Assembly (NCBI GenBank): GCA_963710795.1
Contig: CAVQBT010000067.1
Coordinates: 64,232 to 128,231, forward strand
DNA from: an uncultured delta proteobacterium
Lineage (GTDB): Bacteria > Desulfobacterota > Desulfobacteria > Desulfobacterales > JAFDCJ01
Length of the DNA: 64,000 nucleotides
Reading direction: 5' to 3'
Of the stretch, positions 1 through 64,000 are shown in pieces; within the stretch, counting starts at the first letter, position 1; the number at the start of each line of letters is the position of its first letter. The translations under genes and the position numbers were made by a program. A model generated the notes under the pieces. The model searched no databases, had not been told where the DNA came from, and saw only the letters and a program-made list of their open reading frames with translations.

Positions 1-894
1 CTGGGCTCGGGCTGCAGCTGCACCGATGGGATGCGGGATAACCCCCACTTTTTCAATCACATCCTGAATTTCCGGTTTGGCCATGACGTTGAAAAAAGTC
101 GTACTGAGTTTTTGGGCGATATCGTCCGGCGTTTTAGCCGGCACAAAAGCCCCGAACCAGATGGAGTAACCCACGCCGAACCCCTGCTCTTTGACGGTTG
201 CTACGTCCGGATACTGGGGCAGCCGGTTCGGCAGCATGCAGGCCAGGATTTTCATCTGTTTTGCTTCCACATAGTCCCTGACCCCGGGGGTCGAGAAGGT
301 GATCACGTCGGCATCGCCCTTGACCACCAGCAGGGGGTTGAGTTTCTTGTAAGCCGTTTCCTGCCATTGGAACCCGCCTTTTTTGGCCACGTTCATCGCA
401 ATCAGGGTCGGCACCGCACCCAGACCCCAGTGCGCCAGCCGCAATTTATGGCTTTGGCCGTACTCGGCCAGTTCCTTGAGATTGTTATAGGGCGCATCGG
501 CCCGGCAGGACAGGGTAAAAGGCGAAGACCAGATCAGTCCCAGGGGTTTCAGATCCTGGTTCTTGTATGGCGTCTTACCCCGGATCACCTGCGTGATCAT
601 GGGCCCGATGGAGATCAGCCCCAGGGTGTAGCCGTCCGGGCGGCTTTGGACCAGTTCGTTGGTGGCCAGCACTGCGCCGCCGCCGGGCTTGTTGACCACT
701 TTGACCGGCACTCCCAGCTCATCGGACATGAGCGGCGCCATGGCCGTGGCGATCATGGTCGAGGGATCGTTGCCGGCCGGCCAGGGGATCATAATTTTAA
801 TGGCCTTTTTGGGCCATTCGGCCGCAGCCGGCATTACAATCAACCCCAAAATCATCATCAGGACGGCTGTCGCCAATACACATTTTTTCAACAT
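1..894 (-). CDS. tctC: Tripartite tricarboxylate transporter substrate-binding protein (TctC/Bug family); C-terminus cut by the window edge
   Basis: The reverse complement translates to MLKKCVLATAVLMMILGLIVMPAAAEWPKKAIKIMIPWPAGNDPSTMIATAMAPLMSDELGVPVKVVNKPGGGAVLATN..., which carries the Bug/TctC hallmarks: a signal peptide, a PWxAGG-like motif and VVNKPGGGG. An SD (GGAGGTG) precedes the ATG at 894-892. The listed + strand ORF 31..921 is its antisense shadow. Confidence 0.7.
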   Translation of the reverse strand, partial: MLKKCVLATAVLMMILGLIVMPAAAEWPKKAIKIMIPWPAGNDPSTMIATAMAPLMSDELGVPVKVVNKPGGGAVLATNELVQSRPDGYTLGLISIGPMITQVIRGKTPYKNQDLKPLGLIWSSPFTLSCRADAPYNNLKELAEYGQSHKLRLAHWGLGAVPTLIAMNVAKKGGFQWQETAYKKLNPLLVVKGDADVITFSTPGVRDYVEAKQMKILACMLPNRLPQYPDVATVKEQGFGVGYSIWFGAFVPAKTPDDIAQKLSTTFFNVMAKPEIQDVIEKVGVIPHPIGAAAARAQ

Positions 895-1174
895 ACTGCA
901 CCTCCAATTTGTTATGGTTAGTACTACTGTTTCATATGTAGCTTTGCTTCCACACCTTGAACAGACTAATATAGCATATTAAATGAATGCCAAAAGTGCT
1001 CTAAATTGCCTAAAATGCCTAAAGTTAAGAAAACGCTGCGCGCAATCTATTTTTAAAATCAGATTGGACCCGAACCGATTAACGCTGAACCGCCGAGCGG
1101 TTACTATAAAACAAAAAAAATCTAAATCTCAAGCACCAAATTATTTGCCCTGCTAAATAATTCGAATGTACAAC

Positions 1175-2200
1175 TCATCTTAGTATAAAACCATCCTGGA
1201 GCGGATCGTCCGGATCGATTAAAAACTCGTGCCGACCGGTGATATATGCGCTGCCTTCAATTTGCGGAATGACGGCGGCATAGGGGCCAAAGATTGTCTC
1301 GCGAATAATCCTGCCGCAAAAGCGGGTGCCGATAATGCTTTCAATGGTGATGGCCTGGTTAAGGCTGACTTCTTGGCGGGTATGGTGGATGGCCAGGCGG
1401 CCGCTGACACCCGTGCCGGTGGGGCTGCGGTCCACTTCTCCTTCGGCAAAGACGCAGACATTGCGACTGTGCGCGGTTTCAGCCTCAGCCGGTCCGATGA
1501 AGATCGTACCGTATAGAAAGCTTAAATCTTTCTCAAAAGGGTGGGTGATGTCACGGGTTTTCATGATGGCTCGTTTAATGGCCATGCCTTTTTGAACCAG
1601 GGCCGGAAAGTCCCGCGGGGTGCAGGTCAGCCCGATGCTTGCCGCCTGTACGTAAGCGTAAAATGCACCGCCAAAGGCAATATCATACCGAACCTGCCCG
1701 ATGCCGGATACCTCGATCACATCATCGAGCGCCAACACAAATGAAGGGACATTTTCAAAATAAATGCGTTGGATCTTTTTTTCAACGATACAGGCATGCG
1801 CCGTCACCAGGCCGGCCGGTGAATCGATGCGGATCGTGGTTTCGGGCGCCCTTTGCGGCACCAGGCCGGTTTCCAGTGCCACTTTGACAATGGCGATTAT
1901 GCCGTGGCCGCACATGGTGCTGTAGCCTTCATTGTGCAGGAACAGGATGCCGAAATCCGCCCCGGGAGTTACCGGCGGAGTAACGATGCAACCATACATA
2001 TCCGCGTGGCCGCGCGGCTCCCACATCAACGCCGTGCGCAGGTGGTCCAGATGATCCTGCATGTGCCGGCGCCGTGCCAGGATGGTCTCACCCGGCAGGT
2101 CCGGCAATCCTGCGGTAATGACGCGAAACGGTTCACCGGCGGTGTGGGCATCGATGGTGCTTATTTTGAGCCAGTGTTCCGGCGGGTTCCAATTTTTCAT
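1175..2200 (-). CDS. Proline racemase-family enzyme, most consistent with trans-3-hydroxy-L-proline dehydratase (Cys/Thr catalytic pair)
   Basis: 341 aa. The first catalytic motif MCGHG retains Cys. In the second motif, SPTGTG, Thr replaces the second catalytic Cys (racemases and 4-Hyp epimerases have SPCGTG-like). This Cys/Thr pair is the established signature of T3LHyp dehydratases in this family. Confidence 0.6.
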   Translation of the reverse strand: MKNWNPPEHWLKISTIDAHTAGEPFRVITAGLPDLPGETILARRRHMQDHLDHLRTALMWEPRGHADMYGCIVTPPVTPGADFGILFLHNEGYSTMCGHGIIAIVKVALETGLVPQRAPETTIRIDSPAGLVTAHACIVEKKIQRIYFENVPSFVLALDDVIEVSGIGQVRYDIAFGGAFYAYVQAASIGLTCTPRDFPALVQKGMAIKRAIMKTRDITHPFEKDLSFLYGTIFIGPAEAETAHSRNVCVFAEGEVDRSPTGTGVSGRLAIHHTRQEVSLNQAITIESIIGTRFCGRIIRETIFGPYAAVIPQIEGSAYITGRHEFLIDPDDPLQDGFILR

Positions 2201-2500
2201 AGCGCACCCCTGTCAATTGAAGAATGAAGATTGAAGATTGAATATTTATGGTATTCTATCTGTTTATTTTCGCTCTATAATTCGTTCTTTGCGCATTCGT
2301 GGCAAAATAACGGGCATGGGTCTTTCCTTATCGTTCTCGATCTGGTGTGTCAATGGTGTGAATGGAAAGTCAGCTGAATTAATGCTTGCTTTTAATTTGA
2401 TTTTATATGAAAAATGGGTCTCATGGTTAAAAACAATGGATTTGGCGGTATGGGGTCTGTTTGCGTATAAAATGTGCTGATCAGAGTTTCAAAACCGCTC

Positions 2501-2712
2501 GTATGAAACTTCATGAAATCCGATGCCATTTCCAAGAGGTATCTCACCGCAGAGCACGCGGAGAGCGCAGAGATTATTTAAAATTTTCTTTCTCAGCGTT
2601 CTCGGCGAACTCTGCGGTGAACGATTAGTTTTTTTTCGATTTGACCGGCCGTTTTTTTGGCCGGCGGCGGCGCTGAACCCTGAACCCTGAACCTTGAAAC
2701 TTGAACCGATCA
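2501..2712. repeat. About 200-bp structured intergenic repeat, copy 1 (uninterrupted)
   Basis: gtatgaaacttcatgaaatccgatgccatttccaagaggtatctcaccgcagagcacgcggagagcgcagagatt...gaactctgcggtga...gaccggccgtttttttggccggcgg recurs at 36608-37030 with about 90% identity. It contains an internal inverted repeat caccgcagag/ctctgcggtg and a ccggcc-T7-ggccgg hairpin. Confidence 0.7.
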
Positions 2713-2735
2713 CCCTAATGAAAGGAGAATGAGAG

Positions 2736-4292
2736 ATGAAACTTATCAAACTGGTTTTAATTTGTCTAATGGCAGTGGGCTTGGTTTTTATGGCATCCAA
2801 TAGCTTTGCCAAGGTTACGCTGGTTTACGGCACCACCGAAAAAGTGACCGATATGGATCCGGCCAATGCCTATGATTTTCACACCTGGGAAATTTTTTAT
2901 AACATCTATCGCGGATTGATGTCCTATCCGGCAGGGAAAACCAACCTGGTGCCGGGCCTGGCCGAATCCTATGAAATCGTTGACGCCGGCAAAGGCTATA
3001 TTTTCAAGCTTAAAAAAGGGGTGAAATTTTCCGACGGCACGCCCTTTGACGCCAATGCCGTCAAATGGTCCATCGATCGGGTCATGCGGATTGCGGGGGA
3101 CCCTTCCTGGCTGGTCACGGACTTTGTCAAGAGCGTGGAGGTCCTGGATAAGTATCGGGTCAAATTCAACTTGAAAAATCCGGTGGCTTATTTCCCGGAC
3201 CTGGTGGCAACCGTTCCTTATTATCCGGTCAACCCCAACATCTATCCGGCCGACAAGATTGTTCAGGATCCTTCCGCCCTAAAAGGCGGGAAACTGGTTG
3301 GCCTGGGAGCATATCGGGTGATTTTCTTCAAAAGAGACCAGCAGATTGCCCTGGAGGCCAATCCCTATTATGTCGGTGAGAAGCCGAAAAACGACATGAT
3401 CATCATCCGGTACTTTGCCGATGCCACCACCATGCGGCTGGCTCTGGAAAAAGGCGAGCTGGATTTTGCATTTAAATCGTTCAATCCGTCGGATATCAAT
3501 GACCTGCAGAATATGAGGAAAATTAAAACCATCAAGGGCCAGGGTCCCTACATCCGTTATTTGTGTTTTCAGAACAACACCGAGCCCTTCACCAACAAAA
3601 TAGTACGCCAGGGCGTGGCCGCGGCCATCAATCGACCGGATATCATTAAAAAGGTCTTTCTGGGCCAGAATGAGCCCCTTTACTCCATGGTACCCATGGG
3701 GATGTGGACCCACGAAGACAGCTTCAAAGGAACCCTCGGTGACGGGAACATCGAATTGTCCCGCAAACTGCTGGCCCAGGCCGGCTTTAATGAAGACAAC
3801 AAGCTGGAATTTGAATTCTGGTATACCCCCAGCCACTACGGCGACACCGAAGTAGACATGGCCGCGGTGCTCAAAGCTCAATTTGAGGCCACCGGTGTCA
3901 TGGATGTCACGGTTAAATCCGCCGAATGGGCCACCTACAAGGACAATTGGCATAACCAGCTGATGCCGGTCTACCTGCTGGGCTGGTACCCGGATTACAT
4001 CGATCCGGATAACTATACGGCCGCCTTCGCCGGCACTGCCGGATCCAAGGGCAATGGCATTTACTTTTCCAATCCCAAGTGGGATGCCATGTTTGTAGAA
4101 GAACAGAAAACGACAAGCAAGAGCGAACGGGAGGCCATTTTCAAAAAGATACAGCAGATGTGGACCGTTGAAGTTCCGACAGCCCCTATTTTCCAGGGAA
4201 CTTTGTATATGTTTTCCCAGACCGACATCAATGGCATCAAAATTTCACCGACGCTTCAATTTATGTATGCGCCGATCGAGAAAGTAAAGTAA
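2736..4292 (+). CDS. ABC transporter substrate-binding protein, peptide/nickel family 5 (DppA/OppA-like)
   Basis: 518 aa with a signal peptide and typical SBP_bac_5 composition. A strong RBS (AAGGAGAA) precedes the ATG. It heads an operon with two permeases and two ATPases. Confidence 0.8.
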   Translation: MKLIKLVLICLMAVGLVFMASNSFAKVTLVYGTTEKVTDMDPANAYDFHTWEIFYNIYRGLMSYPAGKTNLVPGLAESYEIVDAGKGYIFKLKKGVKFSDGTPFDANAVKWSIDRVMRIAGDPSWLVTDFVKSVEVLDKYRVKFNLKNPVAYFPDLVATVPYYPVNPNIYPADKIVQDPSALKGGKLVGLGAYRVIFFKRDQQIALEANPYYVGEKPKNDMIIIRYFADATTMRLALEKGELDFAFKSFNPSDINDLQNMRKIKTIKGQGPYIRYLCFQNNTEPFTNKIVRQGVAAAINRPDIIKKVFLGQNEPLYSMVPMGMWTHEDSFKGTLGDGNIELSRKLLAQAGFNEDNKLEFEFWYTPSHYGDTEVDMAAVLKAQFEATGVMDVTVKSAEWATYKDNWHNQLMPVYLLGWYPDYIDPDNYTAAFAGTAGSKGNGIYFSNPKWDAMFVEEQKTTSKSEREAIFKKIQQMWTVEVPTAPIFQGTLYMFSQTDINGIKISPTLQFMYAPIEKVK

Positions 4293-4297
4293 AGATA

Positions 4298-4525
4298 ATA
4301 AAGGTTTCAGGTGTCAGGTTTCAGGTGTCAGGCAGTGGCAGTCCTAAAAAAACTGAAATCTGTGAAATTAGCTTTGCGGCTCCCTTAAATAGAGCAGCAA
4401 TTTCAAGGAATAGAGTTGAATATATTGGTTATTTGTCGGCCGGTTCTTAGGCGACTATGCATTGAAACCTTAGAATTCGGCTTTGATATTTGTTCCTGAC
4501 ACCCGAAACCTGACACCTGAAACCT
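4298..4525. repeat. Inverted pair of degenerate tandem-word repeats flanking about 170 bp of spacer
   Basis: 4298-4328 caggtgtcaggtttcaggtgtcaggc faces 4496-4525 cctgacacccgaaacctgacacctgaaacc (reverse-complement related). The pair sits between the SBP and permease genes. Confidence 0.6.
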
Positions 4526-4578
4526 ATTAATCGACAAATCAGGTTTTTCCGGTTAGCCATTGTTATTTATGTTCCCCT

Positions 4579-5595
4579 ATGAAAAATCTTCTTCGATACA
4601 TTATCGCGCGCACCTTGCTCACCATCCCCATGGTTTTCATTCTGTTAACGATCGTTTTCGTGGTCGTGCGGGTGATGCCCGGTGATCCGGTTTCCTCGAT
4701 GCTGGGCGGCCATGCCCCGGAAAAAGTCATTGAACAGAAAAAAGAAGAGTTGGGCCTGAATAAACCGCTGATCATGCAATACGGCAGCTACCTGTGGCAA
4801 ATCTGCCGCCTGGATCTGGGAAATTCCATGATATTCAAACAGCGGGTTATCGATACGATCAAGGAAAAACTGCCGGCCACCATTGAATTGACCTTTTTTG
4901 GCATGTTGATCACGCTTTTGGTGGGGGTGCCCCTGGGGGCTTATGCCGCCGACAAACGCAGATCCACCCAGGACTACACCATCCGTTTATATGGTATCGT
5001 GATTTATTGTATTCCGGTTTATTGGCTAGGCTTGATGCTGCAAATGATATTCGGCATCTGGCTGGATATCTTCCCGATAGCCGGCCGGACCGGTGCCCGG
5101 GTATTTGTCGCTGCGTTTGACAAATCCGGCTTTTATATTCTGGATACGATTCTGGCCGGGGATTATGAGGCGCTCAAGGACATCCTGATTCACCTGGTTT
5201 TGCCGTCCGTCACCCTGGGGCTGACCCTGTCGGGAATTTTTATTCGCCTGACCCGGGCCAACATGCTGGACGTTCTCAAATCCGACTATATTTTGGCAGC
5301 CGAAGCCCGGGGAATCAGGCACTTTCGCGTGGTGTACAAGCATGCCATGATAAATGCGTTTGTGCCCATCCTGACCATGATGGGGCTGCAGGTCGCTATT
5401 TTGATGTCCGGGGCTGTGCTAACCGAAACCACTTTTTCCTGGCCCGGCATGGGGCGGCTGCTATTGGAACGAATCTATCTGAGAGATTATCCCACCATTC
5501 AAGGGGTCATCGTCATTTTTGCCCTGATCGTGGCGGGCGTCTCGTTGGTGGTGGATATTATTTACGCCATGGTGGATCCGCGGGTGAGGTACTAG
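4579..5595 (+). CDS. ABC transporter permease (DppB/OppB-like)
   Basis: 338 aa with multiple TM segments and the BPD_transp_1 EAA-like region (...AAEARGIRHFRVVYKHAM...). Confidence 0.8.
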   Translation: MKNLLRYIIARTLLTIPMVFILLTIVFVVVRVMPGDPVSSMLGGHAPEKVIEQKKEELGLNKPLIMQYGSYLWQICRLDLGNSMIFKQRVIDTIKEKLPATIELTFFGMLITLLVGVPLGAYAADKRRSTQDYTIRLYGIVIYCIPVYWLGLMLQMIFGIWLDIFPIAGRTGARVFVAAFDKSGFYILDTILAGDYEALKDILIHLVLPSVTLGLTLSGIFIRLTRANMLDVLKSDYILAAEARGIRHFRVVYKHAMINAFVPILTMMGLQVAILMSGAVLTETTFSWPGMGRLLLERIYLRDYPTIQGVIVIFALIVAGVSLVVDIIYAMVDPRVRY

Positions 5596-5940
5596 GTTGT
5601 TAAAAATGAATTTTGTGAATATCGTGGCAAAATATTTTTTTATGCAGATATGAAGCTTCACGTAGAAATGACTAAAATTGCAAAGTGCCTAAAATGCCTA
5701 AAGTTGAGGAATTTTATCGATTGAAATAGAAAGGCAATGCAGGTCAACGGATTATTTATCTGATTTGGGGGTTCTTATGGCCAATTATCAAAACTGATAA
5801 AGAAGACGGAGCGAAGCGACACATTAATTTTAGTCATTTTAGATCATTTTAGTCATTTTCAAATTATCCGGATGAAGTTTTTAAAAAAGTAATGCCTCAT
5901 TTTGTAGAACTAAAAACCTTATGAAATTGAAAACATAACT

Positions 5941-6825
5941 ATGAAACATTCTCCCACTGCAGCATTGGCAAGGTTCATCGGGCACTTCTCGCGTATGGGC
6001 CAAAAGTACGGGGTGGAATGGTGGATTCTGGTGATCGGCGCCTTCATCATCCTGGCAATTATGTTAATGGCCCTGTTTGCCGGCACCATTGCGCCTTACA
6101 GTCCATTTAATCAGGATACCGGTCCCCAACTGGCACCGCCGAGCGCGGAACATCTCATGGGGACTGACAATCTGCAGCGCGATGTCTTTTCCCGCATCAT
6201 TTTCGGTGCCCGCACGATCCTGGGGGTGGCGATCCTGGCGGCCATTATATCGTCGATCGTGGGGATCTCACTGGGATTGATCTCTGGTTTTTCCGGTGGT
6301 GCTTTTGATAAGCTCTTGTCGCTGGTGATGGATTCAGTCTACTCCTTTCCAGGTCTTATTCTGGCGATTGCCTTTGCGGCAATGCTGGAGCCGGGGATTA
6401 TCAGTATTTCTTTCGCCGTGGCCGTCATATATATTCCGACCTACTTCCGGCTGGTGCGGGGCCAGACACTGACCATCAAGGAAGAGTTGTATGTCGAAGC
6501 CGCCAAGGCAATTGGGGCCCCCGGCCTATCCATCTTATGGAAGTATATCTTTCCTAATGTCATTGCCACCACAGCCGTAGTATTTACCATGAACGTCGGG
6601 GATGCCATCATGATCGAGGCGGCTTTAACTTACTTGGGCTTGGGGCTGCCGCCCAGTGTAGTGGACTGGGGGATGGATCTGGCCATGGGTAAAAAGTTTC
6701 TGCCGTCGGGTCAGTGGTGGCTGATTACGTTTCCGGGGGCCATGATTTCGCTGCTGGCGGTCGGATTCACCATGCTGGGTGAGGGACTGGCCGAGATTCT
6801 GAATCCAAGATTGTTGGAGCGTTAG
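5941..6825 (+). CDS. ABC transporter permease (DppC/OppC-like)
   Basis: 294 aa TM protein with the OppC-type N-terminus and permease core. Confidence 0.8.
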   Translation: MKHSPTAALARFIGHFSRMGQKYGVEWWILVIGAFIILAIMLMALFAGTIAPYSPFNQDTGPQLAPPSAEHLMGTDNLQRDVFSRIIFGARTILGVAILAAIISSIVGISLGLISGFSGGAFDKLLSLVMDSVYSFPGLILAIAFAAMLEPGIISISFAVAVIYIPTYFRLVRGQTLTIKEELYVEAAKAIGAPGLSILWKYIFPNVIATTAVVFTMNVGDAIMIEAALTYLGLGLPPSVVDWGMDLAMGKKFLPSGQWWLITFPGAMISLLAVGFTMLGEGLAEILNPRLLER

Positions 6826-6826
6826 C

Positions 6827-7786
6827 GTGAATCACAACATTCTTGAAATAGAAAATTTAAATGTGCATTTTCCGATCCATATCGGAACGGTGCGTGCGGT
6901 TGAAAATGTGAGTCTCGACCTTAAACAGGGGGAAGTCATGGGATTGGTGGGAGAGTCCGGCTGCGGTAAATCCACGCTGGGTTTTTCTATCCTGCGGCTT
7001 CTCAGGCCACCCGGAATGTTTGCCGGCGGGCAGATTCGCTATCATGGCAGTGATATCCTGACCATGAGTGAGGGGGAAATTTTAGGTCTGCGCGGCAAAC
7101 GGATCGCCATGATTTTTCAGGATCCCCTGACCTCTCTCAACCCGCTTTTTCGCATCGGCGACCAGTTTGCAGAGACTATTAGAACTCATGAAAAGGGAGT
7201 TTCCAAAAAACAGGCCCTGGAGCGTGCCGGGCAGATGCTTAAGCGTCTGGGCATTGCAGCGGATAGACTCGGTGAATATCCTCATCAGATGTCAGGGGGC
7301 ATGCGCCAGCGTATCATGATCGGGATGGCCCTGGTGTTGAATCCGGATTTACTCATCGCGGATGAACCGACGACATCGCTGGATGTGATTGTTGAAGCCC
7401 AATTCCTGGATCTTTTGAATGAATTGCGGGCCCAGTTCAACCTGACAATTTTATTGATCTCTCACAATCTTGGGATCGTGGCCCAGATGGCCGATCGCAT
7501 AACCGTTATGTACGGGGGGCGTCTGGCTGAATCCGGCAAGGCTGAAGCATTGTTTGCCGAGCCTTTGCACCCCTACACCCAGGGGCTTCTGGCTTCCATT
7601 CCCAATATTAAAATGGATCAACCGGAACTGCACATCATGCCCGGGGCTCCGCCGGATCTGGTTGATCCGCCGATCGGCTGCGTTTTTCACCCCCGTTGCC
7701 CGCACGTTATGGATAAATGCCGTCGGGAGATGCCGCCGAATGTTTATAAGGACGATCATCTGGCCGCGTGCTGGTTGTATGAATGA
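6827..7786 (+). CDS. ABC transporter ATP-binding protein (DppD/OppD-like)
   Basis: Walker [10 protein letters not shown], signature LSGGMRQR, Walker [13 protein letters not shown] and the C-terminal oligopeptide-ATPase extension. Its start overlaps the stop of the permease upstream. Confidence 0.85.
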
Positions 7787-7789
7787 GCT

Positions 7790-8788
7790 ATGAACAAACT
7801 GATTCAAATTAATAATTTGATAAAACACTTTCCCCTTGATAAGGGGTTTCTGGCGCATTTGTTTGGCAAGGACAAGCGCGTGGTGCGAGCCGTGGACGAT
7901 GTCTCTTTTTTTATCCGGGAGGGGGAGGTTCTGGGGCTTGCCGGAGAAAGCGGCTGCGGCAAAACAACCACCGGCCGACTGCTACTGCGGCTGCTCGAAC
8001 CCACCGGCGGCGAAGTCCTGTACCGGGACAAATCAGTCTTTCACAACACAACCGAGGAGATGCGCCATCTGCGTGAAAAAATGCAGGTCATCTTCCAGGA
8101 TCCCTTTGCTTCACTGAGCCCGCGGATGAACATCGGGGCATCCATCGGCCATCCACTTCAAATTCACACCTCGCACAGTGCTGCGGAAATCAGAGATAGG
8201 ACCCATGATATCATGGAAAAGGTGGGGCTTTCACCGGCCGCATTTTTGAGCAAAAAATATCCCCATCAGCTTTCCGGGGGGCAGCGGCAGCGGGTGGTGA
8301 TCGCCAGGGCCTTAATTACCGATCCGGATTTCGTGGTGGCCGATGAGCCTCTCGCCATGGCCGATGTATCTGTCAGTGCTATGATTCTGGAATTGATGGT
8401 TCGATTAAAAGAAGAATTTGATCTGACCTATCTTTTTATTACCCATGATCTGGCCACCTGCAAGTATATCTGTGACCGTATCGCCATTATGTATTTGGGC
8501 CAGATCCTTGAAATCGGACCGCTGGATGAGGTCTTCAAACATCCGGTGCATCCGTATACGGTATCTCTGCTGGCAGCCGTACCGGTGCCGGATCCCAAAT
8601 TCAGGCGCACCGACACCATTCCCAAAGGTGAAATCCCCAGTGCCATCGATCCGCCTTCCGGATGCCGCTTTCATCCGCGCTGCTCCTATGCCGTTGCGGA
8701 ATGTTCCGTTAAAATGCCGGTGCTTGAGAATGCTGCCGGTGACCATTGGGTTGCCTGCCCGGTGAGGCTGAATGCCGGGGGGCGATGA
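7790..8788 (+). CDS. ABC transporter ATP-binding protein (DppF/OppF-like)
   Basis: Walker [10 protein letters not shown], signature LSGGQRQR and Walker B VVADEP. Confidence 0.85.
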
Positions 8789-9033
8789 CAGAATTCGGAA
8801 GTGGGAAGTCGGAATGCGGAAGTCGGAAGCCAGATGAAAGAAGGTGAGAGGTTGGGAAGGTGGGATGGGAAGGGCATGATGCATAGGGTAGAGCGCAAAG
8901 CGCACAGAAGGTAAAAAACTAAAGAATTACCACGGAAGGGCACGGAGCTGCACAGAAAGATTCCGAATAAAAATAAATTGTTTCCGTGTATTTTCGTGAA
9001 GATCCGTGGTGAGGAAATTTAAAAAGGCAGACT

Positions 9034-10440
9034 ATGAAAATGTTTCCAGCTTCAACATATATCGAAAGACGCAAAAGACTGAAAGAAAACTTCAAATCGG
9101 GAATTCTGTTGTTTCTGGGCAACGACCAAAGTCCCATAAACTATCCGGACAACGCGTATGCCTTCCGGCAGGATAGTACGTTTCTGTATTTCTGGGGCAT
9201 CGATTTGCCCGGCTTGTCAGCGATCATCGATATCGATCAGGACCGGGAAACTGTTTTCGGACGGGATCTGACGATTGAAGATATCATCTGGAGCGGACCC
9301 CAGACCAGCCTAAAAGAGCATTGTCTGGCCGCCGGTGTTGAAGACGTTTCGACTCCGGATCAGCTTGAAGGCGCTTTGCAGGCAGCGGTGCAAAAGGGTC
9401 GCAGGGTACATTTTCTGCCGCAATATCGACCGGAAAATTTAATCAAGATTCAGCGCTTGTTGGGGTTGAGCGCGGGGATTGTCAACGAGCACGTTTCGCC
9501 TTCCTTCATCAAAGCTGTTGTCAGTCATCGATCAATAAAAACCGCCGAAGAAATTCAGCAGATCGAAACGGCGCTGGATGTTACCTTTGAAATGCACACC
9601 CTGGCTATGAAAATATCACGCCCGGGGATGTATGAGAAGGAAGCAGTCGGAGCCATGGCCGGACTTGCCTATTCCCGAGTCAGCTCGATACCGGCGTATC
9701 CGATAATTTTTACAACCCGCGGGCATATCCTTCACAACCCCCACCATGGGAATGTCATGCGGGAAAATGATCTGGTCATCAATGATTCCGGCAGTGAATC
9801 CGCTCTGCACTATGCCAGTGACATTACCAGAACCTTTCCGGTGGGCGGGAAATTTAGTGAAAAACAAAAGGAAATGTATTCCATTCTGCTCAAGGCCCAG
9901 ATAAAAGCTGTTGAACGTGTGCGTCCCGACATTGAGTATCGGGAGATCCATCTAAATACTGCCAGAGATATAGCGCTGGACCTAATCGCCCTGGGGTTGA
10001 TGAAAGGAGATGTGGACGAAGCGGTGGCCGCCGGCGCCCATGCCTTGTTTAATCCGGCTGGGTTGGGTCATATGCTGGGCCTGGATGTGCATGACATGGA
10101 GGATCTTGGTGAAGACTATGTCGGGTATACCGATGCCATTCAAAGAAATCCCCAGTTTGGCATCAACCGCCTGAGACTTGCCAAAAAACTTGAAGCCGGC
10201 TTTGTCATCACCGTTGAGCCGGGTTTGTATTTTATACCGGAGCTGATCGATCAGTGGCAAGCTGAAAAAAAATTCGAAGCATTCATCGATTATGATAAGG
10301 TGCAAACCTATCGTGATTTCGGGGGTATTCGCATCGAAGACGATGTCCTGGTTGTCGATGGAGGGCAGCGCATACTGGGAAAGCCCATCCCCAAAAGTAT
10401 TGATGAAGTTGAGGAATTATCCTCTAAAAAAAATGACTAA
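9034..10440 (+). CDS. pepP: Xaa-Pro aminopeptidase (M24B family, PepP/PepQ-like)
   Basis: 468 aa with the N-terminal AMP_N region and a C-terminal M24 pita-bread fold containing conserved His/Asp/Glu metal ligands (HGLGHMLGLDVHD, ITVEPGLY, IRIEDDV). Confidence 0.75.
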   Translation: MKMFPASTYIERRKRLKENFKSGILLFLGNDQSPINYPDNAYAFRQDSTFLYFWGIDLPGLSAIIDIDQDRETVFGRDLTIEDIIWSGPQTSLKEHCLAAGVEDVSTPDQLEGALQAAVQKGRRVHFLPQYRPENLIKIQRLLGLSAGIVNEHVSPSFIKAVVSHRSIKTAEEIQQIETALDVTFEMHTLAMKISRPGMYEKEAVGAMAGLAYSRVSSIPAYPIIFTTRGHILHNPHHGNVMRENDLVINDSGSESALHYASDITRTFPVGGKFSEKQKEMYSILLKAQIKAVERVRPDIEYREIHLNTARDIALDLIALGLMKGDVDEAVAAGAHALFNPAGLGHMLGLDVHDMEDLGEDYVGYTDAIQRNPQFGINRLRLAKKLEAGFVITVEPGLYFIPELIDQWQAEKKFEAFIDYDKVQTYRDFGGIRIEDDVLVVDGGQRILGKPIPKSIDEVEELSSKKND

Positions 10441-10472
10441 ATGAATATCTCAATTGAAAGGAGGAAATAGAG

Positions 10473-10817
10473 ATGAAATATATCATCATCCTTGTTTCAT
10501 GTGTGATGTTAGTCGTCTTTGCCGGACTGCTTCCGGTTATGGGCAGCAATACCCAGAGGGTCAAGGGGTCTGGATCCCCTGCGGCGGCACCCTCGCAACA
10601 AGTGACGTGGGAGGTGCCGATTGCCCCCGGAATCTATTATCCCAGCGACGGTCCGCTGCCGGATAAACCGATGCGTTACTACCGGGTGCGGTGCTGGCCG
10701 GGCTGTCACACCGGCAGTTCCCTTGGCAAATATCCGGATAAAGCGCTCAACGACAAGCCCATCTTCCCAACATCAACCATCGATGGGCACACGGCCACGG
10801 CACCATCAAAAGAATAG
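10473..10817 (+). CDS. Small secreted hypothetical protein
   Basis: A strong RBS (AAAGGAGGAAATAGAG) precedes the ATG. The N-terminal signal peptide is MKYIIILVSCVMLVVFAGLLPVMG. I recognise no family. Confidence 0.45.
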   Translation: MKYIIILVSCVMLVVFAGLLPVMGSNTQRVKGSGSPAAAPSQQVTWEVPIAPGIYYPSDGPLPDKPMRYYRVRCWPGCHTGSSLGKYPDKALNDKPIFPTSTIDGHTATAPSKE

Positions 10818-10898
10818 CTTAAGGACTCGTAAATTAGACGAATTTGCGAGAGGACTTTGAGCCGCTCAATCTACTTTCTGACTTTGCTGACAATTTAG

Positions 10899-11390
10899 AT
10901 GCCCGACTTTTATCAATTTTTGGCGGAAAACCGCATTGAATATGAACGGCATGACCATCCGCCGGTCTACACGGTCGAAGAAGCCAGTCGGTTGGTACCG
11001 GCGCTTCCGGCAGCCAAAACCAAAAATCTTTTCCTGCGGGATAAAAAAGGACTGCGGCACTTTCTGGTCGTCGTTCCGGCTGGTAAAAGAGTTGACTTAA
11101 GGGCTTTGCCCCGGGTGGTCGGATCAAACCGCTTAAGTTTTGGATCAGCGGATCGGCTTAAAAAATATCTTGGTGTAGAACCCGGCGCCGTTACCCTGTT
11201 TGCTATCTTCAATGACCCCGGCAATGCTGTCGAACTGATTGTTGACGAGTCTTTGTGGCACTCAAAGGCTTTTCAGTTCCATCCGCTGGTTAATACCAGT
11301 ACCCTGGTAATTTCCCGTGAAAATTTGAAGCGGTTTATTGCTAAAACCGGTCATGAGGCTAAAATATTGAACGTGCCGGAGGTGGAATGA
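10899..11390 (+). CDS. ybaK: YbaK/ProX-family aminoacyl-tRNA deacylase (Cys-tRNA(Pro) editing domain)
   Basis: 163 aa, with the size and conserved blocks of the YbaK/ProX trans-editing family (...AKTKNLFLRDKKG...VVVPAGKRVDL...). Confidence 0.6.
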   Translation: MPDFYQFLAENRIEYERHDHPPVYTVEEASRLVPALPAAKTKNLFLRDKKGLRHFLVVVPAGKRVDLRALPRVVGSNRLSFGSADRLKKYLGVEPGAVTLFAIFNDPGNAVELIVDESLWHSKAFQFHPLVNTSTLVISRENLKRFIAKTGHEAKILNVPEVE

Positions 11391-11510
11391 GGCCAGGCTT
11401 TTGAATTCGGAAGCCGGAATGCGGAAGTCGGATGTATCAATTTTATAAATTAGCCGATAGTCGGCGGGATCGAACCTTTGAACCGTGAACGCTGAACCTT
11501 TTAACCTCTG

Positions 11511-13076
11511 TTATATGCTAAAACCTCGAATCCGGTCCATACGGCTGGTAATTTCGGTAACCCGAATGCCGTATTTTTCGTTTTGAACAACGACCTCTCC
11601 CCTGGCAATCAACGTCTCATTGGCCAGGATATCGACCGGTTCTCCCTCCAACTTCAGAAGTTTGACGGCCGACCCGGGTGCAAGGTCAAGCAGCTCTTGA
11701 AGCTGAATTTTTGTGCGACCCAATTCAACTTTAATTTCCAACGGAATATCGAGTAGAAGGTCAAGGTCGAAATCCTCGGGTCGTCTCGGTTCCCTGCTTT
11801 CCGGTGATAGTGGTGCTGCCTCCTGAACCGGTGGCGCAGCAGGCGGGGGGTCTGCCATTTGGGCTGCCGCCGGCTGAGTCGGGGGCTGCGCCTGCGGCGG
11901 ATCTTCAGCTGTCAATCCAGCGCAGTCAGCTTCCTGGTCTTTACTGACTTCTGGCGGTGCTGCTGACGCTTCCTGGACGGTACCGTTTTCAGCCGCTTCA
12001 TCTTCAACCGCAAAATGGGTATCTTTGCCCGGTTGACCGCCAGCCTGTATCAGTTCAGATATCTTCACACCCATTTCTACGAAAACGATGTTATCATCGC
12101 TTCGGAAAGCCAACCGCTCATATTTTTCCAGGTTGAGCGATTCGATTTTGAAATCGGTTCCAGTGGTGAATGAAGGCGTTGAAAGGGCGCAGGCCAATCC
12201 GGCATCGGTAAAGGCGGATTTTAAATTTCCACCAACAATATTTCCCACCTCGCCCAACATGTCTTGGATCTCTTCGTCGCCCTCAAGCTCCGCAACCTCC
12301 ATTCCGAGCATGCGGGCCGCTAACTGGCGCGTGAAATTATCACCCACATGGATACTGACCATCCCGGCTGCCTCTCCGGCAAAACTGACAGATCCGACAT
12401 TGCGCAGGTCTTCCAGACTTTCAGAAGGGATCGTATCCGTGGGCTTGAGCTGGGCCGAAAGCATTGTGTCGAAAACATCGATCACGGCTTCGGAGACTTG
12501 GGCTTTTATATCCAGTGCATTAATCTTTTCGGTATCGACATGGTCTAATTTTCTCAGCACATCGATGGAACTGAAATCATCCCCGTCTCCGGTAACCTGC
12601 TGGGCCTTAAGACCGACTTCGACAAAAATAAACTCTTGCTGGCAGGTAAAAACATAGCGTTCAAACCGATCCATGTTCAAGGATTTGATGGAAAAGTCGG
12701 CGCCGTGGGTGAGGCAGGGGGGTGAAATAACACAGGGATGGCCGGCATCATTCAGGGCTGATTTCAGGTTGCCGCCGATAATGGTGCTGATTTCGGCCAG
12801 CAAATCCTTGATTTGATCCTCATCTTCGACCGCTTCGGGTTCGAGGGCGAGCATATTAGCCATCATCAAGCGGGCTAGCTCGGAGGATACCTGGATATTA
12901 ATTAAACCGATGATGTTGCCGGTAAAATTAACCGCAGCCACCATCCGGCTTACGCCGCCAGTATCCGGCGGCTCTGAATCAGAAACCCCGATTTTCATCG
13001 ATACCACAGTGTCGAATGTTTCGACTACCGAATCGATGACCTGGGTTCGAATATCAAAATTTTCAATATTACTCAT
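11511..13076 (-). CDS. FliY-like protein: two CheC/CheX-like phosphatase-type domains fused to a C-terminal FliN (SpoA) domain
   Basis: 521 aa. Two internal repeats each carry a ...IIGGNLKSA.NDAG... CheC/CheX-type motif. A Pro/Ala/Gln-rich linker follows, then a FliN-like C-terminus (IPLEIKVELGRTKIQLQELLDLAPGSAVKL...IARGEVVV). No flagellar genes are nearby. Confidence 0.6.
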   Translation of the reverse strand: MSNIENFDIRTQVIDSVVETFDTVVSMKIGVSDSEPPDTGGVSRMVAAVNFTGNIIGLINIQVSSELARLMMANMLALEPEAVEDEDQIKDLLAEISTIIGGNLKSALNDAGHPCVISPPCLTHGADFSIKSLNMDRFERYVFTCQQEFIFVEVGLKAQQVTGDGDDFSSIDVLRKLDHVDTEKINALDIKAQVSEAVIDVFDTMLSAQLKPTDTIPSESLEDLRNVGSVSFAGEAAGMVSIHVGDNFTRQLAARMLGMEVAELEGDEEIQDMLGEVGNIVGGNLKSAFTDAGLACALSTPSFTTGTDFKIESLNLEKYERLAFRSDDNIVFVEMGVKISELIQAGGQPGKDTHFAVEDEAAENGTVQEASAAPPEVSKDQEADCAGLTAEDPPQAQPPTQPAAAQMADPPPAAPPVQEAAPLSPESREPRRPEDFDLDLLLDIPLEIKVELGRTKIQLQELLDLAPGSAVKLLKLEGEPVDILANETLIARGEVVVQNEKYGIRVTEITSRMDRIRGFSI

Positions 13077-13804
13077 ACGGCGTACCGAGAAAATTCTCTG
13101 CTTCGGTGTTTGGTGTTCTTGTCCCTAAACGATAGATTTTGGGTTTGTCATACCACTGAAAATCACGTATCCTAATTAATCCGCCCTGAAAAATTGCCCA
13201 TCGAGATTCTACATGGTCATTTGATAAATGAAAAGCTTTGTCAGTCCTATGTGGTGGATTCATTACCAAATGCTTCGCATATTTATTATACGCCCGGTGG
13301 CGATATATATTAGGGCGAAGTCGTTGGAAAAAGCATCAGAATGGTTGAATATGCAATATCTATTCCAGGTATACGCTCTCTGCTAGGCCGGATGAACATA
13401 AATTGTGATTTAATCCTTTTCAAAAAGTTTTAAGTTACTTAGGTTGCTATTAAAAATTTTAAGATCATTGGCATTCGGCATTGTTTGGGTTAATTTTGAG
13501 TGCTCAAGATCGTTTCTTGGGGCTGCGGGCGTTGATGAAATGACGCTGCAATCGTTCAAGGTTCAAAGGTTCACGGTTCAAAGGTTAACCACGGAGCTAT
13601 TACTTTTTTTCTCAAACGAACCAAGCGCTTCTCATCCAACTGCAAATTCATCGCGGTGAACTAAAATGCTTTAATCCTGAGCCAACATTTCAAGCCGCCC
13701 CTCCCCCGGCAACCGTTGTCTCTTGGGAGCTGGAGGGGAAAAATATGAGACCAGAAGGGTTCGAAAATTTTCTGAGAAGATAACCTCATATGAAACTTCA
13801 TCAA

Positions 13805-13960
13805 AAGCGAACCGCAGAACCGCAGAATATCGAATATCGAATGTCGAAGGGTGGTTTCGCTTCGCTCAGTCTTTTTTTATAAAATAGACAGAATACATTC
13901 CTTCGACATTCGACATTCATTATTCGATATTCGCTATTCGCTTTTTCAAAAGTTTCTATT
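13805..13960. repeat. Large intergenic palindrome built from tcgaat/tcgaag word repeats
   Basis: gaaccgcagaaccgcagaatatcgaatatcgaatgtcgaagg ... ccttcgacattcgacattcattattcgatattcgctattcgc is an inverted repeat (about 25-bp arms) around an AT-rich core. Confidence 0.6.
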
Positions 13961-14079
13961 TCGATTAAACTGGACGCTCGCGGCCAGAGGCGGAGCTGAA
14001 CCTCTGAACCATTAACCCTGCTTGCCCTGCGAACCCCGAAGGGCGAAGAAGGAAACCCCGAACCTTTAGGAAGCAAACA

Positions 14080-14709
14080 ATGATCGGAATCATGGCCGAC
14101 AGTCACGGGAAATCTGAGACTATCCGGGCCGCCCTTGACGCGTTCAAGGGCTTGAATTGCCGGCGCATCTATCATCTTGGAGATGTTTGCGATTCAACCC
14201 GTCCTGAAACCGCCGAAGCCTGCCTGGGGCCCCTACAGGGACAGCGTGTGATCACGATTAAAGGCAACAATGATCATGCGATTGTTGCCAACCATATTGG
14301 CCGGAAAGATGCCCCTGTTGATTCCAAAATTCTGAAATACATCCAGAACCTGCCGCTGGTTCAAAGTTATCACAATGCTATTTTCACCCATTCCCTGCCG
14401 TTTGCCGATGCATTGGGTCTTACCTGTATGATTGGCACCATGTCTGAAAAAGAGGCCCACCGGTCTTTTATGGAGTTTCCCCGGCATGTCATCTTCAGAG
14501 GACACAGCCACAGACCGGAAATTATGCAGCCCCGGGGCGGGCGGATCGAATCACGCACCCCGGCTGTCGGAGTGAAATTTAATCTGGCTGGAAGGTTGCC
14601 CTGTGTGGTAACCTGCGGTGCGTTAACCCGCGGCTTGTATATGATCTGGAATCCGGCAGAAAATTATATTAAAAGCCTTTCGTTCAACTCTAGCCTTGAT
14701 ACTTTTTAA
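14080..14709 (+). CDS. Metallophosphoesterase (YfcE/calcineurin-like family)
   Basis: Metal-ligand motifs IGIMADSHG, GDVCD, GNND and GHSH. Confidence 0.65.
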   Translation: MIGIMADSHGKSETIRAALDAFKGLNCRRIYHLGDVCDSTRPETAEACLGPLQGQRVITIKGNNDHAIVANHIGRKDAPVDSKILKYIQNLPLVQSYHNAIFTHSLPFADALGLTCMIGTMSEKEAHRSFMEFPRHVIFRGHSHRPEIMQPRGGRIESRTPAVGVKFNLAGRLPCVVTCGALTRGLYMIWNPAENYIKSLSFNSSLDTF

Positions 14710-14711
14710 GG

Positions 14712-15878
14712 TTACTTCTTATTTTGAAAATCCGCAATTTCCGCCACGGCCCGGATTGCGGTTTGGATGTGCGCCTCGGTATTAAAGGGGCCGATACCCA
14801 TGCGCACCGTCCCGCCAATTTTATCGGTACCCAATTGCTCGTGCACCAAGGGGGCGCAATGGAGTCCGGTGCGGCAGGCGATATTGTACTCGCCGTCCAA
14901 TAAGGTGCCTGTGTTGAGTGCTTCCATTCCTTCGATATTGAAGCTGAGAACGGCAATGTGGTCGGTCAAATCATCCTGACCATACAGCAGGATCCCATCT
15001 ATCTCCCTGAGTCCGTCTCTCAGCATCCGGGTCAGCTTCATTTCCTGGTGGTGAATCTGATCCAGGCCTTTTTGCTGGATCCATTTCAAACCGGCATGTA
15101 TCCCCGCAATACCCACGACATTGCCGGTCCCGTACTCAAGCCGGTAGGGATACTCGTCCAGATGCAACCGCTGGGCCGACCGGACTCCCGTTCCACCGGC
15201 CCGGGTATGTCGAATCTCAATCCCCTCTCGCACATATAGACCGCCAATGCCGGTCGGGCCCAGCAATGATTTATGGCCGGTAAACGCCACGACATCGATG
15301 TGCATCTGCTCGACATCAATCGGTACTTTGCCGGCGGACTGGGAGGCATCAATTGCAAACGCGACATCGTGCTCGCGGCAGATGCGGCCGATGGCCTCCA
15401 CGGGTTGCACCGTACCGATCACGTTGGAGGCATGATTGACAATGACCAGGCGGGTATTTGCTTTAATTTTTTGTTTGATTTCGTCAGGATCGACAAATCC
15501 ATTGGTGTCGAACGGAACGTAATCAACCTCGACATCATTGAATTTGTTCTGGTGATACAGTGGTCGGAGTACCGAATTGTGTTCGAGGGTGGTGGTGACG
15601 GCATGATCGCCCGGCTGCAGCATACCGAAAATGATCAGGTTCAGCGCGTCGGTGGAGTTATAGGAAAAGCACAGACGGTTGGGGTCATCGCCGTTAAAAA
15701 AATCGGCCAGCATTTTGCGGGTCGTGTCCACGACGGCGCCGGTTTCCATGCACAGGTCATATCCGGAGCGTCCCGGGTTGACGCCGAAGCGCCGGTAAAA
15801 AGAATCCATAAAGGTGTATACTTCATCCGGTTTGGGATAGGAAGTGGCGCCATTGTCGAGATAAATCAAATTTTCCAT
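14712..15878 (-). CDS. Aminotransferase class V (cysteine desulfurase family PLP enzyme)
   Basis: MENLIYLDNGATSYPKP... N-terminus, PLP-lysine region FTGHKSLLGPTGIGGLYV, and an SD (GGGAGA) before the internal ATG chosen as the start. Confidence 0.7.
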   Translation of the reverse strand: MENLIYLDNGATSYPKPDEVYTFMDSFYRRFGVNPGRSGYDLCMETGAVVDTTRKMLADFFNGDDPNRLCFSYNSTDALNLIIFGMLQPGDHAVTTTLEHNSVLRPLYHQNKFNDVEVDYVPFDTNGFVDPDEIKQKIKANTRLVIVNHASNVIGTVQPVEAIGRICREHDVAFAIDASQSAGKVPIDVEQMHIDVVAFTGHKSLLGPTGIGGLYVREGIEIRHTRAGGTGVRSAQRLHLDEYPYRLEYGTGNVVGIAGIHAGLKWIQQKGLDQIHHQEMKLTRMLRDGLREIDGILLYGQDDLTDHIAVLSFNIEGMEALNTGTLLDGEYNIACRTGLHCAPLVHEQLGTDKIGGTVRMGIGPFNTEAHIQTAIRAVAEIADFQNKK

Positions 15879-16026
15879 TACAGTGTCTCCCTTAATTAAT
15901 TCGCTCTGTAAGCTTCTACCTGAATTTCGCACGTATTCCGAGCCGCAATGAATAAGCTTGTACATCAGTAATTTATTCGAAGCGAAGTTTGCTGCTATAA
16001 ATTCAGGTGTTAATTTTTTCAGAAAA

Positions 16027-16637
16027 TTAGTGGCTTTGGGTCAAAACTGTTTCAAAACGTTCAAGGGCCCAATCGATTTCGTCCTTTTGTATCACTAGGG
16101 GCGGAGAAATGCGGATGATGTCGTTGTGGGTGTCTTTGCATAACATTCCGATTTCCTTTAGTTTTTCGCAGTAGCGGCGGGCACCGCCGGCTTCAAACTT
16201 TAGCTCTAGGCCAATCATCAGCCCCCGGCCGCGGGCCTCCTTGATCAGGTGGCTGTCGATTTGACGCAGTCCGTTAAGGAAATAAGCCCCCATTTGCGCA
16301 CCGCTTTGATAGCCGATTCTACGGCTTCAGATCCGCTGTTCATGGGCAGAATCTTGTGGTAGTGGATGTATTCGCGGATGGTCTGGTAAAGCAGGGCGAG
16401 CTTATCATTTCGAAACGCCCGGGATGTCAGAGTCAACTTCGCGGCCTGCTCGACCAGGGCTTTCATAATCCTGGGATGGCAATGGCCTTGATTAACGGCC
16501 GAATATGCTGCCAGACAATCAAGATACTTGCGGCCTTCATGATCCCAAACCCAGACTCTTTCGCCGCGGGAAATAATTACGTCAAGGGGTTTATAATTAT
16601 GCGCCCCCAACTCATCTTCTATCTGAATAAAACCCAT
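16027..16637 (-). pseudogene. Ornithine/acetylornithine aminotransferase (class III) remnant: N-terminal about 125 aa and C-terminal about 88 aa joined out of frame, with about 180 internal codons missing
   Basis: ORF 16245..16637 reads ...[70 protein letters not shown] (OAT N-terminus). ORF 16027..16293 reads ...[18 protein letters not shown]...HNDIIRISPPLVIQKDEIDWALE (OAT C-terminus). The two are in different frames and the PLP-lysine region is absent. Confidence 0.7.
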
Positions 16638-16727
16638 CGCGTGTCTCCTGCTATTAGAGAATCCAATTCAATCAAATTTCATCTGAATGTGGAGAGCTGA
16701 GTTCGCCTTGCTCACCTGCCGGAGACT

Positions 16728-17021
16728 TTAGGGCCTAATCTTTTCCAGTATCTCTCCATCTGCATTCAGCATGAATATCATGAAGCCATTTTTGGCGGCC
16801 GCTTGGACCAGTTCGCTATAGTATACGGCCTGAACTTCATATTTATTGCCCTTCCTGGTTGTCATATGAACCAAACATTGCTGGGCACCTTCCTTTTCAA
16901 AAAAGGCGGGAATAAATGACACGTTTTGATCTTCGTACTCCTGCCCCAGAAACTGTTCATCGGCACCGGGATTTTGTACAACCACCCAAATCCAGGTATC
17001 GGGTTTGATCTCCTTTTTCAT
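16728..17021 (-). CDS. Hypothetical protein
   Basis: 97-aa ORF with plausible coding statistics and no recognisable family. Confidence 0.35.
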   Translation of the reverse strand: MKKEIKPDTWIWVVVQNPGADEQFLGQEYEDQNVSFIPAFFEKEGAQQCLVHMTTRKGNKYEVQAVYYSELVQAAAKNGFMIFMLNADGEILEKIRP

Positions 17022-17132
17022 TACCGGTATCCTCTCATTTTTAATTCGACTCCGTCATAAACTCAGCGCATCGCTGTCCGGCGGTCCGGTTGAGTTTGCC
17101 TCGCATATCGATTTGCATTTTATTGGAAGCTA

Positions 17133-17483
17133 TTAGGGATTGAATGGCTTGAAATCCCATTCCGGTCTTTCAATATCGATTGAGCCTGCATTCGACCCTT
17201 CAAAATCCGCCGTAATGATATCATCGCAAATTTCCTGCATTATTTTGACAACCGGCAGATACTGGGGATGGGTTTGATAGCGATCCAAGGCTTGCAGGTT
17301 GGCGAAGAGGGCCACTATCGCAAAGTCATAGGACTTTGCAGAGCGGGTAAGATCCCGCCCGAACTCATATGTTTGGATTTCAGTGATCTTGTTTGGCAGA
17401 TCATCCAACATCCTTTCGAGTTCTTCAATATCTGCTTTTCCGACACCGGGCTTAAATTTTGCTAAAACTACATGGTTAATCAT
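17133..17483 (-). CDS. Dabb-family stress-responsive A/B-barrel protein
   Basis: MINHVVLAKFKPG...DFAIVALFANLQALDRYQTHPQY matches the Dabb dimeric alpha/beta barrel signature. Confidence 0.55.
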   Translation of the reverse strand: MINHVVLAKFKPGVGKADIEELERMLDDLPNKITEIQTYEFGRDLTRSAKSYDFAIVALFANLQALDRYQTHPQYLPVVKIMQEICDDIITADFEGSNAGSIDIERPEWDFKPFNP

Positions 17484-17878
17484 CGTATCTTCTCCCAATA
17501 TTGCGGTCGGCCTGCGACGAGCGTGTCAGTCGTAAGTTCAGGGGCCAACGCCTCAGCCGAGTCAAGGCCGCCCCCCACCAAACAAAATTGAAATTTACAA
17601 GATATAAATAAGGCATAAACAAAAAGAAATAAATAATCAAGACCAAGACTTAACGTGGCATAGGCCTTGCCTTGCGGTCCCCATTCTTTAAAGATGTGCC
17701 CGACTTTTTCGATGCTTCCTGCCAGTTCAGATGAAACGATGCCGCTTGGTGCAGCCTCAGTTATCAATGTTTGGTCCAATGCGTGCATGCTGGTCAGCAG
17801 CGCGGCGGATAACAAAAAAAATAATAGAAGGGCCGGTCGGTGGCTGGATTCGGAAAGCCATTTGAAGGGATCAGGCAT
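17480..17878 (-). CDS. Hypothetical membrane protein
   Basis: 132 aa with two or three hydrophobic segments. It overlaps the Dabb gene start by 4 nt (operon). Confidence 0.4.
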   Translation of the reverse strand: MPDPFKWLSESSHRPALLLFFLLSAALLTSMHALDQTLITEAAPSGIVSSELAGSIEKVGHIFKEWGPQGKAYATLSLGLDYLFLFVYALFISCKFQFCLVGGGLDSAEALAPELTTDTLVAGRPQYWEKIR

Positions 17879-18028
17879 GATGATTATTAAACGTTATAAT
17901 TGCTCTGCTCCCACCGGGCCGCAGGCCCACTGCGGCCCAGGGGCCGGCGGTGGCATGCTCAGCGGTGAAACGTTTATCGGCTATCGCAGTTTTAACTAAC
18001 GTGGTTAGCGGCGGGGATTTTAGCCTTT

Positions 18029-18484
18029 TCACCGCTTTCGTTTTTGGGACTTTTTGCGCTGGTAGTCGAGTTGATTTTTGATTTCACTCAGAATAAAGCT
18101 GCTTTTTAAGCTTTTGGCAATGATATCGTTGTTGGGAACAGCGCCGATTGTTTTTTGCATGTATTGTCGCGTGCTGTCGATCGCTTCTTTTATGCCGCGA
18201 TGAAATAACCCGGCTTTGGCCAAAAAATTTTGACCCGGACCTGAAATAAGGTTCAATTTCCAAAAAGGTCCATTGTCCTCGATTTGACCTGCACCCGGCT
18301 TTGTTTCTCCACTTTTAAGCTGAAACTTAATCTGATTGCCGACTTCATTGATAATAAAATAAGAATTCAGCAATACTGCCATTTCTTCCTGTGTCGGTTC
18401 AGATCCAGTCTCATATTTGATATATTTCATTATGGTTAGAATCGCATCTTTGATGCTGTTTTCCAGCCGAAAAAAGTCCGCCAA
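18029..18484 (-). CDS. Hypothetical protein
   Basis: 151-aa ORF with a basic C-terminus and no recognisable domain. Confidence 0.35.
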   Translation of the reverse strand: MADFFRLENSIKDAILTIMKYIKYETGSEPTQEEMAVLLNSYFIINEVGNQIKFQLKSGETKPGAGQIEDNGPFWKLNLISGPGQNFLAKAGLFHRGIKEAIDSTRQYMQKTIGAVPNNDIIAKSLKSSFILSEIKNQLDYQRKKSQKRKR

Positions 18485-18952
18485 AATGAACTCCTTTGCA
18501 GTCGCTTGCTCATTTGCCGTTATTCAATAATCGGTCCCGCTAGTGCAAAATGACCGCCGGCGGCATTATTCAAAAATATACATAAATTTTAGGTAGTTGT
18601 CAAGTTATTCGTGCTATTCGTGCAGTCTCCAACGATGCACTGGAACTTTGCTTCGGTGACCTTGCCCTGGCAGTCGCTTTCACCTTCCATCGTCGGCGGC
18701 GGCAACCAGCAGAACTTATCGATCTCAAGTTGACATTCTGGCTCCGACTCGCTAATTTCTCTAACTGATAGGGATTTGAAAATTAGACCCTAAACCAGGA
18801 GCAAATCCCACGGAAACGAAGCGCATCTAAAAATATTAAAACCCGGCATAAAGGCTTAATCTAAGTAACGGGACCAAACCAAAATTTTGGCCGCCTATAT
18901 GGGGTTTGACCTGGCAGCAATCAAAATACAGTGACCTCAATGGAGGAAACCC

Positions 18953-19447
18953 ATGAGCAGTCAAAACAAAATAAAACTCCTGATAGTGGATGACGAGATA
19001 GATTTTTTACAAGCGATTGCCGAGCGTCTGGCGTTAAAGGACTTTGATGTCATTACGGCGTCCAATGGCAGGGAAGCCATTGCATCCGCTGAAAAAGACC
19101 TTTTCGATGTGGCGGTAGTGGACTTTCAGATGCCCGGAATGGATGGTACCCAGGTATTAAAGGCATTAAAAGAAAGGCACAAATATCTTGAGATTATTAT
19201 GTTGACCGGCCACGCCACCATCGAATCCGCTGTGGAGTGCACGAAACTGGGTGCATTTAAGTACCTGGAAAAACCCTACAGCTTTGAAAAACTGGTCGAG
19301 ATCATTATGGAAGCATATGAGGCGAGACTTAAAAAGAAATTCGAGCACAATAAAAAGCATTTAGAAGAGATCAAAAAATTATCGCTGCGTGAATCGCCTT
19401 TGGGCCTGCTAAGGGCATTGGCGCGTATGGATAACGAGGAAAAGTAA
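18953..19447 (+). CDS. Response regulator, receiver (REC) domain only
   Basis: LLIVDDE...D(54)FQMPGMDG...MLTGH...KLGAFKYLEKP is the canonical CheY-like REC motif set, with no output domain. Confidence 0.8.
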   Translation: MSSQNKIKLLIVDDEIDFLQAIAERLALKDFDVITASNGREAIASAEKDLFDVAVVDFQMPGMDGTQVLKALKERHKYLEIIMLTGHATIESAVECTKLGAFKYLEKPYSFEKLVEIIMEAYEARLKKKFEHNKKHLEEIKKLSLRESPLGLLRALARMDNEEK

Positions 19448-19655
19448 TACTAGGTATGGAAATCATCATGATCCCTCTCACGCAAACCTTTAGCAAGAAC
19501 CGGCAGATAGCCGGAATTTCGTTTGCGCCCTATGAGTTTAACCCAATTGAAACAGGCTGAAATTCTAATTCAAAGGTCCTCATAAGTTTAACTGGTGTAA
19601 TGATAATTCCGCAAGTTAACGCCAAGATGACTAAAAAATGATCAAAATGTTAAGT

Positions 19656-20033
19656 TCAAAAATCTTGCCGATATTCAGCCCAGGCCACCTCATTTTCCCA
19701 GATTTTTATGCTCAGTGCGCTCAGCGCGGCGGTCTTGATCTCTTTTGCCAGTTGGCGGCACAAAATGCGGGCGAAGTGCTCAAGGCTGGGGTTTAAATCC
19801 CTGAACTCCGGCAGGTCGTTGAGGGATTTATCCCGAAAATATTCGACGCGTTGGTCCAGGTGGGTTTCCACCTCGCAGATATCCAGAAGATATCCGTGCC
19901 GGTCCAAATCTTTCCCGTACAGACGGGCTTCCACCACATAATGATGCGCGTGGGGCATATTTTCAGAACCCCAATCACCGCCGATGAGCATATGCCGGGC
20001 GATGAAATCACGGCGTACGGCTACGGTGTACAT
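19656..20033 (-). CDS. 6-pyruvoyl-tetrahydropterin synthase / QueD-family protein
   Basis: About 125 aa from MYTVAVRRDF, with a His-rich metal motif (PHAHHY; PTPS consensus HGHNY). AGGAG sits 6 nt before this ATG. Confidence 0.55.
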   Translation of the reverse strand: MYTVAVRRDFIARHMLIGGDWGSENMPHAHHYVVEARLYGKDLDRHGYLLDICEVETHLDQRVEYFRDKSLNDLPEFRDLNPSLEHFARILCRQLAKEIKTAALSALSIKIWENEVAWAEYRQDF

Positions 20034-21069
20034 GTGCGGCTCCTTCATATTCAAAAATAACCTGAATGGTCGCGCCGGGGTCCTTGTCGATCAGAGCAAA
20101 GGCCTCCTGAGCCCGGCTGAAAGGCATTTGATGCGTAATAAATCGGGCCGGTCGGATGCGGCGGACCATATCCCAGGCCGTGTCCAGTCTGCGATGCTTG
20201 GACCAGCGGGCAGACAGCACCGGTGTCACGCTGCTGACCTGGCTGCTGATCAGGCGGATGCGCTTGCGATGAAACCGGCCCCCCAGCTCCAGAACCGATT
20301 GTTTCCTGCCGTACCACGAGCCGATCACGATGCGGCCGTCAAAGCCGCTGACGTCAACAGCCGGATTCAGGGCCTGGGGATCGCCCGACAGTTCATAAAC
20401 CAAATCTGCCGAACCCTCGGCAGCATCCGATTCCAGAAATTTAATGGCCGTCTCGAGGATGCCGGGCTGAGCGGGGTCCAGCGCCCGATGGGCACCGGCA
20501 CGGCGGGATGCCTCGCGCCGCAGCTTAAAATTATCCAGGGTCAGCAAGGCCGTCAGAGGGAATTGGGCCAGCAGCGCCGTAGTCAAAAGCCCGACGACAC
20601 CCTGGCCGAAGACCACCACTTTTTCTCCGATAACCGGGCGGCCGTCCATTAAAAAATTGACGGCGGTTTCCATATTGGCCAAAAAAAGCGCGTCCAGCGG
20701 ATCGATATCCGGCGGGACCGGAAGAATCGATTCGACGCCGGCGATAAAACAGCTTTCATGCGGATGCAAACCGTAAACCATGCGTCCGACCAGATCCCGG
20801 TTGACGTCAGAGCCAGCCGCGATGACCTCACCGATGCTGGCGTATCCGTATTTGAGCGGATAGCGCAGTGGTCGCCGGAGTTCCGGGATGGTCTCATCGA
20901 CGGCCATGTCCGCGGGAAACAACCCCCGGTAAAGAAGCAGTTCCGTTCCATGGCTGACGGCTGAAAATTTTGTTGCAACCAGCACCTGCGCCGGACCAAC
21001 ACCGGGTAAGGTTTCCTCGGCAATTTTAATTTCAAACGGCCCCTGAAAAATAATCGATTTGCGCTTCAT
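20008..21069 (-). CDS. Zn-dependent medium-chain dehydrogenase/reductase (MDR) family protein
   Basis: N-terminal GroES-like region, ...VSHGTELLLYRG..., a Rossmann region VVVFGQGVVGLLTTALLA. Its start overlaps the upstream stop as ATGA (translational coupling). Confidence 0.6.
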   Translation of the reverse strand: MKRKSIIFQGPFEIKIAEETLPGVGPAQVLVATKFSAVSHGTELLLYRGLFPADMAVDETIPELRRPLRYPLKYGYASIGEVIAAGSDVNRDLVGRMVYGLHPHESCFIAGVESILPVPPDIDPLDALFLANMETAVNFLMDGRPVIGEKVVVFGQGVVGLLTTALLAQFPLTALLTLDNFKLRREASRRAGAHRALDPAQPGILETAIKFLESDAAEGSADLVYELSGDPQALNPAVDVSGFDGRIVIGSWYGRKQSVLELGGRFHRKRIRLISSQVSSVTPVLSARWSKHRRLDTAWDMVRRIRPARFITHQMPFSRAQEAFALIDKDPGATIQVIFEYEGAAHVHRSRTP

Positions 21070-21797
21070 CAATGACTCCAATCCGGACGCGCCCATACGA
21101 CCAGGTCCGCACCAAGCCGCTGGTAATGAACATCGGTCAGCGCAAGCGACGATGCGGTTTTAAACTCCCGGGCGTCGATTACCGGAAGCCCTCCGACCAG
21201 TTTCGGAGAAATCGTGATGACAAACAGATCCACCAGCTTCAATTTAATGAAGCTGGTAATGACCCTGGCGCCCCCCTCGATCATAATGCTGTCGACCTGC
21301 CGGCGGGCCAGTATGTCCATTAAGGCCTCAAGGTCGATCAAACCATCCTCATCACATTTACAATTGATCAGCGTGACGGCCTTTGGTGGAAAAGGACCAT
21401 GCGGATCAAGCGGGTCATGATTGCCGTTGACAATCCAGGTTTTCAGATCGGAGCGCCGTACAAGCTTGGTGTCCAGCGGAGTGCGCAGGCGGGTATCCAG
21501 GATAATTGGTTGGGGGTTTTCTCCTTCGACCAATCTGACCGTCAGGCTGGGATTATCGGCCAATACGGTCCCGATGCCAACCAATATCGACTGGCAGCAG
21601 GCCCGCAGCTGATGGGTCAGGCGCAGGGATTCGGGGCCGCTGAATTGCATCTGCTGCCGGCCGGCGCTGGCGATACTGCCGTCCAGACTTTGAGCATAGC
21701 TGACCGCAATAAAAGGCCGGCCGTTTGTCTCACGAAATTCACGGGCGCGGTCTATCGCTGTTCTGAAATCTTCAATCGACCTTGACGAATTTTTCAT
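21069..21797 (-). CDS. RibD C-terminal-domain reductase (dihydrofolate reductase-like fold)
   Basis: ...FIAVSYAQSLDGSIA... and ...VDSIMIEGGARVITSFIKLKLVDLFVITISPKLVGG are typical RibD_C/DHFR-like blocks. Confidence 0.6.
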   Translation of the reverse strand: MKNSSRSIEDFRTAIDRAREFRETNGRPFIAVSYAQSLDGSIASAGRQQMQFSGPESLRLTHQLRACCQSILVGIGTVLADNPSLTVRLVEGENPQPIILDTRLRTPLDTKLVRRSDLKTWIVNGNHDPLDPHGPFPPKAVTLINCKCDEDGLIDLEALMDILARRQVDSIMIEGGARVITSFIKLKLVDLFVITISPKLVGGLPVIDAREFKTASSLALTDVHYQRLGADLVVWARPDWSH

Positions 21798-22629
21798 GGC
21801 GACTCACCACCAGCCAGTCCAGCAGGAAACCAGCCAAAAAAGGAATCAGGACCAACACTGCCACAACGTGCGTAAATTGCGGGGAGAACAACGGCATTAA
21901 AACAATTCCGAGAAATACCATTTGGATGCCGGCCATCACTCTGGCACCCGGGCGCGGTCGAACTGCCGAACAGGGCCGACCCGTTTTTCGCCGCAACCAG
22001 ACGGCAAATCTTAATACATAGTAGGCCAGGCCCGCGCTTAAGTAGTAACCCGGAAGCTGCCCCCAGTTGATGGCCAGCAGACAGGCCACCATGATGCCCA
22101 GGGCATCGATGCGGGTATCCAGCAGTGCTCCCAGCTGCGTTTGTGTATCGGTGGTTCTGGCGATAAATCCGTCGAGCGCATCGCCGGCCACTGCCGTCAT
22201 ATATACCGAACCCGGTATCCAGCCGGCCCATCCGGGACCGCAAGATCCATCGGGTGCCGGCAGGAGCATAAACCCCGCTAAAATTGCTATCAAGCCGCCG
22301 CGTGCCAGCGTAATCCAGTTGGCCGGGCCCAGGGAAGACCTCAAATCCTGATGCCCTGGGCGAACATTCAGTTTCAGGTTGCGGCGCAGCAGATAAAGGA
22401 TGTAGGCCGTTACCAGCCCAGCCGGGATGCTCCCTTTTACTGTTGATATTGAAGGGTAACAATAATAATGGAGGCCGGCGCCGGCGGCCACCCCAAAAAC
22501 TCCCAGAAGCACCGCCAGCCGGCACTGCCGGCTGAGATGAAAATATGATGCACTATCAACCACGCAATCGGGTTTTACGTTTGGCCTGAGTTTGTTCACT
22601 TGATCAGACCCAATTAGATTAAGGCGCAA
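21772..22629 (-). CDS. CDP-alcohol phosphatidyltransferase family membrane protein
   Basis: Multi-TM protein carrying the family motif GDALDGFIARTTDTQTQLGALLDTRIDAL (D-x2-DG-x2-AR...G-x3-D-x3-D). Confidence 0.7.
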   Translation of the reverse strand: MRLNLIGSDQVNKLRPNVKPDCVVDSASYFHLSRQCRLAVLLGVFGVAAGAGLHYYCYPSISTVKGSIPAGLVTAYILYLLRRNLKLNVRPGHQDLRSSLGPANWITLARGGLIAILAGFMLLPAPDGSCGPGWAGWIPGSVYMTAVAGDALDGFIARTTDTQTQLGALLDTRIDALGIMVACLLAINWGQLPGYYLSAGLAYYVLRFAVWLRRKTGRPCSAVRPRPGARVMAGIQMVFLGIVLMPLFSPQFTHVVAVLVLIPFLAGFLLDWLVVSRHEKFVKVD

Positions 22630-23110
22630 TTGCCGCCGTTTTTGAATAGCAACGTCGACTCATGCAGTATCACAAGTACCCCAAAAAGCCCATGATTAAT
22701 GCTGGCGGGTTAGCAAAAAAAAATCGAACGGGAAGGTCGAGTTGCTCTGCCCGCCGCGACGGAGCAGCCTATGTCATTTTAATATTCTGGTTTTTTTGTT
22801 AAATCAATATAGACCCCAGCCACAGATCCTTTGGCCCGCAGAGTGTTTCTTAAGTCCTGAGCTTGTGCCGGTTCGGACGTGCCGAAAGAGATACAGGCTC
22901 AAATTTTGATCAGGTACTGAATAATCCGATTGCTTTCTTTCAATGCTTAAATTAAAGGTATTTGACAGTGATATCGATGAATAAAAGAAGCCGGTGACTT
23001 GTTTGCTTATTTATGGACGTCGCGCAGGCTCCAACCTCCCGGAGGATCTGGCGTGATAAAAGCCAGGGGCTTGCTGCCCTGATCGGCAAGCGCCGGAGGA
23101 GGCTGCATTA

Positions 23111-25594
23111 TTGAAAACCCTTATTCTTACTGAAAAGCCCTCAGTGGCAATGGATTTTGCACGGGCACTCGGTATCCGGGGCAAACAAGACGGATATATT
23201 GAAAACGACAGTTATATCATCACCTGGGCGGTGGGACATCTGGTGGAGCTTTTTGAGCCGCAAGACTACAAGCCGGCCTGGAAAAAATGGAGTTTTGAAA
23301 ACCTGCCAATCATTCCGGAATCCTACCGATACAAAACCATAAAAAGGACGGAAAAACAGTTCAATATAATCCGCAGGCTTTTGTCTGAAAAACACATTGA
23401 TCGGATCGTTGTGGCAACCGATGCGGGACGGGAAGGTGAAGTTATCGCCCGAACGGTTCTATTGACCGCCCAACCCGCAAGAATGATGGAAACATACCGG
23501 TTCTGGACCAGCCAGGCCCTGACTCCCGGAGTTGTTAAGAGCGGGATGAAGTCCCTCAAGCCGGCAGCCGCATACGACCGCTTGTGGGACGCCGGCCGGG
23601 CGAGGCAGATGGCCGATTGGCTGGTCGGAATGAACGGATCCCGGGCTGCTACCATCAGGATGAAGGATCTTTTCAGTATCGGCCGGGTTCAGACAGCGGT
23701 TCTGGCCTTGCTTGTGGAACGGCGCAAGGAGCGTGACAGCTTCGAGCCGCAGCCGTATTGGCTGGTAAGGGCAACATTCAGCGGAGAAAATGGCATATGG
23801 CGGGGATTATGGATTCATAAAGGAAAAAGTCGAATCACTTCCCGTCAGGACGCCCAAAACATCATCGCCGCTATTGAAAACCGTCAGGGCGTGGTGACAT
23901 CATCCAAAAGAACCCAAAAACGCCAGCCCCCACCACTGCTATATTCACTGACCGATCTTCAGCAGGATGCGAATATCCGTTTTGGTTTTTCCGCCAAGCA
24001 GACCCTTGATATCGCGCAGGATCTGTATGAAAAGAAAAAATGTCTGTCATACCCCAGAACCGACTCACGGGTACTGGGTTCAAAAAGCGTTTCCCTGGTA
24101 CAAGGACTGATTCAGAAGCTGGCAAGACAGTATCCGGATGTTTTCTCAGGTATTGATCCGGAGTTGACGGGTGCCGGCAACAGCCGTGTGTACAATGACG
24201 CAAAACTGACAGACCACCATGCCCTGATTCCACTGGCTTCCCTGCCGGACAACAGCGCGGATAGGGAGAAGAAGATTTATGATCTGGTTCTGAAACGGTT
24301 TGGCGCAGCCTTTTATCCGGACTGTATCTACGAGGTCAGGGAGATCCTGACAAAAGTCGACCCAAACCTTATTTTTCGTACCCTGGGCCGGGTGATCATC
24401 CGGCCGGGCTGGCAGTCTCTTTTGCCGCCGGGACCGGGGAAAAAAAGCGTTGACGAACAAGAACAGGCTATTCTTCCCCCGCTTGAAAAAGGTGATTCGG
24501 GCGATGTCGTAGAAAGTGAGATCGAAGATAAGAAGACCACGCCCCCGCCGGAATACACCGAAGCGCTTCTTTTACAGGACATGACCAACCCCGCAAGGTA
24601 TGTGAATGCGGCCGATCTGAAAAAAATCTACCGCGGGGATGTTGGGCTGGGAACCCAGGCAACCCGGGCCCGGATCATCGAGACGCTGCTTGCCCGAAGC
24701 TATGTTTGCCGGGAAAAAAAGACACTTCTGGCAACGAAAAAAGGTGTCTTTTTGATCGACACCCTGAAAAAGTTCAAGATTGCCGGAACGCTGGCCTCAC
24801 CGGAGAAAACGGCCTTGTGGGAAATGGAGCTGGAGCGGATTGCTGCCGGGCAAGGCTCGGTGGATGTGTTTCTGGCGGGAATCGAAAATTTTGTACGCGA
24901 CACGGTCCGGGAGTTTTTGGCAAGCGAAACCGGCGGCGTTCAACGTGACGCTGTGGGACGCTGTCCGTTGTGCGGCCGGGATGTCGTGGACGGCTACAAG
25001 GCCTATGCGTGTTCGGCAAAAAGAAAGGCCGACGGTGGGTGCCGGTTTGTCATCTGGAAGAAAATAGCCGGCAAGGCTATCTCGCCCGATGCGGCGGCCA
25101 TGCTTTTGAATGGAAGGACGGTGGGGCCATACAAGGGGTTTGTCTCCAAAAAGAAAAAGCGGTTTTCAGCCTCCCTCAAACTGGTGTGCGAAAACGGTAA
25201 TTGGGATGTTCGCTTCTTGTTCGATAATTCCGGCCAAGCGCCATCCGCCAGGGCCAAAGCGGCACCTTTAGACGGTGCTGTAAAGAAAACTTCTGAAACC
25301 CCAAAAGATTTCGGCGTCTGCCCGGTCTGTGGCGGAAAAATCATCAAAGGCAAACGCGGTTACGGATGTTCTAACTGGCGGGAACAAGACGGCGGCTGCC
25401 GTTTCGTGATCTGGGAGATGTTCAACGGGAAGAAACTCACCCCTTTCAATATAAAAACGCTCACAGCGGGTAAAGCCACCCGAAAATATGTTTTTAGACA
25501 GGAGAGCGGCCGAAAGTTCCGGGCAAAACTCAAGCTTGAAAAAGGCGAAAGCGGTATATGGGAACCGGTGATGATTGAAAGGGGACCTTGCTAA
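23111..25594 (+). CDS. topB: DNA topoisomerase III (type IA) with C-terminal zinc-ribbon repeats
   Basis: TOPRIM N-terminus (LILTEKPSVA...AVGHL), a catalytic Tyr region, and C-terminal CPLCG/CPVCGG...GCRFVIW zinc fingers. TTG start with a GGAGGAGG SD. Confidence 0.85.
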   Translation: MKTLILTEKPSVAMDFARALGIRGKQDGYIENDSYIITWAVGHLVELFEPQDYKPAWKKWSFENLPIIPESYRYKTIKRTEKQFNIIRRLLSEKHIDRIVVATDAGREGEVIARTVLLTAQPARMMETYRFWTSQALTPGVVKSGMKSLKPAAAYDRLWDAGRARQMADWLVGMNGSRAATIRMKDLFSIGRVQTAVLALLVERRKERDSFEPQPYWLVRATFSGENGIWRGLWIHKGKSRITSRQDAQNIIAAIENRQGVVTSSKRTQKRQPPPLLYSLTDLQQDANIRFGFSAKQTLDIAQDLYEKKKCLSYPRTDSRVLGSKSVSLVQGLIQKLARQYPDVFSGIDPELTGAGNSRVYNDAKLTDHHALIPLASLPDNSADREKKIYDLVLKRFGAAFYPDCIYEVREILTKVDPNLIFRTLGRVIIRPGWQSLLPPGPGKKSVDEQEQAILPPLEKGDSGDVVESEIEDKKTTPPPEYTEALLLQDMTNPARYVNAADLKKIYRGDVGLGTQATRARIIETLLARSYVCREKKTLLATKKGVFLIDTLKKFKIAGTLASPEKTALWEMELERIAAGQGSVDVFLAGIENFVRDTVREFLASETGGVQRDAVGRCPLCGRDVVDGYKAYACSAKRKADGGCRFVIWKKIAGKAISPDAAAMLLNGRTVGPYKGFVSKKKKRFSASLKLVCENGNWDVRFLFDNSGQAPSARAKAAPLDGAVKKTSETPKDFGVCPVCGGKIIKGKRGYGCSNWREQDGGCRFVIWEMFNGKKLTPFNIKTLTAGKATRKYVFRQESGRKFRAKLKLEKGESGIWEPVMIERGPC

Positions 25595-25875
25595 AGTATG
25601 TAAATATCTACCCAAATATGGGATAAAAATTTCACAATAATGTGGTCTGTTTTACACATAAAATTTGAATGCTTTTGTGGTTTTATTATAACTACTTGAA
25701 ATTAATAAAAAAATTTTTTTAATGTCAACATATAGTATGGGTATGATGATTGCAATATTAGACTCCTAAACTATCAGTCTTTAACAAGGTAATTGCTCTA
25801 CGCGAATCCAAAGAACTTTCCTGCGAGCGCATAAAGACCTGTTGAACCCCAGGCAGTCTAATCAAGTTTTTTGAG

Positions 25876-26652
25876 GTGATTGATATGATGCAACACAGAA
25901 GAGGTATAATAATTTTGACTTTGGTGGCAATAGCCCTGCTAGCCCTGTCAGCGTCGGCTGGCGCCACCCCAATCCCAATTGTTAACTCCAGTTTTGAGGA
26001 TCAGGTGCTGGGGAACGATGATTGGACCTGGTCAGAGCCTCATCCGACGAACCCTTCAGAGCCTGGCTGGAATACTCCGACTCCGGGCTGGGCCAAGGTG
26101 GGCACAGATGGCAACGGGGTATGGAACCCTACATGGAGTGACTTCAGATGGGTGGTCGCACCCGACGGCAAGAATGTGCTGTATACTGAGAGCTCTATTG
26201 ATGGAACTCCCAGCGGAGTGGGGCAGGTCTTGACAGAAAAGTTTGCGGCCAACACAGACTACACGCTGACCGCCAGTGTGGGTAATTCGGATGAGTACTA
26301 CTGGTCGGGCTATAGCGTCCAACTCCTGGCTGGCGAAACCGTTATCGCCGAGGACTACAACACGCTGTGGCCAGACTACAGGAAGTGGGCTACTTCGACG
26401 GTTGACTACAGCTATGACCCGACTGACGGGGCCCTTGTGGGGCAGCCGCTGGAGATTCGCTTGCTTAATTTGGGCATCGATATGGATAAGGATGATAGTG
26501 AAAATTATGATATCGTCGGAGTCGAGTTTGATGCCGTGTCACTCAACGCCGATACACTCAACCCTACACCCACCCCCGAGCCCGCCACCATGCTCCTTCT
26601 AGGCTCTGGATTAGTGGGGCTTGCATGCATCCGGAAGAAGTATAAGAAGTAA
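25876..26652 (+). CDS. PEP-CTERM sorting-domain secreted protein
   Basis: N-terminal signal peptide. The C-terminus ...PTPEPATMLLLGSGLVGLACIRKKYKK has the PEP motif, a TM helix and a basic tail, the exosortase substrate signature. Confidence 0.75.
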   Translation: MIDMMQHRRGIIILTLVAIALLALSASAGATPIPIVNSSFEDQVLGNDDWTWSEPHPTNPSEPGWNTPTPGWAKVGTDGNGVWNPTWSDFRWVVAPDGKNVLYTESSIDGTPSGVGQVLTEKFAANTDYTLTASVGNSDEYYWSGYSVQLLAGETVIAEDYNTLWPDYRKWATSTVDYSYDPTDGALVGQPLEIRLLNLGIDMDKDDSENYDIVGVEFDAVSLNADTLNPTPTPEPATMLLLGSGLVGLACIRKKYKK

Positions 26653-26834
26653 GCGGATATTTGCCCTCTTAAAGTTCTGTGCTTCAAACGTAGTTAATGC
26701 ATACCGAGACGCAATAAAAAATAGTGAATCCATGGAAATGGATCAACCGAACAGGAAAAGGCAGGGGGTGGCCGCTCTGCCTTTCTATTTTTACCCACAT
26801 TCTGTATGCCTACCCTGTTTCTTGGCTCATGCTA

Positions 26835-27277
26835 TAGCTGCCAATGTTCTACCTCGGTCCGACACCGGACCTAACTAAAATCACTAGCGCCAAGCTTTTT
26901 AATCGACATTTTTTTAACTCTTTTCATAAATTAGCAGATATTTAGCGCGACCGCCTTGGCAAAGTTGCGGATCCAGCAATCCGCTCGACAATGAGCATGC
27001 GGCCGTCAAATCATATCAGAATCCGAGTGTTTCATTTCAGCCGGCTGTTTTTTTGGTGCTGTGCTTGTCCGCGGCGGCCTTCATTTTATCAAGCGCGGCC
27101 GGATCTTTCTTGAGCGTATCGATTAATGCGGCGGCGGCCTTGAGATCAAAATCGTCCCCAAACAGCTTGCTCAGGAAAGCCGCCAATTTGACATCACCGA
27201 TGCCCTGGGCCAGCTTGTCCTTGACCTTGTCGATGATGGATGGATCCTGGGCCACCCTTTCGGCAAAAAAAATAAAG
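26835..27277. repeat. Copy 1 of an about 440-bp direct duplication (flotillin gene 3' end plus downstream flank)
   Basis: Aligns with 30795-31215. The coding part is about 99% identical and the non-coding flank about 90%. Confidence 0.85.
27037..27277 (-). pseudogene. Detached 3' fragment of the flotillin gene (last 72 codons)
   Basis: Its ORF (MAQDPSIIDKVKDKLAQGIGDVKLAAFLSKLFGDDFDLKAAAALIDTLKKDPAALDKMKAAADKHSTKKTAG) is identical to the C-terminus of the 673-aa protein at 30990..33011. The ATG here is only an internal Met of that protein. Confidence 0.8.
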
Positions 27278-27992
27278 TGTCACGTCTTGAATAGTGAATA
27301 ACAATTTATTATTCAAGACGTGACATCTTAATCTCCCGATGCGTATTTGATGCAGCTATCATGTTATATCCACCGCAATCCGCTAAGGGCAAAAGCAGTG
27401 GACCGCCCGGCTCGTTATCGCTGGGGCAGCTATCCGGTTTATGCGTATGGCTATCAACCACCACAATGGCTTTCAGCCGAGTTGATATTATTACAGTTTA
27501 TGGAAATTGATCGACATAAAGCTTACCGCGAAAAAGTTCAACGCTGTGCAAAGGAAGAACGCCGTTTATGGGAGGATTTCAGGCATGGATTGATTTTGGG
27601 GACAAAAAAATATGTCGCTAAAATCCGCCGGACATATCTGCCGCCCACAGCTCATGATGAAATGCCGTAGCAAAAGAGTCTGGCAAGAGAATTTGATCCA
27701 TCGACTTTTTTGGCAGAAGCATCAAAAAAACTCAAATGTGATCTGAAAGCCATGAAGTCGGCTGGCACAGTAGCTTCCCAAGACAAAGGAAACAGGGATC
27801 TACTGATCTATATGCTTTGGAAGATAGGCACCCTGACTAACTCAATGATCGGCGACCAGTTTGGAATAAGCTATTCTTCGGTCAGTCATAGTGTGAAATC
27901 GACGCGGTTAAAACTTGAAAATAATCACCGATTGAAGAAAAATTTAATGGTATCTATTCACAATTCAAGACGTGACACCTTTATTTGACATC
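27278..27992. mobile_element. IS200/IS605-family (RAYT-like) element remnant with hairpin ends
   Basis: Left end has a perfect 15-bp-stem hairpin gtcacgtcttgaata...tattcaagacgtgac (27289-27331). Right end is an inverted copy of the same end sequence (27950-27992). Interior is a Y1-transposase gene fragment. Confidence 0.55.
27347..27988 (+). pseudogene. Y1 (HUH) transposase, IS200/RAYT type, fused to a DnaA-C-like HTH. N-terminally truncated and frameshifted
   Basis: ORF 27347..27670 has ...CYIHRNPLRAKAVDRPARYRWGSY... (the catalytic-Tyr helix YIxxNPV...W.YSS of IS200/RAYT transposases) but lacks the HUH motif region. The downstream ORF 27710..27988 (...LIYMLWKIGTLTNSMIGDQFGISYSSVSHSVK...) resembles the DnaA domain IV HTH known as a C-terminal extension in some RAYTs. 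The two ORFs are in different frames. Confidence 0.5.
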
Positions 27993-28523
27993 GATCTCAG
28001 TCTTTGTTACACCGTTTATGCGCATAAACTGACGCAGGGTGTACATAAAGCTATAAATCGGAAATTGTCCGCTAAAAATCTTGTTCATCACCCTTTGGCT
28101 CATCTGGGATATGATGCCGGCTCTGACGCTAACCCACGCCTTGCTTCTTTCAAGCAGCGTTGCGATCTCAGCGTTACTCATTTGATGAACGTTGATCAAC
28201 TCGTCAATGAGTCTGGCCTGCTCCAGGATACTGAGGCTTTTGGCGTTTGAGATACGCATCAGTTCGATAATCCCGGCGGGTTCATCGCCTGCCAGTGACA
28301 AATACGGCACAACACCGATGTTTAGCTTGATAGCGCATCGGTACCGTTTAAAGCCGTCGAGTAAAATGCGTTGATCGGCTTTATCCACACCGGCAAGCGG
28401 CTCGCGGATACCGGAAGCGCAAATCGACAACAGCAAGGCCTTTTCGGCTCCAACCGATCTGATTCGGTAGCCCTCATAACGCAGATCAAAACTGCTAATC
28501 TCCACTTGATCGACCATTGTCAC
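27981..28523 (-). CDS. ParB/Srx-like N-terminal-domain protein with C-terminal HTH
   Basis: ...LSICASGIREPLAGVDKADQRILLDGFKRYRCA... parallels the ParB GxxxPI...DGxxxxAGERRxRA box. The HTH is ...MSNAEIATLLERSKAWVSVRAGI.... 180 aa. Confidence 0.55.
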   Translation of the reverse strand: MTMVDQVEISSFDLRYEGYRIRSVGAEKALLLSICASGIREPLAGVDKADQRILLDGFKRYRCAIKLNIGVVPYLSLAGDEPAGIIELMRISNAKSLSILEQARLIDELINVHQMSNAEIATLLERSKAWVSVRAGIISQMSQRVMNKIFSGQFPIYSFMYTLRQFMRINGVTKTEIDVK

Positions 28524-29028
28524 TCCTTAGGGGGGCGTTTTTTGAGCCACAGCCGGTATCATAAAACACTTTGCCGCCAATTTCGATGCTGAGTTGTCTC
28601 AAAATCTCAGTGACCAGCTCATGAATCTGTTGCCAAGCCACACGGCAGGCTTCAATGAAGCTGATGACCATCTGCAAATGTCGCACAATCTCGGCTGGCT
28701 CATGATCTTCTGGGGCACCAAAGCGGTTTTCTGCGGATGCTGATTCAGCCAAATGATGGCGTTGGCTGCGGCGTGCATTCAAATTTTTCTTCTTTATTTT
28801 GCCCGCATCACTGCGGTAAAATTCAAGGCTTCTTTGCTTGGCGCTTTGTTTGCGGTGGGCTTGCCGGCAACCAAAGGGACAACCCAGGTCACGGCGACCG
28901 GCATTACGCGGGTGGGTAAAAAATAAAATCTGGCAGTGCCTGCAGCGAGTCAGACACTTTCGCAGCTGCGGTTTGTCTCTTAGAACCGAACGCACGGCCC
29001 AATAATACTGCGCAACATATCCGCGCAC
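28495..29028 (-). CDS. Basic Cys-rich hypothetical protein (putative zinc-binding), cotranscribed with the ParB-like gene
   Basis: 177 aa, rich in Arg/Lys, with a Cys cluster CLTRCRHCQ...GCPFGC. Its 3' end overlaps the ParB-like gene start by 29 nt. No recognisable family. Confidence 0.4.
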   Translation of the reverse strand: MRGYVAQYYWAVRSVLRDKPQLRKCLTRCRHCQILFFTHPRNAGRRDLGCPFGCRQAHRKQSAKQRSLEFYRSDAGKIKKKNLNARRSQRHHLAESASAENRFGAPEDHEPAEIVRHLQMVISFIEACRVAWQQIHELVTEILRQLSIEIGGKVFYDTGCGSKNAPLRSDNGRSSGD

Positions 29029-29481
29029 CGGTCCGCTTCGATACCATTGCGGTTGGAATTGAAAAAAAGATTGAATCTGAATTATAAAAAAGCTAAATGC
29101 TTGCTGATGTCACTGATGTACTGTGGCATGCCCTCGTTATTCCTTTCTAAGATTGTGGTGATCTTTTGGATATAACGAGGGCTCTTATTTTGTAAAGCCT
29201 GAAATTTGTCTATTGGGGGTGGGATTCTCTGGTAAGGTACTGTATCAATTAAGCTGAGCAACAGTGTATCAATTTATCTGAGCGCTATAGATCTTATAGG
29301 GTATGGTAGTGCTTAAATCTGCTGGATCAATCATTTTCGGTTGCCTATTTGTTGTTTATGACATTAATATTAGCGATTCTGTGAATACCAAGGCCGCCGA
29401 ATTTCGCTAACAACCGATTATCAGGCTATTTTTCCTCCTATGCACCGTTCACCGAGAATCGCTGGATCATTTTCCAGCCGC

Positions 29482-29510
29482 TTGACAAATGGGGTCACTT
29501 TGATTAATAT
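29482..29510 (+). promoter_or_regulatory. Sigma70-type promoter for the phd-vapC operon, overlapped by GGTCAC direct repeats (candidate antitoxin operator)
   Basis: TTGACA (29482-29487), 17-bp spacer, TAATAT (29505-29510), 35 nt upstream of the ATG at 29546. GGTCAC occurs at 29493 and 29513. Confidence 0.5.
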
Positions 29511-29545
29511 GAGGTCACATACAAGAAAAATGAAAGGCTGCCATC

Positions 29546-29815
29546 ATGAAAACCGTCGGTATCCGGGAACTCAAAAGAAATCTTAGTCAATATTTAAGAA
29601 GTGTTAAGGCGGGAAAAAAAGTCGTCATTACGGACAGAAAAAAGGAGATCGCTGTTATCGTGCCTTTCACAAAGGTTGACGACCAGGGTAAAATCCTCCA
29701 TCTGGTTAGGGAAGGCGTTGCCGATTGGTCCGGGGAAAAGCCCCGCGGAATGTCTGCCAGAATCAGATCGAAAGGGAACAATGTCTCCGAAGCAGTTGTT
29801 GAAGACAGAAGATAA
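29546..29815 (+). CDS. Phd/YefM-family antitoxin
   Basis: MKTVGIRELKRNLSQYLRSVKAGKKVVITDRKKEIAVIVPF is the canonical Phd/prevent-host-death N-terminus. The stop lies 2 nt before the toxin start. Confidence 0.75.
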   Translation: MKTVGIRELKRNLSQYLRSVKAGKKVVITDRKKEIAVIVPFTKVDDQGKILHLVREGVADWSGEKPRGMSARIRSKGNNVSEAVVEDRR

Positions 29816-29817
29816 CC

Positions 29818-30243
29818 GTGATTCTTTACCTGGATACCAGCTCTCTGGTTAAACTTTATGTTGAAGAGGAAGCATCTGCCGTTGTGGAAGGTTTGGTTGG
29901 GTCGGCAGAGGCAACCGGAACATCTGTGATTGCCTATGCCGAAGCAAGAGCGGCATTTGCCCGTAGATTCAGGGAAAATGCTTTTTCTTCTAAAGACTAC
30001 AAATGGTTGCGTTCGCGATTCGAATCAGATTGGAAAAACTTCCTATCCATTCATGTTACCCGTGAAATTGTTCGAATGGCCGGAGATTTGGCCGAAAAAC
30101 ACGGTTTGCGCGGATTTGACGCTGTCCATCTGGCCTCGGCGCTGACGTTACGAGAAAAACTTGACTCACCTGTCACCTTTTCATGCTATGATAGGCGGCT
30201 TCAAAATGCATCACAGAGCGAAAAATTTGTTCAACCACTGTAA
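29818..30243 (+). CDS. vapC: PIN-domain toxin (VapC family)
   Basis: MILYLDTSSLVKLYVEEE... with a conserved acidic PIN residue pattern. 141 aa, immediately downstream of the antitoxin. Confidence 0.7.
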   Translation: MILYLDTSSLVKLYVEEEASAVVEGLVGSAEATGTSVIAYAEARAAFARRFRENAFSSKDYKWLRSRFESDWKNFLSIHVTREIVRMAGDLAEKHGLRGFDAVHLASALTLREKLDSPVTFSCYDRRLQNASQSEKFVQPL

Positions 30244-30562
30244 AGTTCAAATTATTTCATTATTTCCACCGAATCGGAAAAACACCCCAATACTAAACAG
30301 TTGCGCATACCGCTCTCGACTCCCAAAGCATTGGTAAATTACTTTGAGTATCTTCTTATTATAAAGCACGATATATCGCCGGAGGACCAGGTTCAATGCG
30401 CTCAGCTTTGTTCTCATTGATAAATATTTCTATATGGGCCATAGATCGGATGCCGCCAAAAACAGTTCTTTATCAGGCAAATCGGGGAATATCTCATCGG
30501 TTAAGTCAGAAATAGCGCGCGGCTTTACCTGCAACTCTTCGAAGAGAGAATATGGTGTTACA

Positions 30563-30610
30563 TCTTGAATAGTGAATAGCAATTCACAATTTAAAACGTG
30601 ATCCCTCCTT
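30563..30610. repeat. Third direct copy of the 40-bp island end-repeat, with a degenerate hairpin partner
   Basis: gtgttacatcttgaatagtgaatagcaattcacaatttaaaacgtgatcc. Confidence 0.5.
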
Positions 30611-30751
30611 GCGGACCCTTAATGTGCAGGCCAGAGATACTCGCTGCTAGTAGGAGATGCCGTATTTGCCCTGGAGCGTTTCAAACTTAAATTTCTCCAT
30701 ATTATTAACCGGCCGGGCTGGGCAGAGGATCATGCGAGTTTCTGAGGAAAA

Positions 30752-30795
30752 ATAAAGTGTTACGTCTTGAATAGTGGATAACAATTCACTTGCCA
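30752..30795. repeat. Fourth copy of the 40-bp end-repeat, abutting copy 2 of the 440-bp duplication
   Basis: gaaaaataaagtgttacgtcttgaatagtggataacaattcac, followed directly by ttgccaatgttcgacc (start of duplicated segment). Confidence 0.6.
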
Positions 30796-31215
30796 ATGTT
30801 CGACCTTGGTCCGACACCAGCCCTAACTAAAATGATAGCGCCAAGCTTTAAAATCGACATCTTTTTCAACGCTTCTCCTAAATTAGCAGATATTTACCGC
30901 GACCGCCTTGGCAAAGTTGCCGGATCCAGCAATCCGTTCGACAATGAAAAAGCGGCCGCCGAATCATATCCGAATCCGAGTTTTTCATTTCAGCCGGCTG
31001 TTTTTTTGGTGCTGTGCTTGTCCGCGGCGGCCTTCATTTTATCAAGAGCGGCCGGATCTTTCTTGAGCGTATCGATTAATGCGGCGGCGGCCTTGAGATC
31101 AAAATCGTCCCCAAACAGCTTGCTCAGGAAAGCCGCCAATTTGACATCACCGATGCCCTGGGCCAGCTTGTCCTTCACCTTGTCGATGATGGATGGATCC
31201 TGGGCCACCCTTTCG
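30795..31215. repeat. Copy 2 of the about 440-bp direct duplication (this copy is contiguous with the intact flotillin gene)
   Basis: See 26835-27277. Confidence 0.85.
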
Positions 31216-33011
31216 GCAAAGGCATCGACGGTGTCCGGCGTAAGGCGCTTGCCGAATATACGCCGGGATGTATCCACTAGCGTATCCGTGAAGCCGGACA
31301 CCACATCGCCTGCCATTTTGAGTGCCTGGGGATCAACGCTTTCGGTAAAGCCTTCGATCAGGCTGGAAACCCCTTGCCCTTTGGTGAACATGCTCATCAT
31401 TTTGCCCATGGTCGTGGGGTCGCCAAAGATATTCAGCTTGGCGCCCGCCATTGACTGACCCATGGCGGCGGCAAAGGCCCTCTGCACTTCGCCTCCGACT
31501 TCGATTTCCTTCAACTTGACCTCGAGCTGAACCGAAATTTCCTTGAACTCGGCTTTGGCCTTCAACTCAGGCTGCAGCACTTCGTTGACCCGCTTCTGTT
31601 CTACGGCAACCTTTTCTTTCTCCACGTTGACCGGCACCATCTGCTTGGCCTGCTCCCCTGCGGCTTCCGCCGTCAGCGCTTCCATCTCCGCTGAGGCTTT
31701 AAGCTTGCGCGCCTGGGCATCCATTTCAGCCGCTTTGCGGCTGGCTTCGGCTTGCCGTTCCGTCTGGTAGGCCTCCTGGTCGATCTGGCGGGCCTTGTCG
31801 ATATAGGCCTTTTCGGCCGTGCGTTTGGCTTCCTCGGTCACCGCCACGGTCTGAACCTTCTGGTTGGCGGCTTCGCGTTCAGCTTCGGCCAGCCTCTGGG
31901 CGAACTCGGCTTTGGCACGCTCTTCGGCGGAGTTGGCAATCGCTTTTTCACGCTCAATGTCGGCAACTTGTTTGGCCCGCTCACGTTCCACATTCGTTAC
32001 CTGGATTTGTTTTTCACGTTCCACGTTGGCGACGGCAACCGCCTCATCGCGTTTGACCTCCCGCACCCGGGCCAACTCATCTTGTTCGGCGGCAAATGTT
32101 GCCGCTCTTTGGCTGGCCTCGGCTTCGGCTTTTTCGATTTCACTATTCTGCCGGGCTTCGGCCGAGGCCCGGGCAATTTCCTGCTCGTAGACAAACTGGT
32201 CCTTCTCAACGTCCTGCTTCTTGATCGTCTTATCGGCTTCACGCTCCAGCGCGTTGGTTTCGGCGCGCATCTGCTGCGTAATTTCAGCAATCTGGCGTGT
32301 GCCTTGCGCGTCGAAGATGTTGGATTCCGCTTTCATCTTGTCCGGAGGCGTCTGGTCGAGCTGCGATACGGTAACGCTTTCCAACGTTAAGCCGTTGTGT
32401 TTGAGGTCGCTGGATACAATCTTTTGAACCGCTTCGGCAAATTCATCGCGTTTTGCATTCAGATCTTCCAGTGACTTGGTGGCCGCCACGGTGCGCAATG
32501 CGGAAATCAGCTTTTCGTTGACAAGCTCTTTGACGGTTGCGGCATTTACGGAGCGCTCACCGAGCGAAGTCGCGGCGTTTACCACCGCTTCCCTGTCTTT
32601 CTGAACCTTGATGTAAAACTCAGCCTTGATATCGGCGCGCAGCTTGTCGCCGGTGATCAAGGCATCCTGGTCTCTGCGCTCCACATCCAGACGCATGGTG
32701 GCCAGCGATACCGGTACCACCTTGTGCACGACGGGAATAACGATAGCGCCGCCGTCAATGATGACGCGCTGTCCGCCCATACCGGTACGGACGAAGGCCT
32801 CGTCCGCAGCAGTCTTCACATACAGCCGGGTGATGATGAGCACGATTGAACCGAACAAGAGCAACAGGACCCCGAAACCGACCAGGATCAACCGGCTCAG
32901 GCCGGCAACGGCGTCAAATAGAAACGGTACGACGACGAATGCCAGGGCAAACAGGATCATCATCGATCCAAAACCTGTGCCCGATCCGCTCCTTATTTTC
33001 AAATCTGACAT
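30990..33011 (-). CDS. Flotillin-like SPFH/Band-7 protein (YqiK/FloT-like), long Glu/Ala/Lys-rich coiled coil
   Basis: 673 aa with an N-terminal TM hairpin, an SPFH domain (...VIPVVHKVVPVSLATMRLDVE...) and an extended EA-repeat coiled coil. It sits immediately downstream of an NfeD-like gene, the yqiJK arrangement. Confidence 0.8.
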   Translation of the reverse strand: MSDLKIRSGSGTGFGSMMILFALAFVVVPFLFDAVAGLSRLILVGFGVLLLLFGSIVLIITRLYVKTAADEAFVRTGMGGQRVIIDGGAIVIPVVHKVVPVSLATMRLDVERRDQDALITGDKLRADIKAEFYIKVQKDREAVVNAATSLGERSVNAATVKELVNEKLISALRTVAATKSLEDLNAKRDEFAEAVQKIVSSDLKHNGLTLESVTVSQLDQTPPDKMKAESNIFDAQGTRQIAEITQQMRAETNALEREADKTIKKQDVEKDQFVYEQEIARASAEARQNSEIEKAEAEASQRAATFAAEQDELARVREVKRDEAVAVANVEREKQIQVTNVERERAKQVADIEREKAIANSAEERAKAEFAQRLAEAEREAANQKVQTVAVTEEAKRTAEKAYIDKARQIDQEAYQTERQAEASRKAAEMDAQARKLKASAEMEALTAEAAGEQAKQMVPVNVEKEKVAVEQKRVNEVLQPELKAKAEFKEISVQLEVKLKEIEVGGEVQRAFAAAMGQSMAGAKLNIFGDPTTMGKMMSMFTKGQGVSSLIEGFTESVDPQALKMAGDVVSGFTDTLVDTSRRIFGKRLTPDTVDAFAERVAQDPSIIDKVKDKLAQGIGDVKLAAFLSKLFGDDFDLKAAAALIDTLKKDPAALDKMKAAADKHSTKKTAG

Positions 33012-33061
33012 CAGCGATTCCTTTCATTGAGCTATTATTAAAAAAAGTGGATGTCCGAGAT

Positions 33062-33772
33062 TCAATCCGGTTCGATCGCAGGCAGTTCGGTGCCAACCGA
33101 GAAGACACTGCGGGTTTTGTCGAAGAATAACAGAATCACCTGGCTGCCGCGTGGTATCGTTGTTTCCCCGCTTCTGACCACGCACTGAACCGTGTGCAGC
33201 ACACCGGCATCATCATGAACATGCGCCTGGCCAAAGGTTTCATCGATGGTCGTTATCGACTCGCCCCATTTTCCGACCAACTGATCCAGGGAAACAGCAT
33301 ATGTTTCCGTTGCGGGCATAATCTTTGCTATTACATTGGCCAGGATGCGGGTAAGCGACAGTGAAACCACAAAGGCAATGGCTATCGAGGCCCACACGAA
33401 AATGAGTGACGGCAGGATCGGCGCCAGCAGCGTGTTGCCGGCGAAACCGAAAAAACCCCAGAGAAAGCAGAAAGAAATTATAATTATCGACAAGGGAACT
33501 CTGCCGATCCCAAGGAAGCTCAGGGCCCGGGTCAGCATGCCCGGCTCAAGGTCGTGGATATGTTCCAACCCGGCGTCGTGGTCGAGATCGACATCGTGCC
33601 CGAGATCGACATCCGACTCGACGCCCACATTGAGCTCCGCGTCATGGTCGGCAGAAACGGCGCCGCTAACGAGCATCAGAATATAGAAAAGGGCTCCGAT
33701 AAATGGCAGAATAAAGATAAGATTCCACCACTGCAATAACTCCGTCATACCCTGCTCCTTTCCGAAAAACAC
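33062..33772 (-). CDS. NfeD-family membrane protein (YqiJ-like), partner of the flotillin
   Basis: Multi-TM N-terminal region plus a C-terminal soluble beta-rich domain. An acidic His/Asp-rich loop. Position is upstream of the flotillin on the same strand. Confidence 0.6.
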   Translation of the reverse strand: MFFGKEQGMTELLQWWNLIFILPFIGALFYILMLVSGAVSADHDAELNVGVESDVDLGHDVDLDHDAGLEHIHDLEPGMLTRALSFLGIGRVPLSIIIISFCFLWGFFGFAGNTLLAPILPSLIFVWASIAIAFVVSLSLTRILANVIAKIMPATETYAVSLDQLVGKWGESITTIDETFGQAHVHDDAGVLHTVQCVVRSGETTIPRGSQVILLFFDKTRSVFSVGTELPAIEPD

Positions 33773-33816
33773 CAGTGCCTGGTTTCGGTCTGCTCCCGAT
33801 AAGGGGGTGCCCGAGG

Positions 33817-34608
33817 TTACTTGATTTTGCGGGTGCCGATATCGATCAGGCCGCCGAGCGGTGGTTTTTCAAGGAACTTGATGGCGCTTTCGGCCGGGTC
33901 GTCATTGAGCACAGTGAACTCGGCATCTTCAGCTTCTCCTTCACCGGCCTCGGACAGCTCTTTTTTCCAGCGCTCCCCGACGGCCAAAACCTCAGCGCTT
34001 TTCTGGGCAGCGGCAATTTCACCGCTGAGTTCATCCTGGCCGCTCTGAATACTCAGGGTTGCCGCCTGCACCGATGCGGAAAGAAGCAATTCTTCCCTGG
34101 CGGATTCGAACTCATCGGCAGCGGTGGATTGAGTGATGGCCAGTGCCTGATGTTTCTTTTGCAGCTCGATTACGTTTTCAAGCTGGGCCAATGCTTTTGC
34201 TTCGGATGCGGCGCGTTGGGCCGCCTGCGCTTCGGTCTTGAAGCTGTCCAGCGCCGCCTTGGCCTGGTCATCTGCCGTTTTGGCCTGTGACACCATTTGC
34301 TGAATGGTCTGCTGCATGATGGCGTAGCGGGCCATCGCGGCCTCGGCTTTTTGCATATTGCCTGCCAGCATCGCCTGCTTTCCGATCGCTTCGACCGCCT
34401 TGGCTTCAGCCACAAGTTTCTGCAAATCACGACGGCTCTGAGCGGCCAGCCTTACTTGGGCCTCGACCATTTCCCACCGGCCTTGCAGGGCCTGAAGTCT
34501 CTTGGCGGCAAGTTCCTCAATGCCGGTTTTGATTTTGGGCTCGCCGCTGCTTTCCGCATCCGAAAGAAAATTCGCCATTCTGCGTAAAACGTCACTGAAC
34601 ATCCCCAT
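33817..34608 (-). CDS. pspA: PspA/IM30 (phage-shock protein A/Vipp1) family protein
   Basis: MGMFSDVLRRMANFLSDAE... followed by a long amphipathic coiled coil. AAGGAGA SD before this ATG. Confidence 0.7.
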   Translation of the reverse strand: MGMFSDVLRRMANFLSDAESSGEPKIKTGIEELAAKRLQALQGRWEMVEAQVRLAAQSRRDLQKLVAEAKAVEAIGKQAMLAGNMQKAEAAMARYAIMQQTIQQMVSQAKTADDQAKAALDSFKTEAQAAQRAASEAKALAQLENVIELQKKHQALAITQSTAADEFESAREELLLSASVQAATLSIQSGQDELSGEIAAAQKSAEVLAVGERWKKELSEAGEGEAEDAEFTVLNDDPAESAIKFLEKPPLGGLIDIGTRKIK

Positions 34609-35025
34609 GGTCGTCTCCTTCTTGGTCATGTTTCCCGCATTTATATTGTCCACCCCAATTGCCGATTGCAATTTAACGATCGAGAAATAGCGGGAAATGC
34701 TGGAAGTCTATCGCTACGAAATTTTAACAATACCCCTATCGATGGAACCTGTGGGAGAGAGTAAACGTAATACTAACATATCGAATAAACAACAAATTGT
34801 CAATCATAGATCATGGCAGACAGCTGGTAGCTCAAAACAAATAGACGTTTGACGCCGCTGCGGGTTCTCATGACGGCATCGATAGTTTCATCGCGGAATT
34901 TCTGGGAATAGCCGGGCAGCAGCGCCCCCTTCATCGACGGTTGGTCCGGTTCCATGAACTGTCCGGCGACCTAACCATTGAAGTCCTTGGGATAGAATCC
35001 CAGGGTCCGGCAGACAGGGCGGGAA

Positions 35026-35808
35026 TTAGATGATACCCAGCGGAATCTGCGTAACGGAAATTTTACCTTCGTCGAAGCAGACTGCGACATCCGTGCCCGG
35101 TCGGCGGGGGCGTTCATGGATGCTGCCCTGGTAGACATAGTCGCTGCCCTGAACGATGAATTGATATTTATGAGGATTGGTATCCAGACTGCAGAATGCA
35201 AAATCCAGGTCGGACCGATCGTCAAGGGGGTGCGGCAGGTTGATATTCCAGAAATGTGAAGTTTCAGGCTGTTGCGCCATGATCGTTGATAGAATCGCTT
35301 TGGCGTGGCGTCCGGTGATGCTCCAATCGATTTCATGATCTCTGGCAATGTACTGCGAAATTGCGATGGATGGACATCCCAGGATCGCCGCCTCACGCGC
35401 AGCGGCCACCGTGCCGGAGTTGTAGACATCAGAACCAAGATTGGCCCCCGGATTGATTCCTGCGATCAGCCAGTCGGCATCCGGCGCAATCTGCTTGAGT
35501 GCGATGCGGGTACAATCGGCCGGCGTGCCGTCGACGGCGTGCCGATTTTTGCCTGCTGTTGCGACTCTGATTGGGGTCCGGGTGGTAATCCGGTGGGCAA
35601 TTCCAGACTGCGGTTTTTGCGGCGCTACAATCACAACTTGACCCCTGTCCTTCAGGCAGTCATGCAGAGTCTGCAGTCCTGGCGCTTCAATTCCATCATC
35701 GTTGGTCAGAACGATCTTCAATCCGGCAGGCTTCCTTGTTAAATAGCAGTTTAATCTAACCGAGGACAATAACGTCTTCGTATTTGAGAATGATCGATGG
35801 GTCCGCAC
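35026..35808 (-). CDS. surE: 5'/3'-nucleotidase SurE
   Basis: ...KIVLTNDDGIEAPGLQ... and the G-x-N-x-G SurE blocks. The true start is probably the internal TTG/Leu at about 35718 (AAGGAAG SD), so the 5' end is uncertain. Confidence 0.75.
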   Translation of the reverse strand: MRTHRSFSNTKTLLSSVRLNCYLTRKPAGLKIVLTNDDGIEAPGLQTLHDCLKDRGQVVIVAPQKPQSGIAHRITTRTPIRVATAGKNRHAVDGTPADCTRIALKQIAPDADWLIAGINPGANLGSDVYNSGTVAAAREAAILGCPSIAISQYIARDHEIDWSITGRHAKAILSTIMAQQPETSHFWNINLPHPLDDRSDLDFAFCSLDTNPHKYQFIVQGSDYVYQGSIHERPRRPGTDVAVCFDEGKISVTQIPLGII

Positions 35809-35849
35809 TCACTCTATGCATTTAATGGCAATGGTGGATTAGCGATTGG

Positions 35850-36332
35850 CTATGTCTTTAAAACTATTGGTTCTACAAACTGGCTCTCCGTATCCCAGGG
35901 AAACAGGATCCAGGTGTCCTGGCTGACCTCGGTGATGAAGGTGTCGACCAGGGGGCGTCCGGCGGGTTTGGCATAAACGGTTGCAAAATGGGCCTCGGGC
36001 AGAAGATCTTTTACAATTCGGGCCGTTTGGCCGGTGTCCACCAGATCATCAACCAGCAATAATCCGCTGCTGTCAATTGCAGGAGATTTCAGAATACTGG
36101 ATTTCCCTTGCTGTTGAAAATCATAGCTTGAGATGCAGACCGTATCTATCAGACGAATCTCCAATTCCCGGGCAATAATGGACGCCGGGACCAATCCGCC
36201 CCTGGTAATTGCGACCATCCCTTTCCAGGGCTGCATTTCAACCAGTCTCCAGGCCAGCGCTTTGGAGTCCCGATGGAGCTGCTCCCAGGAAATAGGATAG
36301 GTTTTTTGATAGCGATGTTCATCAACGGTCAT
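35850..36332 (-). CDS. gpt: Xanthine-guanine phosphoribosyltransferase
   Basis: [30 protein letters not shown]... and the PRPP-binding [12 protein letters not shown] motif. 160 aa. Confidence 0.8.
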
Positions 36333-36607
36333 TGGCAGATTTCCTCCTGCTGTAACAGATGATGGAAGACAGATGTCAGATATCGGAATGCGGAAGTCGG
36401 AATGGGGCCTTCGACGAGCTCAGGCGAGAAAGTCGGAAAATAAGCGTATGGTGCAAAGCACATTACACAAAGCGTAAAGACGGACTGCAGATTTTTTGAT
36501 TCGTTCGCCTTACATCGTGGGCCGAAAGCCGTGTGCCCGTTCGAAACACCCTGTATTTATCTCCACCTTCTGCCTTTTATACCTGGCACTCTTTTCCTTC
36601 TACCCTT

Positions 36608-37030
36608 GTATGAAACTTCATGAAATCTGATGTCATTTCCAAGAAGTATCTCACCGCAGAGCACGCGGAGATCGCAGAGATTATCTAAAATTTTCTTTCT
36701 CGGCGTTCTCTGCACTACTAATTTGTAAATTCTTTAAATTTTATTAAGCAAAATTTCTATTATTTTTTTGGGACACGGATTTAACGGATTTGCACGGATA
36801 AAAAAACGTTTTTTTTTTAGCGAAGCTAAATCATTTCATGAATCTGTGTTTATCCGTGTTCATCCGTGTCCTAATTTAAAATAAGCGATTAATGCGTAAG
36901 TGCTTATTTGGTTGCGGCTTTGCCGCGCTGTGAACTCTGCGGTGAGCTATTATGTTTCCTGTTCGATCAGACCGGCCGTTTTTTTGCCGGCGGTCCGCCT
37001 CCGGCGGAACACCTGACACCCGAAACCGAC
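36608..37030. repeat. About 200-bp structured intergenic repeat, copy 2, interrupted by an about 218-bp nested insertion (36712-36930)
   Basis: Left 105 bp and right 100 bp align to 2501-2712 and the middle is unrelated. The insert holds a palindromic element built on CACGGAT/ATCCGTG (ggacacggat...cacggataaa // tttatccgtg...atccgtgtcc at 36771-36873). Confidence 0.7.
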
Positions 37031-37039
37031 CACCTTGCT

Positions 37040-37666
37040 TTATTTCGTTCCGAAAATTTTATCTCCGGCGTCACCCAGGCCCGGCAATATATATCCGATG
37101 TCATTTAATTTTTCGTCAACGGCCGCGACATAGATATCCACATCCGGATGGGCAGCGGTCAATTTTTCGATGCCTTCCGGCGCGGCGACCATAAATATGC
37201 CCCTGATTTTTTTGCAGCCGGTTTCTTTGATCAAATCGATGGTTGCAATCAGCGAACCGCCGGTGGCCAGCATGGGATCGATGATCAGGGCAATCCGTTC
37301 TTCCATGGAACTTGTCATTTTGACATAATACCTGACCGGCTCCAGGGTTTCTTCATTGCGGTACAATCCCACCACGCTCACCCTGGCAGAGGGTATCAGA
37401 TTCAGCACGCCGGTCATCATGCCAAGACCCGCTCTTAAGATCGGCACCACGGTAATTTTCTTGCCTTTAATTTTTTCAACTTGAACCGAACCGGCCCATC
37501 CCTGAATGGTCTTGGTTTCAGTCTCCAGATCTTTGGTCGCCTCGTAGGTTAACAGCATGGCCAATTCGGCCGCAAGATCTCTGAAATCTTTGGTGGTTAT
37601 ATTATCTTCTCTCATTAAAGCCAGTTTGTGTTTGATCAGCGGATGATCCACAACATTTATTGACAC
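37040..37666 (-). CDS. upp: Uracil phosphoribosyltransferase
   Basis: 208 aa. [20 protein letters not shown]... and the PRPP motif [12 protein letters not shown] are classic Upp. Confidence 0.85.
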
Positions 37667-38086
37667 AGCGATCTCCTTATTTCATAATGGTTAGCGGTTG
37701 CGGGAAAGGTAACAGTGGGCTACAGTCACAGGATGCTTTTACCTCAACCTAGGTTCGAAAAACGCATCCGCTGCCAGTCATATGCAAATTAATTTTTTGT
37801 GTCAAGGATATAGAACACATCCCGAGTCCACTGCCTGAGAAGAAACCAATCAATTTGCCTGGTAATCGCCTGTGATAGTCTGGCTGGAGCATACTGGTAT
37901 GCCGGCTAAAATATGGTAATGGGATTTCACGGGGTAAAAATAAGGGGCCAAAAATCCGGAAAGAAGATTTAAGGGAGATACCTGGGAAGGCGTCTTTGGT
38001 GTTTAGTATTTAATAACGTTGGAATAACAAAAAATAATTGAATCCCAGCTAAAAAATACTAAACACCAGACACATGCTGATTCCGA

Positions 38087-38404
38087 CTACCTGCTGCCGT
38101 GTTGAAATTCACCCAAGGGTCTTGAGAAGGTGTATGCCGCAGGTTCTGCCACAAGTTTTTGGCCGGCAGTACCGGAATTGCCACCCAGGGCTGAAAACGG
38201 CCAGGATACTATAAAGGCCACGGTACCAACGGCGGTTGCGACGATGCCGACCGGTCGGACGACAAAAAAATCAAACATCATGGCACCGCCACCGGGGTCT
38301 TCCGTCTCGAAGTATTCCTGGGCCATTGCGGTGGAACCAAATGGTATGACTAACAAAGATGCAACCGTCATCAGGACCAGGGTTTTTTTTGCCAATTTAA
38401 ACAT
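38087..38404 (-). CDS. Small secreted/membrane hypothetical protein
   Basis: From MFKLAKKTLVLMTVASLLVIPFGSTAMAQE (signal peptide), then a Gly/Ala-rich hydrophobic C-terminal segment. Confidence 0.4.
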   Translation of the reverse strand: MFKLAKKTLVLMTVASLLVIPFGSTAMAQEYFETEDPGGGAMMFDFFVVRPVGIVATAVGTVAFIVSWPFSALGGNSGTAGQKLVAEPAAYTFSRPLGEFQHGSR

Positions 38405-38743
38405 ATTATCCTCCTGCATCTGCTGCGTTTGTTTGAAAAAATAATGCAAAATCCGGCCGAATAGTTAGGATTTTGATAAATTCACAGTCGTAACAAATAG
38501 CCGATTCAATCCATACTATTAGGTATTATAACGCTTTTTAGTTGTAAATTTCAATAGGTTTGTTAATAGCTGAATTTTTCATGCCGATAATCCTGAATCC
38601 GGATAAACCGGAAAGAAAATCCACAAAGACACAAAGAAAGAATTTTCATTATAACTAAATTTCGTGTCTTAGTATCTGGTGGCAAATATTTGAAAGTCAC
38701 TAGCTTGTATCGGCCGGAATTGGAGAAACTTTACGGATTAACT

Positions 38744-41185
38744 ATGGAAAAAGACCCCGGACACATAGAAGTGGCCGTTGCACTTCCGGTTTTTCATACC
38801 TTTACCTATGTTGTCCCTGAAATATTCAAGGACCATGCAGCAGCGGGCAGAAGAGTGCTGGTGCCGTTTGGGCGGCGCAGGGTCACCGGGTATATTTTCG
38901 GGCTAAGTCGAAATTCGGACCAGAAAGAGCTCAAACCGATTCTTGATATCTTCGACGAACAGCCCCTCTTTCCGCCGGGCATGGTACCGTTTTTCAAGTG
39001 GATTGCGGACTATTATAAGTATCCCATCGGAGAGGTGGTCAAAAATGCGCTGCCGGGTGGTTTAAATGTCTACGATTACTCATTGATTACCCTTACGGAA
39101 AAAGGGCGCAGGGCGCACAAAAGCGAGAAGCTGTCACCGGTTGCCAAAAAAGTTTTGAAGCAATTGGAGGCGGGACCCTGCCGGCTGAGCAAGCTTTATA
39201 AAAATATTGATCAAAAAATTCCCGCTGCCCTGCTTTACAATTTTGAGCAGAGCGGTTGGATTGCCCGAAAATGGGAACTCAAAGGAGCCACTACCAAAGC
39301 CAGACTGGAGCGATTCATTCGCCTGGGGGATACCAGTTTGCCGGTGGACCGACTATCAAAGCCTCGACAAAAGATAATCGAATTGTTAAAAAGCGAAAAA
39401 GAGATGGCCGTCAATAAAGTTAAAGCGGTGGTTCCCACTGCTGCGGCCTTGATTAAGCCGCTTGAAAGCTCCGGTTATCTGACGATTGAACACAAAAGAG
39501 TTTACCGGGATCCTTTCGGTGAATCAATCAAACCCGATATTGCCCCCATCCTAAACCGGGAGCAGCAACATGCCGTTTCGCATGTCTGCAAATATCTGAA
39601 TGAAGGGTATCACCCGTTTCTGCTAAAAGGGGTGACCGGAAGCGGGAAAACCGAAGTTTACATGCAGGTGGCGGCCGAGGTACTAAAAAAAGGCCGTTTG
39701 GTTCTGGTACTGGTGCCGGAAATCGCGCTGATTACCCAGATAGAGCGGCGATTCCGTGCCCGGTTTGGTGAATGTGTCTGTGTGCTGCACAGCGGGTTGT
39801 CCGCCGGGGAGCGCTATGATCAGTGGACCCGTATCCTGCTGGGGGAAGCCACGGTCGCAATCGGTGCCCGTTCGGCGATATTTGCTCCCTTTAGCAATCT
39901 CGGCGTTATTATTGTCGACGAAGAGCATGACGCATCTTACAAACAGGAAGGCAAACTGCGCTATAACGCCCGGGATCTGGCGGTGGTCCGGGCCAAACAA
40001 AATGAGTGTATCGTGATTCTGGGATCGGCGACGCCGTCCATCCAGTCTTACTATAACGTTGCAACCAACAAGTTTGCCGAACTCACTCTCAGCAAGCGCG
40101 TAGAAGCGCGGCTTTTGCCTGAAATCCGGATTGTCGATCTTCGTCAAACCCGCGATTCCCGAGGGATTCAACGCTTCATCACCCCTGAACTGCAGTTGGC
40201 CATGAAAGAGACACTTGAACGCGGTGAACAGGTGTTGCTTTTTCTAAACCGACGGGGATACGCAAGTTTTCCAGTTTGCGGTGCCTGTGGTGAGGCTATG
40301 TGCTGCAAATATTGCGATATCACACTAACCCTGCACCAGCGTTCCAACGCCTACCGATGTCATTACTGTGGCTATAGCCGGGCTGCCACATCCAGCTGCG
40401 ATATTTGCGGTTCAACCAAAATTAAACACCTGGGCCTTGGCACCGAAAAATTGGAAGATAGCTTGACATCGCTCTTCAAAAAGGCCCGGGTTGCCCGGAT
40501 GGATCGTGATACAACGCGCCGCAAAGGATCGATCATAAAGATCCTCAAAGGGGTTAAAAATAACAGCATCGATATTTTAGTGGGTACCCAGATGGTTGCC
40601 AAAGGGCATGATTTCCCGAACATCACCCTGGTCGGAATTATCTGTGCGGATCTTTCCCTGAGTTTTCCGGATTTTCGAGCCGGTGAACGGACCTTTCAAC
40701 TGCTGGCCCAGGTTGCCGGTCGGGCAGGGCGGGGCGACAGACCCGGCCGGGTGATTTTGCAAACGTACAACCCGGAACATTTCTGTATTTCCGCCGCTCG
40801 AAGCCAGGATTTTAATTCATTTTATCAGCAGGAGATCATTTTCAGGCAGGCTCTGGCATATCCGCCGTTTACCAGAATGATTCAGCTTAAAATAGCCGGC
40901 AAGGACCCCCAGAAAACCGAAAAACATGCCAATCTTGTCGGAGATCACTGCCGCAAGCTGAAATCGATCCATTCCGCCCATTACCAGAGTGTCCAGATTA
41001 TGGGTCCCATTGAAGCATCTCTGACCAGAATCGCCGGGCGCTACCGCTGGCAGATTCTATTGAAAGGTTCAAATACCGGGGCGCTGCATCAATTTATCAA
41101 TCAACTCAGGACTGAATGCCATTCAGACTTCAGCCATCGACGGATCCAGGTGGCGATTGATGTGGATCCGGTCTTTTTGATGTAG
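38744..41185 (+). CDS. priA: Primosomal protein N' (PriA helicase)
   Basis: N-terminal 3'-binding domain, helicase motifs GVTGSGKTEVY, DEEHD, a Cys-rich zinc-binding insert (CGACGEAMCCKYCD...CHYCG...CDICGS) and C-terminal helicase motifs. The ORF opens at 38690 but the conserved N-terminus begins at the ATG at 38744. Confidence 0.85.
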   Translation: MEKDPGHIEVAVALPVFHTFTYVVPEIFKDHAAAGRRVLVPFGRRRVTGYIFGLSRNSDQKELKPILDIFDEQPLFPPGMVPFFKWIADYYKYPIGEVVKNALPGGLNVYDYSLITLTEKGRRAHKSEKLSPVAKKVLKQLEAGPCRLSKLYKNIDQKIPAALLYNFEQSGWIARKWELKGATTKARLERFIRLGDTSLPVDRLSKPRQKIIELLKSEKEMAVNKVKAVVPTAAALIKPLESSGYLTIEHKRVYRDPFGESIKPDIAPILNREQQHAVSHVCKYLNEGYHPFLLKGVTGSGKTEVYMQVAAEVLKKGRLVLVLVPEIALITQIERRFRARFGECVCVLHSGLSAGERYDQWTRILLGEATVAIGARSAIFAPFSNLGVIIVDEEHDASYKQEGKLRYNARDLAVVRAKQNECIVILGSATPSIQSYYNVATNKFAELTLSKRVEARLLPEIRIVDLRQTRDSRGIQRFITPELQLAMKETLERGEQVLLFLNRRGYASFPVCGACGEAMCCKYCDITLTLHQRSNAYRCHYCGYSRAATSSCDICGSTKIKHLGLGTEKLEDSLTSLFKKARVARMDRDTTRRKGSIIKILKGVKNNSIDILVGTQMVAKGHDFPNITLVGIICADLSLSFPDFRAGERTFQLLAQVAGRAGRGDRPGRVILQTYNPEHFCISAARSQDFNSFYQQEIIFRQALAYPPFTRMIQLKIAGKDPQKTEKHANLVGDHCRKLKSIHSAHYQSVQIMGPIEASLTRIAGRYRWQILLKGSNTGALHQFINQLRTECHSDFSHRRIQVAIDVDPVFLM

Positions 41186-41297
41186 TTATAAAATTTGAAA
41201 ATCAAATTTTATGTTTCTTGACAATCCGCGGCATGCGTCATAAAATTTTTTTAGTTTCAACGGACTATAAATTTGGAAGGTTTTAAAAGGAGTTAAT

Positions 41298-42014
41298 ATG
41301 AGATTAAAAGGTCTTACTGGTTTTTCGATTGCGCTATTTTTGACACTGTTCGCGGCCGTTTGTTTCGGCACTCAAGATCTACCTACCCCATCGGCGGTCT
41401 TCCCGGAAACCAGCTATGAATTTTCGGCGGTGCTGGATGGGGCCAAAGTCGTGCATGAATTCGTTATTCAAAACAAGGGTACGGCGCCGCTGAAAGTTGA
41501 AAAAGTCAAAACCGGCTGAGGGTGCACGGCTGTCTCTTATTCAAGAGAGATCCCCGCCGGCGGCGAGGGAAAAATAACTCTAAGCGTCAATACCAAAGGC
41601 TATGGCGGAAGGAAATTGAAGAAGACCGCAGGCGTTTATACGAATGATAAAAATCGTCCGCAACAGGACCTGGTTATATCCGGCCTGGTGGAGAACTTTG
41701 TCACAATTCGTCCGCAACATGTCAGTTTACGCGGATTTGCCGGAGATCCCATCAAAGGCCAGGTTTCGATCATTCCCGAAAAAAAATATCCGTTTAAAAT
41801 TCTCGAGGCCCGGGCGAAGGACGGTAAAAACATCAAATTTAAGCTGGATGAAATAAACAGTCCCAATGGCCAGGCTTATGAATTAAATGTTGAAAATCTG
41901 AGAGAAAAAACCGGTCGCTATTATGACACCATCATTCTGAAAACAGACAGTAAGGTTCGGCCGGAGCTCAACGTGAGGGTTTACGGATATCTGAGTGCTC
42001 GCAAAAGCGAATGA
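41298..42014 (+). CDS. DUF1573-like secreted protein with an in-frame UGA (candidate selenocysteine) at codon 74 (41517-41519)
   Basis: ORFs 41298..41519 and 41616..42014 are in the same frame, separated only by TGA. The read-through reads ...APLKVEKVKTG-U-GCTAVSYSREIPAGGEGKITLSVNTKGYGG.... This parallels the DUF1573 core ...PLVISNV.TSCGCT...I.PG..G.I.V.F..., with U in place of the first Cys. Signal peptide, RBS AAAAGGAG, and a hairpin (tctctt-attc-aagaga) 15 nt after the UGA. Confidence 0.6.
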
Positions 42015-42015
42015 A

Positions 42016-42648
42016 ATGGATCGAATATCCAAGATAAAAATTAAACTTGTTGCATTTGATTGTGACGGGGTGATGTTCGACACCGCTCAGGCTAATCGTT
42101 TCTATTATAGCCACATTTTGCAGCATTTTGACAGACCGGCAGTAACAGACGAACAATTTACCTTTGTCCATATGCATACAGTGGACGAATCCATGGCCTA
42201 TTTGTTTCCTGATCAAACAACTCTGGCAGCGGCCTATGAATTTCGCAAAAGCATGGATTATAGACAGTACCTCGGATACTTCACCATAGAACCACACCTT
42301 GTTTCTTTGCTCGAAAAGCTTCGGCCTCGGATAAAAACGGCTATTGCCACCAACCGGACGGACACCATTGACCGGTTGCTGGCAGCGTTTAACCTGGACG
42401 GGTATTTTGACCTGGTTGTCACCGCCAGCGATGTCATGCGGCCCAAGCCTCATCCTGAAGCGTTGCTAAAAATTTTGAATTATTTTGACCTTGAAACTGA
42501 TCAGACAATTTATATCGGCGATTCCCAGGTAGACGAACTGGCAGCCCGGGCGGCGGCAATACCATTGGTCGCATTCCGCAACCGGGAACTATCAGCGGAC
42601 TACCATATCGATACTCTCAAAGAGCTTGAAGCATTGCTTGAATTGTGA
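42016..42648 (+). CDS. HAD-superfamily hydrolase (phosphoglycolate phosphatase-like)
   Basis: Motif I VAFDCDGVMFDT, motif II ATNRT, motif IV IGDSQVD. The ATG is 2 nt after the upstream stop. Confidence 0.7.
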   Translation: MDRISKIKIKLVAFDCDGVMFDTAQANRFYYSHILQHFDRPAVTDEQFTFVHMHTVDESMAYLFPDQTTLAAAYEFRKSMDYRQYLGYFTIEPHLVSLLEKLRPRIKTAIATNRTDTIDRLLAAFNLDGYFDLVVTASDVMRPKPHPEALLKILNYFDLETDQTIYIGDSQVDELAARAAAIPLVAFRNRELSADYHIDTLKELEALLEL

Positions 42649-42693
42649 GAAAGTTCACTTCATCCATCCAATAGACCACGGAGTGCATGCGTA

Positions 42694-43068
42694 ATGAACA
42701 TGGAAACAGAAGTACCTGAAGAAAATCAAGAGGATATTGCCTTTAACAGCAACGACTGGAATAATCGCGTTTTATGCAGCGACGGCAACTGCATCGGCGT
42801 GATCGGTTCGGATGGACACTGCAAAGAGTGCGGGAAAAAGTATGAAGGCGATCTTCCCGCGCAGAGCCCCTCTGAGAACGAAGATCAAACTGTGGCGCCA
42901 GAACAAGAAACTGTAGATTCGTCTTCAGCGACAACCGAAATACATGAAGTTGCAGATGCCCCGCTCGATGATGAGTGGGAAAATAGAGTTTTATGCAGTG
43001 ACGACGCTTGTATCGGTGTCATCGGACCCGACGGCAAATGCAAAGAATGCGGCAAACCTTCCAAATGA
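42694..43068 (+). CDS. Small acidic protein with two tandem zinc-ribbon-like repeats
   Basis: Repeat 1 DWNNRVLCSDGNCIGVIGSDGHCKECGKK and repeat 2 EWENRVLCSDDACIGVIGPDGKCKECGKP (C-x4-C-x9-C-x2-C each), separated by an acidic linker. Confidence 0.45.
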   Translation: MNMETEVPEENQEDIAFNSNDWNNRVLCSDGNCIGVIGSDGHCKECGKKYEGDLPAQSPSENEDQTVAPEQETVDSSSATTEIHEVADAPLDDEWENRVLCSDDACIGVIGPDGKCKECGKPSK

Positions 43069-43225
43069 CTAATGACGATTGACGAATGTCGAATTAAGGA
43101 ATGCTATCAATTTTATTCTGAATCGTTTGGGTGGGAATGAATTATCAAAGAGAGCTCTTTGATATTTGATTATATATCCATATATAAATCGACGGAGCGA
43201 AGCGACATCCACAATTTTTCATTTG

Positions 43226-45025
43226 TTATTGTAAAAGGTCATTCTTCATTGTCTTCAGCGGCAAGGTGATGGTAAACTTTGCCCCGCCTTCAGCTAAATT
43301 GTCTGCCACAATAGTTCCTTTATGGTCTTCGATAATGCCATGACAGATCGAGAGCCCGACGCCCATGCCCAACGTCTTTTTACTGCTGAAAAATGGATCG
43401 AAAATATTGTCCATGTCGTTTTTTGAAATACCCGAACCGGTGTCTTTGACAGTGATGATAATTTCTTCTCCCCGATTATGCGTGTCGATGCTGATTTCGC
43501 CGCCAATGGCTTGAGACGCATTTATTTTATCGTGAAATTTCGGCGAATGGATGATGGAATCTACGGCATTGTTGATCAAATTCATTATGACCTGACCGAT
43601 TTGCTGGGGAGAAGCATTGATGTTTGATGTTTCGGCAGCCAGGTTTAACTTGATGTCTACCATGTTTTTTTTCAAATAGCTGCGTATCAGCGCGACTGTG
43701 TTTTCGATGACCTGATTGACTTCCATCGACTGTTTTTTTTCTTTGCCCGGCCGGTTTAGATCAATGAGGTTACGAACCGTATTTCGGATACTGACAAAGG
43801 CACTTTTAATCAGAGCTAATTTTTTTAATAGATCCTCATCATCGGCATGCTTCACTCCGATTACGCTTAATAGTGCCGTAATACCCTGCAACGGGGAGTT
43901 GATTTCGTGGGCAACGGATGCCGCCAGTTGTCCGGTCGCTGCCAACCGTTCGCTTCGCAGCAACTGGTTGTGAAGCAACTTTGTTTCAGTAATATCTCTT
44001 GCAACACATAAAAAACAGGGTTTGCCCAGATAAGAAACAAAGCGGCAGTTGACCTCGTTGGGAATTATGGTGCCGCGTTTGGTCTTGATGTTGAGCTCAA
44101 AGCGCAGTTCTTTTTCTTGGGAAACCTTTTTCAACATGTCTTCGACGTATGTAATCTGTTCGCTGTCCACAATATTTAGGATAGTTTGCTCCAAGAACTC
44201 GGATTTGGTGTAACCGGTAGTTTCCAGTATCCGATCGTTGGATTCGATAAATCTACCTTGCGGATTGAACAGAAACACCCCTTCGGCAACATTATCAAAC
44301 AATTCCTTATAGCGAACCAATTCTTCGGCTTGTTTAAATTCGGTGGTGTTGGAGGAGATAACCGTGGCGGCGATAACTCTGGAGTCAAGCCTTAAAGCGC
44401 CAATACGGTACGTATACCATTTAGGATTGATATGCGTACCCATGCGGACTTCGAAACTTTCAGTCTCACCGGTCTGAAAGACATTTTCTATGCACTCTTC
44501 GGCCAGGTAACGGTATTCCTGTGGTAATAATTGGTAGAAACTCTTTCCGACCGCCTTTCTGCGGGGCAGTTCAGCAATATCCTGATTTATAAATCGAATA
44601 ATTCCCTTGTGATCCACGGCGGCAATCATGTCCGGTGCCGTTGCCACCAATGAGCGCCACAACTCTTCGGATTCATTGAGTTTTTGTTTTGCTAATTTGA
44701 GCTTGTTGATAACCGATTGCGCATGGGACCCAAGCATAATGAACAGGCACAGCACAATGACCCGCAGATAAATATCGTACAGATCCGGCCCGATGAGTTC
44801 GGCAATTAGATTGAATTTATTGGAAAAAAATATATTTAAGATGGAATCCAGTACCCAGTAAATGGTTGCCAGAGAGATCACTGCCACAACCATTGAATCC
44901 GGCAGACCAACGGCTAACGAATCATCCGCATTAATTTCAAATTGCGATCTTTCGTTGTATTTATGCGATTTGAGACGCATCGGTGTTCTGATTAATTTAA
45001 ACGTCGAAGCATTCATACGGTACAC
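43226..45025 (-). CDS. Sensor histidine kinase with N-terminal TM helices and two PAS domains
   Basis: HisKA box LAASVAHEINSPLQ and HATPase_c N/G1/G2 boxes (NLINNAVDS, VKDTGSGI, GMGVGLS). Two PAS-like regions sit upstream. Confidence 0.8.
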   Translation of the reverse strand: MYRMNASTFKLIRTPMRLKSHKYNERSQFEINADDSLAVGLPDSMVVAVISLATIYWVLDSILNIFFSNKFNLIAELIGPDLYDIYLRVIVLCLFIMLGSHAQSVINKLKLAKQKLNESEELWRSLVATAPDMIAAVDHKGIIRFINQDIAELPRRKAVGKSFYQLLPQEYRYLAEECIENVFQTGETESFEVRMGTHINPKWYTYRIGALRLDSRVIAATVISSNTTEFKQAEELVRYKELFDNVAEGVFLFNPQGRFIESNDRILETTGYTKSEFLEQTILNIVDSEQITYVEDMLKKVSQEKELRFELNIKTKRGTIIPNEVNCRFVSYLGKPCFLCVARDITETKLLHNQLLRSERLAATGQLAASVAHEINSPLQGITALLSVIGVKHADDEDLLKKLALIKSAFVSIRNTVRNLIDLNRPGKEKKQSMEVNQVIENTVALIRSYLKKNMVDIKLNLAAETSNINASPQQIGQVIMNLINNAVDSIIHSPKFHDKINASQAIGGEISIDTHNRGEEIIITVKDTGSGISKNDMDNIFDPFFSSKKTLGMGVGLSICHGIIEDHKGTIVADNLAEGGAKFTITLPLKTMKNDLLQ

Positions 45026-45697
45026 TCATCCTTTGCGCCCGGCGGCGCATTCTTGAAATTTTGTTTTGGTGTTTCCTAGGGACTGTTTTTGTTCGCGGTT
45101 GTCGCAAATATTCGATGATTGACTTGATACACCGGCCAATGCGCATCGAAAAACGACTGATGAATCCTCCAGGCGTATCCGCCGCTGGCGGAGCGAATCT
45201 CACCACTAAACCATCTTGGTATTGCAACACTTATCTATTGAGGCAACTGTCTGAGCACCACAGGCAGGCCGAAATGGTCGGATGTGAAAAGACCATTAAT
45301 CGGACGATTAAATACCAAATCCATACCCTTTATCATATCCGGATCAAATTGATAAGACAAAAATACAAAATCAATTCGTCGTGCCATGTCTTGGTCAAAT
45401 CGAGTTTTCTCATTTTCTCAATTATTGTGTGACATTTACAGTCATCGTATATGACAATAATTGTCAATTTCGCAACTGACAGTCCTTGCGGTATTCTGCT
45501 AAGAGTCTGAAAATAAACAAATTATTTTATTCATTCAAGATGGTATGAAAATTGCTCTTTATTTTTATGCCGAATATTTATTTACCGGGGGAAAAGCTGC
45601 CATATTTGGTACTGGAAAATATATTTCCAGGTTGCATTGAAACAAGAAATGACCATTGTGGCAGATAATTAATTTATTATGAGAAATAGGAGCATTT

Positions 45698-46264
45698 ATG
45701 GAAAATTTTGAGGATTCGGCAACCGCATTTAATTGTGTTGCCCATCAGGGACAGACAGGCATTGACCTTTTGGAAAAAGGTGCCTTCGAGAGGGGACTGC
45801 CGGAAATTGAGAAAACTTATTGCGGTTCGACCAACCATCAGATGCATGATAATTTTCAACCGCATCTCAACAGCACACTGGCGGACAAGCCGGGTCAAAC
45901 GCCTCCCGTGATTTTGCTCATTGATGATGAAGAGAGTTTTCGGTGTGTCATAAAGCAAGTCTTAGTTAATGCCGGCTTCGAAGTTGTTGAAGCTGCAAAC
46001 GGCGCGCAGGGTATCCAGTATTTTTATGAAAAACCGGCTGATATGATTATTACCGATATCATCATGCCGGAGAAAGAAGGAATAGAAACCATGATCGAAC
46101 TTAAAAAAGCATTTCCGAATGTCAAGCTTATCGCGATGTCCGGCGGGGGCTGGTATGGAACGGATATAGATTTTGATATGGCCAAAAAACTGGGTGCAAA
46201 AACGCTTGATAAACCGTTTGCGCTGCAAGAACTGCTGGATGTCGTGCACGAACTTTTGAATTAA
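45698..46264 (+). CDS. Response regulator receiver (REC-only) protein
   Basis: VILLIDDEES...D-IIMPEKEG...IAMSGGG...KLGAKTLDKPF. The start may be the internal Met (MHDNF...). Confidence 0.7.
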   Translation: MENFEDSATAFNCVAHQGQTGIDLLEKGAFERGLPEIEKTYCGSTNHQMHDNFQPHLNSTLADKPGQTPPVILLIDDEESFRCVIKQVLVNAGFEVVEAANGAQGIQYFYEKPADMIITDIIMPEKEGIETMIELKKAFPNVKLIAMSGGGWYGTDIDFDMAKKLGAKTLDKPFALQELLDVVHELLN

Positions 46265-46748
46265 TCCGCCCTGAAAAATAGTTTTACTAGGATCATAAAT
46301 TGTTTATTAAAACCTGATTAAAACCGCAATAGTGACGGGCAGGCGGATTAATTATTTTATGCTGCGCATTTTTATTTTTAATTTTTTCAGATTTTGTATA
46401 TGGAATCCAATCCAATCAGCCGATCTGTGAATTCTCCCGAGTTTGCTATCCGGATTAACCCCATCATTGTAATGAAATATACAAAAGATGCAAATAGTAT
46501 TAAATTAATTTGTATGAAAACCTACAAGATTTATTTAAAATCAAAAACCTGATTCTCTGGGCCAGGTTGCGTTGCATCCCCCAATTAGAACATCCCCCAA
46601 TTATAAAACAGAATTTTCACCTTATTTTCAATGCTTATACTTGCGACCAGCTAGATAGTTGTTAAATTCCTTTTCTACCGCTTCAATAAGGCATCGAACT
46701 GAGATTCCTTTAAAGCGCAGTCCTGCGATGCTAGCCTGTTACTAGAAA

Positions 46749-47642
46749 ATGAAAAGATTCCTTTTAGCTTCAATTTTTCTGATTGTTTTTGTGGGCTGTG
46801 GTCCCAGATACATCTATCCGCATCTGGATTGGCTGGTTCCGTGGTATGTCAGCGACTACATTTCCCTTGATGCCACTCAGAAAAATATGCTCCAGAAGCG
46901 ACTGCTTAAGCAGCTTGACTGGCATTGCCGCACCCAGTTGCCTGCTTATAGCGAGACGCTCAGGGCAATCGGCCGGGAATTTGCCAACGCAGATCAGGCG
47001 CTTGATTTTTCGCAGATCCAGTCTTACAACATCAAACTGATGAAACTCTGGAGGGAGTTGATGAATCAGATCGGGCCGGATATCACCGATATTTTGATCA
47101 CCGCTTCGAATGAACAGATTGATGAGTTGTTTGCCAATTTGGCCAAACAAAACCGGGAGTTTCGCAAAGAATATGTCGATCTTCCCCCCGCCGAGTTAAA
47201 CGAAAATCGTCAAAAGCGTATGCATAAACGGCTGAAATATTGGATATCCGATCCGACTGTCGACCAGAAAGAGGCGATCGCCATCTGGAGCAAGCAGCTG
47301 GTGCCCCTATCTGAAGGCTGGCTGCAGAATCGTGTAATGCTCCAGGACAAAGCCCGCCGTCTGCTTGCTTGGAGAAACAGCAGTCGCACTTTTAGGACAG
47401 CCGTGCTGCAATTTATCGTAAATCCTGAACTTTTTAGGACCCCGGCCTATCAAGCGAAAATCGAGAACAACATCGATCTTACGATCAAATTAATCATCCA
47501 ACTGGATCGACTATTAACCCCGGCCCAGCGATCCTATCTCTTAAAGCGAATTGATTCTCTGGCGACAGACTTTGATAAACTTAGCTGTGATCCGAAGGAT
47601 GTATCCAGGCCGGGCAAGCCGGCATTGAATATTGTAAATTGA
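46749..47642 (+). CDS. Hypothetical lipoprotein
   Basis: Signal peptide with lipobox ...FLIVFVGCGP. 297 aa, no recognised domain. Confidence 0.45.
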   Translation: MKRFLLASIFLIVFVGCGPRYIYPHLDWLVPWYVSDYISLDATQKNMLQKRLLKQLDWHCRTQLPAYSETLRAIGREFANADQALDFSQIQSYNIKLMKLWRELMNQIGPDITDILITASNEQIDELFANLAKQNREFRKEYVDLPPAELNENRQKRMHKRLKYWISDPTVDQKEAIAIWSKQLVPLSEGWLQNRVMLQDKARRLLAWRNSSRTFRTAVLQFIVNPELFRTPAYQAKIENNIDLTIKLIIQLDRLLTPAQRSYLLKRIDSLATDFDKLSCDPKDVSRPGKPALNIVN

Positions 47643-47701
47643 ATAATGAATATTTGTGGAAGTCGCATTGCTGCGTCGTTTTAAATCAGAGCATGAATCA
47701 T

Positions 47702-49240
47702 TTACCTTGATTTTGAATTTGGAAATTTAGCATAGATGTCCCCACCTTTGGCAAAGGACGCTTCACCGGCAAGGCGATAATTGCTCAGGCGATCTTCGGG
47801 AATGTTCGGGGTGAACTTGCAGTCATTTTGCCAATCGATATAGATTGGTCCCGGTCTCAGAACACGGGGATCAATTTGAAGATCGGCACAGAGCAAGGCG
47901 ACCAAGTGTGATTTTTTCTTATATTTGGGGGTAAAACGAGAAAATGGTATTTGACGGGCCGCCAGAATCCTGTCCATGATCCCCTCTTCCAGGGTCCCGA
48001 GAACCTGATTTAGGTTGGAATAAGATTTTCCAGAACTGCGGCGGTATTTTTCCAGAGATATAATGGTGTATCCCTGTTTATAACTGGTTAAATTAACGAT
48101 TCTTGATTTGCCCGGGATTACCCGCTCAACCTGGTCACCCAGATCGGCGACGGATGGATAAAATTGAGGTTCGGGAAACATCTGGTTTAATCGCATCGCT
48201 ATCGCCGCATAAGTTTTAGAATAATTGCCGGACGGATTCCAGACGGACCAGCTATTGGTATCCGCCTGACACAGGCCATCGATCTGGGCATTGATATCCT
48301 CCGGTGCATACCAGAATCCCTGGATCCACGGGCGAATCCTTTTGCTCGTGCGCTTTTGCATCCGTTTCGTACTGAGTTCCATGATTTTCAGCGGGTTTTC
48401 GGCAGGATATTGCAGACCTCTAAAGCCTGGTGGAAAATGTGATGGATAGAACATCGGGCAAATTACATCGACATTCGGTGCCATAGCCTCTATCTTCTGG
48501 CCGACACCGAAATCTTCGGTTTTCCATGCCACCAATCCGAATACATCGACTGAAATGGTGACTCCGGTTGGTTTTAACTTCCGGTAAGCCGTTTCTAAAA
48601 ACTTGCCGATGCACTCGGTCCTGGAAAAATTATCGGGTTTAAGCGGGTAGTTGGTCACTGAAAGATCCCCATCACTGGGAAACCGAATATAATCAAATTG
48701 AATTTCATCGAAGCCCAGATCCACCAGCTCCTGACAAAGCGCGATATTGTATTCCCAAACCTTGCGGTTATAGGGATTGGCCCAGTATAAACCATTTTTA
48801 TCATTCCACGGTCCGCCGGTTCGGATGTCCAGAATACCCATAAACGGGTTATTATAGATCAGCCGGTGGTCGACAAAGACATCTAATTTCGCAATACACC
48901 AAAATCCTTTTGCTTTTAACCGTCGTAACGTATGTTCCACCAATCCGTTTGAGGCGACGGCGCCCATTTTTTGGGCAAGTTGATTGTTGGATTTCCAACG
49001 AATCCGACCGTGCGGGTCTTTAACATGCAGCACCACGGCATTCAGGCCGGCCAGTGCGGCGTAATGGGCAAATTCAGTGGTTTTGCGCTCGGTAAAACCG
49101 TGGGAAGGCAGGTAGATTGCGTTGACTGTTTCAGGCATAGCGGCGAGTCCGTCCGAGGAAAACATGACACCGCCTGTTAAAAGACTGCAAAGTAAAAAGA
49201 ATATCAGTTTTGATCGGATACCAGTATATAGGTTTGACAC
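47702..49240 (-). CDS. Secreted putative glycoside hydrolase (DUF4015/GH-like TIM-barrel family)
   Basis: Signal peptide. TIM-barrel-like blocks (...AVVLHVKD..., DEIQFDYIRFP, ...PWIQGFWY...) resembling the uncharacterised DUF4015 putative glycosyl-hydrolase family. Confidence 0.45.
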   Translation of the reverse strand: MSNLYTGIRSKLIFFLLCSLLTGGVMFSSDGLAAMPETVNAIYLPSHGFTERKTTEFAHYAALAGLNAVVLHVKDPHGRIRWKSNNQLAQKMGAVASNGLVEHTLRRLKAKGFWCIAKLDVFVDHRLIYNNPFMGILDIRTGGPWNDKNGLYWANPYNRKVWEYNIALCQELVDLGFDEIQFDYIRFPSDGDLSVTNYPLKPDNFSRTECIGKFLETAYRKLKPTGVTISVDVFGLVAWKTEDFGVGQKIEAMAPNVDVICPMFYPSHFPPGFRGLQYPAENPLKIMELSTKRMQKRTSKRIRPWIQGFWYAPEDINAQIDGLCQADTNSWSVWNPSGNYSKTYAAIAMRLNQMFPEPQFYPSVADLGDQVERVIPGKSRIVNLTSYKQGYTIISLEKYRRSSGKSYSNLNQVLGTLEEGIMDRILAARQIPFSRFTPKYKKKSHLVALLCADLQIDPRVLRPGPIYIDWQNDCKFTPNIPEDRLSNYRLAGEASFAKGGDIYAKFPNSKSR

Positions 49241-49442
49241 GATTTATTCTCCCCCTGTCGAATTTACACAACATTCATGATCTTTAGGATGCGCTGATCC
49301 AGTGACGGCCGGAACGGTTCAGCATCGATATAAAGATATATCGGTTGTTTTGGTAAATTCTTGAGTGGGGAGCGCCTTTGCCGGAATAGCGATTTATTAT
49401 TTCATTGGTTTAAAGCGCTAAAGTTTGATATAAAAGGTTAAT

Positions 49443-50399
49443 ATGAAATTGCGCGTCAGATTGCCATTTTTGCTAGGTTTGTTGATATTTTTATCCTTTG
49501 GCGGGCATGGCATTACCGGTGTTGGAAAAACCGCTTTTGCATTCGAAATCGATGCCGATAAGGTTTTGTGGAACCAGCTTTCCTACCGGGCAAAAAGTAT
49601 TTTTGGCAGGGTGAAAACCGATGTTCATTTGATGGCCGTCCCGGTCGAAGCGGTCGCCGATTTGCTGATAACAGACCCGGCGGGTGAAGCCTTGCAGCCA
49701 TCGGGTGAAACCATATATACTTTAACGGTTAACTCCACTATTAATCCGTTGTTCGGATCCGATGAAATATTAAAAACTAAATCCTGGTTTGACCCGACCG
49801 GTGCCGGCGCACTGCAGCGTGTCAGGCAGCGTCTGGGGAATAAAAAGTGGCAAAGGAGTTATCGCTTTTCCAAAAAGGGAGTCTTTCGGTTGAAAAAAAC
49901 GCCGAAGGATTCAAGAGAAGAAAGTTTGGCACTGGATCAATGGACCCAGATCTCCAGTCATTTCTATTCCTACGGGGATAGTCGCATTGGATGTCCACAG
50001 GTCCTGGAACCGTTATCATTGCTTTATATCGTTTCCGCAATGAAAGCAACAACGGATCCAACGCCTTTGAATCTATGTGTTTTTTATAAAAAGCAATTAC
50101 ACCGGGTCAAGGTTTCCATTGCCGGAACACAATCTTTGAAGGTGGACTATACTGCGAAGCGGGGCGATAGCCAAATTCGAGTGAATAACACAATTGATAC
50201 TATCAAAATCTCCTGTGAACCCAGTCCCTTGTCCCCAACAGGGGTGGACCCGGAGGAGTTTTCCTTTTTGGGGATGAAAGGAAATTTTGATATATTTATA
50301 GATAAAGCTTCAAGAATTCCGGTTCAGGTGAGCGGGAAAATTTCTCCGTTCGGGAAAGTGGATATTCGGTTGCATGACGTCGTGTTAAACCGTAATTGA
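49443..50399 (+). CDS. Secreted hypothetical protein (paralog fragment at 53365-53637)
   Basis: Signal peptide MKLRVRLPFLLGLLIFLSFG. 318 aa. C-terminal about 90 aa are about 70% identical to the fragment ORF at 53338..53637. Confidence 0.5.
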   Translation: MKLRVRLPFLLGLLIFLSFGGHGITGVGKTAFAFEIDADKVLWNQLSYRAKSIFGRVKTDVHLMAVPVEAVADLLITDPAGEALQPSGETIYTLTVNSTINPLFGSDEILKTKSWFDPTGAGALQRVRQRLGNKKWQRSYRFSKKGVFRLKKTPKDSREESLALDQWTQISSHFYSYGDSRIGCPQVLEPLSLLYIVSAMKATTDPTPLNLCVFYKKQLHRVKVSIAGTQSLKVDYTAKRGDSQIRVNNTIDTIKISCEPSPLSPTGVDPEEFSFLGMKGNFDIFIDKASRIPVQVSGKISPFGKVDIRLHDVVLNRN

Positions 50400-50789
50400 G
50401 ATTAAGCAAAAAAAAGATAGACTCAGTAGTGATAACTTGCGAGGTAAGCGAGGAATGAAGATGGAGCCCCCTCGAATACCGTGCCTGTTTTCAGGGGACT
50501 CCTGCTTTTGAGAATATGAGAAACAAAGACAGGGGCCATGCTAACGGCCGCGGTGGATACCCTCACTCGTTTGGCAACTTCAACGAGCACATTTATTATC
50601 AAACCAATCGCTATCAAGGCTCGAAGATCGAAAAGGGATCGGGCTTGGTATGTGACAAATAAGTATTCGAAAATTACCATTTCCGATTCCAGCCCTTACC
50701 ACTCTTTTCAGATCCAGAAATTGATATCATCTACTATATATTGCGAGTTGGTTAAGTCAGTCAATGTTCCCTATTATATACATTATTCC

Positions 50790-50818
50790 TTGACAAATTA
50801 TCTGTCTGAAGATAATCT
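50790..50818 (+). promoter_or_regulatory. Sigma70-type promoter positioned for a leaderless transcript of the AAA ATPase gene
   Basis: TTGACA (50790-50795), 17-bp spacer, TAATCT (50813-50818). The ATG is at 50825, 6 nt after the -10, so the predicted TSS is at or next to the start codon. Confidence 0.45.
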
Positions 50819-50824
50819 TTTGAA

Positions 50825-52174
50825 ATGATAAATTTTTATGGTCGAGAAAAGGAGCTTTCAGTCATTGGTAGTTGGTTTGAGGCTGCCCAAAAAGGGACTC
50901 TGTTCACGGCAATCATCGGTCGCAGACGAATCGGCAAAACTCGCCTGTGGATAGAAGCCAGCAGGAAAAAGGAAAGCTGCCTTTATCTATTCTGCTTACC
51001 AGGTCACATAAAAAGGACTTTTGAACAGGTTGAGCCGCAGTTTTATGATTTAGGATTTACATCAGTACCCCAGGATCTGACTCAATTCTTTAGGGCGATC
51101 GAATTGATTTTGTCCAGGGGTAAAGCGGTAACCATCTTCCTTGATGAAATTCAGAATTTGTTTCTCGAAAACAAGGATGATTTGGCCCTCTTCCAATATT
51201 ACATCGATAATTTTAAGAGAAAACGGTATCCATGTATGATCGTTTTTTGCGGCTCTGTTCAAACCCTGCTGCATAAGATTCTTTTTGAAGAGCACTCACC
51301 GATATATGGCAGGCTCGATCAAAAAATTCAATTGGAGCCCCTTGGATTTTATACGCTTAGGCAATTATATTTCGATAATGATATTAATAAACCGGAACAG
51401 CACCTGAGGCTGTTCAGTATGTTCGGCACTAACCCACGGTTCTATGAAATTTTAGTACAGTTTAACCTCATAAGGTCGAGCACCAAGAAGCTCCTTGAAA
51501 ATGGCTGGCTGGGACTTACGGGCCTTTTTAGCGATGAGCTGAATAAAATGATGCTGCCGGAATTAAAAAGATTGTCCCATGTTTATTCAGGCATCCTGTC
51601 GGCAATGGCAAAAGGCCTTCAGGACGCTAATGAAATTGCCAGCCATGCTGGTATCCATGCAACCTCTTTGGCCAATTACCTGCCATTTTTAATAGATGAT
51701 TTGGACATGGTGGAAAAAGAGACTCAGGTTACAGAAAGGTCCAACTCGAAACTTTCTCGTTACATCATTAAAGATCCCTTTATTCTCTTTTGGTATCGAT
51801 ACATCCAAAAAAATATGGCGCTCCTGGAGATGGGACAAACCGGCAATGTGGTTCGCAAGATTGCCGATGATCTTCCAAACCTCGAAGGCAGAGTGTTGGA
51901 GATAATTTTCAGAGAAAAAATTCTCGCTCGGCCGCCCATGGAATTTGATGTTGCCGGGTCTGTTTTTAAAAACCGGGAGGGTATCGAAATCGACTATTTG
52001 TTGGCCTCGCAGAAATCAAACCATATTCATGCTTATGAGATAAAACGAGGCAAGGTTAACCGCGATGCACAGTTAAATCGGTTAATCGGCAAAACCGCGC
52101 GACTGACATTCAAATCCATAAAACTTCATAACCCGCAGATTACCGGCGAAGTCTTGAATCTGGAGGATATGTAG
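50825..52174 (+). CDS. AAA+ ATPase of the archaeal-ATPase/DUF234 family
   Basis: FYGREKEL...P-loop GRRRIGKT, Walker B FLDEIQ, and the C-terminal DUF234-like region. 449 aa. Confidence 0.65.
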   Translation: MINFYGREKELSVIGSWFEAAQKGTLFTAIIGRRRIGKTRLWIEASRKKESCLYLFCLPGHIKRTFEQVEPQFYDLGFTSVPQDLTQFFRAIELILSRGKAVTIFLDEIQNLFLENKDDLALFQYYIDNFKRKRYPCMIVFCGSVQTLLHKILFEEHSPIYGRLDQKIQLEPLGFYTLRQLYFDNDINKPEQHLRLFSMFGTNPRFYEILVQFNLIRSSTKKLLENGWLGLTGLFSDELNKMMLPELKRLSHVYSGILSAMAKGLQDANEIASHAGIHATSLANYLPFLIDDLDMVEKETQVTERSNSKLSRYIIKDPFILFWYRYIQKNMALLEMGQTGNVVRKIADDLPNLEGRVLEIIFREKILARPPMEFDVAGSVFKNREGIEIDYLLASQKSNHIHAYEIKRGKVNRDAQLNRLIGKTARLTFKSIKLHNPQITGEVLNLEDM

Positions 52175-52583
52175 GCCTGAACTGGGGGTTCCAGGTTCAA
52201 GTTTCAACGGTTATCAACTTGTTGACTAAATAAACTAATTAAAGAGATGAGTGCGCTATATTTTCCAACCATCTAAAAGTAGCGATCGTTGCTGTATCCT
52301 TAAAACCATGATCGATGATTATCAAGTTGGATTAGTCAACAATGTCCCAGAGTTTTCCTTTTATTTGGAACTGCGAACAAAGTCTGTCATGATAAAGTGC
52401 AGTTTTACATAGGTGATTTTATCGCCCTTCTCCCCGACCATCACCACTTAAAAACGGATTGGGTCATTTTAAACCGGCTATTAAGACAAAAAGTCGAAAA
52501 AGGAATGAACTCTCATTCGCCTTTACTTCTTCCTGCAATAGAATTTTATAATTTTGTGGGCCCCAATAACATATTATTTACCT

Positions 52584-53129
52584 CTAACTGCTTTCATCTC
52601 CCGCTGCCACATAGCTTTTGGAAATTATCAATGTGAGCAGAGAAAATGGTATAAATGCAATCGTTAAAAGCCCTGATAAAAAGGGATAGGCAGTCGGTGG
52701 CTGAACCGGCACTGCATAAATTAGCATCAGACAAAGAACTGAATTTACACTAGCGGCAAGAAAGGCAATGGCAAGTGCAATGTACCTGAACAGGTTTGGA
52801 TGTGAAGCTGTATTCATGCTGGAAGAAAAATAAAGTATAGCTGACAGAATTAATGCCATGATTAGAGATGAGATCACACCAATTTCCGGGACCGGTTGAT
52901 TTGATCCAAAGATATAAGGTGAATAAAGGCTTACGCTAAATAAAGTGAACCAGCAAAATAGAACAAATACTCCAATTGCAATTAAAAGCCAACGCATAAA
53001 AGACGGTTGCATTAAAGGTGGAGGATAAATATGTTTGGCCTTAATAATTGAATAAACCGCTAATAATAAATTTATAATACAAATAATGATCGGGATAATA
53101 GGAATGTTGCGCCCATCCATAAGTCTCAT
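52584..53129 (-). CDS. Hypothetical polytopic membrane protein
   Basis: 181 aa with 5-6 hydrophobic helices. No family recognised. Confidence 0.4.
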   Translation of the reverse strand: MRLMDGRNIPIIPIIICIINLLLAVYSIIKAKHIYPPPLMQPSFMRWLLIAIGVFVLFCWFTLFSVSLYSPYIFGSNQPVPEIGVISSLIMALILSAILYFSSSMNTASHPNLFRYIALAIAFLAASVNSVLCLMLIYAVPVQPPTAYPFLSGLLTIAFIPFSLLTLIISKSYVAAGDESS

Positions 53130-53364
53130 TGTAGATCGGATTGACTTATGATGGCAATAAATAAAGCTGAAGCCGCCAAATAGAGTAGAAATAAAAATGA
53201 AGCTATCCGCATAACAAACCTCTTTCCTTTTATCTCTTAGTCACCATGGAATTGCATCTTAACCTATGCAAAAAAATGGTAACCTTACTTTAAAACTCGG
53301 TGGCTACAACACTTAACATAAAAAACAACTGCACCTGGTGACAGTTTCGGTTAGCGGATCACGA

Positions 53365-53637
53365 TTGTTGAAGGTAAATTTTCTTGAGACGCAGGGCGAT
53401 GATCTCAAGCGAGTGGACAAGAAAATTGACACGATCAAAATTTCCTTCCAAGCGCGTTCGCTGGCCCCAACAAACAAAGAACCCGAGGAATTCTCCTTTC
53501 TGGGACTTAAAGGAAATTTTGATATTTATATCGATAAAGCTTCCCGGGTTCCTGTCCAGGTGAGCGGGAAAATCACCGCCTTCGGCGAAGTTGACATCCG
53601 TTTGCAGGAGATGAATCTAACGCCGCCAAACAGCTGA
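53365..53637 (+). pseudogene. Truncated paralog of the 49443..50399 secreted protein (C-terminal about 90 codons only)
   Basis: ...KKIDTIKISFQARSLAPTNKEPEEFSFLGLKGNFDIYIDKASRVPVQVSGKITAFGEVDIRLQEM vs ...NTIDTIKISCEPSPLSPTGVDPEEFSFLGMKGNFDIFIDKASRIPVQVSGKISPFGKVDIRLHDV. No N-terminal portion is present. Confidence 0.65.
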
Positions 53638-53928
53638 ATTCAGAATGGAACTATAAAACCGATAATTTTTTGCGACTCACCCGTTCGCACAACCAACGTC
53701 CAGCAATGACTTAAATCCAATTTGGCTAGCTTTTTCCAGCACAAAATGAAGATAAGATAAATATTCATAACCCCACGATAAGTTTCTTACTTGTGAAAAA
53801 TTTATATCCGTCCCACTTCGGAATGTAGTGGTAAGGAAAAGCATATTTATTCTCCTGCTTTACCTGTTGAACGCTTAGTTGTCCCATCACGAAACACCTC
53901 TATTCTGCGGAAGACTTTTGGGTTAGAC

Positions 53929-55140
53929 TCAGAAAATCGCCGTAAGTTGGCGACGATAAAATTCCTTGAGCTGATCAAAAATGATTTCCTGCCTGTAGCG
54001 TTGCACCACTTTTCTGCGGGCGGCATGTTTCAGAGATTCTCTTAACGCATCATTTTTAAACAAGTTTAGCACCGGTTCAATAAATGCATCCTCGACATTC
54101 GGGTCCGGTACCAAGATAACTTCATCATTTGAATAATGCTCCGCTGCCCCCCCATGGTCGGCCGCGATACAGGGCAATCCGCTGGCGGAAGCCTCCAGTA
54201 GAGTATTGGCCATACCTTCCGGATGCAGGGTCGGGAATACATATAAATCTGCAGCCTGGTAGCAGGTGTGAATATCATTTTGATCCACCGCTCCCTGAAT
54301 ACGGACATTGCTGTATAAATCCAGGGTACTAATCATTTTTTCGAGATATTGCCGGTATTTCGAGTCTCCTCCGCCAACGATCCACAGATAGGTATTCGGC
54401 GCTTCGGATAATATTTTTGGCCACGAGTGGAGAAGCAGATGGGCGCCCTTTTTGGGGACCTGTCGACTCAGCAGGAGTACGATAAATTTTTTATCGGGGA
54501 GGTTCCATTTTTTTCGCAGATTTCGCTTATCTTCCGGAGATGCAGGCTTGAATTTACAGACGTCCACTGCATTGGGGATCACTTTCACCAACGGTTCATA
54601 ACGGTCAGCGCGTGCTTTATCGAATCGATAGGCAGCGTGGGTTTGAGTCCAGATGATATCATAACTTTTCAGGCTGCAATACCTTTTGAATTCTTTTTTT
54701 CCTAAAAAGTGGGTAAAGCGACGCTGGGCCAGGATAAATTTGCAAGGCCAGGTGACTGCCTTGCGAAGTTCTCTACCCATTTTGTATTGTTCATAGAAAA
54801 TTATAATTTTCGGTTTTAATTCCTGCAGCAGCCTGGCCGTCTGCCAGAGGTAGATCAGTTTATCGTTTCCGCTAATTCCATTAAATAGATAAGCTTTGCA
54901 GCGGTTGGGCAAACACAGGTACAGTTTGTGAGAAAGACTCAATCCCATTTTATTCACGGCAATAAAGGAGCCTTGGTTATCATTGTCGCCCTGGCCGGTG
55001 ATTTCCTTATCCCAGTAACTGATCATAACCTGGCGAAATTCATCGAATTGTCGGATTTGTTCGTAAATAAAGCGATTAAAAGAACCGGTCACAAAATGGG
55101 GTTTCTTTGACAAATGCAATATGTCGACATTGTGAATCAT
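53929..55140 (-). CDS. Glycosyltransferase family 4 (GT-B, retaining)
   Basis: C-terminal GT4 motif EGMANTLLEASASGLPCIAADHGGAAE and a GT-B N-terminal half. Confidence 0.75.
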   Translation of the reverse strand: MIHNVDILHLSKKPHFVTGSFNRFIYEQIRQFDEFRQVMISYWDKEITGQGDNDNQGSFIAVNKMGLSLSHKLYLCLPNRCKAYLFNGISGNDKLIYLWQTARLLQELKPKIIIFYEQYKMGRELRKAVTWPCKFILAQRRFTHFLGKKEFKRYCSLKSYDIIWTQTHAAYRFDKARADRYEPLVKVIPNAVDVCKFKPASPEDKRNLRKKWNLPDKKFIVLLLSRQVPKKGAHLLLHSWPKILSEAPNTYLWIVGGGDSKYRQYLEKMISTLDLYSNVRIQGAVDQNDIHTCYQAADLYVFPTLHPEGMANTLLEASASGLPCIAADHGGAAEHYSNDEVILVPDPNVEDAFIEPVLNLFKNDALRESLKHAARRKVVQRYRQEIIFDQLKEFYRRQLTAIF

Positions 55141-55172
55141 ATTAATCGGATATTAAAGATGGTGTGTGTATA

Positions 55173-56051
55173 TTAGAAAATTTGTCCCTGATTATGACTG
55201 ACCCGCAAAGAACTTGGTGACGGGACCCAGATATTTATGCAAGACGCTTTTGGTCGCCTTGCGAGCCAGATTCTGCATATATTCCGAGGAATATTGGGAC
55301 TCAATCTGCGGGTATTCGGCAAGATTCCAGTCTGACAGTCATAGCCGATGCATTTCATGTAGGCAGTGTAAGCCGGCTTAAATAGGCTAACATCCTCTAC
55401 CGTAAACCAATGGCGCCAGTCGCCGGTGGATTTTTTCCGGATCACCTTGGCCTTGCCGGTTGATTGCGGGACATTCGCATCAGCCTGGACATTAAAGCCA
55501 AGATATTCGTTGAGCGCATCGAAATTTTTTGCGACCATATTCTCATAGGTAAAAAAGAACCAATCCTCACCCAGTTGTTTCACAAAATCATGCATCCGCT
55601 GATAGCGAACCTGTTCTTCTTCAAAAACGTTCTCCATCGACAGCGGCCATTCATTGAATCTGGCATAACGGTATATCTCAGAAAAGGAAACGGAAGCGGG
55701 ATCGTTTTCTTTTTTCAAAACCAGATCCAGGTGGGCCTGGTACTGCTCTTTTTGGCCTTTGTTGCCTTTTTGCCACCGGTACAGCATCCGACTGACCGCC
55801 ACATCGCGGGGATCACGTGCCAGCCAGATTTTGCGGTCATATTGCACCTCTTTTAAGTGATTCAAATATAAGTCAAAACTCTTGCCCTTGCTTTCTTCAT
55901 AAGTATGTTTGTAGACAGCGTTTTCATAGTCTCCTAAATATTTTCCGGGCCGACCACCTGAAAAAGCCTGACAGTTCGGAAGTCCGCCCGCCACTTTGTA
56001 TACCAGAGCGGTGGTCCCTGACTTGCCGGTACCTAAAATAAAAATTCTCAT
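55173..56051 (-). CDS. Sulfotransferase (PAPS-dependent), paralog 1. Possible frameshift near the 3' end
   Basis: 5'-PSB P-loop LGTGKSGTT and 3'-PB RDPRDVAVS. About 70% identical to the 61466..62326 paralog up to ...GYDC. After that the paralog-like C-terminus (DWNLAEYPQIESQYSSEYMQNLARKATKSVLHKYLGPVTKFF) is only recovered in the -1 frame (around 55320). Confidence 0.7.
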   Translation of the reverse strand: MRIFILGTGKSGTTALVYKVAGGLPNCQAFSGGRPGKYLGDYENAVYKHTYEESKGKSFDLYLNHLKEVQYDRKIWLARDPRDVAVSRMLYRWQKGNKGQKEQYQAHLDLVLKKENDPASVSFSEIYRYARFNEWPLSMENVFEEEQVRYQRMHDFVKQLGEDWFFFTYENMVAKNFDALNEYLGFNVQADANVPQSTGKAKVIRKKSTGDWRHWFTVEDVSLFKPAYTAYMKCIGYDCQTGILPNTRRLSPNIPRNICRIWLARRPKASCINIWVPSPSSLRVSHNQGQIF

Positions 56052-56072
56052 ACTTAACCTCCAGAAATATAT

Positions 56073-57494
56073 TTAACCGGCGCTAATTCGGTAAAACCGG
56101 TTGAAAATTTTTTCAATTCTCAGTTCTGATTGGTCACCGAGCACCAGTTGAAATTGGTTCAATTTCGCCCGTATGTCATCAATGGAAATATCAGGATAGC
56201 GATGCCGCAAAAAATCAGGGCGGTTGTGCGATAAATTGGTGCGGTAACCCCTGATCCGTTTTTTGATTCGACGCCTGGTCGCCCAATACCAGCTTCGGAG
56301 CCGATTATTTAAACCGGGGGGCGAGGCATCGAATGAACGGCGTGCCATTTCTTCGAAAATATCAACCATGCGCTCAGAGGCCAGAGGGCCTTTCTGTGCT
56401 GCCAGATATCGATTAATTAGCGAATGGCGATGTTCCACGTCAGTCGGCTCAAATTTGTTGGATAGAATTCTGGCAAGAGTTTCTCTCAGTGTTTCGAACT
56501 CAAAGCACTGATAACTTAGCTGGTTGGCCAGGTGATGAAATGCCTTATCAAACCGTTCATTGACTGATGCCCGGTAAGATATAGCCGGCGTACTAACTGC
56601 AAAGGCTTCCACCCCGGTAGTGCACCCGTTGTGAATCAACACCTTTGCAGCAATTAACCAGGGGACTACATTTCCCTCATTAGTCACCTTAACACGTTTG
56701 AATTTTGCAGCAATATCCTGATAAATCTGCTGATTTTCGGAAGGGTGAGGCCGAACAATTATATTGAAGTCCGGGAAGGCTTTTTCCAGTTTCGGTATCA
56801 GTAATTGAAAATCTTTAAAGATAGAATATTTGTGATTATGCAGCGCTTCAGCGCTCGCGCGATTTAATCCCAGGCTGATGGCCTTGCGACCCAATTCGTT
56901 TTTATTTCCATTATTCAAGGCTGGCGGGATTAAATTCATATCCGCATGATAAGCATTAACCAAACCAAAATTGGTGTTGATCAGGATGAAATCACCGAAC
57001 TTTTCCCGGATTTTTTCCACTTCGCTATCATAATACACCCGAATCTCGGGCCGCAACAGATCGCCCCGTGGATTTCCGGTAACGCTGATTTTAACCGCCT
57101 TTTCTGAGGGAAATTCCGGATATTGACGCCACAATTCAGCGTTATCTTCACCCCAGGCCAACAAATGGGAAACATATCCCAGTGAAACCGGCGAGAGCCG
57201 ATGCCGGTAATAGGTCGCCGGCGGCAAATGCACCAGGGCTTCTTCATCCCAGGCCGCAATATGATGCCCAAGCCGGTGTAATGTCCGAAAGACACCTCTG
57301 CTGCCCTTGGTTATACTCTTGGACAGGTAAATGCTGTGGGGAAATGCGGGGATATGAAAATGCATCTCTCGGCGGGGGCCGATGATTGAAGAAAACCCAC
57401 GGCGAGCTGCAACGCAGGCCAACAGAAGTTTGGGGTCAAGCTCGCGCACCTGATTTTCGACTGGGATGAGAAGTGTCGGATTCAATTGTTCCAT
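56073..57494 (-). CDS. Capsule-polysaccharide-biosynthesis-family protein (KpsS/KpsC/LpsZ-like), paralog 1
   Basis: 473 aa. Paralogous to 62337..63758 and to the partial gene at the window end (shared LIPVENQVRELDPKLLLAC, IVRPHPSENQQIYQDIA, VIHNGCTTGVEA blocks). The family assignment is by overall resemblance only. Confidence 0.45.
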   Translation of the reverse strand: MEQLNPTLLIPVENQVRELDPKLLLACVAARRGFSSIIGPRREMHFHIPAFPHSIYLSKSITKGSRGVFRTLHRLGHHIAAWDEEALVHLPPATYYRHRLSPVSLGYVSHLLAWGEDNAELWRQYPEFPSEKAVKISVTGNPRGDLLRPEIRVYYDSEVEKIREKFGDFILINTNFGLVNAYHADMNLIPPALNNGNKNELGRKAISLGLNRASAEALHNHKYSIFKDFQLLIPKLEKAFPDFNIIVRPHPSENQQIYQDIAAKFKRVKVTNEGNVVPWLIAAKVLIHNGCTTGVEAFAVSTPAISYRASVNERFDKAFHHLANQLSYQCFEFETLRETLARILSNKFEPTDVEHRHSLINRYLAAQKGPLASERMVDIFEEMARRSFDASPPGLNNRLRSWYWATRRRIKKRIRGYRTNLSHNRPDFLRHRYPDISIDDIRAKLNQFQLVLGDQSELRIEKIFNRFYRISAG

Positions 57495-57520
57495 TATTTT
57501 CTTAATTATTATATCTTGAC

Positions 57521-58693
57521 TTAATAGCAGATTGTTTTTTGGGGATTGACCTGGCTCATTTGGTGCAGGATATCGGCAATTTTTATGCCGGCCTCTCCAC
57601 TGCCGTAAATTTGTTCACCCGTTGTGCGTTTGGAGTTAATTTGCCGTTTAACTGCCTCGACAATCGCTTCGCGTTCATAGGCTACATCAATCACGTTGCG
57701 TCCTCGAACTCTCATGTTTTGTCGGTTTCCGATATTGACAGCCGGGGTGCCGATAAAAGATCCTTCACGAATAGCACTGCTGGAATTCCCCAGCATGCAA
57801 GCAGATAGGTCCATCAGTTTGACATAAACTGAGACTGGAAGATTCAAAAAGAGATGCAGCCACTCAGGCCTATGAACCTCCCTGAAATGTCTAATTCCTT
57901 TGGAGATTTCATCGGATCCGGCATCGGCATTCGGCCATATCATAATGGTGGGCATTTGAAGCGCTTGCAGGGCAAAAAGCGTTTCATCAATCGATATTTT
58001 ATTCCGGCCGTATTCTGTCGTGACCGGGTGTTGAGATACCAGCAGAAACGACTCTTTTTCGATATCAAATTTCCCGCCGACGCCTTTAAAAGTGGCAAAA
58101 AAACCTTCCTGGTCTATTCTGTCTCCGTTGCGATGGTTTTCAAGGTGTTCTTTAACGATATCGATTCGGGGACACCCCACATTGAACACCATATCTTCAG
58201 GTTCACCGAGCTTAATGATTCTTTGTTTGGCATCATCATTAGCCGGAAAATGAATGTGCGCCATTTTAGTTATAGCATGCCGGATACTTTCATCAATCGT
58301 TCCGGAGACTTCGCCGCCCATGGTATGCGCGATGGGAATGTTCATATAAGAGGCTGCTATGGCCGGTGCCATGACATCGAATCGGTCTCCCACAAGGACT
58401 ATAATATCGGGTTTCAGATTGTCGAAGATCATGCTGCATTCAATCATTCCCAGCCCGGTGGACTTGGCCATTGTAATGGGGTTTTCTCCCTCAACGATCA
58501 TATAGAATTTGGCATCAATGTCAAATCCATCCTCTTTGACAAGCCGCTCAATATTTCCAAAGCGATCTAAAAGGGCCGAACCTCCCAAGATGACCTGAAG
58601 CGTGAGCTCCGGCTTATTTTGAATGGCTCGCATGATTGATAGGCAGGATGAATAGTTTGCGCGTGATCCGACAAATACACAGATTTTTTTCAT
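57521..58693 (-). CDS. neuC: UDP-N-acetylglucosamine 2-epimerase (hydrolysing), NeuC type
   Basis: MKKICVFVGSRANYS...IVLVGDRFD...HTMGGEVSGTIDESIRHAITKMAHIHF are NeuC/SiaA hallmarks. Confidence 0.8.
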   Translation of the reverse strand: MKKICVFVGSRANYSSCLSIMRAIQNKPELTLQVILGGSALLDRFGNIERLVKEDGFDIDAKFYMIVEGENPITMAKSTGLGMIECSMIFDNLKPDIIVLVGDRFDVMAPAIAASYMNIPIAHTMGGEVSGTIDESIRHAITKMAHIHFPANDDAKQRIIKLGEPEDMVFNVGCPRIDIVKEHLENHRNGDRIDQEGFFATFKGVGGKFDIEKESFLLVSQHPVTTEYGRNKISIDETLFALQALQMPTIMIWPNADAGSDEISKGIRHFREVHRPEWLHLFLNLPVSVYVKLMDLSACMLGNSSSAIREGSFIGTPAVNIGNRQNMRVRGRNVIDVAYEREAIVEAVKRQINSKRTTGEQIYGSGEAGIKIADILHQMSQVNPQKTICY

Positions 58694-58721
58694 TTGTTCC
58701 TCTGTTTACACTACGAGTTAA

Positions 58722-59426
58722 TCAGGCTGATTTCCGAGATGCTAAAATCAATTCACATAATTTTAAATCGAAAAGATCGTCAACATCGATGGAACATTCC
58801 TTTCCCATCAGGTAGGGCAGTATTTTTTCGCCATAGATGCTGTGCTTGTCCATCAGGCAACTATAAGTAAAGGCATATATGGCTGCTCCATTGCGGGCGT
58901 AAAAAACAGGCTTTAATTGACGTAAGTTGCAACTTTCATCCATCGGAAGATAGGGAGATAGATGTTCTCCTTCTAATTTCATAATCGAACCCGGTGTGAA
59001 ATTATGGGGGATTTCAACGACACTGATCACAGAGTCCGCCCCGGATCGAATTAATTTGGTTAGCGCCTCATCTATATGATTCTCCGTTCTCAGCGGAGAA
59101 GTGGGCTGGAGAAGTATTATGTAATCAGCGCGATAATTTTCAGTTTCTGCTAACCATTCGATGGCATGCCTGACAACCGGCAGGGCCGGTGTGTCATCCT
59201 GCGCCAGTTCGGCCGGTCGGACAAAAGGTGCTTCCAATCCATAACCTGTGGCTATATTGAGAATCTCCTTGGAATCCGTGCTGATAATGGCCCGGGTTAT
59301 CATTTCGCTTTTTTGGATCGCTTTAATCGTATAATATATTAAGGGCCTGTCGCAAAGCGGGTAGATGTTTTTGCGCGGGATGCCTTTTGATCCTCCCCGG
59401 GCGGGAACAATTGCGAGAATGTTCAT
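58722..59426 (-). CDS. neuA: N-acylneuraminate (nonulosonate) cytidylyltransferase
   Basis: MNILAIVPARGGSKGIPRKNI is the CMP-NeuAc/CMP-Kdo synthetase family N-terminus. An upstream in-frame ATG at 59450 would overlap the neuB stop as ATGA. Confidence 0.75.
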   Translation of the reverse strand: MNILAIVPARGGSKGIPRKNIYPLCDRPLIYYTIKAIQKSEMITRAIISTDSKEILNIATGYGLEAPFVRPAELAQDDTPALPVVRHAIEWLAETENYRADYIILLQPTSPLRTENHIDEALTKLIRSGADSVISVVEIPHNFTPGSIMKLEGEHLSPYLPMDESCNLRQLKPVFYARNGAAIYAFTYSCLMDKHSIYGEKILPYLMGKECSIDVDDLFDLKLCELILASRKSA

Positions 59427-59446
59427 CGAATCACTATCCGTTCTTG

Positions 59447-60469
59447 TCATCCGTTCTTGCCAGATGACAGTATGTTCCACTCTATCATCTTATTTTTCGG
59501 AATTTTTTGAATTGCTTTTTTGCCGAGTAGCTCTTTAAAGCGATTCGCCGGGATACCGTTACCGGGCTTTTTAAATGCCAGATGATGCGCTTCTAAAATG
59601 GTGCCGGCCGCTATTTCCGATTTTGCGACAACGCTTTTTTGAAAGGTGTCTTTCATGGTTTTAAGGGAAAATGCTTTTTGGTCTTTGTCAATATTCATGG
59701 ACAAGGCCGCATCCACATCCCGTATGCTTTGCACCATCAGTTTAAATTCAGATGGTGTCATTGAAAATTGGGCATCCGGGCCATACATCTGTTGGCTGAG
59801 GGTAAAATGCTTCTCAATCACGCTTGCCCCCATAGCCACTGCGGCTATAGGAACCGCACTGCCGATGGTGTGGTCCGAAAGTCCGACTGGCAAAGCATAA
59901 CGCTTTTTTAGGTCCTGCAATACATTTAAGCCTGCCTGTTCCGGCGGGCAGGGATACTCCGATGTACACTGAAGAATGACTATATCCAGGCACCCATGGC
60001 TGCGCAGCGTCTCCACCGCCTCGTCCAGTTCAGACCAGAAACTCATGCCGCTGGACAGCAGAACGGGTTTGCCGGTAGCGGCGATTTTAATCAAGAGCGG
60101 CAGATTGGTAACCTCTCCTGACGCAATTTTATAGGCCCTGACACCGATTGATTCCAATAGATCCACGGCTTCTATCGAAAAAGGAGAAGAAAAAAAATCT
60201 ATTTTACATTGCTTCTCCGCATACAATTTGAGTTTTTGCCACGTCTCCTGATTAAAACCGACCCGGGCAAAGTACTCCTGACGGGTCTCGTCTGAAAAAT
60301 ACGGCGGGTTGGGTGCCTCCGGTAAACTTTCCGCTTCAAACATATGCGTTTGGAACTTAACCGCATCGACCCCGCAATCTGCCGCAGCTTTTATAAAACA
60401 CTTGGCCAAACCTAGCGATCCCTCATGGGTATTTCCAATTTCTGCAATAATTTTGGTCCGTGCTCTCAT
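59447..60469 (-). CDS. neuB: N-acetylneuraminate (nonulosonate) synthase with C-terminal SAF domain
   Basis: ...KIIAEIGNTHEGSLGLAKCFIKAAADCGVDAVKFQTH... (the NeuB TIM barrel) and a C-terminal antifreeze-like/SAF domain. Confidence 0.8.
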   Translation of the reverse strand: MRARTKIIAEIGNTHEGSLGLAKCFIKAAADCGVDAVKFQTHMFEAESLPEAPNPPYFSDETRQEYFARVGFNQETWQKLKLYAEKQCKIDFFSSPFSIEAVDLLESIGVRAYKIASGEVTNLPLLIKIAATGKPVLLSSGMSFWSELDEAVETLRSHGCLDIVILQCTSEYPCPPEQAGLNVLQDLKKRYALPVGLSDHTIGSAVPIAAVAMGASVIEKHFTLSQQMYGPDAQFSMTPSEFKLMVQSIRDVDAALSMNIDKDQKAFSLKTMKDTFQKSVVAKSEIAAGTILEAHHLAFKKPGNGIPANRFKELLGKKAIQKIPKNKMIEWNILSSGKNG

Positions 60470-60491
60470 ACTTAGAAACCTTAAAGCCCTT

Positions 60492-61362
60492 TTAACTGCC
60501 GCACAATTGCCTGAAAAAATCCTCTGACGCGGCAAAGCCGCTGACGGTTATCTTGCCGCTTGGTTCGACATAGCGTTGCACCGCCAGCGGCACTAGTCGT
60601 GATTTTTCAAACAGCAGGCAAAGTGTCACGGGATCGAACAAATAGAAGTGAAGGGATCCCAGGATGTTGTCATTCGGTTCCCGGTAGCGGACGGTCTCTT
60701 TATCCGGAACTTCAACATAAACTAATCCGCATTCAGATAGGCAATCTTTTACATTTTTTAAAAAGTCAACGGGATCCTGGATATGTTCCAGAACCTTAAT
60801 CAGCGTAATTAACTCCTGAGACTCTGCGACAACTAATTTGGAAAAATAATTTTCGATGACCTTAAATTTTCTCAAGCGCTCTCAAATGCTCGCAGGCATA
60901 ATGGTTGGGTTCAACAGCGCTCGCTACCCAATCCGGCGCATTTTCAAGGAATCGATATAAAAATATTCCCGTACCGGATCCTATATCCAGTATGCGCTTG
61001 TTCAGATCAGCGGGTATGAGATGGCTGTAAGTCGAATAAAAATCAGCTAAATAACTTCGAATGCGTTTTACCCGATATTGGTTGTCCGACTTTTCGGGGG
61101 CCAGCGCCAGAATGCGGCTGAAACGCTCCGAAACACTTTCCTTTTCGACTTGTGCGCTGTAGTATTGGTCATCATATAAATACGAAATGTCCTTCCGATC
61201 ATAGTTGTCAATCAACAGCCCGCAGCCTGCACACGCAACCCATGCGCGCCGGTAGTTTTTCTCTGATATTCCTGCTGCGCGCTCAAATCTATCAGGCCTG
61301 TCAATCGTTAAGACAGTTTCTCCCGCAGTTGAGGTGCACAAAGGGCATTCAATTTGTTTCAA
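60492..61362 (-). pseudogene. Class I SAM-dependent methyltransferase split by a -1/+1 frameshift in an A-run (60860-60870)
   Basis: ORF 60862..61362 ends ...LDIGSGTGIFLYRF...ACEHLRALEKI*. ORF 60492..60875 continues (R)KFKVIENYF...DLITLIKVLEHIQDP... (MTase motifs I and II-III). Removing one A from GAGAAAATTT gives a continuous ...LRALEKFKVIENYF... protein. An N-terminal 4-Cys zinc ribbon (CPLC...CAGC) is present. Confidence 0.6.
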
Positions 61363-61465
61363 TTAATTAACTTCCTTTGATCGCATTTTGTCGGATTTCT
61401 TTGGTTTGCCGGTTATCCGCATATAACCCCTTGAGACGTCGTTGATCTTGATACTTGATACCCCG

Positions 61466-62326
61466 CTATTGTTTTTTTACTAGACGCTGTACAATGGGAT
61501 CCAGGTAGCGCAGGATGCTGTTTTTGGCGGCCTTGCGGGGCAGATTTTGCATATAAACCGAAGCGTACTCGGGTTCTATCACCGGATGCGGGCTGGGCGT
61601 CCAGTCAGTGCAGTCATAGCCAATCAGTTCCATGTAGGGTGTAAAGGCCGGTTTGAAAATCTCAACATCCTCTGTGGTGAACCAGTGGCGCCAATCGCCG
61701 GTGGATTTTTTACGAATCACTTTGGCCTTGCCGGACGCACTCGGTACGGTCGCATCGGACTGGACCTCAAATCCCAGGTAGTTGTTGAGGGCGTCAAATT
61801 GGCCGGCGACCATTTCCTCAAAAGTGAAACGAAACCAGTCACTTCCAAGCTCATTGACAAATTTAACCATTTGCTCATAACGGTGTTGTTCCTCTTCAAC
61901 TACCTGATCCACGGATCGGGGCCAACCGTTGTGTCCCGTATAACGACAAATCTCGTAAAAGGGCACGCTGTCAGGATCCGCTTCCTTTTTCAAGACAAGG
62001 TCGATATGGGCCTGGTATTGCTCTTTATGTCCCTTGATGCCCTTGTGCCAGCGATACAGCATGCGACTGACGGCGGCATCGCGGGGATCACGGGCCATCC
62101 AAATCTTACGATCATAATGTTCCTTGCTTAAATGTTCCTGGAAAACTTCGAAGCTTTTACCTTTACGCTCTTCATAGGTATGCTTATAAACTGCATTTTC
62201 GTAATCGCCGATATGTTTGCCCGGACGACCGCCTGAAAATGCATGGCAGTTCGGCAGTCCGCCGGCCACTTTATACACCATGACCGTCGTGCCGGTCTTG
62301 CCGGTTCCCAGTATCAAAATCTTCAT
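61466..62326 (-). CDS. Sulfotransferase (PAPS-dependent), paralog 2
   Basis: LGTGKTGTT P-loop and RDPRDAAVS 3'-PB motif. 286 aa. A tandem paralog of 55173..56051. Confidence 0.75.
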   Translation of the reverse strand: MKILILGTGKTGTTVMVYKVAGGLPNCHAFSGGRPGKHIGDYENAVYKHTYEERKGKSFEVFQEHLSKEHYDRKIWMARDPRDAAVSRMLYRWHKGIKGHKEQYQAHIDLVLKKEADPDSVPFYEICRYTGHNGWPRSVDQVVEEEQHRYEQMVKFVNELGSDWFRFTFEEMVAGQFDALNNYLGFEVQSDATVPSASGKAKVIRKKSTGDWRHWFTTEDVEIFKPAFTPYMELIGYDCTDWTPSPHPVIEPEYASVYMQNLPRKAAKNSILRYLDPIVQRLVKKQ

Positions 62327-62336
62327 ATAAATCCTC

Positions 62337-63758
62337 CTATGGACGGAGCAGAAAAACCTGATCCGATATTTGTTCTGCTTTTATGGTGCTGTTGTCGCCG
62401 AGCACCCGCTGAATTCTGGCTATCCGGTTCGTTAATTCCTGCAGCGAAATGCCGGGATAGCGGTGGCGGTGAAATTCCGGCGGCGCTTGCTTGCCCGGCA
62501 GATGTTTGCGAACGTACTTAACCAGGCGCCGCAAGCCGGCAAAGCCCCTGCCCAAAAGTCGATCGCGCAGCGGTGGTGTCGGTAGATGCGGCTGGCGGTC
62601 CATCTTTATCGCCAGAACATCAACAATGCGCTCACAGGCCAGCGGACCATCCTGCGCCGCTAGATAGTGATTGACCAGCGCCCGGCGTTCATCACCATTG
62701 GCTGCACCAAGCTCGCCGTTAAATATTCGGGTCAGCGTTTCCCGCAGCTGATCAACATCGAAACATTGATGACTGATTAAATTGGGCAGCCGGTAGAATC
62801 CCATATCGTATGTTTCTTCGATCTCGGCCCGATAGGATATTGCCGGAACGCCCATCATATAGGCTTCCACCCCGGTGGTACAGCCGTTGTGGATAACAAC
62901 GTCGGTTGCCATGAGCCAGGGAACCACATTGCCTTCGTTGGTGACCCGGACCCGTTGGCATTCCCCGGCGATATCCTGGTAAACCTGCTGATTTTCCGTC
63001 GGGTGCGGCCGGACAATTATCGTGTGATCGGGAAAAGTCCGGTCCAGCATGGGAATCATTTCCTTGAAGGTGTTCAAAACAGCCTGCTTGTGATCCCGCA
63101 GTCCTTCGGCATATTCTCTGCTCATTCCGACGGCCGCTTTGCCGAATTGAGGCGGTTTCCCGGCAGTTTTGACCGGTCGAAACAGGTTCTGGGCCGGGAA
63201 AAAGGCATTCACATGGTTGAAATTGGTATTGACCAGGATAAAATTGCCATAGGTTTGACGTATTTCCGCTACTTCCGGTTTGTAAAAGGACCGCAATTCG
63301 GGCCGCAGCATATCACTGCGGGGATTGCCGGTGACATGAATCGGCATGTCCGGCGGAAGGCCGGGGTACTGGCGCCATAATTCGGCATTATCCTCGCCCC
63401 AGGCAAACAGGTGCGAGTTGTATCGAATCGCAATCGGCGAAAGCCTGCGGGAATAATAGGTTTCAGCCGGCAGATGAACCAAAGCCTCTTCATCCCAGGT
63501 CAGAATCTCGTGGCCCATTTTTTCCATGATTCGAAACATTTTCAGATTGCGTTCGGTCATGCTTTTGTTGAGATACAAGCTTTGCGGAAAAGATGTAATC
63601 TGAAAATCAACTTCGCGGTGAGATCCGATTATAACCGCAAATCCGCGCTGCACGGCAATGCAGGCCAGCAACAACTTGGGGTCAAGCTCGCGTACCTGGT
63701 TTTCGACCGGTATGATGAGACACGCTTTGGCGTTATTTATGTTTGCGAGATTTCTCAT
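62337..63758 (-). CDS. Capsule-polysaccharide-biosynthesis-family protein (KpsS/KpsC-like), paralog 2
   Basis: Shares ...LIIPVENQVRELDPKLLLACIA..., IVRPHPTENQQVYQDIA and VIHNGCTTGVEA with paralog 1. GGGAGA SD before the ATG at 63758. Confidence 0.45.
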   Translation of the reverse strand: MRNLANINNAKACLIIPVENQVRELDPKLLLACIAVQRGFAVIIGSHREVDFQITSFPQSLYLNKSMTERNLKMFRIMEKMGHEILTWDEEALVHLPAETYYSRRLSPIAIRYNSHLFAWGEDNAELWRQYPGLPPDMPIHVTGNPRSDMLRPELRSFYKPEVAEIRQTYGNFILVNTNFNHVNAFFPAQNLFRPVKTAGKPPQFGKAAVGMSREYAEGLRDHKQAVLNTFKEMIPMLDRTFPDHTIIVRPHPTENQQVYQDIAGECQRVRVTNEGNVVPWLMATDVVIHNGCTTGVEAYMMGVPAISYRAEIEETYDMGFYRLPNLISHQCFDVDQLRETLTRIFNGELGAANGDERRALVNHYLAAQDGPLACERIVDVLAIKMDRQPHLPTPPLRDRLLGRGFAGLRRLVKYVRKHLPGKQAPPEFHRHRYPGISLQELTNRIARIQRVLGDNSTIKAEQISDQVFLLRP

Positions 63759-63831
63759 GTTTTCTTTCTCCCGGAGACGTGTCAACCCTGACGGCCATTC
63801 CGCCGGCATTCAGCAAAGGTTGCCGGGATGG

Positions 63832-63990
63832 ATTCAACTGCTCAGGCGGATATTCGAAAGAGCACGTCACTGAGTTGCTCAACTTTCAGCTTGGCAGTAT
63901 CTCCGATGATCTGCTGGATACGTTCTATTTTGTTGTTCAGCGCGCCAAGGGATATTCCCGGGAATCGATGGCGCTGAAACTCCGGTCGAT
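63832..63990 (-). CDS. Third KpsS/KpsC-like paralog, C-terminal 52 codons only (gene runs off the window end)
   Basis: The reverse complement reads ...NTHNRPEFQRHRFPGISLGALNNKIERIQQIIGDTAKLKVEQLSDVLFRISA*, homologous to the C-termini of the two paralogs (NRPDFLRHRYPDISIDD...RISAG). Confidence 0.5.
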
Positions 63991-64000
63991 TGTGAGTATT

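Follow-up and report, generated by a model that had tools for sequence, protein, structure and literature searches.

Does the in-frame TGA that separates two short open reading frames (ORFs) in the genome of an uncultured Desulfobacterales bacterium end a gene, or is it read as selenocysteine (Sec)? The window, by which we mean the whole 64,000-nt stretch of DNA that was analyzed, contains on its plus strand, and in the same frame, one ORF of 73 aa (41298..41519) and another of 132 aa with a TTG start (41616..42014), which the window's ORF list gives as separate entries. The initial annotation considered the two to be parts of a single secreted protein, in which a UGA takes the place of the first Cys of the CGC motif that is conserved in the DUF1573 family. 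Our analysis supports this reading. We are highly confident that 41298..42014 constitutes one intact gene, the product of which is a secreted (periplasmic) selenoprotein of the OS_HP2/DUF1573 family with two Ig-like domains, orthologous to a protein of the Olavius delta-1 symbiont, and the in-frame UGA almost certainly encodes Sec. The two listed ORFs should be considered one selenoprotein gene because one domain spans the TGA, because the TGA column is conserved among homologs and because a SECIS-like element is kept only where the codon is TGA.

Gene structure and expression signals

When 41298..42014 is translated as 239 codons, the sole internal stop is the TGA at codon 74 (41517-41519), so that the two ORFs are indeed parted by a single TGA, as had been claimed, and the terminal stop is a second TGA (42012-42014). 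The sequence around codon 74 reads ...KVEKVKTG*GCTAVSYSREIPAGGEGKITLSVNTKGYGG.... All features of the locus are summarized in Table 1.

Table 1 Features of the selenoprotein locus. Positions are those of the window.
Feature	Position	Strand	Basis and remarks
PriA, primosomal helicase, conserved upstream neighbor	38690..41185	+	Pfam PriA domains; NCBIfam NF004066, 824 bits
Putative sigma-70-type promoter, TTGACA-17 nt-TAAAAT	41218..41246	+	Consensus matches 11/12
Ribosome-binding site, AAAAGGAG	41285..41292	+	Read directly; 5 nt between its end and the ATG at 41298
OS_HP2/DUF1573 selenoprotein gene, complete	41298..42014	+	238 codons and a TGA stop, with Sec predicted at codon 74; single frame
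Predicted type-I signal peptide, residues 1-24 (...AAVCFG/TQ)	41298..41369	+	Charged n-region, then a hydrophobic stretch
DUF1573 Ig-like beta-sandwich domain, residues 35-129, carrying H53 and U74-G75-C76	41400..41684	+	Pfam
Extended SECIS-like element	41512..41560	+	Folds, pair counts, compensatory changes, hairpin energies, synonymous-site suppression
In-frame UGA, predicted Sec codon (U74)	41517..41519	+	Conservation of the TGA column; TGA also in the Olavius delta-1 locus
Second Ig-like beta-sandwich domain, about residues 135-235	41700..42002	+	AF2 model of P0010; without a Pfam model
HAD-IA family hydrolase, conserved downstream neighbor	41995..42648	+	Pfam HAD_2, E=3.8e-30

The promoter candidate lies within the 112-nt gap 3' of priA, 52 nt 5' of the ATG. 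The proposal that the protein is secreted and has its own ribosome-binding site is supported by AAAAGGAG at 41285-41292 and by a signal-peptide-like hydrophobic helix at the N-terminus. Residues 1-24 probably form a type-I signal peptide, as suggested by the sequence pattern, by homologs (in which the equivalent end reads ...SFG/VE) and by a helix in the structural model of the homolog P0010, described below.

For the Pfam search of the window protein, C was placed at codon 74. PF07610 (DUF1573) matched residues 35-129 (E=4.5e-20, 71.9 bits vs a cutoff of 26.1), and this match, which spans the TGA, confirms the family assignment made in the initial annotation; PF22544 (HYDIN/VesB/CFA65-like Ig domain) matched as well (E=5.4e-10). 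The 32 codons that lead from the TGA to the TTG (GCTAVSY...PAGGEGKI...NTKGYGG) are among the most conserved of the protein across relatives, and third-codon positions vary freely both in this stretch and farther downstream. As amino acids are conserved while third positions vary 3' of the TGA, we consider that translation continues past the TGA under purifying selection.

Conservation of the TGA codon and its cysteine counterpart

Conservation was analyzed in a set of 82 homologs, comprising the window, L001 and 80 loci from a scan of one genome per species, nearly all of the latter being Desulfobacterales-type MAGs. The codon in the U74 column is TGA in 77 of the 82, a recurrence that goes far beyond chance, and TGC or TGT in the remaining five, and the proteins of the TGA-bearing relatives are 43-75% identical. 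Wherever the gene is linked to the HAD gene, the column holds TGA (73/73 loci); same-locus orthologs in relatives thus keep the TGA, rather than the sense codon that would have pointed to a nonsense mutation in the present genome. Homologs with Cys at the same position, which the initial annotation proposed to look for in related genomes, do exist as the five TGC/TGT sequences, but none of these is a same-locus ortholog, since all five Cys-form loci lack the PriA/HAD neighborhood and are located elsewhere.

About 90 of the best 120 database homologs are 132-aa fragments (identity 73-99%), which indicates that in many other organisms, too, gene calling has been halted by this TGA. In full-length homologs, which are about 50% identical, the U74 column presents either Cys (KTSCGCT, KTGCGCT) or what looks like Trp. 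For one such 'Trp' database entry, the DNA at this column is TGA, and we thus take the 'W' entries to be code-4 gene calls on short contigs. A spurious Trp at the UGA is also carried by other automatic translations of homologs.

A MAFFT alignment of 118 mutually diverse two-domain family representatives provides the wider family background. The U74 and C76 columns hold C-x-C in 95 of the 118 (CGC in 77) and 'WGC' in five, while the first Cys alone is kept in a few representatives (CGF, CAM, CAI, CGV). The His in the H53 column is conserved in 98 of 109 representatives. As judged from these sequences, the UGA at codon 74 stands where the family C-x-C motif has its first and best conserved Cys, to give a predicted U-G-C. 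This is the position that had been proposed, as seen both from the Cys homologs (KTSCGCT and KTGCGCT) and from the C-x-C of the 95 representatives; the UGA falls on the first Cys column and not outside the motif.

A SECIS-like element embraces and follows the UGA

The initial annotation also pointed to a small hairpin, tctctt/attc/aagaga, downstream of the UGA. This hairpin exists, but its coordinates were off by one, such that it occupies 41533-41548 and begins 13 rather than 15 nt past the UGA. In this apical hairpin, TCTCTT (41533-41538) and AAGAGA (41543-41548) enclose the loop ATTC (41539-41542), and an alternative, slipped register (41532-38 with 41545-51) can also be drawn. Across relatives, the apical helix begins 10-13 nt past the UGA. 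Below the apical hairpin, a basal helix is formed by CCGGC (41512-16) paired with GCCGG (41556-60), with the UGA in a bulge, followed by pairing of GGG (41520-22) with CCC (41552-54) and then by an asymmetric internal loop.

Helix pairs were counted in alignment A3 of the 77 TGA-form sequences, with the pairs specified manually. The core helix joins columns 31-35 with 42-46 (GUCUC/GAGAC), and compensatory changes are found at pair 32-45 (UA 53, UG 14, CG 7) and at pair 33-44 (CG 63, UA 7). In several double substitutions, one arm carries a non-synonymous change that is accompanied by a change in the opposite arm (V to A together with AGA to AGG; R to K together with GUC to GUU). Where R-E or K-E is encoded instead of R-Q, namely in the window, L002 and the Olavius locus, the register is slipped by two bases (UCUCUU/AAGAGA). 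Hairpin energy, calculated for the 28 nt from +8 to +35, averages -8.8 kcal/mol over the 77 Sec forms vs -3.0 over the five Cys forms, the latter being equal to the mean of control segments taken from the same genes (-2.97 kcal/mol, n=2,541). When 56-nt segments were folded, the extended architecture was common to relatives (with z of about -3.4 for L003 and L074), and the Cys forms were without it. Four-fold sites show suppressed synonymous variation at codons -2, -1, +5, +8, +11 to +13 and +16, an extent that fits the element. The suggestion of a SECIS-like hairpin downstream of the UGA thus holds in the comparative data, the hairpin being conserved, with compensatory changes, in the TGA forms only.

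Some features of these data need to be considered when referring to the window itself. Its own full element exceeds shuffled sequences in stability by a small margin only (z=-0.78) and is weaker than that of most relatives, and the fold of the window region alone is unconvincing (z=-1.14). A search of the whole window with Rfam at the gathering threshold gave zero matches, and when 41400-41700 was scanned permissively, the Rfam matches (all at E>1) were of the snoRNA-like and leader-like kind expected by chance. RNAalifold, when run without guidance, did not recover the helix and returned a trivial alternative structure; the helix is evident from the manually specified pairs and from the per-sequence folds.

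The element resembles the classical bacterial SECIS (E. coli fdhF type/bSECISearch consensus) in being a stem-loop immediately 3' of the UGA, in having a lower helix that includes the UGA region and in being maintained via compensatory substitutions. The apical helix of fdhF is spaced roughly 11 nt from the UGA, comparable to the 10-13 nt found here. Unlike the classical element, that of OS_HP2 has no conserved G (or GU) in the apical loop, where the TGA-form alignment presents UAUU, AUAUCC, UUACAC and others, and a bulged U is not evident. Some accepted bacterial selenoprotein genes also deviate from the consensus SECIS model (PMC9312934).

Genetic code and selenocysteine machinery

TGA is the stop of 13 of the 33 Pfam-supported ORFs in the window, the DUF1573 gene included, and a code in which UGA is generally a sense codon is thus excluded. 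A tRNA scan, which gave no tRNA, and a Pfam search of 43 ORFs revealed no selA, selB, selD or tRNA-Sec within the 64-kb window, and Sec decoding by the present genome is therefore deduced from the gene and from its relatives. Heavy use of Sec is documented for related Desulfobacterales, among them the Olavius delta-1 symbiont (PMC1976440). Scanning the window for a second TGA-interrupted gene yielded no convincing case; the candidates 2264-2824(-), 16278-17060(+) and 16027-17021(-) were rejected, as their translations look non-coding.

Family identity

The NCBIfam profile NF041425, 'OS_HP2 family (seleno)protein', matches the window protein at 147.7 bits vs a curated cutoff of 100 (E=9.6e-44), with residues 36-132 aligned to profile positions 2-98 of 98. 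The OS_HP2 selenoprotein family was described by Zhang & Gladyshev (2007, NAR 35:4952; PMC1976440); under OS_HP2, their Table 2 gives two selenoprotein genes, found in the Olavius delta-1 and delta-4 symbionts, and as of that date no Cys homolog. The entry 'DUF1573 domain-containing protein, PF07610, motif UGC' appears among the prokaryotic selenoprotein families in the reviews PMC9312934 and PMC13188914, both of which cite Zhang & Gladyshev 2007 for it, and DUF1573/OS_HP2 is treated there as a computational prediction. The initial annotation did not regard DUF1573 as an established selenoprotein family, a view that is contradicted by the 2007 OS_HP2 description, by NF041425 and by both reviews. 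The DUF1573 selenoprotein has thus been known since 2007; its detection here is correct, but the family is not new.

The representative chosen in the 2022 review, CAB1076174.1 from the Olavius algarvensis delta-1 endosymbiont, is homolog P0075 in our set. The window read-through protein and this Olavius delta-1 ortholog are 81% identical over 238 aa with 0 gaps. The Olavius delta-1 locus reads KTG*GCTAVSY, has the hairpin TCTCTT...AAGAGA after the UGA and presents the gene order PriA / 73-aa ORF, TGA, 132-aa ORF / HAD / small ORF / response regulator. The two thus share the length of 238 aa, the U-G-C motif, the type of hairpin and the PriA/gene/HAD/small ORF order, and they differ in nothing of substance. 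By sequence and gene order, the window gene is orthologous to the type member of the catalogued OS_HP2/DUF1573 (UGC) family and comes from a different Desulfobacterales genome.

With Pfam DUF1573/PF22544 proteins in general, which comprise secreted or lipoprotein Ig-like domains, the window protein shares the tandem Ig-like fold, as in 2qsv and in proteins of the ciliary ASH/HYDIN type, and the column of the C-x-C motif. Most DUF1573 proteins carry Cys there, whereas the window protein is predicted to carry Sec. Of the 13,589 representatives at E<=1e-3, 148 reach E<=1e-30 and make up the two-domain subfamily to which it belongs, and the second Ig-like domain of this subfamily, unlike the DUF1573 domain, is not modelled by Pfam.

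Genomic context

The start of the HAD gene overlaps the selenoprotein stop by 20 nt. Among 81 related loci, 73 have HAD as the immediate downstream neighbor, and 52 have PriA upstream. Beyond HAD, the window presents a 124-aa ORF without a family and then a PAS histidine kinase on the opposite strand. NCBIfam gave only generic HAD-IA matches for the HAD neighbor and no specific function for the 124-aa ORF, and the HAD and PriA neighbors themselves offer no functional hint. Three of the Cys-form loci lie upstream of a protein of about 900 aa with a NuoG/FdhA-like 2Fe-2S N-terminus. Functional inference from the Cys-form contexts (NuoG/FdhA-like and MvhD-like genes) was dropped, as these loci are too few and too closely related.

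Structural model

We used an AF2 model of P0010, a natural Cys homolog that is 50% identical to the window protein. In the model (pLDDT 90.5), an N-terminal helix (4-22) is joined through a disordered linker to two beta-sandwich domains. Strands 67-74 and 78-83 are connected by a tight turn that contains the Sec/Cys position, and the strands of the second domain span 137-235. This second domain is repeated in tandem in P0002 and P0004. In the mature window protein, U74 and C76 are the sole Sec/Cys residues, and the model places H53 at the same end of the sandwich as the U-G-C turn. Some homologs (P0005, P0013 and P0019) bear an OmpA-type peptidoglycan-binding domain, with which a periplasmic location fits.

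Foldseek comparison with the PDB returned Ig-like domains of the ASH/HYDIN type; the bacterial ones were P. gingivalis 2qsv, which is uncharacterised, and the Ig-like domain of VesC. No oxidoreductase fold was among these PDB matches, and a family-profile search of PDB sequences found no match at E<=0.1. Thioredoxin-fold U-x-x-C proteins make up the bulk of prokaryotic selenoproteins. OS_HP2 resembles these (DsbA-, peroxiredoxin- and glutaredoxin-like) in that Sec replaces a conserved Cys with a partner Cys nearby and in that Cys-form homologs exist, but it differs in having U-x-C rather than U-x-x-C, in its all-beta Ig-like sandwich and in the location of the motif in a beta-turn instead of at a helix N-terminus. 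A thioredoxin-fold thiol/selenol oxidoreductase is thus ruled out by the all-beta model, by the Ig/ASH/HYDIN matches and by the U-x-C in a beta-turn.

Discussion

Several explanations other than Sec insertion can be proposed for the TGA. Both here and in most database entries, gene calling yields separate ORFs of 73 and 132 aa, as one would expect of a pseudogene created by a nonsense mutation or by a sequencing error. We consider such an origin to be extremely improbable: the TGA recurs at this column in 77 of 82 sequences, from genomes between which protein identity is no more than 43-75%; past the TGA the frame is maintained, with amino acids conserved while third positions vary; and no same-locus ortholog has a sense codon. 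The literal ORF list and existing database annotation could equally be taken to describe two independent small genes, for a 73-aa secreted peptide and for a 132-aa protein that starts at the TTG at 41616. This is scarcely credible when one DUF1573/NF041425 domain (residues 35-132) crosses the TGA, the 32 codons between TGA and TTG are among the most conserved, the Cys-form homologs are continuous and the model builds one beta-sandwich from strands on both sides of the site. Read-through without selenium, be it by an alternative code (Trp or Gly) or by near-cognate suppression (Trp or Cys), could draw on the full-length versions with W that public databases hold and on the fact that Sec machinery was not seen in the window. 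It nonetheless seems very unlikely to us: the code is standard, since TGA serves as the stop of 13 of 33 Pfam-supported genes; the 'W' entries stem from code-4 gene calling on short contigs; homologs have Cys at the aligned position, which makes a classic Sec/Cys pair; the structured element, with its compensatory changes, is retained by the TGA forms only; and related Desulfobacterales are heavy Sec users (PMC1976440).

With Sec insertion as the preferred reading, expression of the protein may be pictured as follows. An mRNA hairpin of about 50 nt (41512-41560), embracing and following the UGA, would recruit SelB with Sec-tRNA(Sec), and the ribosome at the codon 74 UGA would insert Sec rather than terminate. 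At the second UGA (42012-42014), which is without such a hairpin, termination would take place. Once exported and freed of its signal peptide, the protein would retain U74 and C76 as its sole Sec/Cys residues.

As to what the site does, we regard a redox-active or nucleophilic selenol/thiol pair formed by U74 and C76 as the most likely role, although our confidence in it is evenly balanced. U74 would attack and C76 would resolve, giving a selenenylsulfide that may act on a periplasmic thiol, disulfide or sulfur species. A competing explanation also accepts Sec insertion and takes U-G-C together with the His as a non-catalytic site, either for a soft metal (Cu, Ni, Zn, Hg, Cd) or for carriage of sulfane sulfur. 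The C-x-C and the His (98/109) lie at the same end of the sandwich, and the fold is a non-enzymatic, Ig-like one. Selenolate is a tight binder of chalcophile metals, which become scarce in a sulfidic periplasm, and this also counts for a metal site. Many selenoproteins of the 2007 study and of the review tables likewise handle metals (MerT-like, CopZ-like, YHS, CobW-like, cation ATPase). Against this stand the conserved neighborhood, which is without metal-transport or sulfur-oxidation genes, and those members that keep the first Cys alone, which fit a lone nucleophile better than a chelate. We hold such a non-catalytic site to be possible but rather unlikely, and return to the selenol/thiol pair as the preferred role.

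The present analysis adds nothing new on which proteins use selenium, and the Sec gene is still split or mistranslated by automatic gene callers. What it adds to the description of the family is that Cys homologs exist, while the 2007 paper listed none, and that the sampled ones are in other genomic contexts; that the Sec forms share PriA/HAD synteny; and that a conserved His is to be flagged beside the U-x-C pair. Comparative support for an extended SECIS without the canonical loop G goes beyond the cited papers, as does the extension of this SECIS into a basal helix that embraces the UGA.

At a more speculative level, the U-G-C turn and the near-invariant His may constitute a novel selenium-based site, serving as a carrier of sulfane sulfur or polysulfide or as a scavenger of chalcophile metals in the sulfidic periplasm that sulfate reducers have. 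We find this doubtful; in its sulfur-carrier version, the site could follow a logic analogous to that of the Cys arm of the Ig-like SoxY. If true, such a selenium-based site would be the first function for the DUF1573 family, with its more than 13,000 representative clusters, and the strict link with a HAD phosphatase that is seen across Desulfobacterales might then belong to the same function.

Database annotation and domain architecture

The wrong annotation of the OS_HP2/DUF1573 selenoprotein across public databases is systematic. In our database homolog search, 132-aa C-terminal fragments made up about 90 of the 120 best-ranking homologs; others were full-length proteins with a spurious Trp, a product of code-4 gene calling. 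Indeed, CAB1076174.1 (homolog P0075), the representative accession of the review, is itself a 132-aa fragment labelled 'hypothetical protein'.

Domain architecture also varies among the proteins of the family. Some (homologs P0005, P0013 and P0019) are fused to an OmpA-type (PF00691) peptidoglycan-binding domain and retain the TGA ('W') form, and others (P0002 and P0004) carry 2–4 tandem copies of a C-terminal Ig-like domain for which there is no model. The coordinates of the features considered here are collected in the table.

Coordinates of features in the window and in homologous loci (L-handles) of other, Desulfobacterales-type genomes
Feature	Locus	Coordinates	Strand	Remark
Mis-annotated selenoprotein	L082	3183-3899		cited together with P0075 (CAB1076174.1)
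Cys-form paralog region	L055	~6742-10812		
Cys-form paralog region	L069	3545-6289		
Cys-form paralog region	L077	4116-6806		
Cys-form paralog region	L048	2363-5648		
124-aa ORF	window	42694-43068	+	downstream of HAD gene
Candidate broken aminotransferase gene	window	16027-17021	-	adjoins 14712-15965 (-)
PEP-CTERM-anchored protein with HpiC1-cyclase-like domain	window	25876-26652	+	PF22825, E=2e-33

Apical SECIS helix and downstream genes

The arms of the apical SECIS helix are (UC)n/(GA)n-like (window 41532-41551, compared with columns 31-48 of A3, the alignment of 77 TGA-form sequences). Relative to the register of most relatives, the pairing is shifted by 2 nt in the window, in the related loci L002, L007 and L020/L028/L037/L046, and in the Olavius locus. 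This slip goes with an R-Q to R-E/D amino-acid change and exemplifies stem slippage accommodating a coding change.

Pfam and NCBIfam have no family for the 124-aa ORF. Twenty related loci conserve it 3' of the HAD gene, as does the Olavius locus with a 123-aa version, and it may be part of the same conserved gene string.

Other genes in the window

The ORF at 16245-16637 (about 130 aa) resembles the N-terminal portion of a class-III (ornithine/acetylornithine-type) aminotransferase and then breaks off, to be followed by an 88-aa ORF in a different frame; the region may be a frameshifted or truncated gene. Its neighbour is a class-V aminotransferase (NifS/IscS-like). The cluster at 1175-10440 contains a proline racemase, an oligopeptide-type ABC transporter (SBP_bac_5, two permeases and two ATPases) and an Xaa-Pro aminopeptidase (M24), which suggests uptake and use of proline peptides. 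No PrdB-type selenoprotein was seen adjoining this cluster.

Genomic setting of the Cys-form paralogs

Cys-form paralogs of the family were found in a setting that differs from that of the selenoprotein gene. A protein of about 900 aa with a 2Fe-2S NuoG/FdhA-like N-terminus lies immediately downstream of the paralog in three loci, and an MvhD-like protein together with a 950-aa protein adjoins one paralog. These gene neighbours might hint at a connection of the Cys-form paralogs to redox complexes.

Follow-up and report, generated by a model that had tools for sequence, protein, structure and literature searches.

The locus, from a bacterium of sulfate-reducer type, occupies the last part of the window, by which we mean the whole 64,000-nt stretch of DNA analysed here, and contains the following features, all encoded on one strand.

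53929..55140, minus strand: GT4 family glycosyltransferase, at the end of the operon (Pfam Glycos_transf_1, 113 bits)
55173..56051, minus strand: sulfotransferase 1, module B (PF00685, 31.2 bits against a cutoff of 22)
56073..57494, minus strand: TIGR04396 protein 1, module B, probable CMP-nonulosonic-acid transferase, GT-B fold
57521..58693, minus strand: NeuC-type hydrolysing UDP-GlcNAc 2-epimerase (TIGR03568, 387 bits)
58722..59480, minus strand: NeuA-type CMP-nonulosonate synthetase (PF02348, 79 bits; likely start near 59426)
59447..60535, minus strand: NeuB-family nonulosonate synthase (PF03102, 275 bits, plus a SAF domain)
60492..61362 (60492-60875 and 60862-61362), minus strand: frameshifted SAM-dependent methyltransferase (partial Methyltransf_23 match in each ORF)
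61466..62326, minus strand: sulfotransferase 2, module A (PF00685, 27.7 bits against a cutoff of 22)
62337..63809, minus strand: TIGR04396 protein 2, module A (TIGR04396, 385.7 bits; start may be 63758)
63842..64000, minus strand: C-terminal 52 codons of a third TIGR04396 gene (from translation), continuing past the window edge

All genes named in the initial annotation are present in the minus-strand order it gave, and its central observation, a module of a partner gene and a sulfotransferase gene that occurs twice together with a third partner gene, is borne out by the coordinates. The two paralogous modules lie 6.3 kb apart, with intramodule gaps of 10 and 21 nt, and the intergenic gaps of the operon range from 10 to 51 nt; such pairing of paralogous modules with short gaps is far beyond chance. 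Two boundaries needed revision. The partial third partner gene does exist, but its stop end is at 63842 and it runs off the window at 64000, rather than spanning 63832-63990, and position 63758, given as the beginning of the second partner gene, is an internal ATG of an ORF that extends to 63809. Neither PAPS-synthesis genes nor export genes, including kps, are visible within the 64-kb window, and the locus continues past its edge. On balance, we favor the view that the genes seen here form the distal portion of a single long minus-strand operon, which serves to make an acidic sulfated surface glycan.

Both sulfotransferases score above the gathering threshold of PF00685 (Sulfotransfer_1). They are paralogous, as initially proposed, with a measured identity of 66% (180/273) instead of the estimated 70% or so; at the DNA level, only one 300-nt stretch is still recognisable between the duplicated modules, at 70%. 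The sites expected for PAPS-dependent catalysis are invariant among 38 sequences: the 5'-phosphosulfate loop (5'-PSB; G7-T-G-K10-x-G-T-T14), the catalytic His (K48-H49), the 3'-phosphate motif (3'-PB; R79-D-P-R-D83...S87), and the C-terminal R205-K206...G210-D-W212. These motifs align to those of SULT enzymes and, judged by them, both proteins carry the full PAPS-binding set of the cytosolic SULT type, so that their initial assignment as PAPS-type sulfotransferases, from the P-loop and RDPRD motifs, stands. In a PDB profile search, 20 of 20 matches were SULT-family proteins, all remote (best E 0.0025). The structure model was poor (pLDDT 64.4, P-loop region unmodelled), and Foldseek run with this model gave a best E of 0.059, with the top 21 matches all being sulfotransferases. 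Sulfotransferase 1 carries a 1-nt deletion near 55336 that leaves the catalytic part intact; its conserved C-terminal 47 residues resume in another frame, with a stop at about 55192-55194. The shift thus explains why the ORF runs on to 55173, which is not the true end of the gene. Its ortholog in a related locus, L041, is 86% identical. Sulfotransferase 2 has 1127 homologs and was assigned to sulfotransferase (ST) orthogroup 13.

The partner proteins (~470 aa) are clearly paralogous, as claimed, with 51% identity between proteins 1 and 2 (238/463). Both belong to the large family TIGR04396, "surface carbohydrate biosynthesis protein": protein 1 scores 373.6 bits and protein 2 has the score listed above, against a cutoff of 125, and the matches span positions 1-426 of the 427-position profile. 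The same family name is carried by source annotations of homologs, of which more than 4000 were scored here; our literature search found no paper naming TIGR04396. The two proteins also match NF046086, the BFO_1060 family, over nearly its full length (56.4 bits, E 2.6e-15, and 72.2 bits, E 4.3e-20). Neither reaches the curated cutoff of 200 bits, and by these scores they are distant relatives of that family rather than members. In T. forsythia, knock-out and complementation demonstrated that Pse/Leg transfer depends on two BFO_1060-family proteins, Tanf_01245 and TFUB4_00887 (PMC5420450). No solved structure was detectable by sequence for TIGR04396, neither window protein matched Pfam at E<=0.01, and PF04464 (Glyphos_transf) was matched by only 2 of 48 members (best E 0.13). 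The fold of the partner protein is a TagF/TarL-like GT-B fold. R248-P249-H250-P251, which includes the HP motif, and H288-N-G-C-T...E296 are invariant in TIGR04396 proteins; a canonical D/E-D/E-G motif was not found in them, the nearest element being an invariant W-D83-E84-E.

The initial annotation identified the partner proteins as KpsS/KpsC-like. As retaining transferases of this family (GT107/GT118-like), they would polymerize nonulosonic acid, giving rise to a sulfated homopolymer or oligomer. The HP motif is present, one to four tandem TIGR04396 paralogs per locus recall the division of labour between KpsS and KpsC, which act in that order, and KpsS1 of A. baumannii, a GT118 enzyme, transfers Pse by a retaining mechanism, as cited in PMC12887879. 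The family assignment is nevertheless refuted: PF05159 matched neither the window proteins nor any of 48 TIGR04396 members (E<=10), and the KpsC and WbbB Kdo-transferase modules are not among the nearest folds of the partner protein. We consider this explanation highly improbable. The broader interpretation put forward initially is retained in part.

Alternatively, the TIGR04396 proteins could be phosphotransferases or polymerases of the TagF/TarL type, which would use CDP donors to build a phosphodiester-linked, teichoic-acid- or capsule-like polymer that is then sulfated; their tie to nonulosonic-acid genes would merely reflect a shared surface-glycan locus. Several observations make this unlikely. 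The window contains no CDP-alditol synthesis genes, the cytidylyltransferases near the cassette are of the CTP_transf_3 (CMP-sugar) type, and TIGR04396 is related in sequence to the proven Pse/Leg transferases, which also bear a "TagB domain". Furthermore, a 24%-identical TIGR04396 member of Azospirillum thermophilum is the only transferase-like gene within a complete Leg cluster. The dispensability of SpsB, a TagB-like candidate of B. subtilis, for Leg transfer (PMC7439481) counts against reading TIGR04396 proteins as nonulosonic-acid transferases. From their family relationships, we regard them as probable CMP-nonulosonic-acid transferases.

The genes located between the modules are consistent with this assignment. 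NeuC exceeds the equivalog cutoff of TIGR03568 (235.9 bits), and its best PDB match is the epimerase domain of GNE (244 bits; LegG-type, 203 bits). NeuB scores 362 bits with TIGR03569, below the cutoff of 399.65, and lower, 283 bits, with the PseI profile; the best PDB match is N. meningitidis NeuB (187 bits; PseI, 162 bits). NeuA is matched at the family level by PF02348 and falls below the PseF cutoff (146 against 205.7 bits), with CMP-Neu5Ac synthetase 6ifd as its best PDB match (137 bits). No bacillosamine genes were found within the 64-kb window. The NeuCBA product is probably Neu5Ac-like, and may alternatively be of the Leg type. The frameshift first noted in the methyltransferase gene is confirmed for this sequence and stems from a 1-nt insertion within an A4/T3 run at about 60866-60875; in L041, the orthologous ORF (289 aa) is uninterrupted. 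The GT4 ortholog in L041 occupies the same position, with 70% identity. If the two frameshifts, in the methyltransferase and sulfotransferase 1 genes, are not assembly errors, they may mean that module B is undergoing decay in this genome.

The two-gene cassette is present in more than 50 other environmental genomes. Of 60 sulfotransferase genes that could be assessed in Desulfobacterota and Gammaproteobacteria MAGs, 52 come immediately after a TIGR04396 gene (47 strict and 5 recovered adjacencies); L056 and L057 contain orphan sulfotransferases with no partner. The orthogroups of the cassette partners agree, ST13 occurring with TIGR04396 orthogroup T12 and ST7/8 with T2/1, and the pairwise distances of sulfotransferases and partners are correlated (0.69). 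The pair is thus a conserved, co-inherited cassette, and its wide recurrence suggests a so far undescribed surface coat of acidic, sulfated sugars. The initial annotation envisaged dating the duplication by comparing the paralogs; the two window cassettes fall into different ancient orthogroups, and therefore the duplication is not a recent tandem event. TIGR04396 protein 2 belongs to orthogroup 12, the sulfotransferase-adjacent copy of an array conserved in about 18 loci; the best matches of the third partner gene (79-83% identity) are from orthogroup 10, which holds the middle position in three-copy loci.

Of 30 loci, 22 have a CMP-sugar cytidylyltransferase gene at most 10 kb from the cassette, and 15 have a NeuB-family gene. 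No cytidylyltransferase gene was found at this distance in the remaining 8 loci; in one of them, L003, an NTP_transf_3 gene and LptFG occur in its place. The cassettes of L009, L018, and L062 are bordered by Pse, Neu/Leg-like, or modified NulO pathways. In relatives, the putative genes for the sugar of module A are found immediately upstream and encode a NeuB-like synthase, an SDR, an aldehyde dehydrogenase, a cytidylyltransferase, and a transketolase.

Taken together, these data make it somewhat more probable than its opposite that each cassette uses a CMP-activated ulosonic acid, probably Neu5Ac-like in this locus, as the donor for a transfer whose glycan product is subsequently sulfated. 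The glycan would be assembled in the cytoplasm, with the operon contributing two ancient paralogs of the conserved cassette. In module B, NeuC, NeuB, and NeuA would convert UDP-GlcNAc to a CMP-activated Neu5Ac-like nonulosonic acid. TIGR04396 protein 1, a predicted soluble GT-B enzyme with a TagB/TagF-like fold and the invariant RPHP motif, would take this sugar from its CMP donor and attach it to an acceptor linked to lipid or protein; PAPS-dependent O-sulfation of the product by sulfotransferase 1 would follow, the GT4 enzyme would add a further sugar, and the glycan would presumably be exported to the surface. By comparison, in module A, TIGR04396 proteins 3 and 2 and sulfotransferase 2 may act alike on a second CMP-activated acid sugar, whose genes, judging by relatives, would lie beyond the window edge in this genome.

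The sulfotransferase gene is tight to the TIGR04396 gene and was duplicated with it and with no other glycosyltransferase, which fits a sulfotransferase that recognises the TIGR04396 product. We tentatively propose, at well below even confidence, that each cassette's sulfotransferase modifies the nonulosonic (or related ulosonic) acid just transferred by its partner. About equally possible is that the same cassette places sulfate on another heteroglycan residue, a hexose or hexosamine added by GT4, GT2, or GT61 enzymes, or on the acceptor before nonulosonic acid addition, to yield a sulfated, sialylated heteropolysaccharide. In the window, as in L019, L023, L024, L042, and L063, the cassette has GT4 or GT2 genes beside it; in L018, GT2 and GT61 genes and a 329-aa ORF separate the TIGR04396 gene from the sulfotransferase gene, and L062 has one visible sulfotransferase for two ulosonic-acid pathways. 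Known bacterial sulfated polysaccharides are sulfated on hexoses, for example Gal-2,3-disulfate in Cobetia (PMC6801904). The neighboring GT2, GT4, and GT61 genes favor a heteroglycan.

Nonulosonic-acid transferases represent the least known step of bacterial sialic-acid-like glycosylation. Because TIGR04396 proteins are in fixed pairing with a SULT-like sulfotransferase, a concrete hypothesis that can be tested is available for both partners. A study of microbial extracellular polymers found sialylation as well as sulfation but could not identify the responsible sulfotransferases (PMC10483923); the cassette is a candidate for such sulfation in sediment sulfate reducers and sulfur oxidisers. 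Should the nonulosonic acid indeed carry the sulfate, sialic-acid sulfation would extend from animals to bacteria, and O-sulfated sialic-acid-like sugars would be displayed by Desulfobacterota and by some marine Gammaproteobacteria. No earlier sialate/nonulosonate sulfotransferase would then be known from bacteria, and the CMP-nonulosonate transferases paired with these enzymes would form a new family of TagF-like structure.

Among known systems, the T. forsythia transferases (Tanf_01245, TFUB4_00887, and BFO_1060) are likewise soluble TagB-like GT-B proteins of about 450 aa with the HP motif, encoded next to nonulosonic-acid synthesis genes (Pse/Leg there, NeuC/NeuB/NeuA here). They belong, however, to NF046086, a curated family separate from TIGR04396, and no sulfotransferase partner has been described in Tannerella. 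KpsS/KpsC (GT107), WbbB (GT99), and KpsS1 (GT118) resemble the proposed system in their CMP-activated 2-keto-3-deoxy sugars and in having several paralogs in sequence, and KpsS1 is a capsule-type enzyme able to transfer nonulosonic acid (PMC12887879); the window proteins fall outside the KpsS/KpsC family and have no ABC-transporter capsule genes nearby. From TagF/TarL/TagB, the glycerol- or ribitol-phosphate transferases of teichoic acid synthesis, and the TagF-like capsule polymerases Bcs3 and Cps3D, the system differs in that its genomic neighbors are CMP-sugar synthetases and not CDP-alditol synthases. Rhizobial LpsS and M. loti KpsS are bacterial polysaccharide sulfotransferases of sulfated capsule/LPS loci. 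The Cobetia marina CPS locus (PMC11766843) similarly encodes PAPS-dependent sulfation of a surface polysaccharide within a glycan locus. Unlike the part of the locus within the window, loci of this type have their own PAPS and kps export genes, and their sulfotransferase lacks a fixed pairing with a dedicated ulosonic-acid transferase. The vertebrate sialate O-sulfotransferases, reportedly WSCD1/WSCD2, are to our knowledge the only enzymes that sulfate a sialic acid. These and the cytosolic SULT enzymes are, like the window proteins, PAPS-dependent enzymes of the Sulfotransfer_1 type, and the motifs RxPxDxxVS and RKxxxGDW are common to SULT and window sulfotransferases; in contrast to the vertebrate enzymes, the latter are bacterial, cytoplasmic proteins of about 286 aa without extra domains.

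The minus-strand gene order proposed in the initial annotation was reproduced by ORF listing of the 50–64 kb region, with translation of the incomplete gene at the window edge:

63842–64000, minus strand: third partner gene (TIGR04396 family), last 52 codons only
62337–63809, minus strand: partner 2 (TIGR04396 family)
61466–62326, minus strand: sulfotransferase 2
60862–61362 and 60492–60875, minus strand: methyltransferase, two overlapping ORFs
59447–60535, minus strand: NeuB
58722–59480, minus strand: NeuA
57521–58693, minus strand: NeuC
56073–57494, minus strand: partner 1 (TIGR04396 family)
55173–56051, minus strand: sulfotransferase 1
53929–55140, minus strand: GT4 glycosyltransferase

Neighbouring genes of the locus are separated by 10–51 nt or slightly overlap, which fits a single operon. 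A scan of 52.5–64 kb for promoters and terminators gave counts not above those of shuffled controls, and no genes for PAPS (the sulfate donor) or for export were found within the 64-kb window. Bordering the glycan locus, a 99-aa ORF (53338–53637) repeats, at 61% identity, the C-terminal third of a 318-aa protein without a Pfam family (49443–50399). An archaeal-type ATPase_2/DUF234 gene (50825–52174) and a gene for a small membrane protein (52584–53129) lie between the two, and the segment looks like an insertion or a variable segment. Elsewhere in the window, a PEP-CTERM-anchored protein with an HpiC1-like domain (25876–26652) implies an exosortase-dependent surface-protein system in the organism.

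The two sulfotransferases are paralogous, as initially described, at 66% identity rather than about 70%. When the two partner–sulfotransferase modules were compared, DNA-level likeness was left in one 300-nt stretch only (70%). Both proteins exceed the PF00685 gathering score of 22 (31.2 bits for sulfotransferase 1 and 27.7 for sulfotransferase 2). A family profile searched against the PDB matched SULT-family structures only (best E 0.0025), with alignments spanning the 3'-phosphate motif and the C-terminal RKxxxGDWxxxFT motif. Four blocks are invariant in 38 sequences: G7TGKxGTT14, K48-H49, R79DPRD...S87 and R205K...GDW212. A structure model built from a shallow alignment (77–97% identity) reached a pLDDT of 64.4, and a fold search with this poor model gave nothing significant, its top 21 matches all being sulfotransferases. 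Among 1127 homologs scored, the best 120 (77–97% identity) carry only the name hypothetical protein and come from Desulfobacterales MAGs. A plasmid collection contained no sulfotransferase homolog and one distant TIGR04396 match.

The partner proteins, 51% identical to each other, had been labelled KpsS-like. Neither has a match in a Pfam scan, and none of 48 family members matches PF05159 (Capsule_synth) at E<=10; the KpsS/KpsC assignment was therefore rejected. Instead, the partners score 374 and 386 bits against TIGR04396 (NCBIfam "surface carbohydrate biosynthesis protein", cutoff 125), and they have a TagB/TagF-like GT-B fold. Nothing was found in PDB sequence searches with TIGR04396 proteins, whether as single sequences or as a profile. 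NF046086, the "BFO_1060 family glycosyltransferase", aligns over nearly the full length (E 2.6e-15 and 4.3e-20), at 56 and 72 bits below its cutoff of 200. Tannerella forsythia Tanf_01245 and TFUB4_00887, for which a TagB domain and HP motifs were noted, have BFO_1060 as their homolog in strain 92A2; their deletion strips the O-glycan of its terminal pseudaminic or legionaminic acid derivative, and complementation restores it (PMC5420450). A caution for the transferase reading comes from the TagB-like SpsB of Bacillus subtilis, which is dispensable for legionaminic-acid transfer (PMC7439481). Weak matches at E<=10 were to Epimerase_2 in 13 of the 48 family members and to Glyphos_transf in two; that the partners act as TagF-like phosphotransferases is a minority alternative that we consider improbable. 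No paper found in the literature search mentions TIGR04396.

The cassette is conserved well beyond this locus. A scan of species-representative genomes for the sulfotransferase returned 56 loci, mostly in Desulfobacterales, Desulfobulbaceae, Desulfuromusa and Geobacteraceae MAGs, with several in Gammaproteobacteria (Sedimenticola, Thiohalobacter); at 28–34% identity, four loci are distant outgroups, and the in-family loci are all from MAGs. In gene maps, 47 sulfotransferase genes directly follow a TIGR04396 gene of the same orientation. In five further cases the upstream copy is frameshifted, cut by a contig end or masked by an over-long ORF call, bringing the adjacency to 52 of the 60 in-family cases that could be assessed. 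Among the cases that deviate are a transposase insertion (L034), a locus with intervening GT2 and GT61 genes (L018) and two orphan sulfotransferase copies without a TIGR04396 partner. The orphans, near-identical and one of them truncated, lie on two contigs of one MAG (L056 and L057; 6320–10855), flanked by a two-component system on one side and RND/HlyD efflux genes on the other; either a copy has moved or the assembly has duplicated it. In the distant homologs of Massilia and Telluria (L058, L060), a methyltransferase domain is fused to the sulfotransferase.

The closest relative, L041, has the gene order of the window and starts with the tail of a sulfotransferase 2 ortholog. Two window genes that are frameshifted are intact there. 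Sulfotransferase 1 has a 1-nt deletion near 55336 (TGTCA instead of the expected TGT TCA), so that its catalytic part and its conserved 47-residue C-terminal tail (SDWNLAEYPQIESQYSSEYMQNLARKATKSVLHKYLGPVTKFFAGQS; window 55192–55340) are read in different frames; the deletion is either a true lesion or a product of faulty assembly. In the methyltransferase gene, a single base is inserted in an A4/T3 run (GAGAAAATTTAAGG; window 60862–60875), and the L041 ortholog of this gene reads through as a 289-aa protein. Since the names of related MAGs suggest long-read assemblies, both frameshifts may be assembly errors.

Clustering showed that partner orthogroups match sulfotransferase orthogroups. Partner 2 and sulfotransferase 2 belong to the pair T12/ST13, present in about 18 loci, and partner 1 and sulfotransferase 1 form T2/ST7 with L041. 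Next to T2/ST7 stands T1/ST8 of L007, L009 and L046; NeuB/NeuC genes are invariably adjacent. For the third window copy the match is T10, which holds the middle position in loci with three copies. The pairwise distances among partners and those among sulfotransferases are correlated (r=0.69, 42 pairs), with shared species phylogeny contributing. From the matching orthogroups and this correlation it follows that the cassette duplicated as a unit, long ago. A recent tandem duplication was rejected by the orthogroup analysis.

NeuC, NeuB and NeuA are sufficient to convert UDP-GlcNAc to CMP-Neu5Ac. In the window, NeuC passes its equivalog cutoff, whereas NeuB and NeuA give family-level matches only. 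The best solved relatives are the GNE epimerase domain for NeuC (244 bits vs 203 for LegG), meningococcal NeuB for NeuB (187 bits vs 162 for PseI) and CMP-Neu5Ac synthetase for NeuA (137 bits). No bacillosamine-type dehydratase, aminotransferase or acetyltransferase genes lie within the 64-kb window; a legionaminic-type product of the route is still conceivable.

In relatives, the typical conserved array begins with a NeuB-like synthase (about 30% identical to window NeuB), an SDR, a GucD-like aldehyde dehydrogenase, a CTP_transf_3 cytidylyltransferase and a fused transketolase. Next come between one and three TIGR04396 genes, in some loci interrupted by a PLD-like gene, and finally the sulfotransferase. 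The upstream part of the array occupies 336–6950 in L009, 1–4406 in L062 and 1–3600 in L063; by analogy with these relatives, it probably lies beyond position 64000 in the source genome. The enzymes of this part may produce an uncommon CMP-activated acidic sugar, perhaps a dicarboxylic 'ulosaric' acid; no paper on this gene combination was found. The region downstream is variable. L007, L009, L046 and the window have a second NeuB/NeuC/NeuA set there, accompanied by its own cassette; L062 has a complete set for pseudaminic acid, and L063 only GT2 and methyltransferase genes, followed by the DUF4015, PAS kinase and HAD genes that also flank the window locus. Thirty loci have 8 kb or more of upstream sequence; within 10 kb, 22 of them carry a CTP_transf_3-family gene and 15 a NeuB-family gene. 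Of the BLAST-negative loci, L033 has a cytidylyltransferase gene and L042 has DegT, acetyltransferase and C-methyltransferase genes. The cultured Azospirillum thermophilum encodes a 24%-identical TIGR04396 member, with no sulfotransferase, inside a full legionaminic-acid cluster (LegB, LegC, NeuC, acetyltransferase, cytidylyltransferase, NeuB, amidotransferase).

In three-copy loci, the PLD-like gene (PLDc_2) is interleaved between the TIGR04396 paralogs (L062, 5937–6992; L063, 5957–7087), which hints at a phosphodiester or phospholipid-anchored acceptor, comparable to the lipid-linked Kdo linker of group 2 capsules. In one lineage (L003/L012, 1–20858), the cassette lies between lptF/lptG and genes resembling those of bacterial sphingolipid synthesis (AMP-binding enzyme, acyl carrier protein, Aminotran_1_2, epimerase/reductase, DAGK_cat kinase), with an NTP_transf_3 gene in place of the NeuA-type gene.

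The initial idea of a CMP-ulosonic-acid transferase coupled to a PAPS sulfotransferase thus survives in modified form, without its KpsS/KpsC label. We lean towards a model in which the cognate CMP-sugar is the donor for each cassette's transferase and the glycan so formed is sulfated by the sulfotransferase at the cytoplasmic face. By inspection, neither protein has a signal peptide or membrane segment, and PAPS is cytoplasmic. The sulfate might end on the ulosonic acid itself or on a neighbouring glycan residue, two placements that we rate about equally and each below even odds. GT2, GT4 and GT61 genes in these loci make a homopolymer unlikely.

Sialylation and sulfation have both been reported for granular-sludge polymers, in which sulfotransferases were not identifiable (PMC10483923). 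KpsS1 (GT118), a true KpsS relative, is described as transferring pseudaminic acid (PMC12887879), so that the transfer concept is not new for the KpsS lineage. No paper tying a sulfotransferase to bacterial nonulosonic acids was found. A sulfated Kdo may occur in Cobetia. Bacteria are already known to make sulfated polysaccharides, and likewise nonulosonic-acid glycans; for the conserved cassette coupling the two, no characterisation was found.
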